This document shows positions 1-32,000 of a stretch of 32,000 nucleotides of DNA, piece by piece. A program made the translations under genes and the position numbers. The notes below the pieces were generated by a model. It had not been told where the DNA came from and ran no database searches. It saw only the letters and a list, made by a program, of their open reading frames with translations. How positions within the stretch are numbered: position 1 is the first letter of the stretch; each line of letters starts with the position of its first letter. The stretch comes from Candidatus Saccharimonadota bacterium (GTDB lineage: Bacteria > Patescibacteriota > Saccharimonadia > Saccharimonadales > UBA4665): NCBI GenBank assembly GCA_016700375.1, contig CP065016.1, positions 420,001-452,000 on the forward strand, written 5' to 3'.

Positions 1-2
1 TT

Positions 3-368
3 AACAACGGCAAAGCCAAGTTTGCCTTTGTACGGCTCCGCGAGCTAACTACGGGAGATGTATTTACCATTCTCTACAACGGCAAGGTCTACTCGTACGA
101 AGTCTTTGCGAAAGAAATCGTTCCCCCTACCCAGGTCAGTGTGCTCACCGACACCAAAGGAGAGCAGGCGACTGCCGTACTCATAACCTGTGACCCTCCC
201 GGATTTAGCACAAATAGACTCGTGGTTTGGGGCAAACAAATAAGCCCCAGTGTCGCTTCAAACAAAACCCCAGCAACAGCACCGACCATTTCTGAGCCCC
301 AACAAATCACCAGCAACGGCCCAACGCTCTGGACCCGGATGTGGCGTGCTATCCAGTTCTGGAACTAA
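3..368 (+). CDS. sortase-family transpeptidase, C-terminal fragment (5' end lies outside the window)
   Basis: The frame-3 ORF is open from the window edge. The translation ...GDVFTILYNGKVYSYEVFAKEIVPP...ATAVLITCDPP...NRLVVWGK carries the sortase TLxTC-type active-site Cys motif (LITCDP) and the downstream conserved Arg. Confidence 0.8.
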   Translation, partial: NNGKAKFAFVRLRELTTGDVFTILYNGKVYSYEVFAKEIVPPTQVSVLTDTKGEQATAVLITCDPPGFSTNRLVVWGKQISPSVASNKTPATAPTISEPQQITSNGPTLWTRMWRAIQFWN

Positions 369-376
369 TGGCCGGA

Positions 377-1876
377 TTACTCTAGGACGTACGAGGTCTG
401 CATTAGCTGAAGCGTGCCATTGGCTTGTTGCGTCAGGCTATAGCCACGCAAATAGTTTGGTGCAAAATACACTCCGTACTGGGGTAGGGCATCTTGAAGC
501 GTCTGGCGATTGAGATTGTCGTAGTCATGCACAACAACCTTTCCTGAAGACACATACCAAAGCCTGTTGCCGTCCATCCAACTCGTAGGCGCCTGCGGCT
601 CATCCAATGGAGTAGGCTCAGTGTAGTGATATACACCTTCGTACTCTATGTCGTATACGGTATGTTCGGCACCTCTGTTAGCAACAACAAACTGGGCGTT
701 TGCAGAAAACGCAACATGCTGCGGGTTGATTAGTTTTAAGAATCGAAACGGCAGTGGTGTATCCGTCGGCTTTGCGAGCACCGCATCAAGCGGGTTTCGA
801 AACACATAAACACCCTTCAGAGCATTTGTGCCGGTAACAACGTACCATTTGCCGTCATACTCAGCGATATCGAGCAGGTATGTGTCTGCTACTGCCAAAC
901 GTTTGAGCACGCTGCTACGCGTACCCTGTTGCAGCACAACCGAAACGTATCCCGGCGTTTGCTTCTCGCCCAGCGGCGTATCTGTGACATAGAGCACCGT
1001 ATCGTCACCGTATGCTTTGTAGCTTATCACCCGCTCAAGCCGCAGCGCGTTCGGTGGGTTTGTTCCTAACTGAGCAGTCCGAAGCAACTTTGTTTCAGTG
1101 TTATAAATATAGAACTGGTTTTGCTTTTTGTTAAAAAACCGGATTTCGTCGGTAGGCAATAGGGCAAGCTCACTTGTGAGGTTCCTCGCCTGAGTGCCGT
1201 CTTGACGGTCAAGCATTATATATTCCCGTGCCTTTGATGTACCGTTTGTAAAAACGCGCTGGGTCAAGAAATGGCGCTCATCATCAGACCATTCAAGCAC
1301 ATTCCATGATTGTACACTTTCTGCGGCAGTAAAGACGGTGGGTTGCTGTGGAACAATTTTCGCACTCGGTTTATCGGCATTTTTCAGGTCAAACACTTGC
1401 AGTTGGCTGGGCTGAGCAGTGTCTGCAGCAACCAGCCATCGACGACCCGGGCTCTGGGAAACGAAGTGCAGCTGATTCGCAAAAGTCGCGACTTGTGCAC
1501 TCTTTAATTTAGCAGGGAACAGCACAGGGTAGTCAAAACGCTGAACATCGCCGCCCGCGACAGTCACCGTACGTTTCCATTCGGTGTACCCATCCCGCGC
1601 CAGCCGAATCGTGTATACTCCGCTGCGAAGGTTTGTCTTACTATTGGTTTGGAATTTTTGTAGTTTGTCATTAATGTATACATCTGCTCCGGTGGGCTGA
1701 CTAGATACAAAAATCAAACCACATCGGTCAACAGTACCGTCACGGCTCAAACAATAGCCATCGGTCTGTTTCAGCAACATCCAACTCATGAGCGCAATCG
1801 CGACCCCAATCAAGCAGTAGCTCGCAATGAGTACTATGTGGTTACGTCTTTCTTTCTGAGGGTCCAAGAAATCCAT
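377..1876 (-). CDS. membrane-anchored PEGA-domain protein
   Basis: 499-aa ORF with an N-terminal TM helix (IVLIASYCLIGVAIALMSWMLL). A PEGA-like segment follows (SSQPTGADVYINDK...YTIRLARDGYTEWKRTVTV), then a long beta-rich C-terminal region. Confidence 0.7.
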   Translation of the reverse strand: MDFLDPQKERRNHIVLIASYCLIGVAIALMSWMLLKQTDGYCLSRDGTVDRCGLIFVSSQPTGADVYINDKLQKFQTNSKTNLRSGVYTIRLARDGYTEWKRTVTVAGGDVQRFDYPVLFPAKLKSAQVATFANQLHFVSQSPGRRWLVAADTAQPSQLQVFDLKNADKPSAKIVPQQPTVFTAAESVQSWNVLEWSDDERHFLTQRVFTNGTSKAREYIMLDRQDGTQARNLTSELALLPTDEIRFFNKKQNQFYIYNTETKLLRTAQLGTNPPNALRLERVISYKAYGDDTVLYVTDTPLGEKQTPGYVSVVLQQGTRSSVLKRLAVADTYLLDIAEYDGKWYVVTGTNALKGVYVFRNPLDAVLAKPTDTPLPFRFLKLINPQHVAFSANAQFVVANRGAEHTVYDIEYEGVYHYTEPTPLDEPQAPTSWMDGNRLWYVSSGKVVVHDYDNLNRQTLQDALPQYGVYFAPNYLRGYSLTQQANGTLQLMQTSYVLE

Positions 1877-2016
1877 AGTTACATTTAGTATACACCGCTC
1901 TTCTGTATGACTTTCACGCCACTAGCTCTCAGCCCGGACAAACTACTTGCGTTTACAGAAGCAAAAGCGGTATTATGTACCTGAAAGAGCAATGCTGACG
2001 AGGGAAAGCAAACAGT

Positions 2017-3063
2017 ATGGAAAAAACAGTCGTGCAAGTAAATGGTAAGTCATACGATGCGGTCACGGGCCGTCGGATTACAGATATTATTGCCCCTGTA
2101 AAACAGCAGCTACAGCACGCTCCAAAGCCAGAAACTGTTGTCCGCGTAAAACAGCAACAGACACGCACGCAGACTGCTCGTCCTGCCGCAAGTCATGCAA
2201 AACGCCACACTCCCCAAACAGCCAAAACGCTTATGCGACGTGCCGTTACAAAGCCTAAAGCAGGTCTAAAGAAACAGCTGCATGTCCAGCACGAAGTTGC
2301 CCACACCTCGGAACACGCCATTGCAGTCAAGCACACGGCACTCCACCTCGACACCGCCCGGGCACGCCGAGCCAAACAAATCGAAAAAGACCAGCAGGTG
2401 CACCGTTTCCATAGCCCTACTCCCGTACCAGTTACCTTTATTCCTGTCGCCGTCCAAGCAGCGCCCCAAAATGTTGCAGTCCAAGAGGCACCAGTCGCAC
2501 CACCGCCTACAACCAGCACACCGGCGGATATGTTCGAGCAGGCTATAGCAAACGCAACACACTACGTCGATATTGCCGCTCACAGTAAGCACTTTAAGAA
2601 GAAGGCTCGCCGCCACCTTGTTACGATGACAGCGGGCGTCGCGGCCTTGCTCGCTATAGGTGGTTTCATCACCTATAGCAATACCCCAAGCCTTCAAGCA
2701 CGTATGGCAGGAGTAGTGGCCGGTGTGTCAACCAGTATGCCAAACTTCGCTGCAGCAGGCTTTCGGTACGAAGGTGTTAGCGGGCACAACGAACGCCTAA
2801 CCTACCGGTTTTCAAGCGAACTCGCCAAATACCAACTCGTTGAGCAGCAAACAAACTGGGATGGCGCCCAGATGATTCGTCAGGTTTCGTCAGTTGCCGC
2901 CAACGGCACCCCAAACTACACCGAATTCGTTGCTGACAACGTGACCATATACAAATTTAGCGATAGTCATGCCACTTGGATAAAGGGTGGCACGTGGTAC
3001 CAAGTACACGGCAAACAACCCCTCACTGATGCCCAGCTAGCTGCACTCGTCAAAAACAGCTAA
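2017..3063 (+). CDS. hypothetical single-pass membrane protein (basic N-terminus, extracytoplasmic C-terminal domain)
   Basis: 348-aa ORF with GAGGGA 11 nt upstream of the ATG. It has a Lys/Arg/Gln-rich N-terminal half, one TM helix (LVTMTAGVAALLAIGGFITY) and no family motif I recognise. Confidence 0.6.
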   Translation: MEKTVVQVNGKSYDAVTGRRITDIIAPVKQQLQHAPKPETVVRVKQQQTRTQTARPAASHAKRHTPQTAKTLMRRAVTKPKAGLKKQLHVQHEVAHTSEHAIAVKHTALHLDTARARRAKQIEKDQQVHRFHSPTPVPVTFIPVAVQAAPQNVAVQEAPVAPPPTTSTPADMFEQAIANATHYVDIAAHSKHFKKKARRHLVTMTAGVAALLAIGGFITYSNTPSLQARMAGVVAGVSTSMPNFAAAGFRYEGVSGHNERLTYRFSSELAKYQLVEQQTNWDGAQMIRQVSSVAANGTPNYTEFVADNVTIYKFSDSHATWIKGGTWYQVHGKQPLTDAQLAALVKNS

Positions 3064-3073
3064 CCGCAACCGC

Positions 3074-3102
3074 TTAACTCTCCTCTGCTAAATCTGTATA
3101 CT
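3074..3102 (+). promoter_or_regulatory. sigma70-type promoter of gltX (TTAACT-17-TATACT), probably giving a leaderless mRNA
   Basis: The -35 TTAACT is at 3074-3079, the spacer is 17 nt and the -10 TATACT is at 3097-3102. The gltX ATG at 3109 lies only 6 nt after the -10, and there is no SD sequence. Confidence 0.5.
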
Positions 3103-3108
3103 GACAGT

Positions 3109-4527
3109 ATGAGCACCGTACGAACACGTTTTGCCCCCAGCCCAACTGGCTACATTCACGTCGGTAATGTACGCGCGGCATTATTCCCGTGGCTGTTAGC
3201 ACGACAGCAAGGTGGGGCCTTCATACTTCGTATAGAAGATACTGACCAAGCCCGGCTGGTTGAGGGCGCAACTGACCTCATACTCGACACGCTCGAGTGG
3301 CTTGGCCTTACCTGGGATGAAGGTCCGCGCGTCGGTGGGGCACACGGCCCATACGTTCAGACCGAACGCCGCGAAATATACCGGGCTTGGGCAGAAAAAC
3401 TCATCGAAAAGGGTCTCGCCTATGCCGACCCATACACCCCAGAACAAGTCCAAGCCTTCCGCGAAGAAGCCAAGGCTGCCAAAAAAGCTTTTCTGTACCG
3501 GGATCACCGCCCAACGAATCCTCCAACATGGGATGGCACACAGCCCCTTCGCTTCAAGGTAACAGATGTGAAGCGTTACACCTGGAGCGACCCCGTCATG
3601 GGTGAGCTCACCGCCGGCCCCGAAGCGCTGGACGATTTCATCCTCATGAAGGCCGATGGCCTGCCCACGTACAACTTCGCGCACATTGTCGACGATGCCG
3701 AAATGGGCGTCACCCACGTCATACGCGGCCTCGAATACATCAGTTCTATACCGCGCTACCTCAGCCTCTACGAAGCACTTGAGCTACCGGTGCCAGTTCT
3801 AGCATGTCTGCCGCACGTCATGGCGCCAGACGGCAAAAAGAAGCTCGGCAAGCGCGACGGCGCCAAAAGTGTCACCGACTACCGCACCGACGGCATCTTG
3901 CCCGAAACCATGCTGAACTTCCTCGCTAGCCTCGGCTGGAATGATGGCACAGAGCAAGAAATATTTACCCGCGAAGAACTCATCGCCAAATTTGACCTTA
4001 GCCGCGTCCAGAAGAGCGGGGCACGGTTCGATGAAGCACGTCTGCTCTGGCTGAACGGCCAGTGGATTCGCCGTCTTCCCCTCGACGACCTGTGTAGCCG
4101 CGTCGACGCGTATTGGCCCGTAGAGGCCAGCGACGCTGAAGCCGGCTACAAACGCCAGGTACTCGCCCTTGTGCAAGACCGCCTAAAAACACTCGCCGAA
4201 CTCCCCATGATGACGCGCTACTTTTTTGTCGAACCAAGTGAAGACCGCTCGCTTATAGCAGAGAACAAACAGCTGAAAAAACTGTTCCCAGGTGAAATCG
4301 ACCATCTGATTTCGACCGCACATAATAAGCTTGCAGCGGTAGAGCAGTGGGACGCCGAACACATTCAAACCGCCCTTAACGAACTACTAGAAGAAACCGG
4401 CCAAAAACCCGGCATCCTCTTCAGCCTCATCCGCATCTACACCACCTGGGCACCGTTCAGCCCCCAGCTCGACGCCACCCTCGCCCTCATAGGGAAACCA
4501 GCTACTCTTCAGAGATTGACGAAGTAG
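3109..4527 (+). CDS. gltX: glutamate--tRNA ligase
   Basis: 472 aa with a class I HIGH-type motif (PSPTGYIHVGNVRAALF) and a KMSKS-type loop (KLGKRDG). Overall GltX-like sequence (RIEDTD, YNFAHIVDD). Confidence 0.97.
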   Translation: MSTVRTRFAPSPTGYIHVGNVRAALFPWLLARQQGGAFILRIEDTDQARLVEGATDLILDTLEWLGLTWDEGPRVGGAHGPYVQTERREIYRAWAEKLIEKGLAYADPYTPEQVQAFREEAKAAKKAFLYRDHRPTNPPTWDGTQPLRFKVTDVKRYTWSDPVMGELTAGPEALDDFILMKADGLPTYNFAHIVDDAEMGVTHVIRGLEYISSIPRYLSLYEALELPVPVLACLPHVMAPDGKKKLGKRDGAKSVTDYRTDGILPETMLNFLASLGWNDGTEQEIFTREELIAKFDLSRVQKSGARFDEARLLWLNGQWIRRLPLDDLCSRVDAYWPVEASDAEAGYKRQVLALVQDRLKTLAELPMMTRYFFVEPSEDRSLIAENKQLKKLFPGEIDHLISTAHNKLAAVEQWDAEHIQTALNELLEETGQKPGILFSLIRIYTTWAPFSPQLDATLALIGKPATLQRLTK

Positions 4528-5596
4528 ACGGCGTAGGTGACTTTGGCTCGACAACCGTTAAAAAAAGTACCTCTTTATTGCGTCTCGGGTTATATGTTTT
4601 CCGAGCAACAATCTTCAAACCGTTTGGATTGTGCCTGGTATCTATTTGCTGCAGAAAATCAACCGCCCTCAATACCTCTTGTGGCGATACCGGACGATTA
4701 AACAAGCTGGCCATTCGCTCAACCAACTGAGGAAACCATATGCCTTCTTCACTCGACACCAGCGTTTCACGTATCTGTCTAAGAAACATTTTCTTCTCAG
4801 CAACTTCTCTGGCAGAACGAGTTTGCGCAGTTTGTTCAGATGCTAACATATAGTAGCTAAGCGAGCCAGTCTCTTCCGCAACAAATCTGTCTAAAGCATC
4901 GTTTCCTTGCGTGAGAGTGTCTAGCGCCGCGCTGAGCATTCTAGGCTGCAGCCTGTTGCCCCTATTACCAGGAAACCATTCCCGTATATCATCACGGGTT
5001 ACCACTTGGTCTTGCCGCACAAGAAATCCCGCTTTCAGCGCTTGCACAAGTGCTTTTGGAGCTGGTTTCGGCGGGACAGACACTTCACCCCGAGTACTTT
5101 CTTGATTCGGCGCTAACTTGGGTTGGGCACTCCTGGTGCTTGGCTTTCTGGTGTACTTTGGTGTACTCCCGGTCGAAGGCTGCGAAGAACCTGTAGGTTT
5201 ATTAGTATCTGATGCCAAAAAGTAGGTTCTTCTTCCTGCCCGCATTTTTGTGCCGATTGCACCGGCGTCTAGAAGCTCAGTTAAGGCCAATTTTGCGGCA
5301 GTATATACTGTCTTCGGCGTGGGGTCCACAACGAACGACTCAACGACCCCAGTAACAGACTGCGCGGGAACCTCACCCGTTTCTTGGATAATAGCCGCAA
5401 TTATTGCTGTCGCAGCAGGAGAAAAATCTTTGCCACCTGGTGGCGCGCCGAGTTCGCTATGCCCGCCAGAAGGTATTCCTTGTTCGTCGTGCACTGTCAT
5501 CCCCTGCGTTAATAACGCTCTGTCTTTCTTTAGGGGGTTTAGTGTACTTTGAAAAAAAATGAAAGGCAAGCACAAGCACATTATTTTCTGGTACAA
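4502..5596 (-). CDS. hypothetical protein (three winged-helix-like segments separated by a Pro/Ser/Thr-rich linker)
   Basis: 364-aa ORF, convergent with gltX and overlapping it by 26 nt. The first 32 codons look non-native (MYQKIMCLCLPFIFF), so the more likely start is M33 at 5500 (MTVHDEQG...). Confidence 0.6.
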   Translation of the reverse strand: MYQKIMCLCLPFIFFQSTLNPLKKDRALLTQGMTVHDEQGIPSGGHSELGAPPGGKDFSPAATAIIAAIIQETGEVPAQSVTGVVESFVVDPTPKTVYTAAKLALTELLDAGAIGTKMRAGRRTYFLASDTNKPTGSSQPSTGSTPKYTRKPSTRSAQPKLAPNQESTRGEVSVPPKPAPKALVQALKAGFLVRQDQVVTRDDIREWFPGNRGNRLQPRMLSAALDTLTQGNDALDRFVAEETGSLSYYMLASEQTAQTRSAREVAEKKMFLRQIRETLVSSEEGIWFPQLVERMASLFNRPVSPQEVLRAVDFLQQIDTRHNPNGLKIVARKTYNPRRNKEVLFLTVVEPKSPTPSTSSISEE

Positions 5597-5597
5597 T
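5589..5597 (+). promoter_or_regulatory. extended -10 element (TGGTACAAT) 7 nt upstream of the 5605 ATG
   Basis: TGnTAcAAT is at 5589-5597 and the ATG at 5605. No SD sequence lies between them. Confidence 0.4.
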
Positions 5598-5604
5598 ACT
5601 ACTT

Positions 5605-6957
5605 ATGATTAGCGACTTTGTCGGTGGGGATGATTCGCGCCGCAAACCAAAACGAATAGAACCGCTCGAAAAAGAACCCCAACGGTCAATTCACGAGCTG
5701 GCCGCTGAGCACGAAGCAAGCGAGCAGCTTGAAGAACAAGCGCCCGCCGAACCCTCGTTTGTTCCGCCAGATGAAATCGTAGAAACAGCAAATGAAGTAA
5801 ACACTACCCCTGTAGACACACCATCCCAGGTGAAATTGCGCGCCGGGTTTTTCTCGCCCCGCTGGACGCTGAGCAAAAAGTGGACCATAGCTGCCGCCGT
5901 ATTATCACTCTTGCTCGTTGGTGGCGGGGGAGCAGCGGCCTACTACCTGACGCGCCCAACCGTGAAGGGTGGAGTACACCGCAGCAAGAACCCGCCAAAG
6001 CCCGCACCCAAAATCACAACCGTCGCAAACACACTGAGCGGCCTGCAGGTTGACCCAAGCGTAAACCAGCGACCAGTATTCGGCGTGATGGTCGAAAACC
6101 ATTACCCCGATGCCCGTCCACAAAGTGGCATAGACCAAGCTGGTGTGGTGTTTGAGGCAATCGCGGAAGGCGGCATAACCCGCTTTCTCACGCTGTATCA
6201 AGACAATCAACCAGATTATATCGGTCCCGTACGCAGCGCGCGCCCATACTATGTGCAGTGGTGCATGAGTTTTGACTGCGCCTATGCTCATGCCGGAGGC
6301 AGCCCCGAAGCATTAGCCGATATCCGTGCTTGGGGCACCAAAGACTTAAACGACACAAGAGGCATATTCTGGCGAATATCGAGCCGCTACGCCCCGCATA
6401 ACCTCTACACCAGCATTCCGAAACTCAGTGAGCTGGCAGTCAGCAGAGGGTACGGCGCCGCATCGTTCACCGGCTTTAGTAGAAAAACAGAGCAGCCTTA
6501 CAAAGCACCCGCCACTGCGCCGACTGCGAAGAAACAGACCACCACGCCCGACACTCGTACACCCGCATCAGGTATTAACCTCAACATATCAAGTGGTCAG
6601 TACAACGCTCGCTTTGAATACGACCCCGCTACGAACAGCTACAAGCGCAGCCAAGGCGGCGCTGCCCACATGGTAGTAGACGGTGCGGGCGCGCAAACCC
6701 AACTTCGCCCAAAGGTTGTTATTGCCATAATTACCACCTACGGCGTTGCGAGCGACAAACATTCCCAGTACGGCGTGGTTGGTAGCGGTCAAGCGTTTGT
6801 GTTTCAGGACGGCACCGTCACCACGGGCACTTGGAGTAAAGGTGACACCACGGCACCGCTCACGTTCACTGACAGCACCGGTCAACCGCTGCCACTAAAC
6901 CCCGGCCAAACATGGATAACCGCTCTAAGCGGAACAGACCGCTTAGCATACCAATAG
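5605..6957 (+). CDS. DUF3048 (YerB-like) domain-containing membrane-anchored protein
   Basis: 450 aa with an acidic N-terminus and a TM helix (WTIAAAVLSLLLVGGGGAAAYYL). The characteristic DUF3048 core follows (VMVENHYPDARPQSGIDQAGVVFEAIAEGGITRFLTLYQ...RSARPYY). Confidence 0.75.
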   Translation: MISDFVGGDDSRRKPKRIEPLEKEPQRSIHELAAEHEASEQLEEQAPAEPSFVPPDEIVETANEVNTTPVDTPSQVKLRAGFFSPRWTLSKKWTIAAAVLSLLLVGGGGAAAYYLTRPTVKGGVHRSKNPPKPAPKITTVANTLSGLQVDPSVNQRPVFGVMVENHYPDARPQSGIDQAGVVFEAIAEGGITRFLTLYQDNQPDYIGPVRSARPYYVQWCMSFDCAYAHAGGSPEALADIRAWGTKDLNDTRGIFWRISSRYAPHNLYTSIPKLSELAVSRGYGAASFTGFSRKTEQPYKAPATAPTAKKQTTTPDTRTPASGINLNISSGQYNARFEYDPATNSYKRSQGGAAHMVVDGAGAQTQLRPKVVIAIITTYGVASDKHSQYGVVGSGQAFVFQDGTVTTGTWSKGDTTAPLTFTDSTGQPLPLNPGQTWITALSGTDRLAYQ

Positions 6958-6960
6958 GCC

Positions 6961-8499
6961 ATGGATTTTTTCAGCAAATACCGCAGACAGCTCACGACAA
7001 GACTCATTCTTATTATGGTTGTATTTCAGGTGCTTGTCATGGGTACCGGTTGGCTGCTTGCCAGCAGAGGAAACATATCAACAACCACCATACTTATTGC
7101 TATGTCTGCGCTGGGTCTGTGTGGCAGTGTGCTATTTGCTCGTTTTGCAAGCCACGCAAGTGCCGAGCCAATACACATAATCTGGCAGGCCATTCAACAC
7201 GTTGCCCCTCACGGAGATACGCAGCCGTCACCAAATATCGACACCCTGCAGTATGGCCGAGAACTTGTATCTAACCTTGTAAACCACGTCTACCAAATGG
7301 CTAGCGTCGTTAGCGACGTCGAAAAAACAAACACCAAGAAAATCCAAGATATTCATGCAAACTTTCTTGCAAATTCATTACCCTTGCCTATGGTTGTGCT
7401 CGATAAAGACGATAACATCGTCTACATCAACGACACTGCCGTCAAATATTTCGCGCTGCCAGTTGACGAGCTAGAAACCAAGAACGTATATACCGCACTC
7501 GACATGTCATTTTCCGATGACCAAACCCTGCACAGCTGGCTCCAAACTGTCCGCAGGAGTAGCGTCACCGCAAACATGCGCTGGGAGCGTGTTCGGATAG
7601 GCCTCCCTGGTCAAAAAGACACAAAACAGTTTGACCTTGCGGCGCACTTTAACAGCGACAACCCCATGGGCTACGAGACGCTGCTCATCCTGTTTGACCA
7701 CACCGAAGTCTACAGTCAGGACGACCAAGCAATGAGCTTTGTAGCACTAACCGTTCACGAACTACGCACCCCACTAACGCTGCTCCGAGGGTACATAGAG
7801 GTGTTTGACGAAGAGCTAGGGCCAACGCTCAATGCCGAACTAAAAGACTTTATGAAAAAAATGGATGCCAGCGCCCAGCAGCTTGCCGCCTTTGTCGATA
7901 ACATCCTCAACGTTGCCAAAATAGAGGACAACCAGCTCACGCTGCAGCTCAAAGAAGAAAAATGGGAAGATGTGCTGCGTACCGTTGTAAATGATTTGCG
8001 CCTGCGAGCCGGTGTACGTGGTGTAACTATTAAAGCCACCGTTGCTCGAGACCTACCGAGTGTCGGCGTAGATCGCTACAGTATTTACGAAGTCGTTGCC
8101 AACTTGCTCGATAACGCTATCAAATACTCCAGAGGCACCAAAGAAGTCCACCTAACCGCTGTGCTCAATGCCGACGGCATGGTCGAAACGAGCGTGAAAG
8201 ACTTTGGCCTCGGCATAGACGGCAGTATATTACCGCACATTTTCGACAAATTTTACCGCAACCACCGCAACCGCGCCCAAATAGGTGGCACCGGGCTTGG
8301 CCTGTACCTCAGCCGGGCAATTGTACAGGCCCACGGCGGTCAAATATCGGTGAACAGCAAAGTAGATGAGGGAAGCACATTTACATTTACCGTGTTACCA
8401 TACGCGAAGCTTGCAGAGTCGGGCAAAACAGGCAATACTAATGGCATAACCCGGGGAGCCCACGGCTGGATTAAAAACCACTCACTGTACCGGGACTAA
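6961..8499 (+). CDS. sensor histidine kinase
   Basis: 512 aa with two N-terminal TM helices and a PAS-like middle region. It has an H-box (VHELRTPLT), an N-box (LDNAIKYS) and a G-box (GGTGLGLYLSRAIVQAHGG). It is tightly packed against the preceding and following genes. Confidence 0.92.
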   Translation: MDFFSKYRRQLTTRLILIMVVFQVLVMGTGWLLASRGNISTTTILIAMSALGLCGSVLFARFASHASAEPIHIIWQAIQHVAPHGDTQPSPNIDTLQYGRELVSNLVNHVYQMASVVSDVEKTNTKKIQDIHANFLANSLPLPMVVLDKDDNIVYINDTAVKYFALPVDELETKNVYTALDMSFSDDQTLHSWLQTVRRSSVTANMRWERVRIGLPGQKDTKQFDLAAHFNSDNPMGYETLLILFDHTEVYSQDDQAMSFVALTVHELRTPLTLLRGYIEVFDEELGPTLNAELKDFMKKMDASAQQLAAFVDNILNVAKIEDNQLTLQLKEEKWEDVLRTVVNDLRLRAGVRGVTIKATVARDLPSVGVDRYSIYEVVANLLDNAIKYSRGTKEVHLTAVLNADGMVETSVKDFGLGIDGSILPHIFDKFYRNHRNRAQIGGTGLGLYLSRAIVQAHGGQISVNSKVDEGSTFTFTVLPYAKLAESGKTGNTNGITRGAHGWIKNHSLYRD

Positions 8500-8510
8500 G
8501 ACAGGAACGT

Positions 8511-8915
8511 ATGGAACCAGACACAATCGCACAACCACCAAAGCTCAAAAAAATCCTCTGCATAGAGGATGAACACTTCATAAGTGAACTCTATGCTCGG
8601 GCTCTCACCAAGGCAGGCTACGAGGTGGATGTCCAGCTCGACGGCCAAAAGGGACTTGCCGCTGCCCAGACCGACAGCTACGACATAATCCTCCTTGACC
8701 TCATGGTGCCTAATATTACCGGCATAGAAATTCTTCGTACCCTCCGTGACCCCCGCGAAACACCCAAGATGCACGCTCGTATTATCATTACCACAAACCT
8801 CGAACAGCGAGATGACGTCCGTGCCGACATAGAGCATCAGGCCGATGGCTACCTCGTGAAGGCCGAAATCACCCCCCACCAGCTCGTCGAGTTCCTGGGC
8901 ACGCTTGAATCATAA
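8511..8915 (+). CDS. stand-alone response-regulator receiver (CheY-like)
   Basis: 134 aa with the receiver signature ILCIEDE...IILLDLMVPNITG...GYLVKAE. There is no output domain. Confidence 0.9.
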   Translation: MEPDTIAQPPKLKKILCIEDEHFISELYARALTKAGYEVDVQLDGQKGLAAAQTDSYDIILLDLMVPNITGIEILRTLRDPRETPKMHARIIITTNLEQRDDVRADIEHQADGYLVKAEITPHQLVEFLGTLES

Positions 8916-9035
8916 TGAGAGAACGCAGTTCTTAGTCGGACAGACGGATAGTCGGATAGCTAAAAAGGCATAGGCCACCGCAGCGTCGGGTATCGAAAGA
9001 AACGATTACCAATGTTCGACTACCGTGACAGCCAT

Positions 9036-9184
9036 AAGGCCGCTTTCTTCAACCATCGCGTTAGCGATACAAGTAAGACGGCCATGCGGAAATTCACGGC
9101 TGGCATGTTGTCGGCTTTGACAACTTCCGAAAGGCGACGAGACTTGTTTGACGAAGCATAGTATTGCCAGTGGCAATACTATGC
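9036..9184. repeat. family C intergenic structured repeat, copy 1 (conserved 65-nt block plus 13-bp-stem hairpin)
   Basis: 9036-9100 (AAGGCCGCT...ATCGCGTTAGCGATACAAGTAAGACGG...CACGGC) is ~80% identical to 11812-11877. A perfect 13-bp stem GCATAGTATTGCC-agt-GGCAATACTATGC lies at 9156-9184. Confidence 0.7.
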
Positions 9185-9222
9185 TAAGGAGTTGTCGAGT
9201 TGGTTGTCAAAACGAACAACTA

Positions 9223-10292
9223 CACGAGTTTCGCACTCCCCAATTCTTTGCTAGCCTAGAAGCATGACGTCAGTCATGCTTTTTCGTAAACAAGGAAAAT
9301 AAACATGTCTCGTTCAAAATGTTCTCGTGAGCTGTACTGCTCATTCCTGGAGGTCACCTCCTCACGGTATTCTGCGCTCAGCTTGAGCGAAGTAGCCCCA
9401 GACAATGCCATGCTCTCTCACGACAGCGTCTCCCGTTGGCTAGCATCTGAAAAGATACAGCCCAAAGACCTGTGGCAAGCTGCCGCTAAGGAAGTTCGCG
9501 CCACTCCTGGCATTTTGGTCTTCGATGATGTCGTCATCGACAAAAGCCGAAGCGGCAAGATGGAGCTTGTGAACTGGCAGTATGCGGGAAGTAAGCATGA
9601 CATCACCAGAGGGATTGGCGTTGTAAATGCGTTGTGGCAAGTAGATACAGAACACTACATTCCTATGGACTACCGCATCTGGAACCCGCCAGAAGACGGC
9701 AAGACTAAGAATGATCACTTCCAGGATATGCTGAGTAGCACAAGACAGAGAGGGCTACGCCCGGAGATGGTTGTTGCGGATAGCTGGTACGGCTCTCTAA
9801 AAAACCTTAAGGCAGTTCGCTCTCATGGCTGGGACTGGGTCATGGGGCTGAGGAGCAACCGGTTAGTCGGTAAGCCACATATCCAGCTCAGAGAGTTAGA
9901 TATACCAGATACAGGCTTGGTGACATATCTGAAAGGCTATGGGTGGATCAGAGTCTTCCGGTTTGAGGCCAGTAACGGCCGCACGGATTATGTTGGTACA
10001 AGTCGTACTGACCTCACCCGCGAACAAGTCAAGAAATACTTCGAGCGCCGTTGGAGTGTCGAGGTACTGCATCGAGAGCTCAAACAAACCTGTGGCTTAT
10101 CCCGCTGTCAGGCCAATCTTGGCCGAGCCCAAAGAAACCACATTGGGTTAGCTTTGCTTACCTGGGTACGAAAACATAAGAGAAGGCTAATTGACCAAAC
10201 GACGCTATACCAACAAGATTGGGAGGTCATAAAACCAGGCATCCAGCTTGCGCTGGCTGCCCGGTTGAATGGGTGAAAGTGCGAAACTCGTG
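9223..10292 (+). mobile_element. complete IS element (IS701-like / IS4 superfamily), ~1070 bp
   Basis: 15-bp perfect terminal inverted repeats: CACGAGTTTCGCACT at 9223-9237 and AGTGCGAAACTCGTG at 10278-10292. A 5-bp direct target duplication AACTA flanks them (9218-9222 and 10293-10297). The element holds a single DDE transposase ORF. Confidence 0.88.
9305..10276 (+). CDS. DDE transposase (IS701-like)
   Basis: 323 aa with a DDE-type layout: LVFDDVVIDKSRSGKME...QYAGSKH, VVADSWYGS, and a C-terminal Y-x2-R-x3-E-x6-K-type motif (YFERRWSVEVLHRELKQ). Confidence 0.85.
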   Translation: MSRSKCSRELYCSFLEVTSSRYSALSLSEVAPDNAMLSHDSVSRWLASEKIQPKDLWQAAAKEVRATPGILVFDDVVIDKSRSGKMELVNWQYAGSKHDITRGIGVVNALWQVDTEHYIPMDYRIWNPPEDGKTKNDHFQDMLSSTRQRGLRPEMVVADSWYGSLKNLKAVRSHGWDWVMGLRSNRLVGKPHIQLRELDIPDTGLVTYLKGYGWIRVFRFEASNGRTDYVGTSRTDLTREQVKKYFERRWSVEVLHRELKQTCGLSRCQANLGRAQRNHIGLALLTWVRKHKRRLIDQTTLYQQDWEVIKPGIQLALAARLNG

Positions 10293-10758
10293 AACTATAA
10301 CACCGAGAATCGGAGCTCTGGCCTGGTTTTGGTTCCAAGGCCTTTTGGCAGCAAAAGGCCTTGGTCGGGGGCGCGGACGAGACCGCGCATGAATTAGAAG
10401 ATTCTTAACGATACTCATGATAACAGGAACGGAGAGTGAACAACCCCTCTAAACGTGTTGGCAAAAATACACTATGCGCGGGCTAAGCACGAGCGTATAG
10501 TGTGTAGTCCAGCCATGTGAGGACTTTTGGCTTCCAGTCATCTTTACCTTACAGACTTATTTACAGGCAATCACACTTCGGTCACTGTGCGCCTTCATTA
10601 CAATCAGGTTCCTTATTGGCACTCTTCGCGTCAAACGGTCGCAAGCGTGACAGGCACCTCCTCATAAAAACCCGTTGCCGAACAGAGATAATTCAGTTTC
10701 GGCTTTTTGTCGTCTCAAAGCTTTGATGACAAAAACCTAACGTAATGGAGGACTCACT

Positions 10759-11010
10759 ATGACCCAAACTATCAATCAAGAAGTTACTGTTAATGCCATC
10801 TATTTCTCTGGCGGCGATATGAAAACCTTTCCGCGCGAGATTGAATATGACGGCCGGGCGGTGGCATTTGCGAGCGGTCTGCGCTACCTCGTCCGCCGCG
10901 GCGCCGAAGCCCTGCAGCTGTTCGACATGAACGGGGAAGACGGCCTCATTTATCGCCTGAGTCGCCACGGCGACAATTGGACACTACTCGGGCTGAAAGG
11001 AGCATTCTAA
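10759..11010 (+). CDS. small hypothetical protein, first gene of the umuD/umuC-like cassette
   Basis: 83-aa ORF with a strong SD (GGAGG) 7 nt upstream of the ATG. Its stop overlaps a downstream ATG (TAATGA). Confidence 0.6.
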   Translation: MTQTINQEVTVNAIYFSGGDMKTFPREIEYDGRAVAFASGLRYLVRRGAEALQLFDMNGEDGLIYRLSRHGDNWTLLGLKGAF

Positions 11011-11013
11011 TGA

Positions 11014-11147
11014 GCCGGAAAGTATCGAGGCGACAGCCGAGCTTTAGGGGGAGGGGCGAGCAGACGAATTTAGTTCGGCTGCGAAGTAGAGGGGCAAGCC
11101 CCTCCTTAAAATGGACTCTGCTAGGGCTGAAAGGAGCATTCTAATGA
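11014..11147. repeat. family B element (inverted relative to the 31711 array) plus a 36-nt duplication of the gene junction
   Basis: 11030-11110 aligns to the reverse complement of the 113-bp unit at 31711 (CGAGGCGAyAGCCGAGCTTTAGGG ... CCTCCTT). The junction TGGAC.CT.CT.GGGCTGAAAGGAGCATTCTAATGA occurs twice, at 10978-11013 and 11112-11147. Confidence 0.7.
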
Positions 11148-11425
11148 AGCTATCACCCCAGCAATACCTCACAGAAGACCTTGCTCAAATACAACGCTAC
11201 TTCCCAGGAGCAAAACCAGTTGCACTCCGCACTCCCTTCGACCTGACACCGCCGCCAAAGCGAAAATTCCAAATCCCAAATGGCAAATTCCAAACAAATG
11301 CCAACGACCAAAACACAAAAGAGTCGCCCAAAAGCTCCTCGCGGAGTGATCCTGCTGCCATTTTTTTGTCTTATCTCATGACTCTTGACTCTGTGAGCCG
11401 GAGGCGAACCCGATGGATGGTGTAA
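11144..11425 (+). CDS. hypothetical protein whose C-terminal two-thirds is read through a family A repeat
   Basis: ATG at 11144 is preceded by AAAGGAG. 94 aa (MKLSPQQYLTEDLAQIQRYF...). Codons ~40-85 are the tandem heptamers AAATTCC/AAATCCC/AAATGGC plus the repeat core and right arm. It overlaps the next gene by 13 nt. Confidence 0.45.
   Translation: MKLSPQQYLTEDLAQIQRYFPGAKPVALRTPFDLTPPPKRKFQIPNGKFQTNANDQNTKESPKSSSRSDPAAIFLSYLMTLDSVSRRRTRWMV
11264..11397 (+). repeat. family A heptamer-armed element, copy inside ORF 11144-11425
   Basis: Tandem heptamers AAATTCC AAATCCC AAATGGC AAATTCC AAACAAA lie at 11264-11298. The core CAAAAGAGTCGCC resembles CAAAAAGTCGCC of the umuC copies. The right arm is TGTCTTATCTCATGACTCTTGACTCTG (11367-11393). 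Confidence 0.55.
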
Positions 11426-11766
11426 ATCTCCTTAGTAAAGCATCACTACAAACCGGCACCGCCGTAGCGACGCACAAAGGCTTTCCAAACCCAGCCGCCG
11501 AGCGCGGCCGCTCACTGCTTAGCCTGGACCGCTTACTGATACGTTCACCAAGCAGCACCTATTTTTTCCGTATACGCGGACACAACTGGCACCAGCTCGG
11601 CATATTTGACGGCGATATTGCCATTGTCGACCGAGCCCGCACACCAATCCCAGGTAAAATCGTCATCGCTGCAACAGATACGGGCGAGCTCGTTTTGAGC
11701 AAATGGGGTGAAATCCGTCTCGAAAATCTCTGGGGCGTCGTAACCGCCATAATTCATGAATTTTAA
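11413..11766 (+). CDS. umuD: UmuD-like S24-fold protein (LexA/UmuD C-terminal domain) lacking the Ser nucleophile
   Basis: 117 aa. GFPNPAAE...LDRLLIRSPSSTYFFRIRGHNW...GIFDGDIAIVDR...GKIVIAA...GELVLSKW aligns with UmuD GFPSPAADY...ATYFVKASGDSM...DGDLLIVD...GDIVIAA...GEFTVKKL. The GDSM motif is GHNW here. Confidence 0.8.
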   Translation: MDGVNLLSKASLQTGTAVATHKGFPNPAAERGRSLLSLDRLLIRSPSSTYFFRIRGHNWHQLGIFDGDIAIVDRARTPIPGKIVIAATDTGELVLSKWGEIRLENLWGVVTAIIHEF

Positions 11767-11771
11767 TGGAA

Positions 11772-11806
11772 AGAGGCAAGGAGTAAGAGATAAGAAGTAA
11801 GAGAAC
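11772..11806 (+). repeat. family A left-arm-type heptamer run (GGCAAGG AGTAAGA GATAAGA AGTAAGA GAACGGC)
   Basis: A purine-rich heptamer periodicity sits immediately after the umuD-like stop. It has the same TAAGAGA-type unit as the arms in umuC, but no matching right arm follows nearby. Confidence 0.45.
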
Positions 11807-11811
11807 GGCCA

Positions 11812-11999
11812 AAGGCCGCTTAACCAACAATCGCGCCAGCGATACAACTAAAGCCGGTCTTCGCGGAAGCTCACGGCGAAATCGTTGTAATACCAACTAA
11901 TCTTACAAAACCGAGGTCTGTCTGAGGAGCCTTAGGGCTGCCGTTGGCAGTCCTAAGGCGACGAGTTCCGCAGGTGATTGTTGGGCATTACAACGATTT
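11812..11999. repeat. family C intergenic structured repeat, copy 2
   Basis: 11812-11877 is ~80% identical to 9036-9100. A 20-bp long-range stem pairs GAAATCGTTGTAATACCAAC (11878-11897) with GTTGGGCATTACAACGATTTC (11979-11999). It encloses the hairpin CCTTAGGGCTGCC-gtt-GGCAGTCCTAAGG (11930-11958). Confidence 0.7.
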
Positions 12000-12105
12000 C
12001 CCGAGAGCTGAAGCGCTAGGCCGAGACTTTTTGCCTACTTTTTCTTCGGCAGAAAAAGTAGGTCGCCTGCAGGCGCGAGAGCCTGCATTTAGAAAGTTAC
12101 CAACC

Positions 12106-13626
12106 ATGTATGCACTTATAGATTCCAACAGTTTTTTCGTCAGCTGCGAACGCCTCTTCCGCCCAGACCTCGCAGACAAACCCGTCGTGGTACTTAGTAG
12201 TAACGACGGCTGCGCCATATCTCGCAGCAGCGAGGCCAAAGCTCTCGGTGTAAAAATGGGCGAACCCATCTTCAAGCTCCGCCAGAGATTTAGGGTTATC
12301 GACGGAAACCTAAAACGAGAGTTAAGAGATAAGAGGTATGAGATAAGATGGGAAGTTATGCCGCAAGGCGGCCCTCAAAAAGTCGCCTCCGGCGACACAT
12401 TTTCCACTCTTAACTCTTATCTCTTACATCATAATTCTGCTGAAAACGACCTCGTCGTTTTCTCTGCCAACTTCGAACTCTACGGCGACATATCTGAGCG
12501 CATTAGCACGCTCCTCACCAGCATTACACCGCATATAGAGCTCTACAGTATAGACGAAGCATTCCTTGACCTCAGCAAGCTCGACATAACCGACTATGAG
12601 ACCTGGGGCAAAGCAGTGCGTGCAAGTATTCTCAAAAACATTGGTATACCAGTGAGCGTTGGCATTGCCCCTACGAAAACCCTCTGCAAACTCGCCAACC
12701 ATTGGGCTAAAACTCACGAAAATACCAAAGGTGTTTTCGTGGTAGATATAAGAGATAAGAATCAAGAGTTAAGAAGAGAAGTTGTGCCGCAAAATGGCTC
12801 TCAAAAAGTCGCCTCCGGCGACACCGTTTCTAATCTTAACTCTTATCTCTTACTCCTTACCTCTACCTCCGTTGCCGACATCTGGGGCGTCGGCTGGCGG
12901 CTCGCACCCAAACTCAAAGCCGAGGGTATTTTCACCGCGCTTGGCCTCGCCCGCATGCGCCCCCAGCGCGCCCAACAGCTTATGGGTATTCATGGCCGCC
13001 ATATGGTGTATGAGCTAAACGGCACACGCTGCTTGCCGCTGCAAGCGCGCACCAAGCCGCAGCAGATGATTGCACGAGGGCGGCAATTTGGCAAAGATAC
13101 CAACGATTTCACCGTCGTGGAAGCTGCTGTGACGGCCCTGGCAAACCGTGCCACGCGTGAACTCCGCCGCGAAGGACAGCTCGCCACGCATGCCGCCGTG
13201 GTGCTGCGCACCAACCGACTCAAGCCAGGCTACACGACCACATTCGATAAAACCCGTTTTTACACCCCCACAGCCGACACAGGAGAGATTTGCAGCGCGC
13301 TTATCCGCACCCTAAGCCACAATTTTCAGCGTGGGCTCATGTACCACAAGGCAGATGTTATCCTGTACGACCTTACACCTGCCGCAAGCATCCAAACAGA
13401 TGTATTTGGCACGGTAGACCTCGCCCGCCACACCCGCTCACAAGCCCGTATGCAGGCCACCGATGCGCTCAATGCGAAACATGGCCCACACACCATTCGC
13501 TCGGCTGCCGAACTGCTCAGCAATGCCTGGCGCCCTCGCAGCAACATGCTCAGCCCCCGCTACACGAGTAGCTGGGATGAGCTACCTGCAGTAAAACTAC
13601 GCAGCAACCCTAGCACCAAGCCCTAA
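12106..13626 (+). CDS. umuC: Y-family translesion DNA polymerase (UmuC/DinB-like) carrying two in-frame repeat insertions
   Basis: MYALIDSNSFFVSCERLFRPDL...VVVLSSNDGC...SIDEAFLDL...IAPTKTLCKLANH...DIWGVG...MLSPRYTSSWDELP is collinear with E. coli UmuC. The start is set at ATG 12106. The ORF-track start at 11944 reads through the family C repeat. Confidence 0.9.
   Translation: MYALIDSNSFFVSCERLFRPDLADKPVVVLSSNDGCAISRSSEAKALGVKMGEPIFKLRQRFRVIDGNLKRELRDKRYEIRWEVMPQGGPQKVASGDTFSTLNSYLLHHNSAENDLVVFSANFELYGDISERISTLLTSITPHIELYSIDEAFLDLSKLDITDYETWGKAVRASILKNIGIPVSVGIAPTKTLCKLANHWAKTHENTKGVFVVDIRDKNQELRREVVPQNGSQKVASGDTVSNLNSYLLLLTSTSVADIWGVGWRLAPKLKAEGIFTALGLARMRPQRAQQLMGIHGRHMVYELNGTRCLPLQARTKPQQMIARGRQFGKDTNDFTVVEAAVTALANRATRELRREGQLATHAAVVLRTNRLKPGYTTTFDKTRFYTPTADTGEICSALIRTLSHNFQRGLMYHKADVILYDLTPAASIQTDVFGTVDLARHTRSQARMQATDALNAKHGPHTIRSAAELLSNAWRPRSNMLSPRYTSSWDELPAVKLRSNPSTKP
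12317..12437 (+). repeat. family A heptamer-armed hairpin element, in-frame copy 1 in umuC
   Basis: The left arm is TTAAGAG ATAAGAG GTATGAG ATAAGAT. The core holds the mini-hairpins GCCGCaagGCGGC and GTCGCCtccGGCGAC. The right arm is CTCTTAA CTCTTAT CTCTTAC. A perfect 13-bp inverted repeat pairs 12323-12335 with 12414-12426. Confidence 0.85.
12744..12870 (+). repeat. family A heptamer-armed hairpin element, in-frame copy 2 in umuC
   Basis: The core and right arm are ~85% identical to copy 1 (GAAGTTGTGCCGCAAAATGGCTCTCAAAAAGTCGCCTCCGGCGACACCGTTTCTAATCTTAACTCTTATCTCTTAC). The left arm is ATAAGAG ATAAGAA TCAAGAG TTAAGAA. Confidence 0.85.
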
Positions 13627-13869
13627 CACCGCATCACCGACACGATGCGCGACATCAACTGGCACGGGAGGCTTAAATTCTATGGTATTTCCAGTGATAG
13701 TAATTTCGCTAATCACGTCACCCAGCGCAGCTAAAATGTCCGGATGATTCCCGCGAATGTCTGTTGGCAACTCAGCAAGCCCACTAATTCTATCCAGACG
13801 TCCTCCGTCAGGACGCCCACCTGAAAATTTAGGTGGATGACTAATAGAAAAATGTTGAGATAGCGGCAT
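13597..13869 (-). CDS. hypothetical small protein
   Basis: 90-aa ORF with a good SD (AGGAG) 5-6 nt before the ATG. Its 3' end overlaps the umuC 3' end by 30 nt. No recognisable motif. Confidence 0.45.
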   Translation of the reverse strand: MPLSQHFSISHPPKFSGGRPDGGRLDRISGLAELPTDIRGNHPDILAALGDVISEITITGNTIEFKPPVPVDVAHRVGDAVLGLGARVAA

Positions 13870-13964
13870 GTTTTCTCCTATATCTACCTACAAGCATAGC
13901 ATTCATTGAATTATAAGGAAATTCGTACTGGCAAGAAAAAAATGACACTATCTGTCCTTATATC

Positions 13965-14735
13965 ATGCTAAGATGTATCTTACAAATGGCAGACATGTTT
14001 CGGTTTGAAGAAATTGGTTTAGAAACTCGTGACAAACGGGTGTATGAGGCGCTGGTAGCAAGCCCCCAGAGTAGTTTGCGGAAAATTGCGGCCGACACGG
14101 GCATAAACCGCGGCAGCGTCTACGAAAGCATGAAAAAACTGGCAGAGCAAGGGCTGGTTGGCTCTATAGAGGTTGGCAAACAGCGCCGCTACACCGCGAG
14201 CAATCCGGAAGTTATCATAGAACTTCTAAAAGAGCGCCAGCAGCAGGCAGCGGATGCTCAAAACGCGGCAGAAACATACATCTTGAACCTCCCCAAGCCG
14301 ATGCCAGATGAAGAAACGACTTCATTTGCCACCTTTTACGAAGACCATGAGGGCGTTGCCGCTATCTTGCGTGATGTGCTTGCTACCTGCCGTGAGCAAG
14401 AAACCCCAGCCTACCGCGTCATATCCACCAAGCGCGTCCGTCAGTATCTGTACCATAACTTTCCAAACTTTACGCAGCGCCGGATAGCCGATGGTATAAG
14501 CGTCCGTGTGATTGGCGTAGGGAAAGGCGGCGCCTCTGACGAACTCAGCGAGCGAAGAGAGTTTCCGGCTGCCCGCGGCGAAGCACCCAACTGCTACACG
14601 CTTATGTACGGCAACAAAACCGCCTTGATTACACTTGGCGACACAAACATCCTCTCGGCCATCGTCATCGACAACCCCGGCGTTACCCATATGCAAAAAG
14701 AACTCTTCGACCACCTATGGAGTACGCTCAATTAG
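13965..14735 (+). CDS. TrmB-family HTH transcriptional regulator
   Basis: N-terminal winged HTH typical of TrmB (FEEIGLETRDKRVYEALVASPQSSLRKIAADTGINRGSVYESMKKLAEQGLV) followed by a C-terminal effector-type domain. The true start may be the internal MADMFRF or MFRF. Confidence 0.8.
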   Translation: MLRCILQMADMFRFEEIGLETRDKRVYEALVASPQSSLRKIAADTGINRGSVYESMKKLAEQGLVGSIEVGKQRRYTASNPEVIIELLKERQQQAADAQNAAETYILNLPKPMPDEETTSFATFYEDHEGVAAILRDVLATCREQETPAYRVISTKRVRQYLYHNFPNFTQRRIADGISVRVIGVGKGGASDELSERREFPAARGEAPNCYTLMYGNKTALITLGDTNILSAIVIDNPGVTHMQKELFDHLWSTLN

Positions 14736-14742
14736 CCATTAT

Positions 14743-14844
14743 CGTGTAACGTGTCACATTGGATTGCCCAGTAACATGTAACGCCTGAATCTCATCGTTA
14801 CACGGAAATTGATAATCCCACGTGACATGTTACAGGTTACACGG
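14743..14844. promoter_or_regulatory. cluster of TGTAAC/GTTACA half-sites (candidate operator array) between the TrmB-type regulator and the methyltransferase gene
   Basis: CGTGTAAC at 14743-14750, CATGTAAC at 14775-14782, GTTACACGG at 14797-14805, CATGTTACA at 14826-14834, GTTACACGG at 14836-14844. CACGTG is at 14819-14824. Confidence 0.45.
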
Positions 14845-14856
14845 TAATCTAATTCG

Positions 14857-15495
14857 GTGCATATTCATCAGAACCTGATTACAAAATACCCCCTCATTTC
14901 TGAGCAGGTCAGTAAGCTGCAGGTAGAGGTTATCCTGCGTGAACTTACTCGAGTACTGGATGCAGGCGTCGAAGGCGACATAGTAGAATTTGGCTGTTAT
15001 ATCGGCACCACCAGCCTATTCATCCGCCGCCTCTTGGACAACCAACAAACCGCAAGCGTGAAAGGTCGGAGCTTTCACGCCCCGGAGTTCCATGTGTATG
15101 ACAGCTTCGAGGGGCTACCGGAAAAATCCGTCTGGGATGCCTCGCCGTCAGGGGAGCAGTTCACCGCGGGCGAATTAGCCGTCAGCAAAAAACAGTTTTT
15201 GCGTGAATTTCAAAAAGCTCACTTACAGCCACCTATTGTTCATAAAGGGTGGTTTAGTAGTCTCACCGAAAAAGACGTGCCAGAAAACATCTCATTCGCA
15301 TTCCTAGACGGTGACTTCTATGAAAGCATCCACGACTCGCTGCGACTAGTGCTGCCACGCATGCAAAAGGGAGGGGTGATAGTCGTCGATGATTACGCCC
15401 GAGAAGCACTACCTGGCGCCGCCAAAGCCGTACATGAATACTTCCAGTCAGAACATGTAAAGGCTGTACATAACCTTGGGGTTATATACCTATGA
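14857..15495 (+). CDS. class I SAM-dependent methyltransferase, TylF/MycF (macrocin-O-methyltransferase-like) family
   Basis: 212 aa with a GTG start. GDIVEFGCYIGTTS (SAM-binding loop), VYDSFEGLP and AFLDGDFYESIHDSL...GGVIVVDDY match the TylF-family signature blocks. Confidence 0.78.
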   Translation: MHIHQNLITKYPLISEQVSKLQVEVILRELTRVLDAGVEGDIVEFGCYIGTTSLFIRRLLDNQQTASVKGRSFHAPEFHVYDSFEGLPEKSVWDASPSGEQFTAGELAVSKKQFLREFQKAHLQPPIVHKGWFSSLTEKDVPENISFAFLDGDFYESIHDSLRLVLPRMQKGGVIVVDDYAREALPGAAKAVHEYFQSEHVKAVHNLGVIYL

Positions 15496-15923
15496 GATTG
15501 CACGTTGTTACTATTGGCAAACCAAAGCTAGAATATGCAAAGCATGGCTGGGAAGAATATTTTGCGCGCTTACAACGGCTACATACCGTACGCGTAACGC
15601 ATATTGCTGATAAATACGCCAACGACTCAAAACACATCCTGGGTGAAATAAAGGGTACTGTACCGGTGGTGCTGGAAATAAATGGGGTGGAATACACGAG
15701 CGAAAAGCTAGCAGATTTTTTACGAGCGCGTGAGCTTGAAAGTAGGGAAGTTAGCTTTATCATCGGCGGGCCAGAGGGGCTACCGCAAGCAGTACGTGAC
15801 GCCGCCGATTACCAGTGGTCGCTCGGCCGTCTGACGCTCCCGCACGACCTCGCTATGGTAGTGACGCTCGAAGCCCTCTACCGCGCCAGCACCATCAAGG
15901 CCGGCCTGCCGTACCATAAGTAA
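15492..15923 (+). CDS. rlmH: 23S rRNA (pseudouridine1915-N3)-methyltransferase RlmH (SPOUT)
   Basis: 143 aa. MRLHVVTIGKPK...FIIGGPEGLP...SLGRLTLPHDLAMVVTLEALYRA...PYHK is typical of RlmH. It overlaps the previous gene by 4 nt. Confidence 0.93.
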   Translation: MRLHVVTIGKPKLEYAKHGWEEYFARLQRLHTVRVTHIADKYANDSKHILGEIKGTVPVVLEINGVEYTSEKLADFLRARELESREVSFIIGGPEGLPQAVRDAADYQWSLGRLTLPHDLAMVVTLEALYRASTIKAGLPYHK

Positions 15924-15946
15924 ACGCCCACTTTTCGGTGAGCGTT

Positions 15947-15972
15947 TACTTTGGTGACCCCAAGAAGAATAC
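15947..15972 (-). pseudogene. duplicated fragment of the tRNA-Glu 3' end plus its flank
   Basis: ACTTTGGTGACCCCAAGAAGAAT at 15947-15969 matches ACTTGGTGACCCCAAGGAGAAT at 16118-16139 (one indel, one substitution). A second T-arm-like fragment ATCGAACTCCCATTGC lies near 16028-16043. Confidence 0.6.
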
Positions 15973-16085
15973 TTTGTATATTTTTGCGGCGTGCTCGGAG
16001 CTTTAGCTCCTGCGCGCGTCCTCGATTATCGAACTCCCATTCGCTTCGCTCATTCTTTGGAGTTCGCTTCAGCCTGAAGAAACCA

Positions 16086-16120
16086 AGTAAAAACCCCAGC
16101 CTTTGGCTGAGGTTTTTACT
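16086..16120. terminator. bidirectional intrinsic-terminator-type hairpin abutting the tRNA-Glu 3' end
   Basis: AGTAAAAACCCCAGCC-ttt-GGCTGAGGTTTTTACT forms a ~16-bp stem with one mismatch. An A-tract lies on one side and a T-tract on the other. Confidence 0.6.
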
Positions 16121-16195
16121 TGGTGACCCCAAGGAGAATCGAACTCCTATTGCCGGGATGAGAACCCGATTTCCTAACCGTTAGAAGATGGGGCC
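16121..16195 (-). tRNA. tRNA-Glu (anticodon CUC), CCA encoded
   Basis: The reverse complement GGCCCCA TC TTCT AACGGTT AGGA AA TCGGG TTCTCAT CCCGG CAAT AGGAG TTCGATT CTCCT TGGGGTC A CCA folds as a cloverleaf. The 7-bp acceptor stem has one G-U pair, the T-loop is TTCGATT and the anticodon loop is TT-CTC-AT. Confidence 0.9.
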
Positions 16196-16291
16196 TGGTC
16201 GCGCATATGCGCTCCAATTAGCAATTATCGTTGCACAATTACCAATTTAGCTACAACAGGTTACCATATCTGGCGGTCTTCGTCCAGATAG

Positions 16292-17722
16292 ATGCTGGCA
16301 AATACCTTGCTTTTTACAGGGAAAAAACAGATACTAATACGTAAGCAGTTTATGAACCAATATTTGATTCTCGGTGGTGGGGTTGTTGTCGTTATCTTGC
16401 TCGGTGCGCTGGGCTGGATACTGGCCATTAAACGCAAAGGAATTGGTGCGGCCGTCAGCGGAAAGTTGGCCAGCTCACTCAGGGATGAAAAGGCAAAATC
16501 AGATATCATTCTGGGCGCCATACAGGACGGCGTGGTGCTCATAGACGACCAACAGGTTATTCGACACTTCAACCAAGGCGCAACCAATATAACTGGCTGG
16601 TCGAAGCAAGAGGCTGAAGGACTCGACTGGCATCTTGTATTCAAATTTACAAATGCAAAGGGTGAAACAGCCCCAGCCGAACAAACCCCTCTCGCCAAAG
16701 CGTTTACCAGCGGTGAAGCAGTGCGAGACAACACAATCAGTCTTAGTACAAAGGCTGCCACCACCGTTGCTGCTACATTCAGCGTGGCACCCCTAGTCGA
16801 TACCGCAAAACATACAACTGGGCTAGTGGCTGTATTCCGTGACGTCAGCGAGGAGCGAGCAGAAGAAAACCAACGAGCAGAGTTTATTAGCACCGCTAGC
16901 CACGAAATGCGCACGCCGGTGGCGGCTATTGAAGGCTATTTGAGCCTCGCGCTGAACGAAAAAGTTGCCACCATAGACAACCGGGCCCGCGACTACCTCG
17001 AAAAAGCTCATAGCAGCACCAAACACCTGGGCCAGCTGTTTCAAGACCTTCTCACGAGTGCCAAGGCCGAAGATGGCCGACTTACCAATCACCCGAAAGT
17101 GGTAGAAATGGGCGCATTCCTCGAACAACTTGCTCAAGACCTTCGGTTCTCCGCCGAGAAAAAAGGCCTCTTTATGGAGTTCTTGTTTGGCAATTCAGAA
17201 ATAAAAGATGCCAGCGGAGGCGGTGGTGGCGAAGCGCGAGACATGAATAAAGTAATACGGCCGCTGTACTACGCCCAGGTTGACCCAGACCGCATGCGCG
17301 AGGTCATAACCAACATTTTTGACAACGGCTGCAAATATACAGAGGAGGGCAAGGTTAGCCTTGGACTTACCGGTAACGATGGAGTTGTGCAAATCTACGT
17401 TCGTGATACAGGTGCAGGCATACCGCCAGAAGACATTGCACACTTGTTCCAGAAATTTTACCGTGTTGATAACAGCGCCACCCGTACTATAGGTGGCACT
17501 GGTCTTGGTTTGTTCATTTGCCGAAAAATTGTAGAGCTGTATCAGGGAAGAATATGGGTTGAAAGCGAACTTGGCAAGGGCAGTACATTTTACATTAATA
17601 TACCGCGTCTAACCTCGAAAAAAGCAGAAGAACTTATGGCAGCTGAGGCGTCAAATCCACTTAGCACTACCACTGTCACACCATCAGCCCCTTCACCAGT
17701 ATCGACATCGGCGCCAGCATGA
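16292..17722 (+). CDS. PAS-domain sensor histidine kinase
   Basis: TM helix (YLILGGGVVVVILLGALGWILAI), a PAS-like segment, an H-box (ASHEMRTPVAAIEGY), an N-box (DNGCKYT), G1 (RDTGAGI) and G2 (GGTGLGLFICRKIV). The likely true start is ATG 16352 (MNQYLIL...). Confidence 0.92.
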   Translation: MLANTLLFTGKKQILIRKQFMNQYLILGGGVVVVILLGALGWILAIKRKGIGAAVSGKLASSLRDEKAKSDIILGAIQDGVVLIDDQQVIRHFNQGATNITGWSKQEAEGLDWHLVFKFTNAKGETAPAEQTPLAKAFTSGEAVRDNTISLSTKAATTVAATFSVAPLVDTAKHTTGLVAVFRDVSEERAEENQRAEFISTASHEMRTPVAAIEGYLSLALNEKVATIDNRARDYLEKAHSSTKHLGQLFQDLLTSAKAEDGRLTNHPKVVEMGAFLEQLAQDLRFSAEKKGLFMEFLFGNSEIKDASGGGGGEARDMNKVIRPLYYAQVDPDRMREVITNIFDNGCKYTEEGKVSLGLTGNDGVVQIYVRDTGAGIPPEDIAHLFQKFYRVDNSATRTIGGTGLGLFICRKIVELYQGRIWVESELGKGSTFYINIPRLTSKKAEELMAAEASNPLSTTTVTPSAPSPVSTSAPA

Positions 17723-17745
17723 TATACTTTCACATATAAACATAA

Positions 17746-19278
17746 GTGTTTTCACGCATAAAGGCAGCAACCGTGGCAAAACTACTTCTCGTCGAAGACG
17801 ACAACAACCTAAGAGAAATATATCAAGCGCGACTAAGCGCTGAGGGCTACGATATCGTAGCCGCACAAAACGGAGAAGAAGCGCTCTCTATTGCAAAGCA
17901 GCACCGACCCGACCTCATTATTTCTGATGTTATGATGCCGCGTATAAGCGGTTTCGAAATGCTCGACATCTTGCGTGCGACACCAGAGCTCGCAAACACG
18001 AAGGTCATTATGCTTACCGCGCTTGGACAGGCAGAGGACCAAGCGCGCGCCGGTAAGCTTGGTGCGGATAAGTACCTTGTAAAATCTCAGGTCACCCTCG
18101 AAGATATTGTGAATTGTGCTAGCGATTTACTTAGCGGAACAACAATAGTTAGCCCTAATCCAGACCAACCCGCAGACCCTACCGCATCCTCTAATCCGGC
18201 AATAGTAGCTGCGGACCAATCTGTTGCGCCAGTCGCAAACCAAAGCACGGCCACAACTCCCATACCTACGCCTCAACAACCACTGCCAACCGCAGTTCCT
18301 GTACCTAGTACAGCCACCGCTCCAGTAGATCCTGCGACCCCCGCTCCGCAAATGCCACCCCCCGACGCTCCTCTCGGTCAACCGGCCGTGCCCGCGGTTG
18401 TGACTACCGTGCAGGACCCAGACCCGCTTACGCCTCCGGTCGTACCTGCTGCCGCACCGCCAGCTCCGACCCCTGAACCAGTTCCGATTGTTACCCATAA
18501 AAGTGGCCTGATGAGCAGCTCAGACATAACGACACCAGACTCAACACAAGACGTAACCGAAAACCCTGGACCAGTCACAGCAACACCACCGACACCCCCC
18601 GAAAACCAACCCGCGACTGCCCCCACAGACCCAAGCACACCAGCTGAACAGCAAAGCCTAGCCGCAGAAGAGGCCAATATAGAGTCTCAGATTGCTGCAT
18701 TTGCAAATTCGCAGGCCAACGTTCCTGTTGCCCCTGCAGTACCTAGCACGGATGCTGTCGACATTACAGCTTCAAATGAAACAACCCTCGCAACGGCTGT
18801 CAATGATTTAGCTGCTGCCGTAAATGAACCACCCGTTTTGGCGGTTCCACCGAGTGAGAGGGTGGTACCGGGCGAAGAGCTGCCAGTTACTACAAACACC
18901 CAGGCGCAAGAACCAGCCGTCGTAGCGTCACCCGAAATTGCAAGCACAGAACCAACTATCCCAGATGAAGCAGTACCGTCAAACGCCTCAGAAGGTTCCC
19001 TGCAAAATACTTCGTCAGAGAATACAGCTACTCCTGCTGCCGCAGTATCGGATGAATCGGACCAGGTTAATGTAGCAGGCAAAAAGGTGATTGCGCCCAT
19101 AAACGACATCACCAAAGGGCCCAACCTAGACGAACTCCTCGCGAAAGAAGTTGCGAAAGAAGAAGCAGCAGCAGGTGTACCGTCGACTACCGTTCCCGCA
19201 CCTACTGCCCCAGCCCCAGCTCAACCCGACGCCACAACCCCACCGGCAGGCGACGACCCAAACAGCATAGCCCTGTAG
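17746..19278 (+). CDS. response-regulator receiver domain fused to a ~390-aa Pro/Ala/Thr-rich low-complexity tail
   Basis: The receiver is LLLVEDDNNLREIY...DLIISDVMMPRISG...KYLVKSQ. The rest is PAT-rich (PVPSTATAPVDPATPAPQMPPPDAP...) with no recognisable output domain. An alternative GTG start lies at 17773. Confidence 0.85.
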   Translation: MFSRIKAATVAKLLLVEDDNNLREIYQARLSAEGYDIVAAQNGEEALSIAKQHRPDLIISDVMMPRISGFEMLDILRATPELANTKVIMLTALGQAEDQARAGKLGADKYLVKSQVTLEDIVNCASDLLSGTTIVSPNPDQPADPTASSNPAIVAADQSVAPVANQSTATTPIPTPQQPLPTAVPVPSTATAPVDPATPAPQMPPPDAPLGQPAVPAVVTTVQDPDPLTPPVVPAAAPPAPTPEPVPIVTHKSGLMSSSDITTPDSTQDVTENPGPVTATPPTPPENQPATAPTDPSTPAEQQSLAAEEANIESQIAAFANSQANVPVAPAVPSTDAVDITASNETTLATAVNDLAAAVNEPPVLAVPPSERVVPGEELPVTTNTQAQEPAVVASPEIASTEPTIPDEAVPSNASEGSLQNTSSENTATPAAAVSDESDQVNVAGKKVIAPINDITKGPNLDELLAKEVAKEEAAAGVPSTTVPAPTAPAPAQPDATTPPAGDDPNSIAL

Positions 19279-19376
19279 TTGCCTCAAGCTAACCATACGA
19301 CAATTTCGTGCCAAATGGCGGCTACCTAATAGGGGCAGTCATTGCTTCCTTCGGGATTGGCAGCTACCATAGACAT

Positions 19377-20159
19377 ATGCGCCTCAACAAATATATTGCT
19401 TCCGCCTCGCTACTAAGCCGACGAGCGGCCGACCAAGCCATTGCCGACAGACGCGTTACCCTAAATGGCCAGATAACCGAAGCCGGCTCCCAGGTGAAAC
19501 CAACAGATACGGTTTGCCTCGACGGGGTGAAATTGACGCCTTGCATGCAGCACACAACCATTATGCTCAATAAGCCAGTCGGATATGTTTGTTCGCGGAG
19601 CGGCCAGGGAAGCAAAACTATTTTTGAACTCCTGCCCGAAGCATACCAGCATTTGCAGCCAGTCGGACGGCTCGACAAAGATTCGTCTGGGCTATTGCTA
19701 CTAACCGACGACGGCGACCTTGCAAACCAGCTCACCCACCCTAGCCGCGGCAAGGTCAAAGTATATGAAGTCACTCTCAACAAGCCCCTCCAGCCACTCC
19801 ACCAGCAAATGATATCTGACTACGGCATCACCCTCAAAGACGGTTTGAGCCGATTCACGGTCACGAAACTAGAGACAAGAGACATGAGATATGAGTCAAG
19901 AAAGGAAAACATATCACGCAGCAATTATTCAAAAGTCGGTTCCAGCGATGTATCATCCACTCATGACTCAGTACTCATGACTCATGACTCTCATACGTAC
20001 GAAGTACGCATGCAAGAAGGCCGCAACCGCCAAATCCGCCGCACGTTCGCCGCCCTCGGCTACACTGTTACCACCCTCCACCGAACCCACTTTGGCTCAT
20101 ATAATCTTGGCAATGCACTGCCAAAAGATATCGTCATCATACACTCGACGGACATGTGA
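19377..20159 (+). CDS. RsuA/RluB-family rRNA pseudouridine synthase (S4 domain plus catalytic domain) with an in-frame repeat insertion
   Basis: MRLNKYIASASLLSRRAADQAI (S4), the catalytic GRLDKDSSGLLLLTDDG motif, and EGRNRQIRRTFAALG. The start is set at ATG 19377; the ORF-track start 19308 adds 23 non-conserved residues. Confidence 0.88.
   Translation: MRLNKYIASASLLSRRAADQAIADRRVTLNGQITEAGSQVKPTDTVCLDGVKLTPCMQHTTIMLNKPVGYVCSRSGQGSKTIFELLPEAYQHLQPVGRLDKDSSGLLLLTDDGDLANQLTHPSRGKVKVYEVTLNKPLQPLHQQMISDYGITLKDGLSRFTVTKLETRDMRYESRKENISRSNYSKVGSSDVSSTHDSVLMTHDSHTYEVRMQEGRNRQIRRTFAALGYTVTTLHRTHFGSYNLGNALPKDIVIIHSTDM
19868..19996 (+). repeat. family A heptamer-armed hairpin element, in-frame copy in the pseudouridine synthase gene
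   Basis: The left arm is GAGACAA GAGACAT GAGATAT GAGTCAA. The core TTCAAAAGTCGGTTCCAGCGATG is homologous to CTCAAAAAGTCGCCTCCGGCGAC. The right arm is ACTCATG ACTCAGT ACTCATG ACTCATG ACTCTCA. Confidence 0.8.
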
Positions 20160-20508
20160 ATCACACCTTCATCAGCCTTGTCCGGGAGCGATTTCTGAGC
20201 AGCTTAAATATCTGAAGGGAAGAAGAGACTAAACTGGACTTACGCAAAATCGCACTGCATCCAGAGTCATTATCCAGTGATGCAGAAGAAAGTTTATCTG
20301 GAGGAGGAGTAGCCGGAGCTACTTTTGGCGAGAGAAAACAGTCTTGTCAGCGCTAGAGATAAAGCCTGGTGTGGTCGGAGTTTCGCTTAAGTCTAGTAAA
20401 GCTCCACTTACGACATGAAGGGAGACTTATGGACACACTTGGCGCAACCAGGGTCATGAAAGTTGCCAGGTAAGGTAAGTCGAGTAGATTGTTTACGCGC
20501 CAATACAG

Positions 20509-21702
20509 CTAGGGATTCTTGGTAAAACTCGTCAGACTTATTGGCGTAGTGGCAAGAGCATTATCGTCGCCAACACCAGCCATACCACCACCCATCGGAC
20601 TTGTCGGTAGTTTGATTACCTGACCACTACGAATAATGTCTGGGTTATCGATGTTATTTGCCTTTGCAATCTCCCTATAATCAAGACCACGGCGTTGTGC
20701 TATTTCACTTAATGTATCACCCTTCACTACAACGTAATCCTGTACTCCGTCTGAGCCAGCCGTGCCTGGAGCGGCGCCACCGAGAGAGTTCGGCAATTTG
20801 ATAGCTTGGTCTGGAAAGATTAAATCTGGATTCTGAATATTATTCAATCTTACTAGCTCCTCTACGGTCGTACCATGCCGTAGCGCAATCTTGCTTAGAG
20901 TGTCACCAGGTCTGACAGTTTCCACACGACCAACATCACCTGGAGTGGGCGAGTCGTCAGAACTGGGCTTGGAGCCACCACCGGGGTTAGAGGTTATAGC
21001 ATCACCTAATTCAACATGCGAGTCAATGCCATGCTGTGCGGCTGCCGCTTGACTTGCAAGCTTACGATCTTCGCGGCTGTTGTTAAGGTCGTTCTGGGCA
21101 ATGCTTGCTTGGTTCGCAAGCTTACGATCTTCAATCGAATTGTATTGAGAATTGGTTTGAGCCTGCTGGGCAGCCTGTGCGGCTGCCGCTTGACTTGCAA
21201 GCTTACGATCTTCGCGGCTGTTGTTAAGGTCGTTCTGAGCAATGCTTGCTTGGTTCGCAAGCTTACGATCTTCAATCGAATTGTATTGAGTGTTAAGCTG
21301 CGCGGCAGCAGCGGCTTCCTCAGCTTGCTTAGCTGCAAAAGCTCTCTCTTGTTGACGCTGTTTAGCGGCTGCGGCCTGTGCAGCTGCGGCCTGTGCAGCA
21401 GCGGCTTCCTCAGCTTGCTTAGCTGCAAAAGCTCTCTCTTGTTGACGCTGTCTCGCCACTGCAGCCTGTGCAGCCTGTGCAGCTGCGGCCTCTGCGGCTG
21501 CGGCCTGTGCGGCAGCGGCTTGCTTAGCTGCAAAAGCTCTCTCTTGTTGACGCTGTTTAGCGGCTGCGGCCTGTGCAGCTGCGGCCTGTGCAGCAGCGGC
21601 TTGGTTTTTCAATCGATTCTCTTCAACATCATTAGAGTAGCTATATGAGCTGCTACTACCGCCATCATCCGCTGCTCGCACCATACCTCTCGCCTCCTTC
21701 AT
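20509..21702 (-). CDS. LysM-domain protein with an Ala/Gln-rich repetitive N-terminal region
   Basis: Two C-terminal LysM motifs (GDTLSKIALRHGTTVEELVRLNNIQNPDLIFPDQAIKLP and GDTLSEIAQRRGLDYREIAKANNIDNPDIIRSGQVIKLP). The probable true start is M7 at 21684, preceded by AAGGAGG. Confidence 0.85.
   Translation of the reverse strand: MKEARGMVRAADDGGSSSSYSYSNDVEENRLKNQAAAAQAAAAQAAAAKQRQQERAFAAKQAAAAQAAAAEAAAAQAAQAAVARQRQQERAFAAKQAEEAAAAQAAAAQAAAAKQRQQERAFAAKQAEEAAAAAQLNTQYNSIEDRKLANQASIAQNDLNNSREDRKLASQAAAAQAAQQAQTNSQYNSIEDRKLANQASIAQNDLNNSREDRKLASQAAAAQHGIDSHVELGDAITSNPGGGSKPSSDDSPTPGDVGRVETVRPGDTLSKIALRHGTTVEELVRLNNIQNPDLIFPDQAIKLPNSLGGAAPGTAGSDGVQDYVVVKGDTLSEIAQRRGLDYREIAKANNIDNPDIIRSGQVIKLPTSPMGGGMAGVGDDNALATTPISLTSFTKNP
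21041..21600. repeat. intragenic tandem repeats in the LysM gene (141-bp unit x2; ~90-105-bp AAAQAAAAKQRQQERAFAAKQ unit x3)
   Basis: GCTGCCGCTTGACTTGCAAGCTTACGATCTTCGCGG... recurs at 21041 and 21182. GCTTAGCTGCAAAAGCTCTCTCTTGTTGACGCTG recurs three times between 21325 and 21555. Confidence 0.8.
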
Positions 21703-21798
21703 TAGATACTTATTTTTCTAATACAATATTTTTACCATATGCAATATGACTATACTACGCAACTATACTACGCAACATATCCCTCGTCAAATCTATTA

Positions 21799-22706
21799 AA
21801 CCTGAATCACGAAACTCCCTAAAGTAAATCGCGCCTCTGTTACTCTTGTAGTGGTAAAACAAACAGGAGAAAACAAATGCGCGAATTACAAAAACAGCAT
21901 ATCGTAGACGTGTACGTTTGGGTAGATGACACACTCCAACAAACCGCAGTCGGGAAAACTGGCAGGCCACCGGTACTGCGCGACAGTGAACTCATTACCA
22001 TCCTCATCTGGGATGGTTTGACTGAAAGCCACCGACCACTCAAAGACCTATACAAATGGATTGAACGAGACTACCCAGACTACTTTCCGAAGCTTCCAAA
22101 GTACCAGAACTTTGTTGCGCAAGCGCACCGCAACCTAGAACAACTCGTCTACCTGCTACAACTGACATTACAGATCTCGTCGGAGGTGCGTTTCGCGGAT
22201 TCTACTATGCTGCCCGTCTGTAAGCTCATTCGGGCCGAGCGACACAAGGTAGCCAAAGCTGTTGCTGCTTTCGGTAAGAACTGGCAGGGCTACCATTATG
22301 GTTTTAAGTTACACGCGAGTGTTGATCATCTCAACCGGCTCTGTGCGGTGGTGTTTACGCCAGCAGACCAGCACGACAATCAGGCCGAGGAACAACTTGC
22401 AAATGAACACACCAGGATACTCGTTGGCGACAGCCACTACGGTGGTAGCGTACAGCGTAGGCGGCTCTGGGAACAGTACAAAACTATTGTTGTTGCACCG
22501 CCCCATTACAAGCAACGAAAACAAGTCATGGCCAGCTGGCAACATCTGTTATTGACGCTCAGGCCAAAGATTGAAGCTGTCTTTGACTACCTCAAAGAGC
22601 ACAAGCACCTCGTCACCTCATTCCCGAGAAGTGTGCAGGGGTACTTTGTCCATTATCTACGAGTCTTACTTGGCTACCAGATGAGGGTAGTTTCGTGATT
22701 CAGGTT
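21799..22706 (+). mobile_element. IS982-family insertion sequence (~908 bp)
   Basis: 18-bp perfect terminal inverted repeats: AACCTGAATCACGAAACT at 21799-21816 and AGTTTCGTGATTCAGGTT at 22689-22706. They enclose a single transposase ORF. Confidence 0.85.
21877..22698 (+). CDS. IS982-family DDE transposase
   Basis: 273 aa. VWVDDTL, SDSELITILI, ADSTMLPVCKLIRAERHK, YGFKLHA, TPADQHDN, LVGDSHYGG and KIEAVFDYLK parallel the conserved IS982 transposase blocks. Confidence 0.85.
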   Translation: MRELQKQHIVDVYVWVDDTLQQTAVGKTGRPPVLRDSELITILIWDGLTESHRPLKDLYKWIERDYPDYFPKLPKYQNFVAQAHRNLEQLVYLLQLTLQISSEVRFADSTMLPVCKLIRAERHKVAKAVAAFGKNWQGYHYGFKLHASVDHLNRLCAVVFTPADQHDNQAEEQLANEHTRILVGDSHYGGSVQRRRLWEQYKTIVVAPPHYKQRKQVMASWQHLLLTLRPKIEAVFDYLKEHKHLVTSFPRSVQGYFVHYLRVLLGYQMRVVS

Positions 22707-22728
22707 ATTAATAAACGGGGCTGTTTTG

Positions 22729-23767
22729 TACTAAGCCCCAATTGTCCAGACACTTAGACATGAGTTACTGTTCCTTTCCATACCGCTTCATAGTGCTCCA
22801 TTGGCGGCAGGTTATTGCAGCTGCTATGCCGTCTCACGCGATTGTATTCGTTCTGCCATAGTTTCATTGCTTCGTTGAACGCGACGACATCAAGCTCGGT
22901 CGTTTTGGTGACGTGGTAAAACTCTTCTTCGTCTGTCCGATGGCTCCGCTCGACAAAACCATTATGTTGGGGTGTACCCGGTCGGGATAGCTTGTGCTCG
23001 ATGCCCCGGTCGAGCAGGTACTGCGTGAACGGGTGGATACGTCTGAGCTCATGGTCACGCTTTTTGTTACCGCCAGTAGACAAATTGGTGAACGTGGAGT
23101 GGTTATCTGTCTGGACACATTCCACCGTAATACCAATCGATTCGTAGAACGCCAGGGCTTCACGCACAAAGGCGATTGAGTTGCTATTCGACAAGCCATC
23201 CTTGACCGCCAGGTACCGGATCTTGCTGACAATGTCTATCGCTGTAAACTGCTGTCTCCGACTCCGTCGTTTATCTTCGTCCGGACGAACCGGTGCAGCC
23301 TTAGTGTCAATCTGCACTCGGTAGCCTGGATAGGGCGCGTAGAACGGTCTCGTTGGCTTTTTCTTTGGATGTTTCTGGTGCTTTACGAGGTCGGCTCGTT
23401 CAATAATGCCGCGGACAGCTTTCTCGCCAATGGATATTCCAGAGTCACTCATCTCATCGACGATTCGCTTCGGGCCATAGGATAGTCCCAGCCTGATTTG
23501 TAGCACCAAATCCTCAATGTCTTCATTCGTCTGCCAGGATACCCTGCCTTTTGGTCCAGGCTTCTGCGGGAACAGTTCGATCCGCCAAGCATAGATAGTA
23601 TCCCGATGGATCCCAAACATTCGGGCAGCGATTGCCGCGCCTTTCGCATCGGCTTCAGTTAACACTCGTTTACGATAGGCAATAACTTGATGTCGGGTTA
23701 GGTTCTTCTTCATACACATATGCCCCAATTCTACACACCGAGGTGTCGGAGGGATTGGGGCTTAGTA
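22729..23767 (-). mobile_element. IS481-like (rve/integrase-core) insertion sequence (~1039 bp)
   Basis: 14-bp inverted repeats: TACTAAGCCCCAAT at 22729-22742 and ATTGGGGCTTAGTA at 23754-23767. A 16-bp direct repeat ATAAACGGGGCTGTTT flanks the element (22711-22726 and 23769-23784). Confidence 0.8.
22754..23728 (-). CDS. IS481-like transposase (N-terminal HTH plus DDE integrase core)
   Basis: 324 aa. HTH (AIAARMFGIHRDTIYAWR), then a DDE core (VQIDTK..., QTDNHSTF, RPGTPQHNGFVERSHRTDEEEF). Confidence 0.85.
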   Translation of the reverse strand: MGHMCMKKNLTRHQVIAYRKRVLTEADAKGAAIAARMFGIHRDTIYAWRIELFPQKPGPKGRVSWQTNEDIEDLVLQIRLGLSYGPKRIVDEMSDSGISIGEKAVRGIIERADLVKHQKHPKKKPTRPFYAPYPGYRVQIDTKAAPVRPDEDKRRSRRQQFTAIDIVSKIRYLAVKDGLSNSNSIAFVREALAFYESIGITVECVQTDNHSTFTNLSTGGNKKRDHELRRIHPFTQYLLDRGIEHKLSRPGTPQHNGFVERSHRTDEEEFYHVTKTTELDVVAFNEAMKLWQNEYNRVRRHSSCNNLPPMEHYEAVWKGTVTHV

Positions 23768-23891
23768 TATAAACGGGGCTGTTTATAATACTGATAAGCA
23801 GCGGAAAAGCATATGCGTCAATGTTGTTGGTCAATCACCACATCCTCTTATATACTAAAGTAAGCATAAGACTCATGAGGAAAATTACCGT

Positions 23892-26054
23892 ATGATGCCA
23901 AAATTGTACGAAGCCATCGATATGGCCGTTGCTAGTGGTGTCCCTCCAAACATGCTGGCAGATGTACTGACTGGTTTGGGTTGGCCAAAAGATCTCGTGA
24001 ATCAAGCTGTTGATGCCTGGCTCAAAACAAATGGTCGTCAGACTATCCGAACTGATTTCAAAACATGGCTCAAAAAGTACCAAAAACGCGCCCGGCCAGC
24101 CATTGCGATTGTGGTAACACTCGGCCTAGTCGAAGCGGCTGTCTCGCTCCTGAAACCGTGGCCAATAAAAATTATGGCCGATTCGGCTTTCAATACAATC
24201 CCAGCACCAGGTCCGCTTGAACAATTCACAGGGCAACCCAAGCTTATCGCCATAACCGCTCTCATGTCTATAGTACTTTTTTTGGTCGGTGCAGGATTTT
24301 CCTGGTTCAGTGATGTCCTGTTGCTCAAAATTGGATTTTGGCTCAATCGCTCCATAAAAGCCGAATCATTCCGTCACATTTTGCACCTGCCACTCTACCA
24401 TCAACAGCGCCTAGCAAAAGGGGACTACGTCTATCGCCAAAATGTAGTCACCAACAGTCTATCAGAATTGGTCCTCGGCACGACAGCATCTATCATCAGT
24501 TCTATCATCATGATACTTGGTGTTTTAGCCATCATGTTCAGCTTCAATCCAGTACTCACATTAGTGTCGGTAGTGCTCATGCCACTCTTGTACCTCACTA
24601 TGCGCTTGATTGCCCCTCACATGGGCATATACGCCCAGCAACTTACTGAGATAAACAGTAAGACCGCTTCAAGTATCAATGAGGCTGTTGATAATGCTGA
24701 GACGGTTCAAGCGTTTACACTCGAAGACAAACAGCTCCTAAAAGTCGATGAACTTTGGCACGAGGGCTATCAAGCAACACGCAAGAGTCTCACGTGGAAT
24801 AATTTGCTTGCCAACACAAATTCATTTTTGGTCATACTCGCAACTTCTACTGTGATGTATTTTGGTGGCACAGCAGCAATGCAGGGTAAAATGACGTTCG
24901 GCGAACTACTTATCTTTATGACATACATGGGCTACCTTCTTGGGCCAATTGAAAGCCTGGTGAAACAAATAACCTCCCGCTATCAAAAAATAATAGACGT
25001 CGGTCGGGTCTACGAGGTACTGAGCGACCACGAAAACATCGAAAATCTCCGTTCAGACCGTATGCTGCCACCGCTCATCCGTGGCGTTGTTGATTTTCAA
25101 AACATTAGCTATGCCTACAACGGCCAAACTGTTTTTAGTGGGCTAAGCCTCCATATTGACCAAAATGAGAAGGTAGCCATCATAGGCCCAAGCGGAGGCG
25201 GCAAGAGTACTATCCTAAAACTGCTACCTCTCTTTATCACGCCCGACGCCGGAAAAATCACCATCGATGGTATAGACACCCAGTCCGTCTCATTGCAACA
25301 GCTCCGCAAGAAAATTGCTTGGGTGAGCCAGACGCCTCAACTGTTTGACGGAAGCATCGTTGAGAATATTTACGATGGAGACGTAAACCGCCCCATCGAT
25401 ACAGAAGAGGTCAAATACGCCGTACAGGTTGCAAATGTACTCGAGTTTGCCATAAAAATGCCCATGGGCATTAATTCACCCACCGGCGAAAATGGTGGCT
25501 CCCTTAGCGGCGGACAGCGTCAGCGTGTGGCTATTGCTCGCTCACTTATTAAACAAGCACCCATTCTTTGTCTCGACGAACCAACTGCCGCCCTTGACGC
25601 CAAGAGCGAAAACTATATTCGTGACTCGCTCAAAGAAATTATCCGCGACAAAACTGTACTCATGGTAACTCATCGTAAAGCTCTGCTTGCGCTCATGGAC
25701 ACAATCTATGTCCTAGAAGATGGTGTTCTACGAAATGTCAATGAGCTTGGCGGTCTCGACGTATATCTGCAGCGCCTAGAAGGAGTCAACGAAGCAATTA
25801 TCCAGCGGCAAATCCAGGATGAGCAGGAGTACATTGTGCCTGAAGTTGTCGATATGCATATTAGTCAAGCGCAGCAAAGTATGCCCGTCATGCAACCCGT
25901 AGCCGTAACCGTAGCCGTAGCCAATGCATCCCAAAATACCGAAGAATCATCCTCGCAAGTTTACTTACCCGCTAGAGACATGGCGTCCGACACGCTCTCA
26001 AATGATTCGGAAGAGGCGACTGATGACAACGAAATTATTATCAAGCTGCACTAG
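23892..26054 (+). CDS. ABC exporter, fused permease/ATPase (MsbA/MdlB-like type I exporter) with N- and C-terminal extensions
   Basis: 720 aa with six predicted TM helices. Walker A is GPSGGGKST, the signature is LSGGQRQRVAIAR and Walker B is ILCLDEPTAALD. It has an ~55-aa N-terminal soluble extension and an ~90-aa acidic C-terminal tail. Confidence 0.92.
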   Translation: MMPKLYEAIDMAVASGVPPNMLADVLTGLGWPKDLVNQAVDAWLKTNGRQTIRTDFKTWLKKYQKRARPAIAIVVTLGLVEAAVSLLKPWPIKIMADSAFNTIPAPGPLEQFTGQPKLIAITALMSIVLFLVGAGFSWFSDVLLLKIGFWLNRSIKAESFRHILHLPLYHQQRLAKGDYVYRQNVVTNSLSELVLGTTASIISSIIMILGVLAIMFSFNPVLTLVSVVLMPLLYLTMRLIAPHMGIYAQQLTEINSKTASSINEAVDNAETVQAFTLEDKQLLKVDELWHEGYQATRKSLTWNNLLANTNSFLVILATSTVMYFGGTAAMQGKMTFGELLIFMTYMGYLLGPIESLVKQITSRYQKIIDVGRVYEVLSDHENIENLRSDRMLPPLIRGVVDFQNISYAYNGQTVFSGLSLHIDQNEKVAIIGPSGGGKSTILKLLPLFITPDAGKITIDGIDTQSVSLQQLRKKIAWVSQTPQLFDGSIVENIYDGDVNRPIDTEEVKYAVQVANVLEFAIKMPMGINSPTGENGGSLSGGQRQRVAIARSLIKQAPILCLDEPTAALDAKSENYIRDSLKEIIRDKTVLMVTHRKALLALMDTIYVLEDGVLRNVNELGGLDVYLQRLEGVNEAIIQRQIQDEQEYIVPEVVDMHISQAQQSMPVMQPVAVTVAVANASQNTEESSSQVYLPARDMASDTLSNDSEEATDDNEIIIKLH

Positions 26055-26154
26055 CGCCTCCCCCGGCTAGGCCCGTGGACAAATCAGTCGTCTGTGAAAA
26101 AGTTGCATAAGCCACAATATCGTAAACAATCTTGAGCTGGTATACTGAAACGGT

Positions 26155-26595
26155 ATGAGCTTCACCACCGAAGAAAAACAGGAGCTTCTCGCCCTCATTA
26201 TAGAAGGTGTCGAAACTGTCACTGGGCCTCGTTTTGAAGCATTGGAAGCCGATGTCGCAGAGCTTAAGTCCGATGTCGCAGAGCTTAAGTCCGATGTCGC
26301 AGAGCTTAAGTCCGATGTCGCAGAGCTTAAGTCCGATATGCGGAGCGTCAAATCAGAACTGACCGATATCAACCATCGACTTACCAGTCTAGAGTTATCA
26401 TTCCAAAACTTCGACGAGCGGTTGCAGGCTCTCGAAAATGACGTCAAAGAAATATACAAAATATTGGCCGCCAAACCAATTTCGGCCTTCGGCAGCCGCG
26501 CATATGCCAAACTTTCCAATAGCCAAAAACTCCTCGAGCTTCACAAAGAAGTCCGTCACCTCGCTTCCGTAGAAGGCGTTACGCTGCCGTCCTAA
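26155..26595 (+). CDS. hypothetical coiled-coil protein with a (DVAELKS)x4 heptad array
   Basis: 146 aa with heptad periodicity throughout (EALEA DVAELKS x4 DMRSVKS ELTDINH...). No other motif. Confidence 0.65.
   Translation: MSFTTEEKQELLALIIEGVETVTGPRFEALEADVAELKSDVAELKSDVAELKSDVAELKSDMRSVKSELTDINHRLTSLELSFQNFDERLQALENDVKEIYKILAAKPISAFGSRAYAKLSNSQKLLELHKEVRHLASVEGVTLPS
26251..26334 (+). repeat. perfect 21-bp tandem repeat x4 (GATGTCGCAGAGCTTAAGTCC), in-frame
   Basis: Four identical head-to-tail units at 26251, 26272, 26293 and 26314. A diverged fifth unit follows. Confidence 0.95.
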
Positions 26596-26690
26596 CTTTA
26601 TAGCCCTTCTACATTCCACACTATAAAATCCCTCCGTAGGGCTGCGCAAGACTGGCAGGGTCGTTAATACCAGAGCCGTGCGCCCCTCAC

Positions 26691-26717
26691 AAAAAAATCG
26701 GCTGCACGCCAGAGCCG
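26691..26717 (-). terminator. intrinsic terminator of the lipoprotein gene
   Basis: On the minus strand CGGCT-ctggcgtgc-AGCCG is followed by ATTTTTTT, 8 nt after the stop codon. Confidence 0.5.
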
Positions 26718-26724
26718 TTGGCTT

Positions 26725-27243
26725 TCATTTTCCAGGAATATTTACAACTATGCCAGCACCCCTCATCGCTATTATCGAATTCACGGCGGCTGGGCTCAGG
26801 TATGTACCCTCATGTCCACCGGAGCTGTCGGTACAAAACGTAGTTGCGGGGGTGCCTACCATAGGACTTCGCAGGAAGACTGATGTAATCCTCCCTTCAT
26901 CGGAAAACACTGTTCTCAATGTTTCTTCCTGAGGTCCATTAGGGATTGCGCCGAGGTAAACCCCATCCGCAGAAGATTCATATCCGAACATTGCCTCTTG
27001 CGGAACACTCGCGGCCAGTGCGTGTTGACCGACATATATCGCGGCTAGCGCATCGGGCATCTCGCCAGACGGTACTTCATACGCCGTACTTGCCCAGCCT
27101 TTCGGGCACGCACCGATAGCATTCGGGTCTTTCTGCCCGCCACAAGCACTCAAGCCCAAGCCCCCAGTAGCGACAAGCAATCCGGTTGCTATAGTTCTTT
27201 TAGTACGATTAAACTCCAACATACCATACTCCTTAGTTACCAA
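26725..27243 (-). CDS. hypothetical lipoprotein
   Basis: Signal peptide with a lipobox (TIATGLLVATGGLGLSAC|GG). The likely start is the MLEFNRTK Met at 27222. Confidence 0.7.
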   Translation of the reverse strand: MVTKEYGMLEFNRTKRTIATGLLVATGGLGLSACGGQKDPNAIGACPKGWASTAYEVPSGEMPDALAAIYVGQHALAASVPQEAMFGYESSADGVYLGAIPNGPQEETLRTVFSDEGRITSVFLRSPMVGTPATTFCTDSSGGHEGTYLSPAAVNSIIAMRGAGIVVNIPGK

Positions 27244-27301
27244 TCGTCTCCAAATATACTCTCTCTTAAAGCGTCAATACTAAAATATATTGATGAATTT
27301 T

Positions 27302-27329
27302 TTGCAAATGCTCTTACCTCTGTTATAAT
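27302..27329 (+). promoter_or_regulatory. sigma70-type promoter of der (TTGCAA-16-TGTTATAAT, extended -10)
   Basis: The -35 is at 27302-27307 and the TGnTATAAT at 27321-27329. The der ATG at 27338 is 8 nt after the -10, so the transcript is leaderless or nearly so. Confidence 0.55.
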
Positions 27330-27337
27330 AGACTGAA

Positions 27338-28753
27338 ATGAGTACAAAACTACCAATCGTTGCCATAGTGGGGCGGGCAAATGTGGGCAAAAGCTCGCTG
27401 TTTAACGCCATCCTCGACCGCCGCGAAGCCATTGTGGCGCACGAGGCTGGCACCACGCGCGACAGCATTACCGCCAAGGCTGAGTGGCAGGGGCAAAACT
27501 TCTGGCTCGTTGACACCGCGGGCATGAAAGACGCAGCCGACGACTTTGAGTTCACCATCCAGGAACAAATAATCCAGGCGGCCGATAGCGCCGACATAAT
27601 ATGGGTGGTGGTAGAGGCAAACATACCCATTAGCGAAGAAGACCGCCGAGTCGCCAAACTCGCGCTCAAGAGTAAAAAGCCCGTTTTTCTCATAATAAAC
27701 AAGGTTGACCGCGCCCGCGGGCACGACCTTGAGGGCTTTGAGCGCCTGGGCATTAAGCCAATTTTCCCAACCAGCGCCACCCAAAAACGCGGCATAGATG
27801 ACCTGCTCGACACCCTCGTCAGCCATATTCCAAAGGCTACGCTGGCCGATAACGACGACTGTCTCCGTATAGCACTGCTCGGTAGACCAAATGTGGGGAA
27901 GTCGCAATTGTTTAACACCCTCGCTAAAAAACAGCAGGCCATTGTTGCCGACCGGGCGGGCACCACGCGGGATATCAACCGCGCCACCGTGCGCTACAGC
28001 GGGCAGGAGATTGAACTCATGGACACGGCGGGTATTCGCCGCCCGGGCAAAATCGGTGTCGGTATAGAGCATTTTAGCGTCGTCCGCAGCCTCAGTGCCA
28101 TTGAACAAGCCGACGTATGCTTGCTACTTATAGACGTAAACGAAATTGGCACCGCCCTCGACCAAAAAATTGCCGGCATGATAAAAGAAGCCGGCAAAGG
28201 GCTTATAATCGTCGTGTCAAAATGGGATAGCGTGGAGGGGAAAGATGCCTTCACGCGCGACGCCCTTGCCCCGCAAATTACTCACACGTTTGACTTCGTT
28301 GCGTGGGCACCGCTCATTTTTACCAGCAGCGTTACCGGCCAGAATGTCACCAAAATATTCGACCTCGCGCTCGACATTGCCAACGCCCGAAAAACCCGTA
28401 TTTCTACCCGCGTGCTCAATAGCTGGCTTGGCGGCGTTATTGCCAAACACCCTCCCGCCGGTCTCAAGAACCGCGCCCCCAAACTGAACTACATGGTACA
28501 GGAAGATGACAACCCCATCCCGGCCTTCAAAATCTTTGGGGCACACACCAAGTTCCTCCACTGGAGCTACAAGCGTTTCATGGAACGCGAACTTCGCGCC
28601 CAGTTCCATTTTGAGGGCACCGCGGTGCAACTATGGTTTATAGAAAAAGACGGCCGCCACAAACACGGCAACAGCCCCACCAAGCCAGAACGCTCAGAGA
28701 CACAACGGAAGATTGTGAAGAATAAAACACGCAGCAAACGAAAGGAATCGTGA
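27338..28753 (+). CDS. der: ribosome-associated GTPase Der (EngA), tandem GTPase domains plus KH-like domain
   Basis: Two G domains (GRANVGKSSLFN...DTAG...NKVD and GRPNVGKSQLFN...DTAG...SKWD) and a C-terminal KH-like region with a basic tail. Confidence 0.97.
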   Translation: MSTKLPIVAIVGRANVGKSSLFNAILDRREAIVAHEAGTTRDSITAKAEWQGQNFWLVDTAGMKDAADDFEFTIQEQIIQAADSADIIWVVVEANIPISEEDRRVAKLALKSKKPVFLIINKVDRARGHDLEGFERLGIKPIFPTSATQKRGIDDLLDTLVSHIPKATLADNDDCLRIALLGRPNVGKSQLFNTLAKKQQAIVADRAGTTRDINRATVRYSGQEIELMDTAGIRRPGKIGVGIEHFSVVRSLSAIEQADVCLLLIDVNEIGTALDQKIAGMIKEAGKGLIIVVSKWDSVEGKDAFTRDALAPQITHTFDFVAWAPLIFTSSVTGQNVTKIFDLALDIANARKTRISTRVLNSWLGGVIAKHPPAGLKNRAPKLNYMVQEDDNPIPAFKIFGAHTKFLHWSYKRFMERELRAQFHFEGTAVQLWFIEKDGRHKHGNSPTKPERSETQRKIVKNKTRSKRKES

Positions 28754-28831
28754 ATCATGAATCATGAATCATGTAGAAAAATAGTGGGGTATTTTCCATT
28801 CTTAATTCATAATTCATCTTTCATCATTCAG
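28745..28831 (+). repeat. family A heptamer-armed element, short intergenic copy overlapping the der stop codon
   Basis: The left arm is TGAATCA x3 (perfect). The junction ATTTTCCATTCTTAATTC matches ATTTTCCACTCTTAACTC of the umuC copy. The right arm is ATTCTTA ATTCATA ATTCATC TTTCATC. The first TGA (28751-28753) is the der stop. Confidence 0.7.
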
Positions 28832-28848
28832 CGACCGGGGGTCGCATA

Positions 28849-29487
28849 ATGGCACTTTTTGTAAAACGACCCGAAATCGGTGACCGCATAAACTTCTCCA
28901 CATATGGTATGAACAAAACCCTACTTTTCGTCGGCCTCGGCAACCCCGGCAGCGACTACGATGGTACTCGGCACAATATAGGCTTTATGTGCCTAGATGA
29001 GTTTGCCCGTAAAAACGAATTCCCATCCTGGGTGAACAAAACAGATATGAAATGCCTATCCGCGGTGAAAACCATGGGAGACACCCGTGTTATTTTGTGC
29101 AAACCCACAACCTACATGAACCTCAGCGGGGAAGCCGTGCAGGCAATTGCCCATTTTTATAAAGTGCCGCTCGGAAGTGTTATTGTTGTACACGATGAAA
29201 TAGATGTTGATTTTGGCCAAGTGCGTATGCGGGTAGGGGGTAGCAGCGCCGGGCACAATGGCATAAAAAGCGTTACCAAACTGCTCGGCAGCCCAGAGTA
29301 CGGCCGTGTGCGCGTGGGCATCGGCCCTAAAACCCCAACGCAAATAGACTCCGCCGATTTTGTGCTCCAAAAATTCAGCGAGACAGAGCAGGCGAGTCTG
29401 ACAAAACTCACCCGGGAAACCACCGCCATCCTCAGCGAATACGCCTACGGCACCCCCATCACCCCCGACACCCGTGAGTTTTTATAA
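28849..29487 (+). CDS. pth: peptidyl-tRNA hydrolase
   Basis: LFVGLGNPGSDYDGTRHNIGF, PTTYMNLSG and GHNGIKS are canonical Pth motifs. An alternative start at ATG 28909 (MNKTLLFVGLGNPG) would remove a 20-aa extension. Confidence 0.93.
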   Translation: MALFVKRPEIGDRINFSTYGMNKTLLFVGLGNPGSDYDGTRHNIGFMCLDEFARKNEFPSWVNKTDMKCLSAVKTMGDTRVILCKPTTYMNLSGEAVQAIAHFYKVPLGSVIVVHDEIDVDFGQVRMRVGGSSAGHNGIKSVTKLLGSPEYGRVRVGIGPKTPTQIDSADFVLQKFSETEQASLTKLTRETTAILSEYAYGTPITPDTREFL

Positions 29488-29501
29488 GAAAAATGGAGAT
29501 A

Positions 29502-30032
29502 TTACCCCTCGGACTTCACTGGATAGCAGAGTGTGAGCATTTCATTGAGGTGCAAAATGTCTGGTTGAAGCACGTAAAAAACTAGTGGACCTTTTTGGGT
29601 TGTTTGTTTAAATGAATCGATTTCATTAAAGTACGGTGTCGGAAAGTCCATGCGGTCTGCCGTCAGAATATTACACTTATTAATAACTGCCGTAGCGGCC
29701 AGTATAGTATCGCCGTCTGAGATACTTTTTGCTTTATGCTTGACTGCATCATCACGCCCATAGCACGTGCTCAGGGCGGCAGCAATATCAAGGGTGTACT
29801 TGTCAACCGGGAAGGCCCGAAATCTGTCTACCACTGCTTTTGCCAACGGAACTCGAGCGTGTTCTAACCCTCTGTATATCTCGAACCGAACATATTCAGA
29901 GACAGCAGTTTCATATGATTTGGCAACCAATTCGATAACATCTATTGCAGCCTGCTTCGTCGCTGACTTGAATGCGTAGTCAATAATATTGGCGTCAAAT
30001 AGCACCACCCCAAATTGCTTGGATGGTTTCAT
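29502..30032 (-). CDS. PIN-domain protein (VapC-like putative ribonuclease toxin)
   Basis: 176 aa with acidic PIN residues in the expected order: VVLFDANIIDY (D), RFEIYRG (E), ISDGDTILAATA (D), ILTADRMDF (D). Confidence 0.72.
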   Translation of the reverse strand: MKPSKQFGVVLFDANIIDYAFKSATKQAAIDVIELVAKSYETAVSEYVRFEIYRGLEHARVPLAKAVVDRFRAFPVDKYTLDIAAALSTCYGRDDAVKHKAKSISDGDTILAATAVINKCNILTADRMDFPTPYFNEIDSFKQTTQKGPLVFYVLQPDILHLNEMLTLCYPVKSEG

Positions 30033-30034
30033 GC

Positions 30035-30151
30035 TTAATAGCTTGCTTGCTTGATGAGTTTGAGTACGGCCTTAATATCCGTCGGCTTATGGGGCTTCGA
30101 TGCGCGAATTGCTATGGGATTACCTGGTATTTTTATGACCGTTTCGTTCAT
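30035..30151 (-). CDS. 38-aa ORF immediately upstream of the PIN gene (candidate antitoxin)
   Basis: Manual translation of the minus strand gives MNETVIKIPGNPIAIRASKPHKPTDIKAVLKLIKQASY*. Its TAA stop ends 2 nt before the PIN ATG. It falls below the ORF-track length cutoff and has only a weak SD. Confidence 0.35.
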   Translation of the reverse strand: MNETVIKIPGNPIAIRASKPHKPTDIKAVLKLIKQASY

Positions 30152-30374
30152 ACTTCTATGGTCTCACACACTCTGCTCGAGCGCAACCGCAACGCATACC
30201 GAGAGGTGCGCATACCGCATACATAAAAAGACCACCGAGAGAGTGAGGATTGCCAGTGGCAATCCTCAAGGCCAGAAACTGATTGCGAGCTATGCTTGCA
30301 GCCAGTTGAGGCGAGGTCGCAACTGATTGCCAGCTTGCTGGCAGTAGGATTGTGACTGGGCACCGTATCTGCGA

Positions 30375-30422
30375 CAAACAAAAAAGGTCAGTAGAGGGGG
30401 TGGGCACCGCTACTGACCTTTT
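30375..30422 (-). terminator. strong intrinsic terminator
   Basis: On the minus strand AAGGTCAGTAG-cggtgcccaccccct-CTACTGACCTT forms an 11-bp perfect stem, followed by TTTTTGTTTG. Confidence 0.8.
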
Positions 30423-30794
30423 ATGGAGCCGAACACGTCGGCTCCCTCCACCCTTCAACCCACCAAGATGAGTGAAGCATCGAAACATCTATGAAATCAA
30501 CGATGTCGTGCCTCTCCCGCTTTCGCAGAAAGAACCGTTCAGGCTCACTACCAGTATCTGGGGCCGACTGGTGCAAGCACCTGTCGAACCTAGTTAAAGG
30601 GGTTAGTTTGTTTTAGAACGCTTCCGGCTGGTTAAAGCCAGAGAACGCCAAGAGAAAAGTGGAGGGTAACAACTTTTGGTATGGCACGTTCTAAAACAAT
30701 CTAACAATTTCCTCTGGCGACAAGTCACCGGAGGCGTTAGAATGGGGATATAAGGTGCAAAAGTGGTCACTACAAGAGTGACAGACACTTATGA
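30378..30794 (-). ncRNA. candidate ~417-nt structured non-coding RNA of unknown class
   Basis: The locus is bounded by a consensus promoter (30801-30829) and the terminator at 30375-30422, with no convincing ORF. It has an 11-bp long-range helix (30610-30620/30687-30697), three CUUG-capped helices and one GAAA-capped helix. Confidence 0.6.
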
Positions 30795-30800
30795 GTTGCT

Positions 30801-30829
30801 ATTTTAGCAAAAAAGTGTCACAGTGTCAA
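30801..30829 (-). promoter_or_regulatory. near-consensus sigma70 promoter (TTGACA-17-TAAAAT) on the minus strand
   Basis: The minus strand reads TTGACActgtgacacttttttgcTAAAAT. The -35 is the complement of 30824-30829, the -10 is the complement of 30801-30806, and the spacer is exactly 17 nt. Confidence 0.7.
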
Positions 30830-30848
30830 TACTTATTCATTTTTTGGT

Positions 30849-31712
30849 ATGAAAGTAAATAAAGTTACATTAAAGGATAATGCTTATCCTACAGTTCTAA
30901 AGGACATAGCGTCACCGCCAAAAGAACTATTCTACCTGGGGGCAGAGCCAGATGCTTGGCTGAGTCGGCCTCGTGTTGCCGTAGTCGGTAGCCGTGGAGT
31001 AACACCATACGGACGTACCGTGACCGAACAGCTTGTGGGGCAACTTGCAGAGCGGGGCATTACTATTGTGAGCGGCTTAGCACTGGGCGTTGACGCCATC
31101 GCTCACGAGGCAGCCTTGAGGCACGGTGGCCTACACATAGCTGTGCTCGCAAATGGACTCGACGAAATATACCCGGCCAGCAACACCAATCTCGCACGTC
31201 GTCTCCTGGAGCAGGGCGGTGCGATTATTTCAGAATATCCGGTGGGCACACCGAGCCTAAAGCAGCATTTTATTGCACGTAACCGGATTGTTGCCGGTCT
31301 GAGTAATGCGCTCCTAATCATCGAGGCAACCGACAAGAGCGGGACCCTACACACCGCACGTTTTGCGCTCGAGCAAGGGCGAGATGTGCTTGTTGTGCCG
31401 GGTAATATTACCAGCCCGAACAGCGTGGGGTGCAATCAGCTAATAAAATCAGGAGCAACTCCTGTCACCTCTGTTGATGACATCCTGTTTGCGCTAGGGA
31501 CAAAAAACCTCACCACAACCTCGTATGTACACAAGGGTGACACTGCCGACGAGCAGGCAATCCTTGACCTCCTCTATAACGGTGTCAGCGACGCGCATGA
31601 CCTCCTTGAGCAATCAAAGTTGAACCCAGCGCTTTTCACCCAAACACTCACCATGCTCGAACTCTCCGGCAAAATCCACCCACTCGGCGCAAACCACTGG
31701 GCGCCAAGTTAA
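30849..31712 (+). CDS. dprA: DNA-processing protein DprA (Smf)
   Basis: 287 aa. VAVVGSRGVTPYG, SGLALGVDAIAHEAAL, ARNRIVAGLS and GTLHTARFALEQGRDVLVVPG are canonical DprA Rossmann-fold blocks. Confidence 0.93.
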   Translation: MKVNKVTLKDNAYPTVLKDIASPPKELFYLGAEPDAWLSRPRVAVVGSRGVTPYGRTVTEQLVGQLAERGITIVSGLALGVDAIAHEAALRHGGLHIAVLANGLDEIYPASNTNLARRLLEQGGAIISEYPVGTPSLKQHFIARNRIVAGLSNALLIIEATDKSGTLHTARFALEQGRDVLVVPGNITSPNSVGCNQLIKSGATPVTSVDDILFALGTKNLTTTSYVHKGDTADEQAILDLLYNGVSDAHDLLEQSKLNPALFTQTLTMLELSGKIHPLGANHWAPS

Positions 31713-32000
31713 GGAGGACCTTGTCCTCCTCGCTGGTTCGGAATGAATCCGAACTCAGCTCTCCTCCTGCCCTAAAGCTCGGCTATCGCCTCGTTCGTGT
31801 GGGGTTATCAGGAAGCTTGTCTTAAGGAGGACCTTGTCCTCCTCGCTGGTTCGGAATGAATCCGAACTCAGCTCTCCTCCTGCCCTAAAGCTCGGCTATC
31901 GCCTCGTTCGTGTGGGGTTATCAGGAAGCTTGTCTTAAGGAGGACCTTGTCCTCCTCGCTGGTTCGGAATGAATCCGAACTCAGCTCTCCTCCTGCCCTA
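31709..32000 (+). repeat. family B: head-to-tail tandem array of a 113-bp unit (2.6 copies visible, runs off the window)
   Basis: AAGGAGGACCTTGTCCTCCTCGCTGGTTCGGAATGAATCCGAAC... starts at 31711, 31824 and 31937 (period 113) and the copies are apparently identical. The dprA stop TAA (31710-31712) overlaps the first unit. Confidence 0.95.

What the first reader, a model, noticed from the sequence alone, without database searches (positions are those of the whole stretch)
12317..12870. Two copies of a heptamer-armed hairpin element sit in-frame inside the umuC-like polymerase gene, with stop-avoiding heptamer variants
**Extra DNA relative to UmuC.** Collinearity with E. coli UmuC breaks at two places. 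About 40 extra residues lie between KMGEPIF and FSANFELYGD. About 25-30 extra residues lie between LANHWAK and DIWGVG.

**Both insertions are one element.** The extra DNA (12317-12437 and 12744-12870) is two copies of the same element, with ~85% identical core and right arm.
- The left arm is purine-rich tandem heptamers (TTAAGAG ATAAGAG ...).
- The core has two mini-hairpins (GCCGCaagGCGGC and GTCGCCtccGGCGAC).
- The right arm is the complementary heptamers (CTCTTAA CTCTTAT CTCTTAC).
- A perfect 13-bp inverted repeat pairs 12323-12335 with 12414-12426.

**Stop avoidance.** A 7-nt period shifts the frame by one each unit, so the TAA inside TAAGAG would fall in the umuC frame every third unit. 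Exactly those units are altered: TAT at 12337-12339 and CAA at 12763-12765. The out-of-frame registers keep TAA (12323, 12330, 12344; 12749, 12756, 12770).

This pattern indicates selection to keep the host ORF open through a selfish or structured element. It is reminiscent of Rickettsia palindromic elements and of the cyanobacterial heptamer-repeat/small-dispersed-repeat association. I do not recognise this particular architecture.
Basis: partly seen in the sequence, partly recalled or inferred. Interest (0 to 1): 0.88.

Follow-up and report, generated by a model that had tools for sequence, protein, structure and literature searches.

The report
In-frame heptamer-armed hairpin repeats in umuC
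A small hairpin-forming repeat of about 121 bases sits inside several genes of an ultra-small Saccharibacteria-type bacterium and is read through as extra protein loops, much like the "selfish" palindromic elements long known in Rickettsia but built differently.

Summary
umuC (12106-13626) carries two copies of a 121-nt palindromic element (12318-12438 and 12744-12864, 80-84% identical). Each has heptamer-repeat arms around two GC mini-hairpins.

I found more of the same family:
- a third full copy in frame in a pseudouridine-synthase gene (19871-19991);
- a hybrid half copy in the small ORF upstream of umuD;
- further copies in related Saccharimonadales assemblies, in umuC, the synthase, the GTPase der and upstream of clpC.

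All eight full copies have the same length, orientation and reading frame. Only that frame is open.

Heptamer units whose TAA/TGA would fall in frame are altered in both arms (0/16). Out-of-frame units keep a stop triplet in 30/48 cases.

The hairpin shows compensatory changes. Orthologues with empty sites exist. AlphaFold gives low confidence exactly over both inserts.

Best reading: a low-copy, Rickettsia-palindromic-element-like repeat that is translated as a disordered surface loop. I found no target-site duplication and no matching transposase, so how it moves is unknown.

One result stays unexplained: synonymous sites change far more slowly inside the element than in the host genes.

Verdict: a new variant of a known kind, of moderate interest.

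The parts
12106..13626 (+). umuC-like Y-family polymerase gene, the host of copies A and B
   Evidence: The Pfam IMS domain is split into two stretches, followed by IMS_C and DUF4113. Solved Pol IV aligns in three pieces around the two inserts. The catalytic D6, D150 and E151 are invariant across orthologues.
12318..12438 (+). Element copy A at umuC site 1. Left heptamer arm 12318-12352, mini-hairpin 1 at 12360-12372, A-run 12377-12381, mini-hairpin 2 at 12382-12396, right heptamer arm 12407-12438. Altered in-frame units: TAT 12337-12339 and TAT 12418-12420.
   Evidence: AlphaFold pLDDT is below 50 over residues 68-113.
12744..12864 (+). Element copy B at umuC site 2. Mini-hairpin 2 at 12808-12822, right arm 12833-12867. 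Altered in-frame units: CAA 12763-12765 and TAT 12844-12846. The end of the right arm encodes the predicted helix at residues 246-253.
19871..19991 (+). Element copy C, in frame inside an RsuA/RluB/RluF-type pseudouridine synthase gene (ORF 19308-20159). Arms are of the TGAGTCA / TGACTCA type. Altered in-frame units: TAT 19890-19892 and GTA 19971-19973.
   Evidence: The gene has 38 residues more than solved RluF at this point.
11264..11393 (+). Hybrid or degenerate copy inside the small ORF upstream of umuD (11145-11425). It has an AAATTCC-type left arm, a diverged core and a right arm TCTTATCTCATGACTCTTGACTCT read as SYLMTLDS, the same frame as the other copies.
   Evidence: nhmmer matches the right half, E = 7e-4. 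The ORF is 93 aa here and 60-62 aa in L023 and L025. Homologues P0122 and P0123 carry a left arm and core at the same place.
11770..11804 (+). Left-arm-like heptamer array (AAGAGNN) directly after the umuD stop codon, with no partner arm.
   Evidence: It is only 51% identical to L022, inside flanks that are 94-98% identical.
27482..27499 (+). Empty site in the window's own der (EngA) gene. A related genome (L002) carries a full element at this point.
   Evidence: Window AKA-EWQGQN-FWLVD against L002 AKA-SIFIDA[element]RAKNRYD-FWLVD.
28738..28833 (+). A heptamer-armed hairpin of the same general class but with other heptamers (GAATCAT / ATTCATA) and a short loop. It lies at the der stop codon.
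   Evidence: The orthologous position has the same arms in L003 and different heptamers (GGTAGCA type) in L002. As DNA it folds only weakly (z = -1.3).

Best explanation
**What it is.** The element is a fixed-length, roughly 121-bp non-coding palindromic repeat. It belongs to a narrow lineage of Saccharimonadales (candidate phyla radiation). Two arms of tandem heptamers (nnGAGnn on the left, its complement on the right) flank a core with two GC mini-hairpins and an A-run.

**Where it sits.** It has come to occupy at least six sites. Five are inside genes: two loops of umuC, one loop of a pseudouridine synthase, one loop of der, and the small ORF upstream of umuD.

**How it is expressed (inferred).** It stays in the mRNA and is translated with the host protein. 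The product is a roughly 40-residue loop with a charged first half and a Leu/Ser/Thr-rich second half, placed at the protein surface.

**Why only some copies survive (inferred).** Selection on the host genes keeps only copies in tolerant loops, in one orientation and one frame. It has also removed the TAA/TGA of every third heptamer unit.

**Why one orientation (inferred).** In the opposite orientation the core reads as a GC hairpin followed by T5-6. That could terminate transcription inside the gene.

**How it evolves.**
- The arms appear to change by slippage and by exchange between copies.
- The hairpin is kept through compensatory changes.
- Internal deletions leave half elements.

**How it spreads.** This is not shown. 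There is no target-site duplication and no transposase with matching ends. My best guess is a hairpin-dependent process, or recombination through the shared heptamer arms.
For: **Dispersed family**
- There are 3 full copies in 32 kb. Copies also occur in the umuC, rsuA-like and der genes of other assemblies, and upstream of clpC.
- The 8 full copies align without a single indel.

**Frame and orientation**
- All copies share one orientation and one frame.
- That frame has 0 stops in all 8 copies. Each of the other five frames has 1-6 stops.

**Stop avoidance**
- In-frame units carry 0/16 stop triplets. Out-of-frame units carry 30/48.

**Not a domain**
- Empty sites exist in L024, L023 and the window's own der.
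- Solved Pol IV and RluF align around the inserts.
- pLDDT is below 50 exactly over residues 68-113 and 218-244.
- dN/dS in the element is 0.5-0.8, against 0.11-0.21 in the hosts.

**Hairpin maintained**
- 90.6% of cells are paired.
- 12 pairs changed on both sides, against 6.4 +/- 1.6 in shuffles (0 of 500 reach it) and 0-3 in the slid controls.

**Turnover**
- Window against L006: host flanks are 92-100% identical, but the elements only 38-77%.
- L004 against L006: host identity is about 75%, but the element 87-88%.
- The series empty / arms only / right arm only / full is seen at umuC site 2.

**Real in nature**
- The element appears in independent ENA, JGI, NCBI and Logan assemblies.

**Precedent**
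- Palindromic elements fused in frame to genes, and tolerated there, are known in Rickettsia (PMC2229807, PMC10969869).
Against: - Copy number looks low. A strict 21-base pattern found only 1-2 copies in each of four species-representative genomes. Only one family member turned up in the metagenome collection.
- Most sites cluster in one roughly 17-kb neighbourhood of the window.
- There is no target-site duplication.
- The three insertion sequences in the window have unrelated ends.
- At umuC site 2, der and the small ORF the element replaces 6-20 native residues. This is not a clean insertion.
- Between positional orthologues of the same element type, the proportion of synonymous differences (pS) is 0-0.14 in the element. 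In the host genes it is 0.24-0.62 (Fisher p = 2e-6 to 0.03). A purely neutral passenger should not behave like this.
- Transcription and translation of the element are inferred, not observed.
Confidence: 0.68

Rival explanations
1. The hairpin is kept because it does something for the host at the nucleic-acid level. It would be a structured RNA or DNA signal embedded in coding sequence. It might stop antisense transcription (GC hairpin plus T-run on the opposite strand), set mRNA stability, or pause translation. The peptide would be a by-product.
For: - Synonymous sites in the element are 3-5 times more conserved than in the host genes, while non-synonymous sites are equal.
- Compensatory changes keep the stem.
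- A terminator-like GTCGCC-NNN-GGCGAC plus T5-6 lies on the antisense strand. It is seen in 7 of 8 copies (alignment).
- The insertions have been kept at the same sites across hosts with synonymous divergence above 1.
Against: - Many orthologues manage without it, or with an unrelated insert at the same place.
- G-U pairs (10) and A-C pairs (11) are balanced, and neither strand folds consistently better. So there is no sign of selection on one RNA strand.
- The host genes are functionally unrelated.
- Slow change could instead reflect exchange between copies or a younger age.
Confidence: 0.17
2. Nothing moves as a unit. Heptamer arrays and their inverted partners would arise locally by polymerase slippage and fold-back copying in this lineage. 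The similar cores would then be spread among pre-existing heptamer hairpins by gene conversion through the arms.
For: - Period-7 arrays are strongly enriched in this lineage.
- An arms-only hairpin sits at umuC site 2 in L023.
- Hybrid elements carry arms of different heptamer types (window 11264-11393; L022 site 2).
- Orthologous hairpins at the der 3' end have different heptamers.
- A and B in one genome are closer to each other (80%) than B is to its positional orthologue (71%).
- Heptamer repeats are known to be over-represented in bacteria, and slippage has been proposed as the cause (PMC4692102).
Against: - Eight copies at four unrelated sites share identical length and spacing from arm through core to arm. 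This is easier to explain if the whole unit is copied.
- Arms-only and half forms are equally well explained as internal deletions.
Confidence: 0.1
3. The element is not translated. It would be skipped by the ribosome, as with the mobile bypass elements of yeast mitochondria or phage T4 gene 60, or removed from the RNA.
For: - It forms a stable hairpin inside an ORF.
- No expression data are available.
Against: - Every copy is stop-free and preserves the frame.
- The units that would give in-frame stops are specifically altered. None of this would be needed if the element were skipped.
- The end of B's right arm is predicted to form a helix that takes the place of a native one.
Confidence: 0.03
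4. The segments are genuine, functionally selected protein insertions or domains of these enzymes, or they are assembly artefacts.
For: - The reading frame is conserved.
- AlphaFold predicts short helices at the edges of the inserts.
Against: - Empty orthologues exist.
- The same 40-residue peptide occurs in unrelated enzymes.
- dN/dS is near 0.5-1.
- pLDDT is below 50 over the inserts.
- No Pfam family matches the inserts; the IMS domain is simply split.
- The element is present in many independent assemblies.
Confidence: 0.02

Closest known systems
Rickettsia palindromic elements (RPE; Ogata et al. 2000, as summarised in PMC2229807 and PMC10969869)
   Same: - Both are palindromic repeats of 100-150 bp that predict a long stem-loop.
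- Both are found fused in frame inside conserved, unrelated enzyme genes of a small-genome bacterium.
- Both encode a conserved peptide and appear tolerated rather than required.
- Neither has a clear target-site duplication or a known transposase.
   Different: - The phylum is unrelated and no sequence relationship was shown.
- The arms here are tandem heptamers, whose stop triplets must be purged every third unit.
- Copy number is much lower: a few per genome, against 44 in R. conorii.
- Several sites show replacement of native residues.
- Different hairpin elements turn over at the same site.
Bacterial miniature inverted-repeat elements with open reading frames (ERIC, the 107-bp Correia element, YPAL, Coxiella QMITE; PMC2229807, PMC5896051)
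   Same: - Both are small, non-autonomous and hairpin-forming.
- Both sometimes lie inside genes as in-frame fusions.
- In both, variants with an open frame are the ones found inside genes.
   Different: - Those elements usually have defined terminal inverted repeats, TA ends and target-site duplications, and are mostly intergenic.
- Here the ends are fuzzy heptamer arrays, no duplication is seen, and most known copies are intragenic.
Cyanobacterial tandem heptamer repeats and small dispersed repeats (Elhai et al. 2008; from memory, paper not held)
   Same: - Both involve a lineage-specific abundance of tandem heptamers.
- Both associate those heptamers with very small dispersed hairpin-like repeats of unknown mobility mechanism.
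   Different: - The heptamer sequences and the organism differ.
- I could not check whether those elements have paired inverted heptamer arms or sit in frame in genes.
Terminator-like repeats such as the pneumococcal SPRITE element (named in PMC10969869)
   Same: - The core contains a GC hairpin followed by a T-run on one strand.
- A sister hairpin sits exactly at the der stop codon.
   Different: - Here the terminator-like strand is antisense to every host gene.
- The element lies inside ORFs.

Membership tests
Rickettsia palindromic elements (RPE) | Sequence belongs to one of the RPE families of the genus Rickettsia | not tested
   No RPE consensus is available in the tools. The host here is Saccharimonadales, so membership is not claimed. 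Only the mode of existence is compared.
Rickettsia palindromic elements (RPE) | Palindromic element of about 100-150 bp that predicts a long stem-loop | tested here: met
   The element is 121 nt. RNA folding z = -4.1 to -8.4 and DNA z = -3.8 to -5.8. 90.6% of cells are paired across 8 copies.
Rickettsia palindromic elements (RPE) | Inserted in frame in unrelated conserved protein genes and encoding a shared peptide | tested here: met
   Hosts are umuC (two sites), the pseudouridine synthase, der and the small ORF. All copies use the same frame and encode related peptides.
[quoted passage not shown] | Terminal inverted repeats | tested here: met
   The arms are complementary over 20-50 nt, and the ends read AGAG...CTCT.
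[quoted passage not shown] | Target-site duplication flanking the element | tested here: not met
   No consistent direct repeat appears at the boundaries of 8 copies. A TGTTAG repeat is seen only in L004.
[quoted passage not shown] | A parent insertion sequence or transposase with matching ends | tested here: inconclusive
   The three transposase genes in the window (9305-10276, 21877-22698, 22754-23728) have unrelated terminal repeats. The rest of the genome could not be searched.
[quoted passage not shown] | Multiple dispersed copies in one genome | tested here: met
   There are 3 full copies and at least 1 partial copy in 32 kb. Only 1-2 strict-pattern matches occur per related species genome, so the family is low-copy.
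REP / REPIN elements | Short (20-40 bp) GC-rich palindromes, extragenic, associated with a RAYT transposase | tested here: not met
   The element is 121 nt and mostly intragenic. No Y1/RAYT-type gene is seen among the window ORFs.
Known RNA families (Rfam 15) | A match at or above a family's gathering score | tested here: not met
   The only match is a chance-level hit to a plant microRNA precursor (20.5 bits against a gathering score of 64, E = 0.055). The whole window yields only one tRNA.
Cyanobacterial small dispersed repeats in heptamer arrays | Small repeat nested in tandem heptamer repeats | tested here: inconclusive
   The architecture (a core between heptamer arrays, and an arms-only form in L023) is compatible. 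The defining description could not be read.

The most novel reading that the evidence does not exclude
The hairpins would not be mere passengers. They would be maintained at fixed positions inside coding sequences of CPR bacteria by selection on the nucleic-acid structure itself, or by a site-specific copy-and-replace process.
- Between positional orthologues, synonymous sites change 3-5 times more slowly inside the element than in the surrounding gene.
- Stems are kept by compensatory changes.
- Unrelated heptamer-armed hairpins replace one another at the same two umuC loops.

This would point to a previously undescribed class of structure-selected or homing elements embedded in ORFs.
Probability: 0.2. 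Interest if true: 0.75.

Novelty: new variant of a known kind. Interest (0 to 1): 0.55.

Why it matters
- It extends the phenomenon of "selfish DNA inside protein-coding genes" from Rickettsia and a few proteobacteria to the candidate phyla radiation. Those genomes are tiny and are assumed to be streamlined.
- The 7-nt repeat cycles through all three frames. This gives an unusually clean, countable signature of selection keeping a host ORF open.
- Two loops of the mutagenic polymerase UmuC act as recurrent landing sites for different hairpin elements. Direct repeats of the element in one gene may also cause deletions.
- For annotation, such inserts inflate and split domain matches in CPR proteins.
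- If the nucleotide-level conservation reflects function, coding sequences in these bacteria carry an extra layer of structural information.

Tried and rejected
- **Peptide word-index search.** A search with an alignment of 12 insert peptides found nothing. The profile search of 1.84 billion representatives gave only 6 hits. A broad catalogue of host proteins could not be built.
- **Metagenome pattern scan.** It returned 13 loci, of which only L009 is a family member. The rest are unrelated sequences, some of them heptamer-armed hairpins of other organisms. The viral scan gave 2 unrelated hits.
- **Target-site duplication.** None was found.
- **Parent insertion sequence.** The three in the window have unrelated ends.
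- **Rfam.** No family matched.
- **Link to GANTC methylation or restriction sites in the TGAGTCA-type arms.** GANTC is, if anything, slightly depleted in the window (79 against 98.7 +/- 10), and copies A and B lack it. I dropped the idea.
- **Neisseria-dRS3-like hairpin (ATTCCC-N8-GGGAAT).** It is present in L005 only and absent from the window.
- **Recent replacement at site 2 (window against L022).** This is weakened because L022 becomes more divergent downstream of copy A. The different insert may have arrived with an imported allele.
- **Structure search of the AlphaFold model.** The call failed. A sequence comparison with solved structures was used instead.
- **Literature.** Searches found no report of such elements in Saccharibacteria or Patescibacteria. 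The Elhai 2008 paper is not held.
Full report
**Setting**

The window has about 51% G+C. Its proteins find their closest relatives in Candidatus Saccharibacteria / Saccharimonadales assemblies.

The ORF at 12106-13626 is a UmuC-type Y-family polymerase.
- Pfam finds IMS (split into two stretches), IMS_C and DUF4113.
- It follows an S24-peptidase gene (umuD-like, 11413-11766) and a small ORF (11145-11425).

**Checking the observation**

- Copy A (12318-12438) and copy B (12744-12864) are 80-84% identical with no indels. They start 426 nt, or 142 codons, apart.
- Each has a purine-rich left arm of TAAGAGA-type heptamers.
- Each has a core with two mini-hairpins. These are GCCGCaagGCGGC at 12360-12372, and GTCGCCtccGGCGAC at 12382-12396 (A) and 12808-12822 (B).
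- Each has a right arm of the complementary CTCTTAA-type heptamers.
- The 13-nt perfect inverted repeat 12323-12335 / 12414-12426 is there.

These features exceed chance.
- Both copies fold far better than shuffled sequence, as RNA (z = -5.6 to -8.4 on either strand) and as DNA (z = -4.3 and -5.8).
- The core motif AAAAGTCGNNTCCNGCGA occurs three times in the window, against 0.08 expected.
- Period-7 arrays are a feature of this DNA: 13 raw arrays, against 0-2 for periods 5, 6 and 8-11.

The third core match belongs to a full copy C (19871-19991).
- It is 62% identical to A.
- It lies in frame inside an RsuA/RluB/RluF-type pseudouridine synthase gene.
- That protein has 38 residues more than solved RluF at this point.

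A diverged hybrid copy lies in the small ORF upstream of umuD (11264-11393).
- Its left arm is of the AAATTCC type.
- Its right arm is read as SYLMTLDS, the same frame as the other copies.
- The ORF is 93 aa here but 60-62 aa in genomes without the element.
- Homologues P0122 and P0123 carry a left arm and core at the same place.

A lone left-arm-like array follows the umuD stop codon (11770-11804).

A scan of one genome per species returned 6 matches, all in Saccharimonadales assemblies.
- Two are in umuC site 2 (L004, L006).
- Two are in the synthase (L001, L003).
- One is in the beta2-beta3 loop of the GTPase der (L002).
- One is a right half directly upstream of clpC (L005).

The window's own der gene is empty at that site, 27482-27499. 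The metagenome scan added only one member, L009, in the synthase.

The family is therefore real and dispersed, but low-copy and confined to a narrow clade.

**Anatomy and frame**

Eight full copies from four unrelated sites align without a single indel.
- All lie in the sense orientation of their host gene.
- All use the same frame, with GTC of the second mini-hairpin read as a Val codon.
- That frame has no stop in any copy. Each of the other five frames has 1-6 stops.

The peptides are related. One example is RDKRYEIR..QKVASGDT..STLNSYLL. The first half is charged because it comes from the purine arm. The second half is rich in Leu, Ser and Thr because it comes from the pyrimidine arm.

**Stop avoidance**

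A 7-nt repeat shifts frame by one at each unit. The triplet at the unit boundary therefore falls in frame once per arm.

| Arm | In-frame unit (8 copies) | Stops in frame | Stops out of frame |
|---|---|---|---|
| Left | TAT, CAA, TAT, CAA, CAA, CAT, CAT, CAT | 0/8 | 10/24 |
| Right | TAT, TAT, GTA, TAC, TAC, GTA, TAT, TAT | 0/8 | 20/24 |

- The window positions are 12418-12420, 12844-12846 and 19971-19973.
- If the in-frame units kept stops at the out-of-frame rate of 83%, all eight being free of them would have probability about 6e-7.
- Allowing for only about four independent lineages, the probability is about 8e-4.

The altered right-arm unit is the one bulged out of the consensus stem.

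**Not a domain**

UmuC orthologues range from 421 to 555 aa, and all the length variation lies at these two places.
- L024 (P0015, 72% identical) is empty at both sites. L023 is empty at site 1.
- Against L024, the window has 49 extra residues at site 1 and a net 27 at site 2.
- Solved Pol IV aligns in three pieces: query 5-60, 124-203 and 254-369.
- AlphaFold gives pLDDT below 50 exactly over residues 68-113 and 218-244, between confident flanks.
- dN/dS inside the element is 0.5-0.8, against 0.11-0.21 in the host genes.

At site 2 the series runs from empty (L024) to arms only (L023), right arm only (L025) and full (window, L004, L006). At site 1, L004 keeps only the right half. This fits internal deletions of a hairpin, or a stepwise build-up.

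Three sites do not look like clean insertions.
- At umuC site 2 about 13 native residues, forming a helix before the helix-hairpin-helix motif, are missing. The end of the right arm (..SYLLLLTS) takes their place and is predicted helical at residues 246-253.
- At der, EWQGQN is replaced.
- In the small ORF about 20 residues are replaced.

**The hairpin is maintained**

On the 8-copy alignment, 90.6% of cells pair.
- 12 of 36 pairs show changes on both sides.
- Column shuffles give 6.4 +/- 1.6, and 0 of 500 reach the observed value.
- Sliding the partners gives 0-3.

G-U (10) and A-C (11) cells are balanced, and neither strand folds consistently better. So I see no evidence that one particular RNA strand is the selected object. 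The constraint could be on DNA or on either transcript.

**Evolutionary behaviour**

Element divergence is decoupled from host divergence.
- Window against L006: umuC flanks are 92-100% identical. The site-2 element is 67-77% identical. Site 1 is 38-54% identical, because L006 has GGGCAAA-type heptamers and another core there.
- L004 against L006: the host is about 75% identical but the element 87-88%.
- A and B within the window (80%) are closer to each other than B is to its positional orthologues (68-71%).

Where positional orthologues carry the same element type, synonymous sites differ much less in the element than in the host.
- The proportion of synonymous differences is 0-0.14 in the element, against 0.24-0.62 in the host (Fisher p = 2e-6 to 0.03).
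- The non-synonymous proportions are equal.
- In the synthase the left-arm start is variable, while the core and right arm are 95-100% identical.

Two readings of this fit:
- a nucleotide-level constraint, which the stem covariation supports;
- exchange among copies, which would make them younger than the host divergence.

I cannot separate the two.

Against the close relative L022:
- copy A is 95.9% identical and the small-ORF copy 97.7%;
- site 2 holds a different hairpin with GGAATTT-type arms, only 39.8% identical;
- the array after umuD is 51% identical inside flanks that are 94-98% identical.

L022 is more divergent downstream of copy A, so its site-2 allele may have been imported by recombination.

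More distant orthologues carry further families at the same two loops.
- L027 site 2 has the same TAAGAGA arms with a larger core.
- L026 site 2 and L027 site 1 carry a "TRAQRGHER..ERS..RGASPSSEK" family.

**Mobility**

I found no target-site duplication. The three insertion sequences in the window have unrelated terminal repeats. How the unit reached unrelated sites is therefore unknown.

The identical length and spacing of arm, core and arm at four unrelated sites argue that the whole unit is copied. Hybrid arms and arms-only forms leave room for transfer of the core by recombination through shared heptamer arms.

Heptamer repeats are known to be over-represented in bacteria, and polymerase slippage has been proposed as the cause (PMC4692102).

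**Orientation**

On the antisense strand the second mini-hairpin is followed by T5-6. This looks like a terminator and is seen in 7 of 8 copies (alignment). In the opposite orientation this could stop transcription of the host gene. That would explain why all copies, including the one upstream of clpC, face the same way. This is an inference.

**Comparison with what is known**

The closest analogue is the Rickettsia palindromic element.
- It is a 105-146-bp palindrome fused in frame into many conserved genes.
- It is translated and tolerated, with no clear duplication or transposase (PMC2229807, PMC10969869).

The present family works like it but is not a member.
- The phylum is different and no sequence relationship was shown.
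- The arms are tandem heptamers, which force stop purging.
- Copy number is low.
- Several sites show replacement of native residues.

It meets some MITE criteria (inverted ends, small size, several copies). It fails the one on target duplication.

The resemblance to cyanobacterial heptamer arrays with small dispersed repeats rests on my memory of Elhai et al. 2008, which I could not read. Rfam has nothing like it. Literature searches found no report for Saccharibacteria.

**Verdict**

- It is a new variant of a known kind.
- The unexplained slow change of synonymous sites in the element, and the turnover at fixed loops, are the parts worth following up.

Noticed in passing
window 9220-10295: An insertion sequence carrying a DDE transposase gene (9305-10276) is bounded by inverted ends ...ACGAGTTTCGCACT / AGTGCGAAACTCGT. 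It is absent from the otherwise 94-98% identical relative L022, so the insertion is recent.
   Followed up: partly
window 31709-32000 and 11014-11108: A 113-nt unit is repeated 2.6 times at 100% identity and runs off the window end, downstream of dprA. Each unit contains short hairpins. Part of it is 82% complementary to 11026-11064. That stretch lies between two copies of a 39-nt direct repeat (10975-11013 and 11109-11147), which duplicates the end of the 83-aa ORF together with the ribosome-binding site. This looks like a second repeat family.
   Followed up: no
protein P0090 (UmuC homologue, 360 aa, on a 1260-bp Logan contig): This UmuC runs from the left flank of site 1 through a single element into the right flank of site 2. 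It therefore lacks the whole catalytic segment between them. Either a real deletion occurred between the two direct element copies, or the assembler collapsed the repeat.
   Followed up: partly
window 28738-28833; L003 3826-3918; L002 3514-3598: A heptamer-armed hairpin sits at the der stop codon. The orthologous position has the same GAATCAT arms in L003 but different heptamers (GGTAGCA type) in L002. The hairpin is kept while the heptamer sequence changes.
   Followed up: partly
L007, L013, L015, L017 (metagenome contigs from other organisms): These are short-loop hairpins whose arms are tandem heptamers of the form GAGTnnn / nnnACTC. L007 is flanked by an A-run and a T-run, like a bidirectional terminator. 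Heptamer-armed hairpins may be a wider class.
   Followed up: no
L005 27-46; L006 umuC site 1; proteins P0007 and P0039: A hairpin ATTCCCGCGAAGGCGGGAAT, of the form ATTCCC-N8-GGGAAT and recalling Neisseria dRS3 repeats (from memory), is fused to a right half of the element in L005. Related peptides (HSRAGGNPV-like) appear in frame in other UmuC orthologues.
   Followed up: partly
L026 and L027 (UmuC of more distant Saccharimonadales): A different hairpin-rich insert family (peptide TRAQRGHER...ERS...RGASPSSEK) occupies the same two UmuC loops. L027 site 2 has TAAGAGA-type arms around a larger core.
   Followed up: partly
window 11767-12105: The umuD-umuC spacer is 340 bp and packed with hairpins. 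Examples are arms 11878-11902 / 11976-12000 and GCCTACTTTTTCttcgGCAGAAAAAGTAGG. In L025 the two genes are only 6 bp apart.
   Followed up: no
window 14731-14848: Nested inverted repeats built from GTTACA/TGTAAC-like units lie between the TrmB-type regulator gene and the TylF-type methyltransferase gene. They may be operator sites.
   Followed up: no
window 26249-26337 and 21034-21602: Perfect 21-nt tandem repeats (4.2 copies) lie in a coiled-coil ORF. Large tandem repeats of 141, 105 and 90 nt lie in the LysM-domain gene on the minus strand.
   Followed up: no
protein P0125 (341 aa, unknown source): This predicted protein consists largely of (QESRVKS)n. That is a long pure array of the CAAGAGT heptamer read in all three phases.
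   Followed up: no

Follow-up and report, generated by a model that had tools for sequence, protein, structure and literature searches.

We found that a segment of approximately 129 nt within a gene for an RsuA/RluB-type rRNA pseudouridine synthase (positions 19868-19996, forward strand) is probably a copy of a selfish, clade-specific family of coding palindromes that is similar in kind to the Rickettsia palindromic elements (RPEs) and has arms made of heptamer arrays. The segment encodes approximately 40 amino acids and is absent from 75 of the 77 other Saccharibacteria rsuA genes. Three full copies of this family, along with remnants, are present in the window, by which we mean the whole 32-kb stretch of DNA that was analyzed.

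The insert in rsuA and its reading frame

The host gene (19377-20159, forward strand) encodes a protein of 260 aa with an S4 domain and a PseudoU_synth_2 domain (Pfam matches PF01479, 4.7e-09, and PF00849, 1.7e-22). This protein is 100% identical to the NCBI entry 'rRNA pseudouridine synthase [Candidatus Saccharibacteria bacterium]', and its top sequence matches in the PDB are RluF, RsuA, and RluB. The original prediction, made from the DNA letters, described an in-frame insertion after the residues FTVTKLE, and the coordinates, the triplets, and the translation across the insert (FTVTKLE[TRDMRYESRKENISRSNYSKVGSSDVSSTHDSVLMTHDS]HTYEVRMQEGRNRQIRR) agree with that description. It also called the host gene essential-type, a label for which no support emerged; neither RsuA nor RluB is known to be essential in E. 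coli.

The insert is an imperfect palindrome in which a 53-nt core is flanked by five heptamers on the left and five on the right, the latter complementary to the former. The left arm (19871-19905, forward strand) contains the tandem heptamers AGAGACA (19871), AGAGACA (19878), TGAGATA (19885), TGAGTCA (19892), and AGAAAGG (19899). It pairs with the right arm (19959-19993, forward strand), which contains ACTCATG (19959), ACTCAGT (19966), ACTCATG (19973), ACTCATG (19980), and ACTCTCA (19987). Tandem Repeats Finder detected arrays with a period of 7 at 19871-19901 and 19959-19990, and a repeat search recovered inverted arms of 19 nt with 84% complementarity and of 45 nt with 71%. The strand of the rsuA copy folds at -35 kcal/mol, compared with -21.6 ± 2.8 for shuffled sequences (z = -4.8; none of 200 shuffles was equal). 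The core (19906-19958, forward strand), which includes CAAAAGTCGGTTCCAGCGATG at 19930-19950, aligns to the cores of copies in umuC, der, and other rsuA genes. It is a decayed form of the family core (hairpin 1, A-run, hairpin 2) in which the hairpins are largely lost and identity to umuC copy 1 is 54%.

The original prediction raised the question of whether the insertion lies in a surface loop. The PDB alignments with RsuA, RluF, and RluB are interrupted exactly at the insert, and an AlphaFold model of the host protein (mean pLDDT of 85) assigns pLDDT values below 50 to residues 169-201 and mostly above 85 to the remainder. As the low-pLDDT stretch sits between strands 161-164 and 207-212, the insert is predicted to replace the tip of a β-hairpin and to form a disordered surface loop that is compatible with the fold. 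A copy of the element would have entered this turn in the ancestor of a Saccharibacteria clade and may persist there because the site tolerates it.

The host codons are under purifying selection on both sides of the insert (pN/pS of 0.18 before and 0.16 after), which argues that the insert is translated, presumably as a loop of approximately 40 residues in the only stop-free frame of the family. These ratios also show that the gene is not a pseudogene, an outcome that would have contradicted the original prediction. Within the insert, all five differences between the window and a related genome (L001) are nonsynonymous, and pN is approximately equal to pS over deeper genome pairs. These sequence comparisons show little or no apparent protein-level constraint on the inserted peptide.

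A single element frame is used throughout the family. Across 12 intragenic copies, one sense frame has 0 stops and the other two have 29 and 37, and every antisense frame contains stops. The rsuA and umuC copies are thus read in the same frame, as had been proposed. The original prediction further held that TGA is kept where it is out of frame and replaced where it would be in frame, and this was exact at every position: TGA occurs out of frame at 19885, 19892, 19964, 19978, and 19985, whereas the in-frame triplets, in phase from the ATG at 19377, are AGA (19878), AGA (19899), GTA (19971), and CAT (19992). The family's open frame is open even in an intergenic copy. The apparent stop avoidance is best read as survivorship: one frame of the element is intrinsically open, and variants with a stop in that frame are eliminated.

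As also predicted, all intragenic copies are in the sense orientation relative to their host gene. On the antisense strand of the two umuC copies in the window, the only region scanned for this feature, hairpin 2 is followed by TTTTT (12396-12382 and 12822-12808), an arrangement that looks like an intrinsic terminator. That only sense, in-frame copies are seen can be attributed to the stops in the other two sense frames and the three antisense frames and may, at the level of the sequence, also reflect the terminator-like reading of antisense umuC copies.

Family copies, arm pairing, and turnover

The full family unit is approximately 125 nt long (range, 115-135 nt), with arms of 30-35 nt. The left arm consists of four to five tandem heptamers of the form WWGAGWY, and the right arm consists of complementary heptamers. 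Between them lies a core with two small G+C hairpins separated by an A-run, where hairpin 1 is GCCGC-NNN-GCGGC and hairpin 2 is either GTCGCC-NNN-GGCGAC or GTCCGGC-NNNN-GCCGGAC. The other two full copies in the window are both in umuC and in frame (12316-12430, forward strand, RELRDKRYEIRWEVMPQGGPQKVASGDTFSTLNSYLLH, fold z = -5.4; 12741-12870, forward strand, fold z = -7.2). They share an identical 23-nt core stretch (CTCAAAAAGTCGCCTCCGGCGAC), and the umuC core occurs twice in the window against zero chance matches expected. A palindrome of heptamers that has no core is located between der and pth (28744-28826, forward strand; GAATCAT ×4 followed by ATTCATA-type heptamers ×4-5), and the orthologous site in genome L004 holds a full family copy. 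Upstream of umuD, we detected a weak partial match to the family profile (11340-11392, reverse strand; nhmmer E = 0.005), near which lie the right-arm-type heptamers TCTTATC, TCATGAC, and TCTTGAC.

Five to seven related genomes yielded ten further copies, located in rsuA, at two sites in umuC, in der, and at one intergenic site. This family sample covers approximately 135 kb of clade DNA and four independent genic sites, so the statistics on copy number and orientation are thin. Alignment revealed a two-hairpin core of approximately 50 nt common to copies in different genes and in intergenic DNA, and the family profile recovers the rsuA copy at E = 5e-29 (nhmmer). Both results uphold the earlier assignment of the rsuA insert to the same family as the umuC copies. 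Fold z-scores of the family copies range from -4.1 to -7.5 across both strands. The topA gene of L001 contains a solo in-frame heptamer array.

When the insert-peptide profile was compared with 5.8 billion proteins, a 51-aa ORF was the only match among 20 word-index candidates. A HMMER peptide search of 1.84 billion representative proteins yielded eight matches, seven of them new, and three of the seven were inspected. P0124 and P0125 are umuC variants with the element, and in P0124 the segment between the two element copies is deleted; P0127 is another small host protein. Rfam scans at gathering and E-value thresholds returned no intron or other family, only tRNA and sub-threshold miRNA-like hairpin matches.

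The arms and the two core hairpins covary. Over 13 copies, 89% of cells pair, compared with 32-44% when the partner is slid by one to three columns. Eleven pairs are altered on both sides, and the observed covariation score was reached by none of 500 shuffles. Examples are a change from C-G to U-A in the arms and, in hairpin 2, one from G-C to C-G (seven versus five copies). The original prediction that the rsuA copy carries a different arm heptamer while pairing is conserved is therefore supported with respect to covariation, but the pairing itself is imperfect, involving 16-29 of 30-36 positions across copies and 27 of 36 in the rsuA copy. Arm complementarity is also preserved at orthologous, vertically inherited sites.

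The rsuA insertion is not recent, and the window copy is decayed. The insert is orthologous in at least nine genomes. In contrast, the site is empty (14-24 aa) in 75 of the 77 other Saccharibacteria species representatives; orthologs without the insert are approximately 220 aa long, and a scan of species-representative contigs for rsuA returned mostly insert-free species. One counter-scenario posed with the original prediction was a lineage-wide protein insertion with no similarity to the umuC copies. The insert is indeed lineage-wide within one clade, but nucleotide homology to the umuC copies is present. In L003, only a GACTCA..TGAGTC mini-palindrome is left at the site, and copies may in general be deleted, leaving such mini-palindromes, or recombine with one another.

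Both umuC sites are filled in the window and in L005, with genome-specific cores. Core identity is 85-87% within a genome versus 49-53% between orthologous sites. This greater similarity to same-genome copies argues that cores have been overwritten through gene conversion or re-insertion rather than simply decaying in place. Heptamer number and sequence vary between copies and orthologs, and the heptamers of both arms change in concert, probably as part of ongoing dynamics. Different inserts recur in the same loops.

In the closest trio of genomes (the window, L001, and L208), synonymous changes within the insert number 0-3 over approximately 28 sites, while host pS is 0.31-0.47. Between the window and L004, nucleotide divergence is 0.11 in the left arm and 0.15 in the right arm, with a host pS of 0.64. 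Stronger conservation of the insert than of the host gene was suggested by the closest trio but is not claimed here, because the host gene is a recombination mosaic and approximately 100 nt downstream of the insert are equally similar.

We infer movement of the element from the distribution of copies and the similarity of their cores. We could not link a transposase or any other mobilizing enzyme to the element. The sole insertion sequence in the window (21800-22710, DDE_Tnp_1_3) was rejected as a parent, as it ends in the 18-bp AACCTGAATCACGAAACT, which is unrelated to the arms. No target-site duplication could be defined in the der and umuC comparisons, where the differences from empty orthologs extend beyond the element, and none was obvious among the Prevotella glnN alleles. 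For the Saccharibacteria family, there was no clean pair of filled and empty sites, so no insertion event was seen.

Alternative explanations

Complementarity that is kept, together with few synonymous changes, would not be expected of pure junk DNA. The insert could instead be a structured element that benefits its host, in which an mRNA or DNA hairpin is selected to control expression and the peptide is a by-product. Candidate roles include a determinant of RNase action or decay, a translational pause that aids folding of the two half-domains, and a replication or recombination signal. Such a role would account for the compensatory changes that maintain arm pairing at orthologous sites, for arms whose divergence is, in many pairs, below that of the host synonymous sites (as in the window and L004), and for the few synonymous changes in the closest trio; the hosts, a DNA-damage polymerase and ribosome-biogenesis factors, also make regulation plausible. 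However, the site is empty in most Saccharibacteria and nearly deleted in one lineage, the core hairpins of the window copy are largely lost, pairing is incomplete, and copies are scattered in unrelated genes and intergenic DNA. Moreover, the low divergence coincides with the recombination mosaic, and gene conversion from other copies explains the retained pairing with no host function. We consider a host-beneficial structure unlikely. It is similarly improbable that the palindromes grow in place and never transpose, with slippage expanding the heptamers, intrastrand template switching producing the inverted arm, and gene conversion between loci as the sole means of spreading the shared cores. 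The variable heptamers with arms changing in concert fit such growth, as do the solo array in L001 topA, the core-less palindrome at 28744-28826, and the repeated striking of the same loops by different inserts. In the empty allele of Prevotella glnN, the position of the right arm (CACTCTT)n is already taken by CTCTTCACCCTC, and in a third allele by different heptamers. Nevertheless, the two-hairpin core in four different genes plus intergenic DNA requires a copy-and-insert step, conversion needs homology already present at the recipient site, and the same arm heptamer occurs in dozens of unrelated Prevotella genes.

Two further explanations concern the protein. In one, the insert is a lineage-specific functional loop selected for its amino acid sequence, and its resemblance to the umuC copies is incidental. 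All close orthologs do carry the insert at a shared position, with recognizable motifs (ESRDMRHE...THDSxLMTHDS), but these motifs are translated heptamers, and members of this nucleotide family are also found in umuC, in der, and between genes. Disorder is predicted for the loop, which is absent from most of the phylum, and the exclusively nonsynonymous differences from L001, along with the similar pN and pS of deeper pairs, run counter to selection on the peptide. The functional-insertion explanation is already largely refuted, and we regard it as very improbable. In the other, the element is lost or bypassed on the way to the mature protein, as an intron-like sequence, through RNase processing or a translational bypass like that of the Magnusiomyces byps elements, or as an intein. 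A strong hairpin within coding sequence and the precedent of palindromic bypass elements in yeast mitochondria (PMC6649704) are compatible with this scenario. Skipping, though, leaves no reason for a frame that is stop-free in 12 of 12 copies when the other sense frames contain 66 stops, approximately 40 aa is far below the size of an intein, and no Rfam intron matched. Removal or bypass is thus exceedingly unlikely.

Relationship to known elements and wider occurrence

A selfish family of heptamer-armed coding palindromes, the reading that we favor, is similar in several respects to the RPEs (Ogata et al. 2000, 2002), which also have in-frame copies in genes (PMC10969869). Like RPEs, the family consists of long-hairpin repeats of approximately 100-150 nt with in-frame copies in unrelated housekeeping genes, a conserved peptide in one open frame per family, and inserts judged to be compatible with the fold (PMC10969869). 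Both are found in small, reduced genomes of hosts with a host-dependent lifestyle, and neither has a known transposase. The rsuA copy belongs to a dispersed family, has a stable predicted hairpin, lies in frame with a single open frame, and occupies a fold-compatible site, in keeping with an RPE-like class when compared by description rather than by sequence. In contrast to RPEs, whose hosts are Alphaproteobacteria, the present family occurs in Saccharibacteria/CPR. Its arms are built from tandem heptamers, with a unit sequence that differs from copy to copy and covaries between the two arms, and its core has two small G+C hairpins. In addition, its cores are homogenized within a genome, whereas RPEs decay in place (PMC6649704). 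Given the different phylum and architecture, no similarity to the RPE-1 to RPE-10 consensus sequences is expected.

The Neisseria Correia element is an intragenic, ORF-carrying MITE. ERIC and the Coxiella QMITE1 are likewise ORF-carrying bacterial MITEs that are also found within genes (PMC10969869). The family shares with MITEs a small size (115-135 nt, below approximately 300 bp), terminal inverted repeats, a non-autonomous nature, and the possibility of in-frame fusions. It differs in that its inverted repeats consist of heptamer arrays and not of an invariant end bound by a transposase. No target-site duplication could be defined, and no parent insertion sequence with matching ends was found, as judged from the only one in the window.

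Elhai and colleagues reportedly described, in 2008, the small dispersed repeats (SDR) of Nostoc, hairpin modules that show compensatory changes and lie inside tandem heptameric repeats; their insertions are said to be modular or nested, with unconventional mobility suspected. The two hairpins of 13-18 nt between heptamer arrays in our family resemble this description in their arrangement. The Nostoc modules are cyanobacterial and reportedly mostly intergenic, whereas the unit described here is translated in full within conserved genes and its two heptamer arrays are inverted, forming a stem of approximately 35 bp.

REPs and REPINs, which are associated with RAYT transposases, also resemble the family in their short, G+C-rich hairpins, many dispersed copies, hairpin pairs that act as larger mobile units, and evolution as families within a genome (PMC3116915, PMC3733652). 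However, REPs are extragenic palindromes of 20-40 bp that are tagged with a GTAG or CGTC head, and two REPs in inverted orientation make up a REPIN (PMC3116915, PMC3733652). Here the core hairpins are in tandem, the unit is intragenic, and no GTAG or CGTC head is present in the family alignment. The coding palindromes of Nematomorpha mitochondria are comparable in that long inverted repeats lie in translated sequence, both arms are translated, and the repeats are dynamic across species (PMC6649704). Unlike those of the present family, the Nematomorpha repeats are perfect, reach 142 bp per arm, are located in conserved parts of proteins, and do not form a dispersed family built around a common core (PMC6649704).

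We found no previous description of a heptamer, palindromic, or MITE element in Saccharibacteria in the open-access literature. Stable hairpins within translated sequence are rare. Similar heptamer-armed, in-frame palindromes were detected in Prevotella and in other metagenomic contigs, with the same arm heptamer in dozens of unrelated Prevotella genes. It is conceivable, albeit doubtful, that heptamer-armed coding palindromes are a widespread, unrecognized class of element, found in the Saccharibacteria clade, rumen Prevotella, and bacteria with contigs of 43%-68% G+C, that is propagated and maintained with no classical transposase and repeatedly remodels the same surface loops of core enzymes. 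Candidate means of propagation would include insertion guided by heptamer homology, gene conversion with hairpin-templated repair, and a hairpin-specific enzyme. If such a class exists, heptamer-armed palindromes would be a general generator of protein-loop diversity.

A 2024 review of MITEs leaves open whether other prokaryotes carry elements in this way (PMC10969869). The occurrence of RPE-like elements in a CPR bacterium that is ultra-small and epibiotic, and apparently also in Prevotella, would mean that such elements are not an oddity of Rickettsia. How palindromes are maintained, whether through selection, conversion, or templated repair, may become clearer from the covarying heptamer-array arms and from the cores that are specific to each genome. 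Inserts of this kind also have practical consequences: they inflate or split alignments of core genes, give rise to spurious "hypothetical proteins" such as the 51-aa P0121, and can drive deletions, as in a 360-aa umuC product.

Anatomy and membership of the repeat family

The segment at 19868-19996 (+), inside the RsuA/RluB-type gene rsuA (19377-20159, +), consists of a left arm of five heptamers from 19871 (AGAGACA, AGAGACA, TGAGATA, TGAGTCA, and AGAAAGG), a 53-nt core between the two heptamer arms, and a right arm of five heptamers from 19959 (ACTCATG, ACTCAGT, ACTCATG, ACTCATG, and ACTCTCA). Tandem Repeats Finder detected period-7 arrays in both arms, which are complementary at 84% over 19 nt and 71% over 45 nt. 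The element folds at -35 kcal/mol, compared with -21.6 ± 2.8 kcal/mol for shuffled sequences (z = -4.8). On re-reading, the heptamers, core, and triplet positions matched those of the original prediction; the feature is real and was read correctly.

The segment had been assigned to the same family as two segments in umuC (12316-12430 and 12741-12870), which have in common an identical 23-mer, CTCAAAAAGTCGCCTCCGGCGAC (zero matches expected by chance). We searched syntenic contigs of related genomes with a family profile and found copies in rsuA of L001, L004, L005, L006, and L007; ortholog alignment placed the same rsuA insert in L208, L209, and L210, contigs fetched after profile searches. Both umuC sites are filled in L005, der (identified by Pfam) carries copies in L005 and L007, and L004 has an intergenic copy between der and pth (15555-15690), which the annotation gives as a hypothetical protein of 51 aa (P0121). 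The window rsuA copy aligns to the family over its full length, although it has lost most of both core hairpins and, in the core, shares 54% identity with umuC copy 1. Profile search and full-length alignment agree on a single family.

In the consensus, (C)TAGAG is followed by 4-5 heptamers (AAGAGWY or ATGAGWY) and GGAAG; the core comprises hairpin 1 (GCCGC-NNN-GCGGC), ATAAAAA, and hairpin 2 (GTCGCC-NNN-GGCGAC or GTCCGGC-NNNN-GCCGGAC); and ACAWTTTCC precedes 4-5 complementary heptamers. No family in Rfam resembles the element. Within Saccharibacteria the family is clade-specific: a strict detector turned up no paired arrays of this type in 1.3 Mb of sequence from 80 other species.

Partial or irregular arrays were also seen. 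The left (AGAGTCA) and right (ATTCCCA/ATTCATA) arms of the L004 der-pth copy are mismatched, and the orthologous spot in the window (28744-28826) holds a core-less heptamer palindrome (GAATCAT four times, then ATTCATA-type units). Around umuD, AAATTCC-type units and right-arm-type TCTTATC/TCATGAC/TCTTGAC units form arrays at 11255-11405, within a small ORF (11111-11425), and a solo AAGAGAT-type array with a CGGCCAAAGGCCG hairpin directly follows the gene (11765-11850). In L001, topA contains four perfect AGAGTCA heptamers in frame (16819-16856), then a short core-like stretch and no right arm; this array is either a lone arm or a copy cut short.

Host protein, reading frame, and orientation

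The 260-aa rsuA product, with S4 and PseudoU_synth_2 domains, matches an NCBI "rRNA pseudouridine synthase" from a 1.26-Mb contig of Candidatus Saccharibacteria at 100% identity. Orthologs without the segment are ~220 aa long, and the spacing between the DGxSxF and EGRNRQ motifs is 14-24 residues in 75 of 77 other Saccharibacteria species representatives, compared with 53 in the window. By sequence alignment, the solved RluF, RsuA, and RluB structures match residues 1 to ~155 and ~200 to 248, the alignments being interrupted exactly at the insert. An AlphaFold model (37 orthologs; mean pLDDT 85) has residues 169-201 below 50, between strands 161-164 and 207-212, so that the insert is modeled as taking the place of a β-hairpin turn, as a loop of predicted disorder. 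E. coli can do without RsuA and RluB.

In a comparison of the window with L001, host codons upstream of the insert have a pS of 0.51 and a pN/pS of 0.18; downstream, these values are 0.27 and 0.16. Purifying selection on host codons, also downstream of the insert, rules out that rsuA is a pseudogene. Because the in-frame downstream part, including the EGRNRQIRR motif, is under purifying selection, this codon comparison shows that the ribosome traverses the insert. The five differences within the insert are all nonsynonymous, and its peptide is essentially without constraint.

As predicted, the rsuA and umuC copies are read in the same frame: all 12 intragenic copies use one element frame (typical peptide LESRDKSQETRGEATPRSGSKNVASGDKKSTHDSYLMTHDS), and the stop totals of their three sense frames are 0, 29, and 37. 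In the window rsuA copy, counted from the ATG at 19377, the in-frame triplets are AGA at 19878 and 19899, GTA at 19971, and CAT at 19992, and none of the five TGAs (19885, 19892, 19964, 19978, and 19985) is in frame. Heptamer phase moves one base per unit, so a stop-bearing variant falls in frame every third unit. This 21-nt pattern, originally read as stop avoidance, is present, with no stops in the used frame, but it is the residue of purifying selection on the host ORF. The frame is likewise open in the intergenic copy of L004, which makes openness a family-wide property.

The expectation that intragenic copies lie sense to their host gene held for every genic copy, although statistics based on just four independent genic sites are weak by themselves. 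No copy has an antisense frame free of stops, and on the minus strand a TTTTT run comes after hairpin 2, a combination picked up as terminator-like at both umuC copies. A copy inserted in antisense would therefore cut short the protein and probably also the transcript, which would account for the sense-only orientation.

Arm pairing and probable turnover of copies

Covariation was evaluated on 13 copies with a 37-pair structure comprising the arms and two hairpins. Standard pairs occupied 89.3% of cells, compared with 32-44% when partners were slid by 1-3 columns. Changes on both sides occurred in 11 pairs, and none of 500 shuffles reached the observed covariation score. Arm columns 17/116 and 31/102 switch between C-G and U-A, and hairpin-2 column 72/83 is G-C in seven copies and C-G in five. 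At umuC site 1, AGAGTTA/AGAGATA pairs with TAACTCT/TATCTCT in the window, and AGAGTCA/AGAGACA pairs with GACTCTT/GACTCGT at the orthologous site in L005. Because the arms covary and these orthologous arms differ yet complement each other, the proposal that pairing rather than arm sequence is kept is right, though per-copy pairing is far from perfect (16-29 of 30-36 positions).

The rsuA insertion is old, having the same codon position in nine genomes with host proteins 62-89% identical to that of the window. In L003/L008 (66% identical), just AAGACAAGACTCAAAAAACATGAGTCATAGACAT, a mini-palindrome, is left at the site, which looks like a near-complete deletion. Core similarity is not in line with orthology. 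Cores are 85% identical between the two umuC copies of the window and 87% between the der and rsuA copies of L005, but only 53% between window and L005 at umuC site 1 and 52% at rsuA; the L004 intergenic and L005 umuC site 2 cores, from different genomes and sites, are 80% identical. Pairwise core divergence is bimodal, either 0-4% (the trio of window, L001, and L208) or 37-72%, which looks like replacement rather than gradual drift. Cores are probably overwritten by other copies through gene conversion or re-insertion, and either process would also preserve arm pairing without host-level function.

Across the closest trio, synonymous changes within the insert number 0-3 in ~28 sites, and host pS is 0.31-0.47. 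The 100 nt downstream are as similar as the insert, and rsuA (19377-20159) is a recombination mosaic of the three lineages: at ~19577-19860 the window is nearly identical to L208 and diverged from L001, and all three are alike at 19850-20076. For these reasons, nucleotide-level constraint on the insert is unproven.

The window's sole IS (21800-22710; DDE_Tnp_1_3 transposase at 21877-22698) was rejected as a parent, its 18-bp terminal inverted repeats (AACCTGAATCACGAAACT) being unrelated to the element arms. It lies downstream of rsuA with a LysM gene; the syntenic L001 has a DUF3800 gene there. No target-site duplication was definable, including in the Prevotella glutamine synthetase alleles described below. 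In P0124, a metagenomic UmuC of 360 aa, ~140 codons between two element copies are gone and one hybrid copy is left (compare window 12316-12870). This looks like recombination between two direct copies, and it would take out part of the polymerase catalytic region.

Related palindromes and other repeats

Scanning metagenome contigs for AAGAG-type inverted heptamer arrays spaced 60-90 nt yielded at least 120 stretches. Among the stretches listed, many flank variable cores, and several are in-frame inserts within housekeeping genes: metH, type III glutamine synthetase (glnN), purL (twice), argS, and genes for an outer-membrane efflux protein and a UvrD-like helicase. AAGAGTG/AAGAGTT arrays occur across L088-L207 (e.g., L096 1662-1753, L103, L173, L174 627-721 and 1923-2017, L181, and L190), the insert peptides resemble SEELRVKSEES...NSSLFTLHSSL, and host contigs range from 43% to 68% G+C. 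The L107 copy has a two-hairpin core much like that of the Saccharibacteria family. The glnN host is Prevotella, in which orthologs 92-93% identical are 754 aa (empty), 776 aa (filled), and 768 aa (filled, with different heptamers); the empty allele already has CTCTTCACCCTC at the right-arm position.

The open-access literature yielded no account of elements of this kind in Saccharibacteria. Rickettsia palindromic elements (RPEs), which are in-frame, form hairpins, encode a family-specific peptide, and are tolerated in enzymes, with no known transposase (PMC10969869), are the closest known kind. Repeat identity among RPEs is described as declining over time (PMC6649704). Unlike RPEs, the element here has covarying tandem-heptamer arms, a two-hairpin core, and within-genome homogenization. 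Small dispersed repeats of Nostoc, reported by Elhai in 2008 to be embedded in heptamer arrays, are its nearest structural parallel.

A second, unrelated in-frame insert family contains several G+C-rich hairpins and encodes peptides like ETRAQRG..ER.ASEGVE.TLERSDESTSRGASPS. It occupies loops in topA (L001 17167-17355) and der (L004 14092-14301) and, in other lineages, the same rsuA loop (proteins P0016, P0031, P0034, and others in ortholog alignment A1). Another der insertion (L005 16869-17087) is a 219-nt near-perfect palindrome (MFE -113 kcal/mol) translated in frame; relatives are without it. In the window, the LysM-domain protein gene (20509-21702, -) contains long repeats (141, 105, and 90 bp) that encode AAAQAAAAKQRQQERAFAAKQ-type units. 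Perfect tandem repeats of 113 bp (2.6 units, 31709-32000, continuing past the window end) and 21 bp (4.2 units, 26249-26337) have units that are 100% identical, which suggests recent expansion.

Follow-up and report, generated by a model that had tools for sequence, protein, structure and literature searches.

Staphylococcus aureus RNAIII, an RNA of ~0.5 kb, has a promoter and a terminator to itself, and its many hairpins are organised by long-range helices. It has C-rich loops, that of the terminator among them, and its gene is divergent from the neighbouring operon. RNAIII encodes a peptide, is restricted to one genus, and has its conservation concentrated in the seed regions. The raiA motif of Bacillota and Actinomycetota is a structured noncoding RNA (ncRNA) of ~200–250 nt or more, and KhpA and KhpB, two proteins with KH domains, are believed to be bound by an exposed conserved single-stranded segment of it (PMC10861870, PMC12968392). 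OLE, ROOL and GOLLD are large ornate orphan RNAs, and ROOL and GOLLD have been linked to phages and tRNA clusters (PMC12286853). In Saccharibacteria, whose genomes of ~1 Mb are roughly 94% coding, no validated small RNAs have been reported (bioRxiv 10.1101/2022.03.25.485537). The locus described here lies in 32,000 nt of DNA (the window) from a Saccharibacterium (Saccharimonadales), a tiny parasitic bacterium, and shares features with these RNAs.

Predicted transcription unit and its structure

The RNA gene appears to have a strong promoter of the sigma-70 type to itself, and an intrinsic terminator at which its transcript ends (Table 1). The predicted promoter has a 17-nt spacer with a TG extension and 11 of 12 consensus matches, and transcription probably starts near position 30794. 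A promoter-like element, also seen in the alignment, is kept in 68/76 homologous loci. At the 3′ end of the unit a G+C-rich hairpin is followed by UUUUUU, as expected of an intrinsic terminator, and a U-tract follows the terminal hairpin in 74/76 loci. This hairpin is absent from a simple terminator scan because its loop is longer than the 8-nt limit of the scan. On the plus strand, a promoter-like site overlaps the 5′ end of the RNA.

Table 1. Elements of the predicted RNA gene, with positions in the window.
Feature	Position	Strand	Remarks
Predicted promoter	30801–30829	minus	−35 TTGACA 30824–30829; −10 TAAAAT 30801–30806
Predicted RNA, ~415 nt	30380–30794	minus	family lengths 254–528 nt
P1, 5′ hairpin	30761–30790	minus	sequence variable, hairpin kept in relatives
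Block B1 GCACCUUAUAUCCCCAUUCUAAC	30736–30758	minus	conserved C-rich joining segment; ends in CUAAC (30736–30740)
P2a, CUUG-capped hairpin	30711–30735	minus	variable insertion, missing from many relatives
Invariant GUUAGAUUG	30697–30705	minus	GUUAG in 115/117 members
P3 5′ strand UGUUUUAGAACG	30687–30698	minus	long-range helix; covariation
B3 hairpin AAAAGU-UGUUACCCUCC-ACUUUU	30655–30677	minus	loop 30661–30671 displays invariant UACCCUCC
P3b, variable hairpin inside P3	30624–30643	minus	folding and alignment
P3 3′ strand CGUUCUAAAACA	30609–30620	minus	covariation
Block B4 ACUAACCCCUUUAAC	30593–30607	minus	CCCUUUAAC (30593–30601) is the P4 5′ strand
CUUG-capped hairpin	30565–30586	minus	variable part of 3′ domain; folding and alignment
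Pc 5′ strand AGUGAG	30544–30549	minus	inner helix of 3′ domain; covariation
GAAA-capped hairpin	30513–30534	minus	sequence varies, hairpin kept
Hairpin CGACAUCG..GAUGUUUCG	30481–30508	minus	sequence varies, hairpin kept
Pc 3′ strand CUUCACU	30471–30477	minus	covariation
Block B5 GGUGGGUUGAAGGG	30451–30464	minus	GUUGAAGGG (30451–30459) is the P4 3′ strand
Optional hairpin GGAGCCG-ACGUGUU-CGGCUCC	30425–30445	minus	missing in compact and some large forms
Terminal hairpin and U-tract	30380–30422	minus	predicted intrinsic terminator; inverted repeat I2; covarying stem

The ~415-nt unit has more structure than chance would give. Its minimum free energy is −162.8 kcal/mol, compared with −119.7 ± 5.5 for shuffled sequences (z = −7.79), and 0/100 shuffles were as stable. 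Among relatives, P3, P4, Pc and the terminator stem show strong compensatory covariation and are 92.8–99.4% paired (about 98% of cells). None of 500 shuffles did as well as these helices, and slid controls fall to 30–64% paired. About 90 nt are nearly invariant across the family. The two ends of the RNA are unpaired with each other: in every member the 5′ end folds locally into a hairpin, and the 3′ end into the terminator.

The promoter, hairpins, long-range helix, terminator and open reading frame (ORF) listed in the initial annotation of this DNA were all found in the sequence where it had placed them. Its proposal of a discrete structured ncRNA running from promoter to terminator, which it wished to see checked by conservation and covariation, is borne out by the stability of the fold, by helices that covary in relatives and by a strongly conserved, syntenic locus; transcription is predicted. 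Its view of the stable tetraloops as hallmarks of the fold does not hold, as the CUUG and GAAA hairpins are variable, dispensable parts in relatives.

The 5′ domain would consist of P1, a C-rich joiner, and P3 around a hairpin displaying YUACCCUCC, a loop which is among the nearly invariant elements. P1 varies, for instance from GUAAG..CUUAC to GAUUGGUUA..UAACCAAA. Within B1, ACCUU is found in 115/117 members, and the block is less strict than the others since its C-run is lost in L030. The GUUAG of the invariant block at 30697–30705 can pair with either the upstream CUAAC (30736–30740) or the downstream CUAAC (30602–30606), the two pairings being mutually exclusive; that with the downstream copy comprises 5 invariant pairs. 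P3 was also returned by a repeat finder as inverted repeat I1 (19 nt, 95% complementary). It is paired in 98.3% of cells, 10/17 of its pairs have changed on both sides, and 0/500 shuffles equal it; in the compact forms it covaries to GCAUGCAAUG/CAUUGCAUGC. The B3 loop sequence UACCCUCC is present in 116/117 members on a stem that itself covaries, as with CUUAAGG/CCUUAAG in L070.

The 3′ domain would be closed by P4 and contain the inner helix Pc with variable hairpins, followed by the terminal hairpin. P4, formed by CCCUUUAAC and GUUGAAGGG, is a nearly invariant long-range helix whose changes are compensatory. AAC:GUU becomes AAG:CUU in L014, L017, L018 and L050 and AAA:UUU in L030 and L076, while L078 has CCCUUUGUC:GACGAAGGG and L069 has CUUCAAC:GUUGAAG. 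In the 3′ domain as a whole, 13/27 pairs have changed on both sides. The key pair of Pc occurs as CG (17), UA (13), UG (6) and AU (3). The terminator stem is 99.4% paired with both-side changes in 10/12 pairs, and carries an invariant 9-nt loop, UGCCCACCC, at 30398–30406, the closing pairs of which shift from GG..CC to GA..UU between types. A further helix, GCCU/AGGC around the GAAA hairpin, was dropped after inspection of the alignment by eye, its complementarity being inconsistent across members.

The GGUGGG of B5 (30459–30464) is complementary to the terminal loop and may pair with it. GGGUGGG and the loop are both invariant, and hence give no covariation signal for docking. The simplest register between them is broken, since three members have GUGCG with the loop unchanged.

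Conservation of the locus between pth and dprA

Homologues of 254–528 nt were found between pth (convergent) and dprA (divergent) in the 80 related species genomes fetched. The profile matches lie directly upstream of dprA in 79 of the 80 species loci, and the remaining one (L069) still has the blocks. Another 39 homologues occur on metagenome contigs, with dprA adjacent in 30. A second DprA search, for cultivated strains (TM7x), returned unnamed metagenomic proteins only. The invariant blocks are present in 110–116 of 117 full-length members while DprA identity drops to 47%. These data cover fetched loci and metagenome contigs; we presume that the RNA gene is single copy per genome and that RNase P RNA, tmRNA and SRP RNA are present separately elsewhere.

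The initial annotation had put the locus upstream of a PIN-toxin gene and divergent from dprA. The second neighbour is conserved. The PIN-domain gene, which lies downstream in the window, occurs only there and in the closest relative; it is one insertion in a variable island downstream of the RNA, where the inserted genes differ between loci. The other conserved neighbour is pth. Taken together, the comparisons support 30380–30794 as a stand-alone structured ncRNA gene, syntenic between pth and dprA across Saccharimonadia and predicted to be expressed: it has a predicted promoter, a covarying structure and no conserved ORF, and its conservation is independent of the flanking coding sequence.

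The annotation had also failed to match the RNA to a known family, and here too it stands. At the gathering threshold, cmscan against Rfam 15 found only tRNA-Glu (16124–16195) in the window, nothing in 16 relatives and one tRNA in 12 viral loci. At E ≤ 10 with permissive filters, no meaningful match was obtained for the window and a compact variant; the hits were to miRNA models, drawn by palindromes, and to sRNA models, drawn by the terminator, all of them well short of the gathering score. Neither the window nor 42 loci gave a tmRNA with ARAGORN. No account of this RNA turned up when the literature was searched by topic and by sequence motif, with subscription journals thinly covered, so that an earlier description is possible. 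Because Rfam 15, ARAGORN and the literature gave no known family, the RNA is regarded as a new class, a family so far uncatalogued.

The terminal hairpin in viral contigs

The terminal hairpin is also found on more than 100 uncultured viral contigs, and it appears to be a portable RNA module copied by viruses. The exact 17-mer is carried by 53 viral contigs, where almost every copy forms a hairpin loop on a stem that varies. For the compact-type loop, stems of at least 6 bp were found in 50/81 sampled matches; control 9-mers gave 0 hairpins. In 670 kb of host DNA, by comparison, the motif is confined to the RNA gene. The loop-closing pairs of the viral copies correspond to those of the two types of host. 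Exact B4 and B3 motifs were also encountered in viral contigs and were set aside as chance, the baseline being ~70 matches per 15-mer.

The viral hairpins often lie in 5′ UTRs or in small promoter-led units. Some separate portal from scaffold genes or one tRNA from another, others adjoin RecT/exonuclease genes, and others again directly follow −10 boxes, the last arrangement accounting for 22% of copies against a background of 7.6%. A Shine-Dalgarno site and ORF start follow within 120 nt downstream in 30/103 copies, compared with 4/103 on the other strand, and this orientation bias indicates an RNA-level role. Three predicted small phage transcripts (L100, L121 and L101) carry a hairpin that contains CCUCC as well as the terminal hairpin. 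One viral contig only, L125, has the whole RNA, and dprA is absent from it. The nearest GenBank phage relative of the viral contigs is very distant. From the matching loop types and the whole RNA of L125, we infer that these viruses infect Saccharibacteria.

Possible functions and comparison with known RNAs

The explanation that we consider best, and of which we are about half convinced, is that the locus is an ncRNA gene of a new family, whose product is a trans-acting scaffold or sequestering RNA of housekeeping type with a partner that phages exploit. The partner, a conserved component of the cell, would be bound by the invariant C-rich loops, and would be a protein with affinity for single-stranded RNA or else a G-rich RNA. 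Within the molecule itself, GGGUGGG may offer a docking strand to the terminal hairpin. By placing this hairpin in their transcripts, phages would engage the partner or compete for it. This trans-acting housekeeping role, with exposed loops that bind the partner, is a best guess, held with low confidence. The window shows no enrichment of complements to the terminal loop, and no rRNA genes are included in the fetched loci.

Alternatively, the RNA could be a base-pairing regulator like RNAIII, its C-rich loops seeding on G-rich (Shine-Dalgarno) sites of host or phage mRNAs. The invariant loops UGCCCACCC and UACCCUCC, the latter with the anti-Shine-Dalgarno core CCUCC, are suited to this, as are the predicted promoter and terminator, the many hairpins closed by long-range helices, and the three phage transcripts that pair a CCUCC hairpin with the terminal one. 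Nevertheless, ~90 nt invariant throughout the class together with a nested core are commoner in ribonucleoprotein or catalytic RNAs than in sRNAs that act by seeds only. Complements of the B3 loop in the window number 18 where 16.4 are expected, and are thus not enriched. Shine-Dalgarno targets would be few, because leaderless transcription seems common in the window, where many genes have a −10 box 6–10 nt before the ATG. Phages would moreover be expected to shed, not retain, sequence in common with a repressor. We consider such a regulator unlikely.

A role at the DNA level has also to be weighed, in which the terminal loop would be kept as a site of attachment; integration would target the 3′ end of the RNA gene, as with tRNA or tmRNA genes, and the viral copies would be attP cores. 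Viral and host loci alike have about one copy of the loop each, a variable island lies downstream, and the loop-closing pairs agree between host and virus types. Duplicated or hybrid 3′ ends of the RNA flank small insertions in L005 and L057, and a terminal piece is displaced in L023 and L041. However, the recurrent flanking families of the viral hairpins are terminase, portal, head, Erf and exonuclease, with integrase making up 1/56 families; an attP identity was rejected on these structural, recombination and replication genes. The 30 versus 4 orientation relative to downstream genes also speaks against attachment, and the viral stems are self-complementary and differ from each other, unlike conserved recombinase-binding arms. 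As a general explanation attachment is improbable; it could apply to a minority of elements alongside the RNA-level role.

It is also conceivable, though a long shot, that the RNA serves a new RNA-centred machine specific to the Candidate Phyla Radiation (CPR) as its catalytic or guide subunit, such as a housekeeping ribozyme or a system for RNA-guided RNA recognition would have. The invariant G-rich strand GGGUGGGU would then base-pair with hairpins bearing the UGCCCACCC loop, in cis with the 3′ hairpin of the same molecule and in trans with other transcripts, after which the pseudoknotted core would process, protect or remodel the recognised RNAs. The hairpin on phage transcripts would be a tag for entering this pathway.

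A cis role, either as leader or attenuator for downstream genes or in control of dprA through back-to-back overlapping promoters, is quite improbable. In every locus ~20 nt separate the −35 box of the RNA gene from the start codon of dprA, the plus-strand promoter-like site overlaps the 5′ end of the RNA, and the unit finishes in a predicted terminator as riboswitch leaders do. However, in many loci the convergent pth abuts the 3′ end of the RNA, which leaves no downstream gene to regulate by read-through, and elsewhere the inserted downstream genes differ by locus, unlike the situation of a riboswitch or leader. Promoter occlusion requires no covarying helices or invariant loops 100–400 nt from the promoter, and L125 has the complete RNA without dprA.

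Descent from a known family, as a highly diverged RNase P RNA, tmRNA, 6S RNA, SRP RNA or raiA motif, is very improbable. The size, the single-copy appearance, the strong promoter and the housekeeping-level conservation would fit, and GGGUUGAAGGGUG is superficially like the CR-II of RNase P, GGGUGAAAGGGUG. A raiA relationship could be argued from UUAGA, which recalls the raiA linker UUAGA(C/A)GUAA (PMC12968392), and from raiA too adjoining a competence gene (PMC10861870). However, no Rfam model matches at E ≤ 10, the 16 relatives give none, and ARAGORN is negative in 42 loci. The 6S RNA and the P1 of raiA need paired ends, and the ends of this RNA are unpaired. The RNase P relationship was rejected, as the conserved blocks have neither CR-I (GAGGAAAGUCC) nor CR-V (ACAGAA..GGCUUA), the GAGGAAAGUCC/ACAGAA P4 core and end-pairing by P1 thus being absent, with no model match; the GAGGAAAU of the window sits in a non-conserved hairpin. 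For tmRNA, the first hint came from GGUUCGAC, and GGUUCGACAGG, which stands midway along the RNA, suggested a permuted form; both motifs are window-specific, and a tRNA-like domain, T-arm, CCA and conserved tag frame are missing. There is likewise no end-closing stem around a large central bubble as in 6S RNA (~180 nt), and no SRP domain IV with its symmetric loop, asymmetric loop and GNAR tetraloop; the GGAA in CCGGAAG of the window is not conserved. Homology to raiA was dropped with only the pentamer UUAGA, within GUUAGAUUG, and a competence-gene neighbourhood in common, and with no end-closing helix. Two further types of RNA were also compared. The RNA antitoxin of a type III toxin-antitoxin system would have tandem direct repeats of ~36 nt just upstream of the toxin gene, of which there are none in 30156–30800, and the PIN gene is not family-wide. 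A natural sgRNA or CRISPR repeat was suggested by GUUUUAGAGC, and was rejected along with tracrRNA and OMEGA RNAs, as the helix GUUUUAGAGCG/CGCUCUAAAAC covaries to unrelated sequences and the neighbours examined are der, pth and dprA.

That the locus encodes the 61-residue protein of its sole sizeable ORF (a GTG frame, 30603–30788) is already effectively refuted, as the ORF has no Shine-Dalgarno site, its frame is broken by indels in relatives (pieces found by tblastn change frame), the longest ORF on this strand differs in length between members, from 12 to 92 aa, without homology, Pfam gives no family above threshold for the 61-aa ORF, and substitutions track base-pairing and not codon structure.

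Returning to the favoured reading of a trans-acting ncRNA, an RNA of 250–530 nt that is conserved throughout a class and strongly promoted is likely to do something central, since small and dense genomes have kept it class-wide. Its sequence conservation is comparable to that of RNase P or raiA, and it would enlarge a small group of large bacterial RNAs that await a biochemical explanation. The phylum is now genetically tractable by natural transformation (PMC10633639). The copying of exactly one hairpin by phages offers an experimental handle, and the hairpin can be used as bait for the partner. The strand-specific and host-type-matched viral copies suggest a new host-virus interaction by RNA mimicry, and the hairpin may mark phages of Saccharibacteria hosts.

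Among described RNAs, raiA resembles the present RNA in being independently transcribed (predicted here) and single-copy, in its numerous invariant nucleotides, and in having peripheral stems that are optional as well as minimal variants. Both are orphan in biochemical function, and both genes typically lie beside a natural-competence gene, comFC for raiA and dprA here. However, raiA is built on an end-closing P1 and a core of P3a/P3b, P4, PK1 and PK2, whereas the RNA described here opens with a local hairpin and finishes with a terminator; the order of helices, the invariant sequences and the phylum differ, and the Rfam raiA model gives no match at E ≤ 10. A phage-borne module is found here and none is reported for raiA (PMC10861870, PMC12968392). 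RNAIII is similar in size, in its layout of many hairpins and long-range helices, in the C-rich terminator loop and in the divergent neighbour, but the ~90 invariant nucleotides and nested core of the present RNA are kept by a whole class. The tRNA and tmRNA genes that serve as integration sites share the high conservation, strong promoter, single copy, adjacent variable island and a 3′ end duplicated beside inserts (L005, L057). They differ in the tRNA-like domain, CCA and tag frame, and the viral copies described here are mostly away from integrases. Similarly to OLE, ROOL and GOLLD, the RNA is large, has an elaborate fold, was found by comparative genomics and has an orphan or emerging function. 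It is smaller than these RNAs, chromosomal and class-wide, has no Rfam match, and has only one hairpin that is found in phages. The viral copies are comparable to pseudo-ToxI, solitary-repeat RNA anti-CRISPRs and prophage anti-sRNAs, each being a short promoter-driven module of a host ncRNA that tracks host variants. Known phage mimics copy a host RNA of a defence or toxin-antitoxin system, or an sRNA with a known partner, whereas the host RNA here is a core syntenic gene and many of the viral copies lie in the 5′ UTRs of structural genes, rather than being free decoys.

The RNA gene beside dprA

A stand-alone RNA gene under structural constraint (minus strand, 30380-30794, about 415 nt) lies beside dprA; its two C-rich loops are invariant and exposed, and its terminal hairpin is portable. 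The boundaries proposed in the initial annotation hold. The predicted promoter is TTGACA-17-TAAAAT with a TG extension (30829..30801, minus; 11 of 12 consensus positions), and about 415 nt downstream a long hairpin followed by UUUUUU forms the predicted terminator (30380-30422, minus). A consensus terminator scan missed this hairpin because its loop exceeds the scan's 8-nt maximum; its arms are inverted repeat I2 of the repeat finder. The other hairpins were found where that annotation placed them, as was the long-range helix of 11-12 bp (30687-30698 with 30609-30620; inverted repeat I1). The minimum free energy of the 423-nt stretch is -162.8 kcal/mol, against -119.7 +/- 5.5 for dinucleotide shuffles (z = -7.79), and none of 100 shuffles folds as stably.

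DprA homologues carry the source names Candidatus Saccharibacteria or Saccharimonadales. Through an alignment of 22 DprA proteins, 80 loci were fetched from 80 species-level genomes, all Saccharimonadia-type metagenome-assembled genomes with DprA identities of 47-95%. With the RNA as a single-sequence nhmmer query 65 of the 80 matched, always directly upstream of dprA and divergent from it. A profile from 52 homologues matched 79, and the remaining locus, L069, nonetheless contains the diagnostic blocks, so that the homologues sought in relatives are present and syntenic. Scanning metagenomes with one conserved 15-mer brought in a further 39 homologues, of which 30 adjoin dprA and the others are on short contigs. 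Predicted lengths in the family span 254-528 nt.

The usual gene order is der, pth, the RNA on the opposite strand, and dprA. In many loci the RNA 3′ end abuts the end of the convergent pth, and in others unrelated genes are inserted between the two; therefore the RNA cannot be the leader of a downstream gene. Pfam places DprA divergently and a PIN-domain gene and Pth on the other flank. Of the two neighbors first noted, divergent dprA is kept in relatives, whereas the PIN gene is real in the window but no conserved partner: the cassette of a 38-codon ORF and PIN is not conserved in relatives, and since inserted genes differ between loci, PIN is one variable insertion among many.

A protein-coding explanation fares poorly. 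The 61-codon GTG frame (30603-30788) is indeed the sole sizeable ORF, yet its tblastn pieces in relatives change reading frame within single sequences, so a conserved 61-aa product is not found. The longest ORF on the RNA strand varies from 12 to 92 aa among members, and substitutions track base pairing. Known RNA families fare no better. The cmscan suggested earlier, run with Rfam 15 at gathering thresholds, matched neither the RNA in the window and 16 relatives nor the terminal-hairpin module in 12 viral loci, and at E<=10 with lax filters it returned only palindrome- and terminator-driven noise. ARAGORN detected no tmRNA. RNase P, tmRNA, 6S, SRP and raiA were rejected, as the defining core of each is missing. 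Topic and sequence-string literature searches, whose coverage left out most subscription-journal papers, gave no prior description.

Several features accompany the locus. Within 30778-30848 the -35 box overlaps a likely opposite-strand dprA promoter (AATACT), and the promoter scan also listed GTGACA-16-TATTTT. In every locus the promoters of the two genes overlap back to back, an arrangement that may couple their expression. From the dprA stop codon a perfect 113-bp tandem repeat (31709-32000; at least 2.6 copies, 100% identity, identical 34-codon ORFs) runs past the window end. Its unit holds two hairpins, AAGGAGGAC..GUCCUCCU and GGUUCGGA..UCCGAAC, and it could be a satellite or array or an assembly artefact. 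Many gene starts in the window (e.g. 1876, 3109, 5605, 26155, 27338) lack a Shine-Dalgarno site and have TATACT, TACAAT or TATAAT just 6-10 nt ahead of the start codon, a pattern suggesting that leaderless mRNAs are widespread in this genome.

Conserved blocks and covarying helices

Alignments display nearly invariant blocks, found in 110-116 of 117 full-length members, separated by variable hairpins that are present or absent by member. Compact members of about 270 nt (e.g. L074, which comes from a complete genome) retain every block without the optional hairpins. Helix P4 was predicted independently by RNAalifold.

Features of the RNA in the window, and RNA 3′-end copies and insertions at other host loci
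Feature	Position	Strand	Remark
P1, 5′ hairpin	30761-30790	minus	
B1	30736-30758	minus	GCACCUUAUAUCCCCAUUCUAAC
Optional hairpin	30711-30735	minus	
Conserved segment	30697-30705	minus	GUUAGAUUG
P3 helix	30687-30698 with 30609-30620	minus	encloses B3-loop hairpin and variable hairpin
Hairpin inside P3	30655-30677	minus	loop displays UACCCUCC
B4	30593-30607	minus	ACUAACCCCUUUAAC
Pc, inner helix of 3′ domain	30544-30549 with 30471-30477	minus	variable hairpins in same domain
B5	30451-30464	minus	GGUGGGUUGAAGGG
P4 helix			CCCUUUAAC of B4 with GUUGAAGGG of B5; closes 3′ domain
Optional hairpin	30425-30445	minus	
Terminal hairpin	30380-30422	minus	loop UGCCCACCC at 30398-30406
3′-end copies/insertions, L005	2860-2952, 3514-3985		
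3′-end copies/insertions, L057	3270-3306, 3365-3643		
3′-end copies/insertions, L023	3296-3363		
3′-end copies/insertions, L041	3315-3393		

In MAFFT alignments not fitted to structure, and with counts that, unlike those of R-scape, are not phylogeny-aware, P3 with its GUUAG:CUAAC extension is 98.3% paired over 49 5′ domains, with two-sided changes in 10 of 17 pairs. Its covariation score was equalled by none of 500 shuffles, and sliding one strand by 1-3 columns lowered pairing to 29-47%. Over 40 3′ domains, pairing reaches 97.7% for P4, Pc and the terminator stem combined, with two-sided changes in 13 of 27 pairs, again matched by none of 500 shuffles.

P4 is mostly invariant and its changes are compensatory. 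The typical B4 ..UUUAAC with B5 GUU.. becomes ..UUUAAG with CUU.. (L014, L017, L018, L050), ..UUUAAA with UUU.. (L030, L076), CCCUUUGUC with GACGAAGGG (L078), or CUUCAAC with GUUGAAG (L069). At the key pair of Pc, 17 sequences have C-G, 13 have U-A, 6 have U-G and 3 have A-U. Sequence varies almost freely in the terminator stem, but pairing there is 99.4%. The large form has GG..CC as the two uppermost pairs and the compact form has GA..UU, and therefore the truly invariant loop is the 9-mer UGCCCACCC.

The invariant GUUAG (30697-30705) can pair with either conserved CUAAC (30736-30740 or 30602-30606), and these alternatives may constitute a conformational switch. Some relatives (L068, L038, L076, L020) have a second GUUAG, with which both CUAAC copies could be paired.

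Insertions and viral copies of the terminal hairpin

An insertion hot spot lies directly downstream of the RNA gene, where partial or hybrid copies of the RNA 3′ end, each a loop core with a non-matching half-stem, flank small insertions. Gene 3′-end copies likewise flank insertions at tRNA and tmRNA integration sites. In the window, a 220-nt non-coding spacer (30156-30378) separates the terminator from the 38-codon ORF and PIN-domain gene (29502-30151). With its perfect palindrome TGAGGATTGCCA/TGGCAATCCTCA (30244-30268) and direct repeats AACTGATTGC(G/C)AGCT at 30277 and 30321, it resembles the operator of a toxin-antitoxin-like cassette that has been inserted here.

Since the duplicated 3′ ends beside small insertions in L005 and L057 suggested an integration site, IMG/VR was scanned with the 17-mer GCGGTGCCCACCCCCTC. 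Matches turned up in 53 viral contigs, a good number of them 35-45 kb in length; a comparison 15-mer of the same RNA, unrelated in viruses, gave 71 chance matches, from which about 4-5 are expected for a 17-mer. In nearly all 53 contigs the 17-mer forms a hairpin loop on stems that vary from contig to contig. The compact-type loop GAUGCCCACCCUU has stems of at least 6 bp in 50 of 81 sampled viral matches, and four control 9-mers formed no hairpins. In 670 kb of host DNA the loop motif is confined to the RNA, save the two duplications (L005, L057). No other block of the RNA exceeds chance in viral contigs except in L125 (IMGVR_UViG_3300049064_000004, classed viral), where 7938-8377 is a complete copy with promoter and without dprA, adjoining RecT-like and exonuclease/FtsK-like genes; a second, inverted hairpin lies 1.46 kb away. 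L125 represents either a copy carried by a phage or the junction between a prophage and its host. We infer from this contig and from the agreement in loop types that the hairpin-bearing phages infect Saccharibacteria.

Of 103 non-redundant hairpins from viruses, 22% begin 3-10 nt downstream of a -10-like box (background 7.6%) and 16% precede a U-tract; a Shine-Dalgarno site and ORF start follow within 120 nt on the same strand in 30, versus 4 on the opposite strand. Recurrent sites are the portal/scaffold gap, positions upstream of RecT/exonuclease operons or near small-terminase-like genes, gaps between tRNA genes, and minimal promoter-hairpin-U-tract units. The 56 recurrent flanking families (PHROG) include terminase, exonuclease, Erf, head, portal and primase. 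As integrase is only one of the 56, the hairpin is not in general an attP. Strand bias, -10 boxes and flanking genes indicate instead that in phage transcripts the module functions as RNA.

One phage group (L086, L090, L097, L099, L105, L108, L113, L114, L116, L195) has a larger, conserved 5′-UTR-like portal-scaffold motif, unmatched in Rfam, in the order GUUGAU, UGCCCACCC hairpin, CCAGC-UUU-GCUGG, AGAACAAAUCU, AAGGAG and start codon, followed by a gene for an acidic protein of about 270 aa. Phage tRNA clusters in L102 and L103 carry the hairpin in the gap between two tRNA genes, so that tRNA processing would free it as a small RNA. Apparent tiny transcription units (L100, L121, L127/L128, L133, L126, L112, L088, L143, L151, L178, L207) comprise an extended -10 promoter, sometimes an extra small hairpin whose loop often contains CCUCC, the UGCCCACCC hairpin and a U-tract. 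In viral L378 (1924-2045) an exact GUUGUUACCCUCCAC pairs with upstream UGGAGGGUAAC, and the long hairpin so formed immediately precedes the start of a gene; the resemblance to B3 is probably coincidental.

Possible mechanism and related systems

The RNA would act in trans. About 90 nucleotides are invariant while DprA drops to 47% identity; conservation at this housekeeping level favors a scaffold for an RNP, a sequestering RNA or a catalytic RNA over a seed-only sRNA. The hairpin that phages retain is of the host type and presumably must therefore attract, or compete for, something of use to them; candidate partners would be an RNA-binding protein of the host or the RNA's own G-rich strand. 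This strand, GGGUGGG(U), is invariant and perfectly complements the terminal loop (G)CCCACCC; the match covers 7-8 bp in the majority of members, and 6 bp in the window. By complementarity a pseudoknot is plausible, in which this pairing would stack on P4; its simplest register is disfavored by three members in which GUGCG accompanies an unchanged loop. About 20 nt separate the -35 box from the start codon of dprA. A second role through promoter competition with dprA is possible but cannot account for the fold.

We are highly confident that this is a real, new family of structured noncoding RNA. The partner-binding or scaffold mechanism as worded is a tentative proposal that could well prove wrong, and a confidence blended from these two judgments is about even.

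The RNA belongs to none of the families compared and is therefore classed as new; the newness concerns family membership, and the function may prove to be of a familiar type. Closest in kind is the raiA motif RNA. raiA is single-copy with its own promoter, as the RNA appears to be, both have a competence-gene neighbor and minimal and expanded variants, and the biochemistry of raiA is likewise still obscure; however, the RNA lacks all raiA membership features tested. Its architecture is like that of RNAIII, and as with tRNA and tmRNA genes, insertions gather beside it. Copies of its hairpin in phages recall pseudo-ToxI RNA, RNA anti-CRISPRs and prophage anti-sRNAs.
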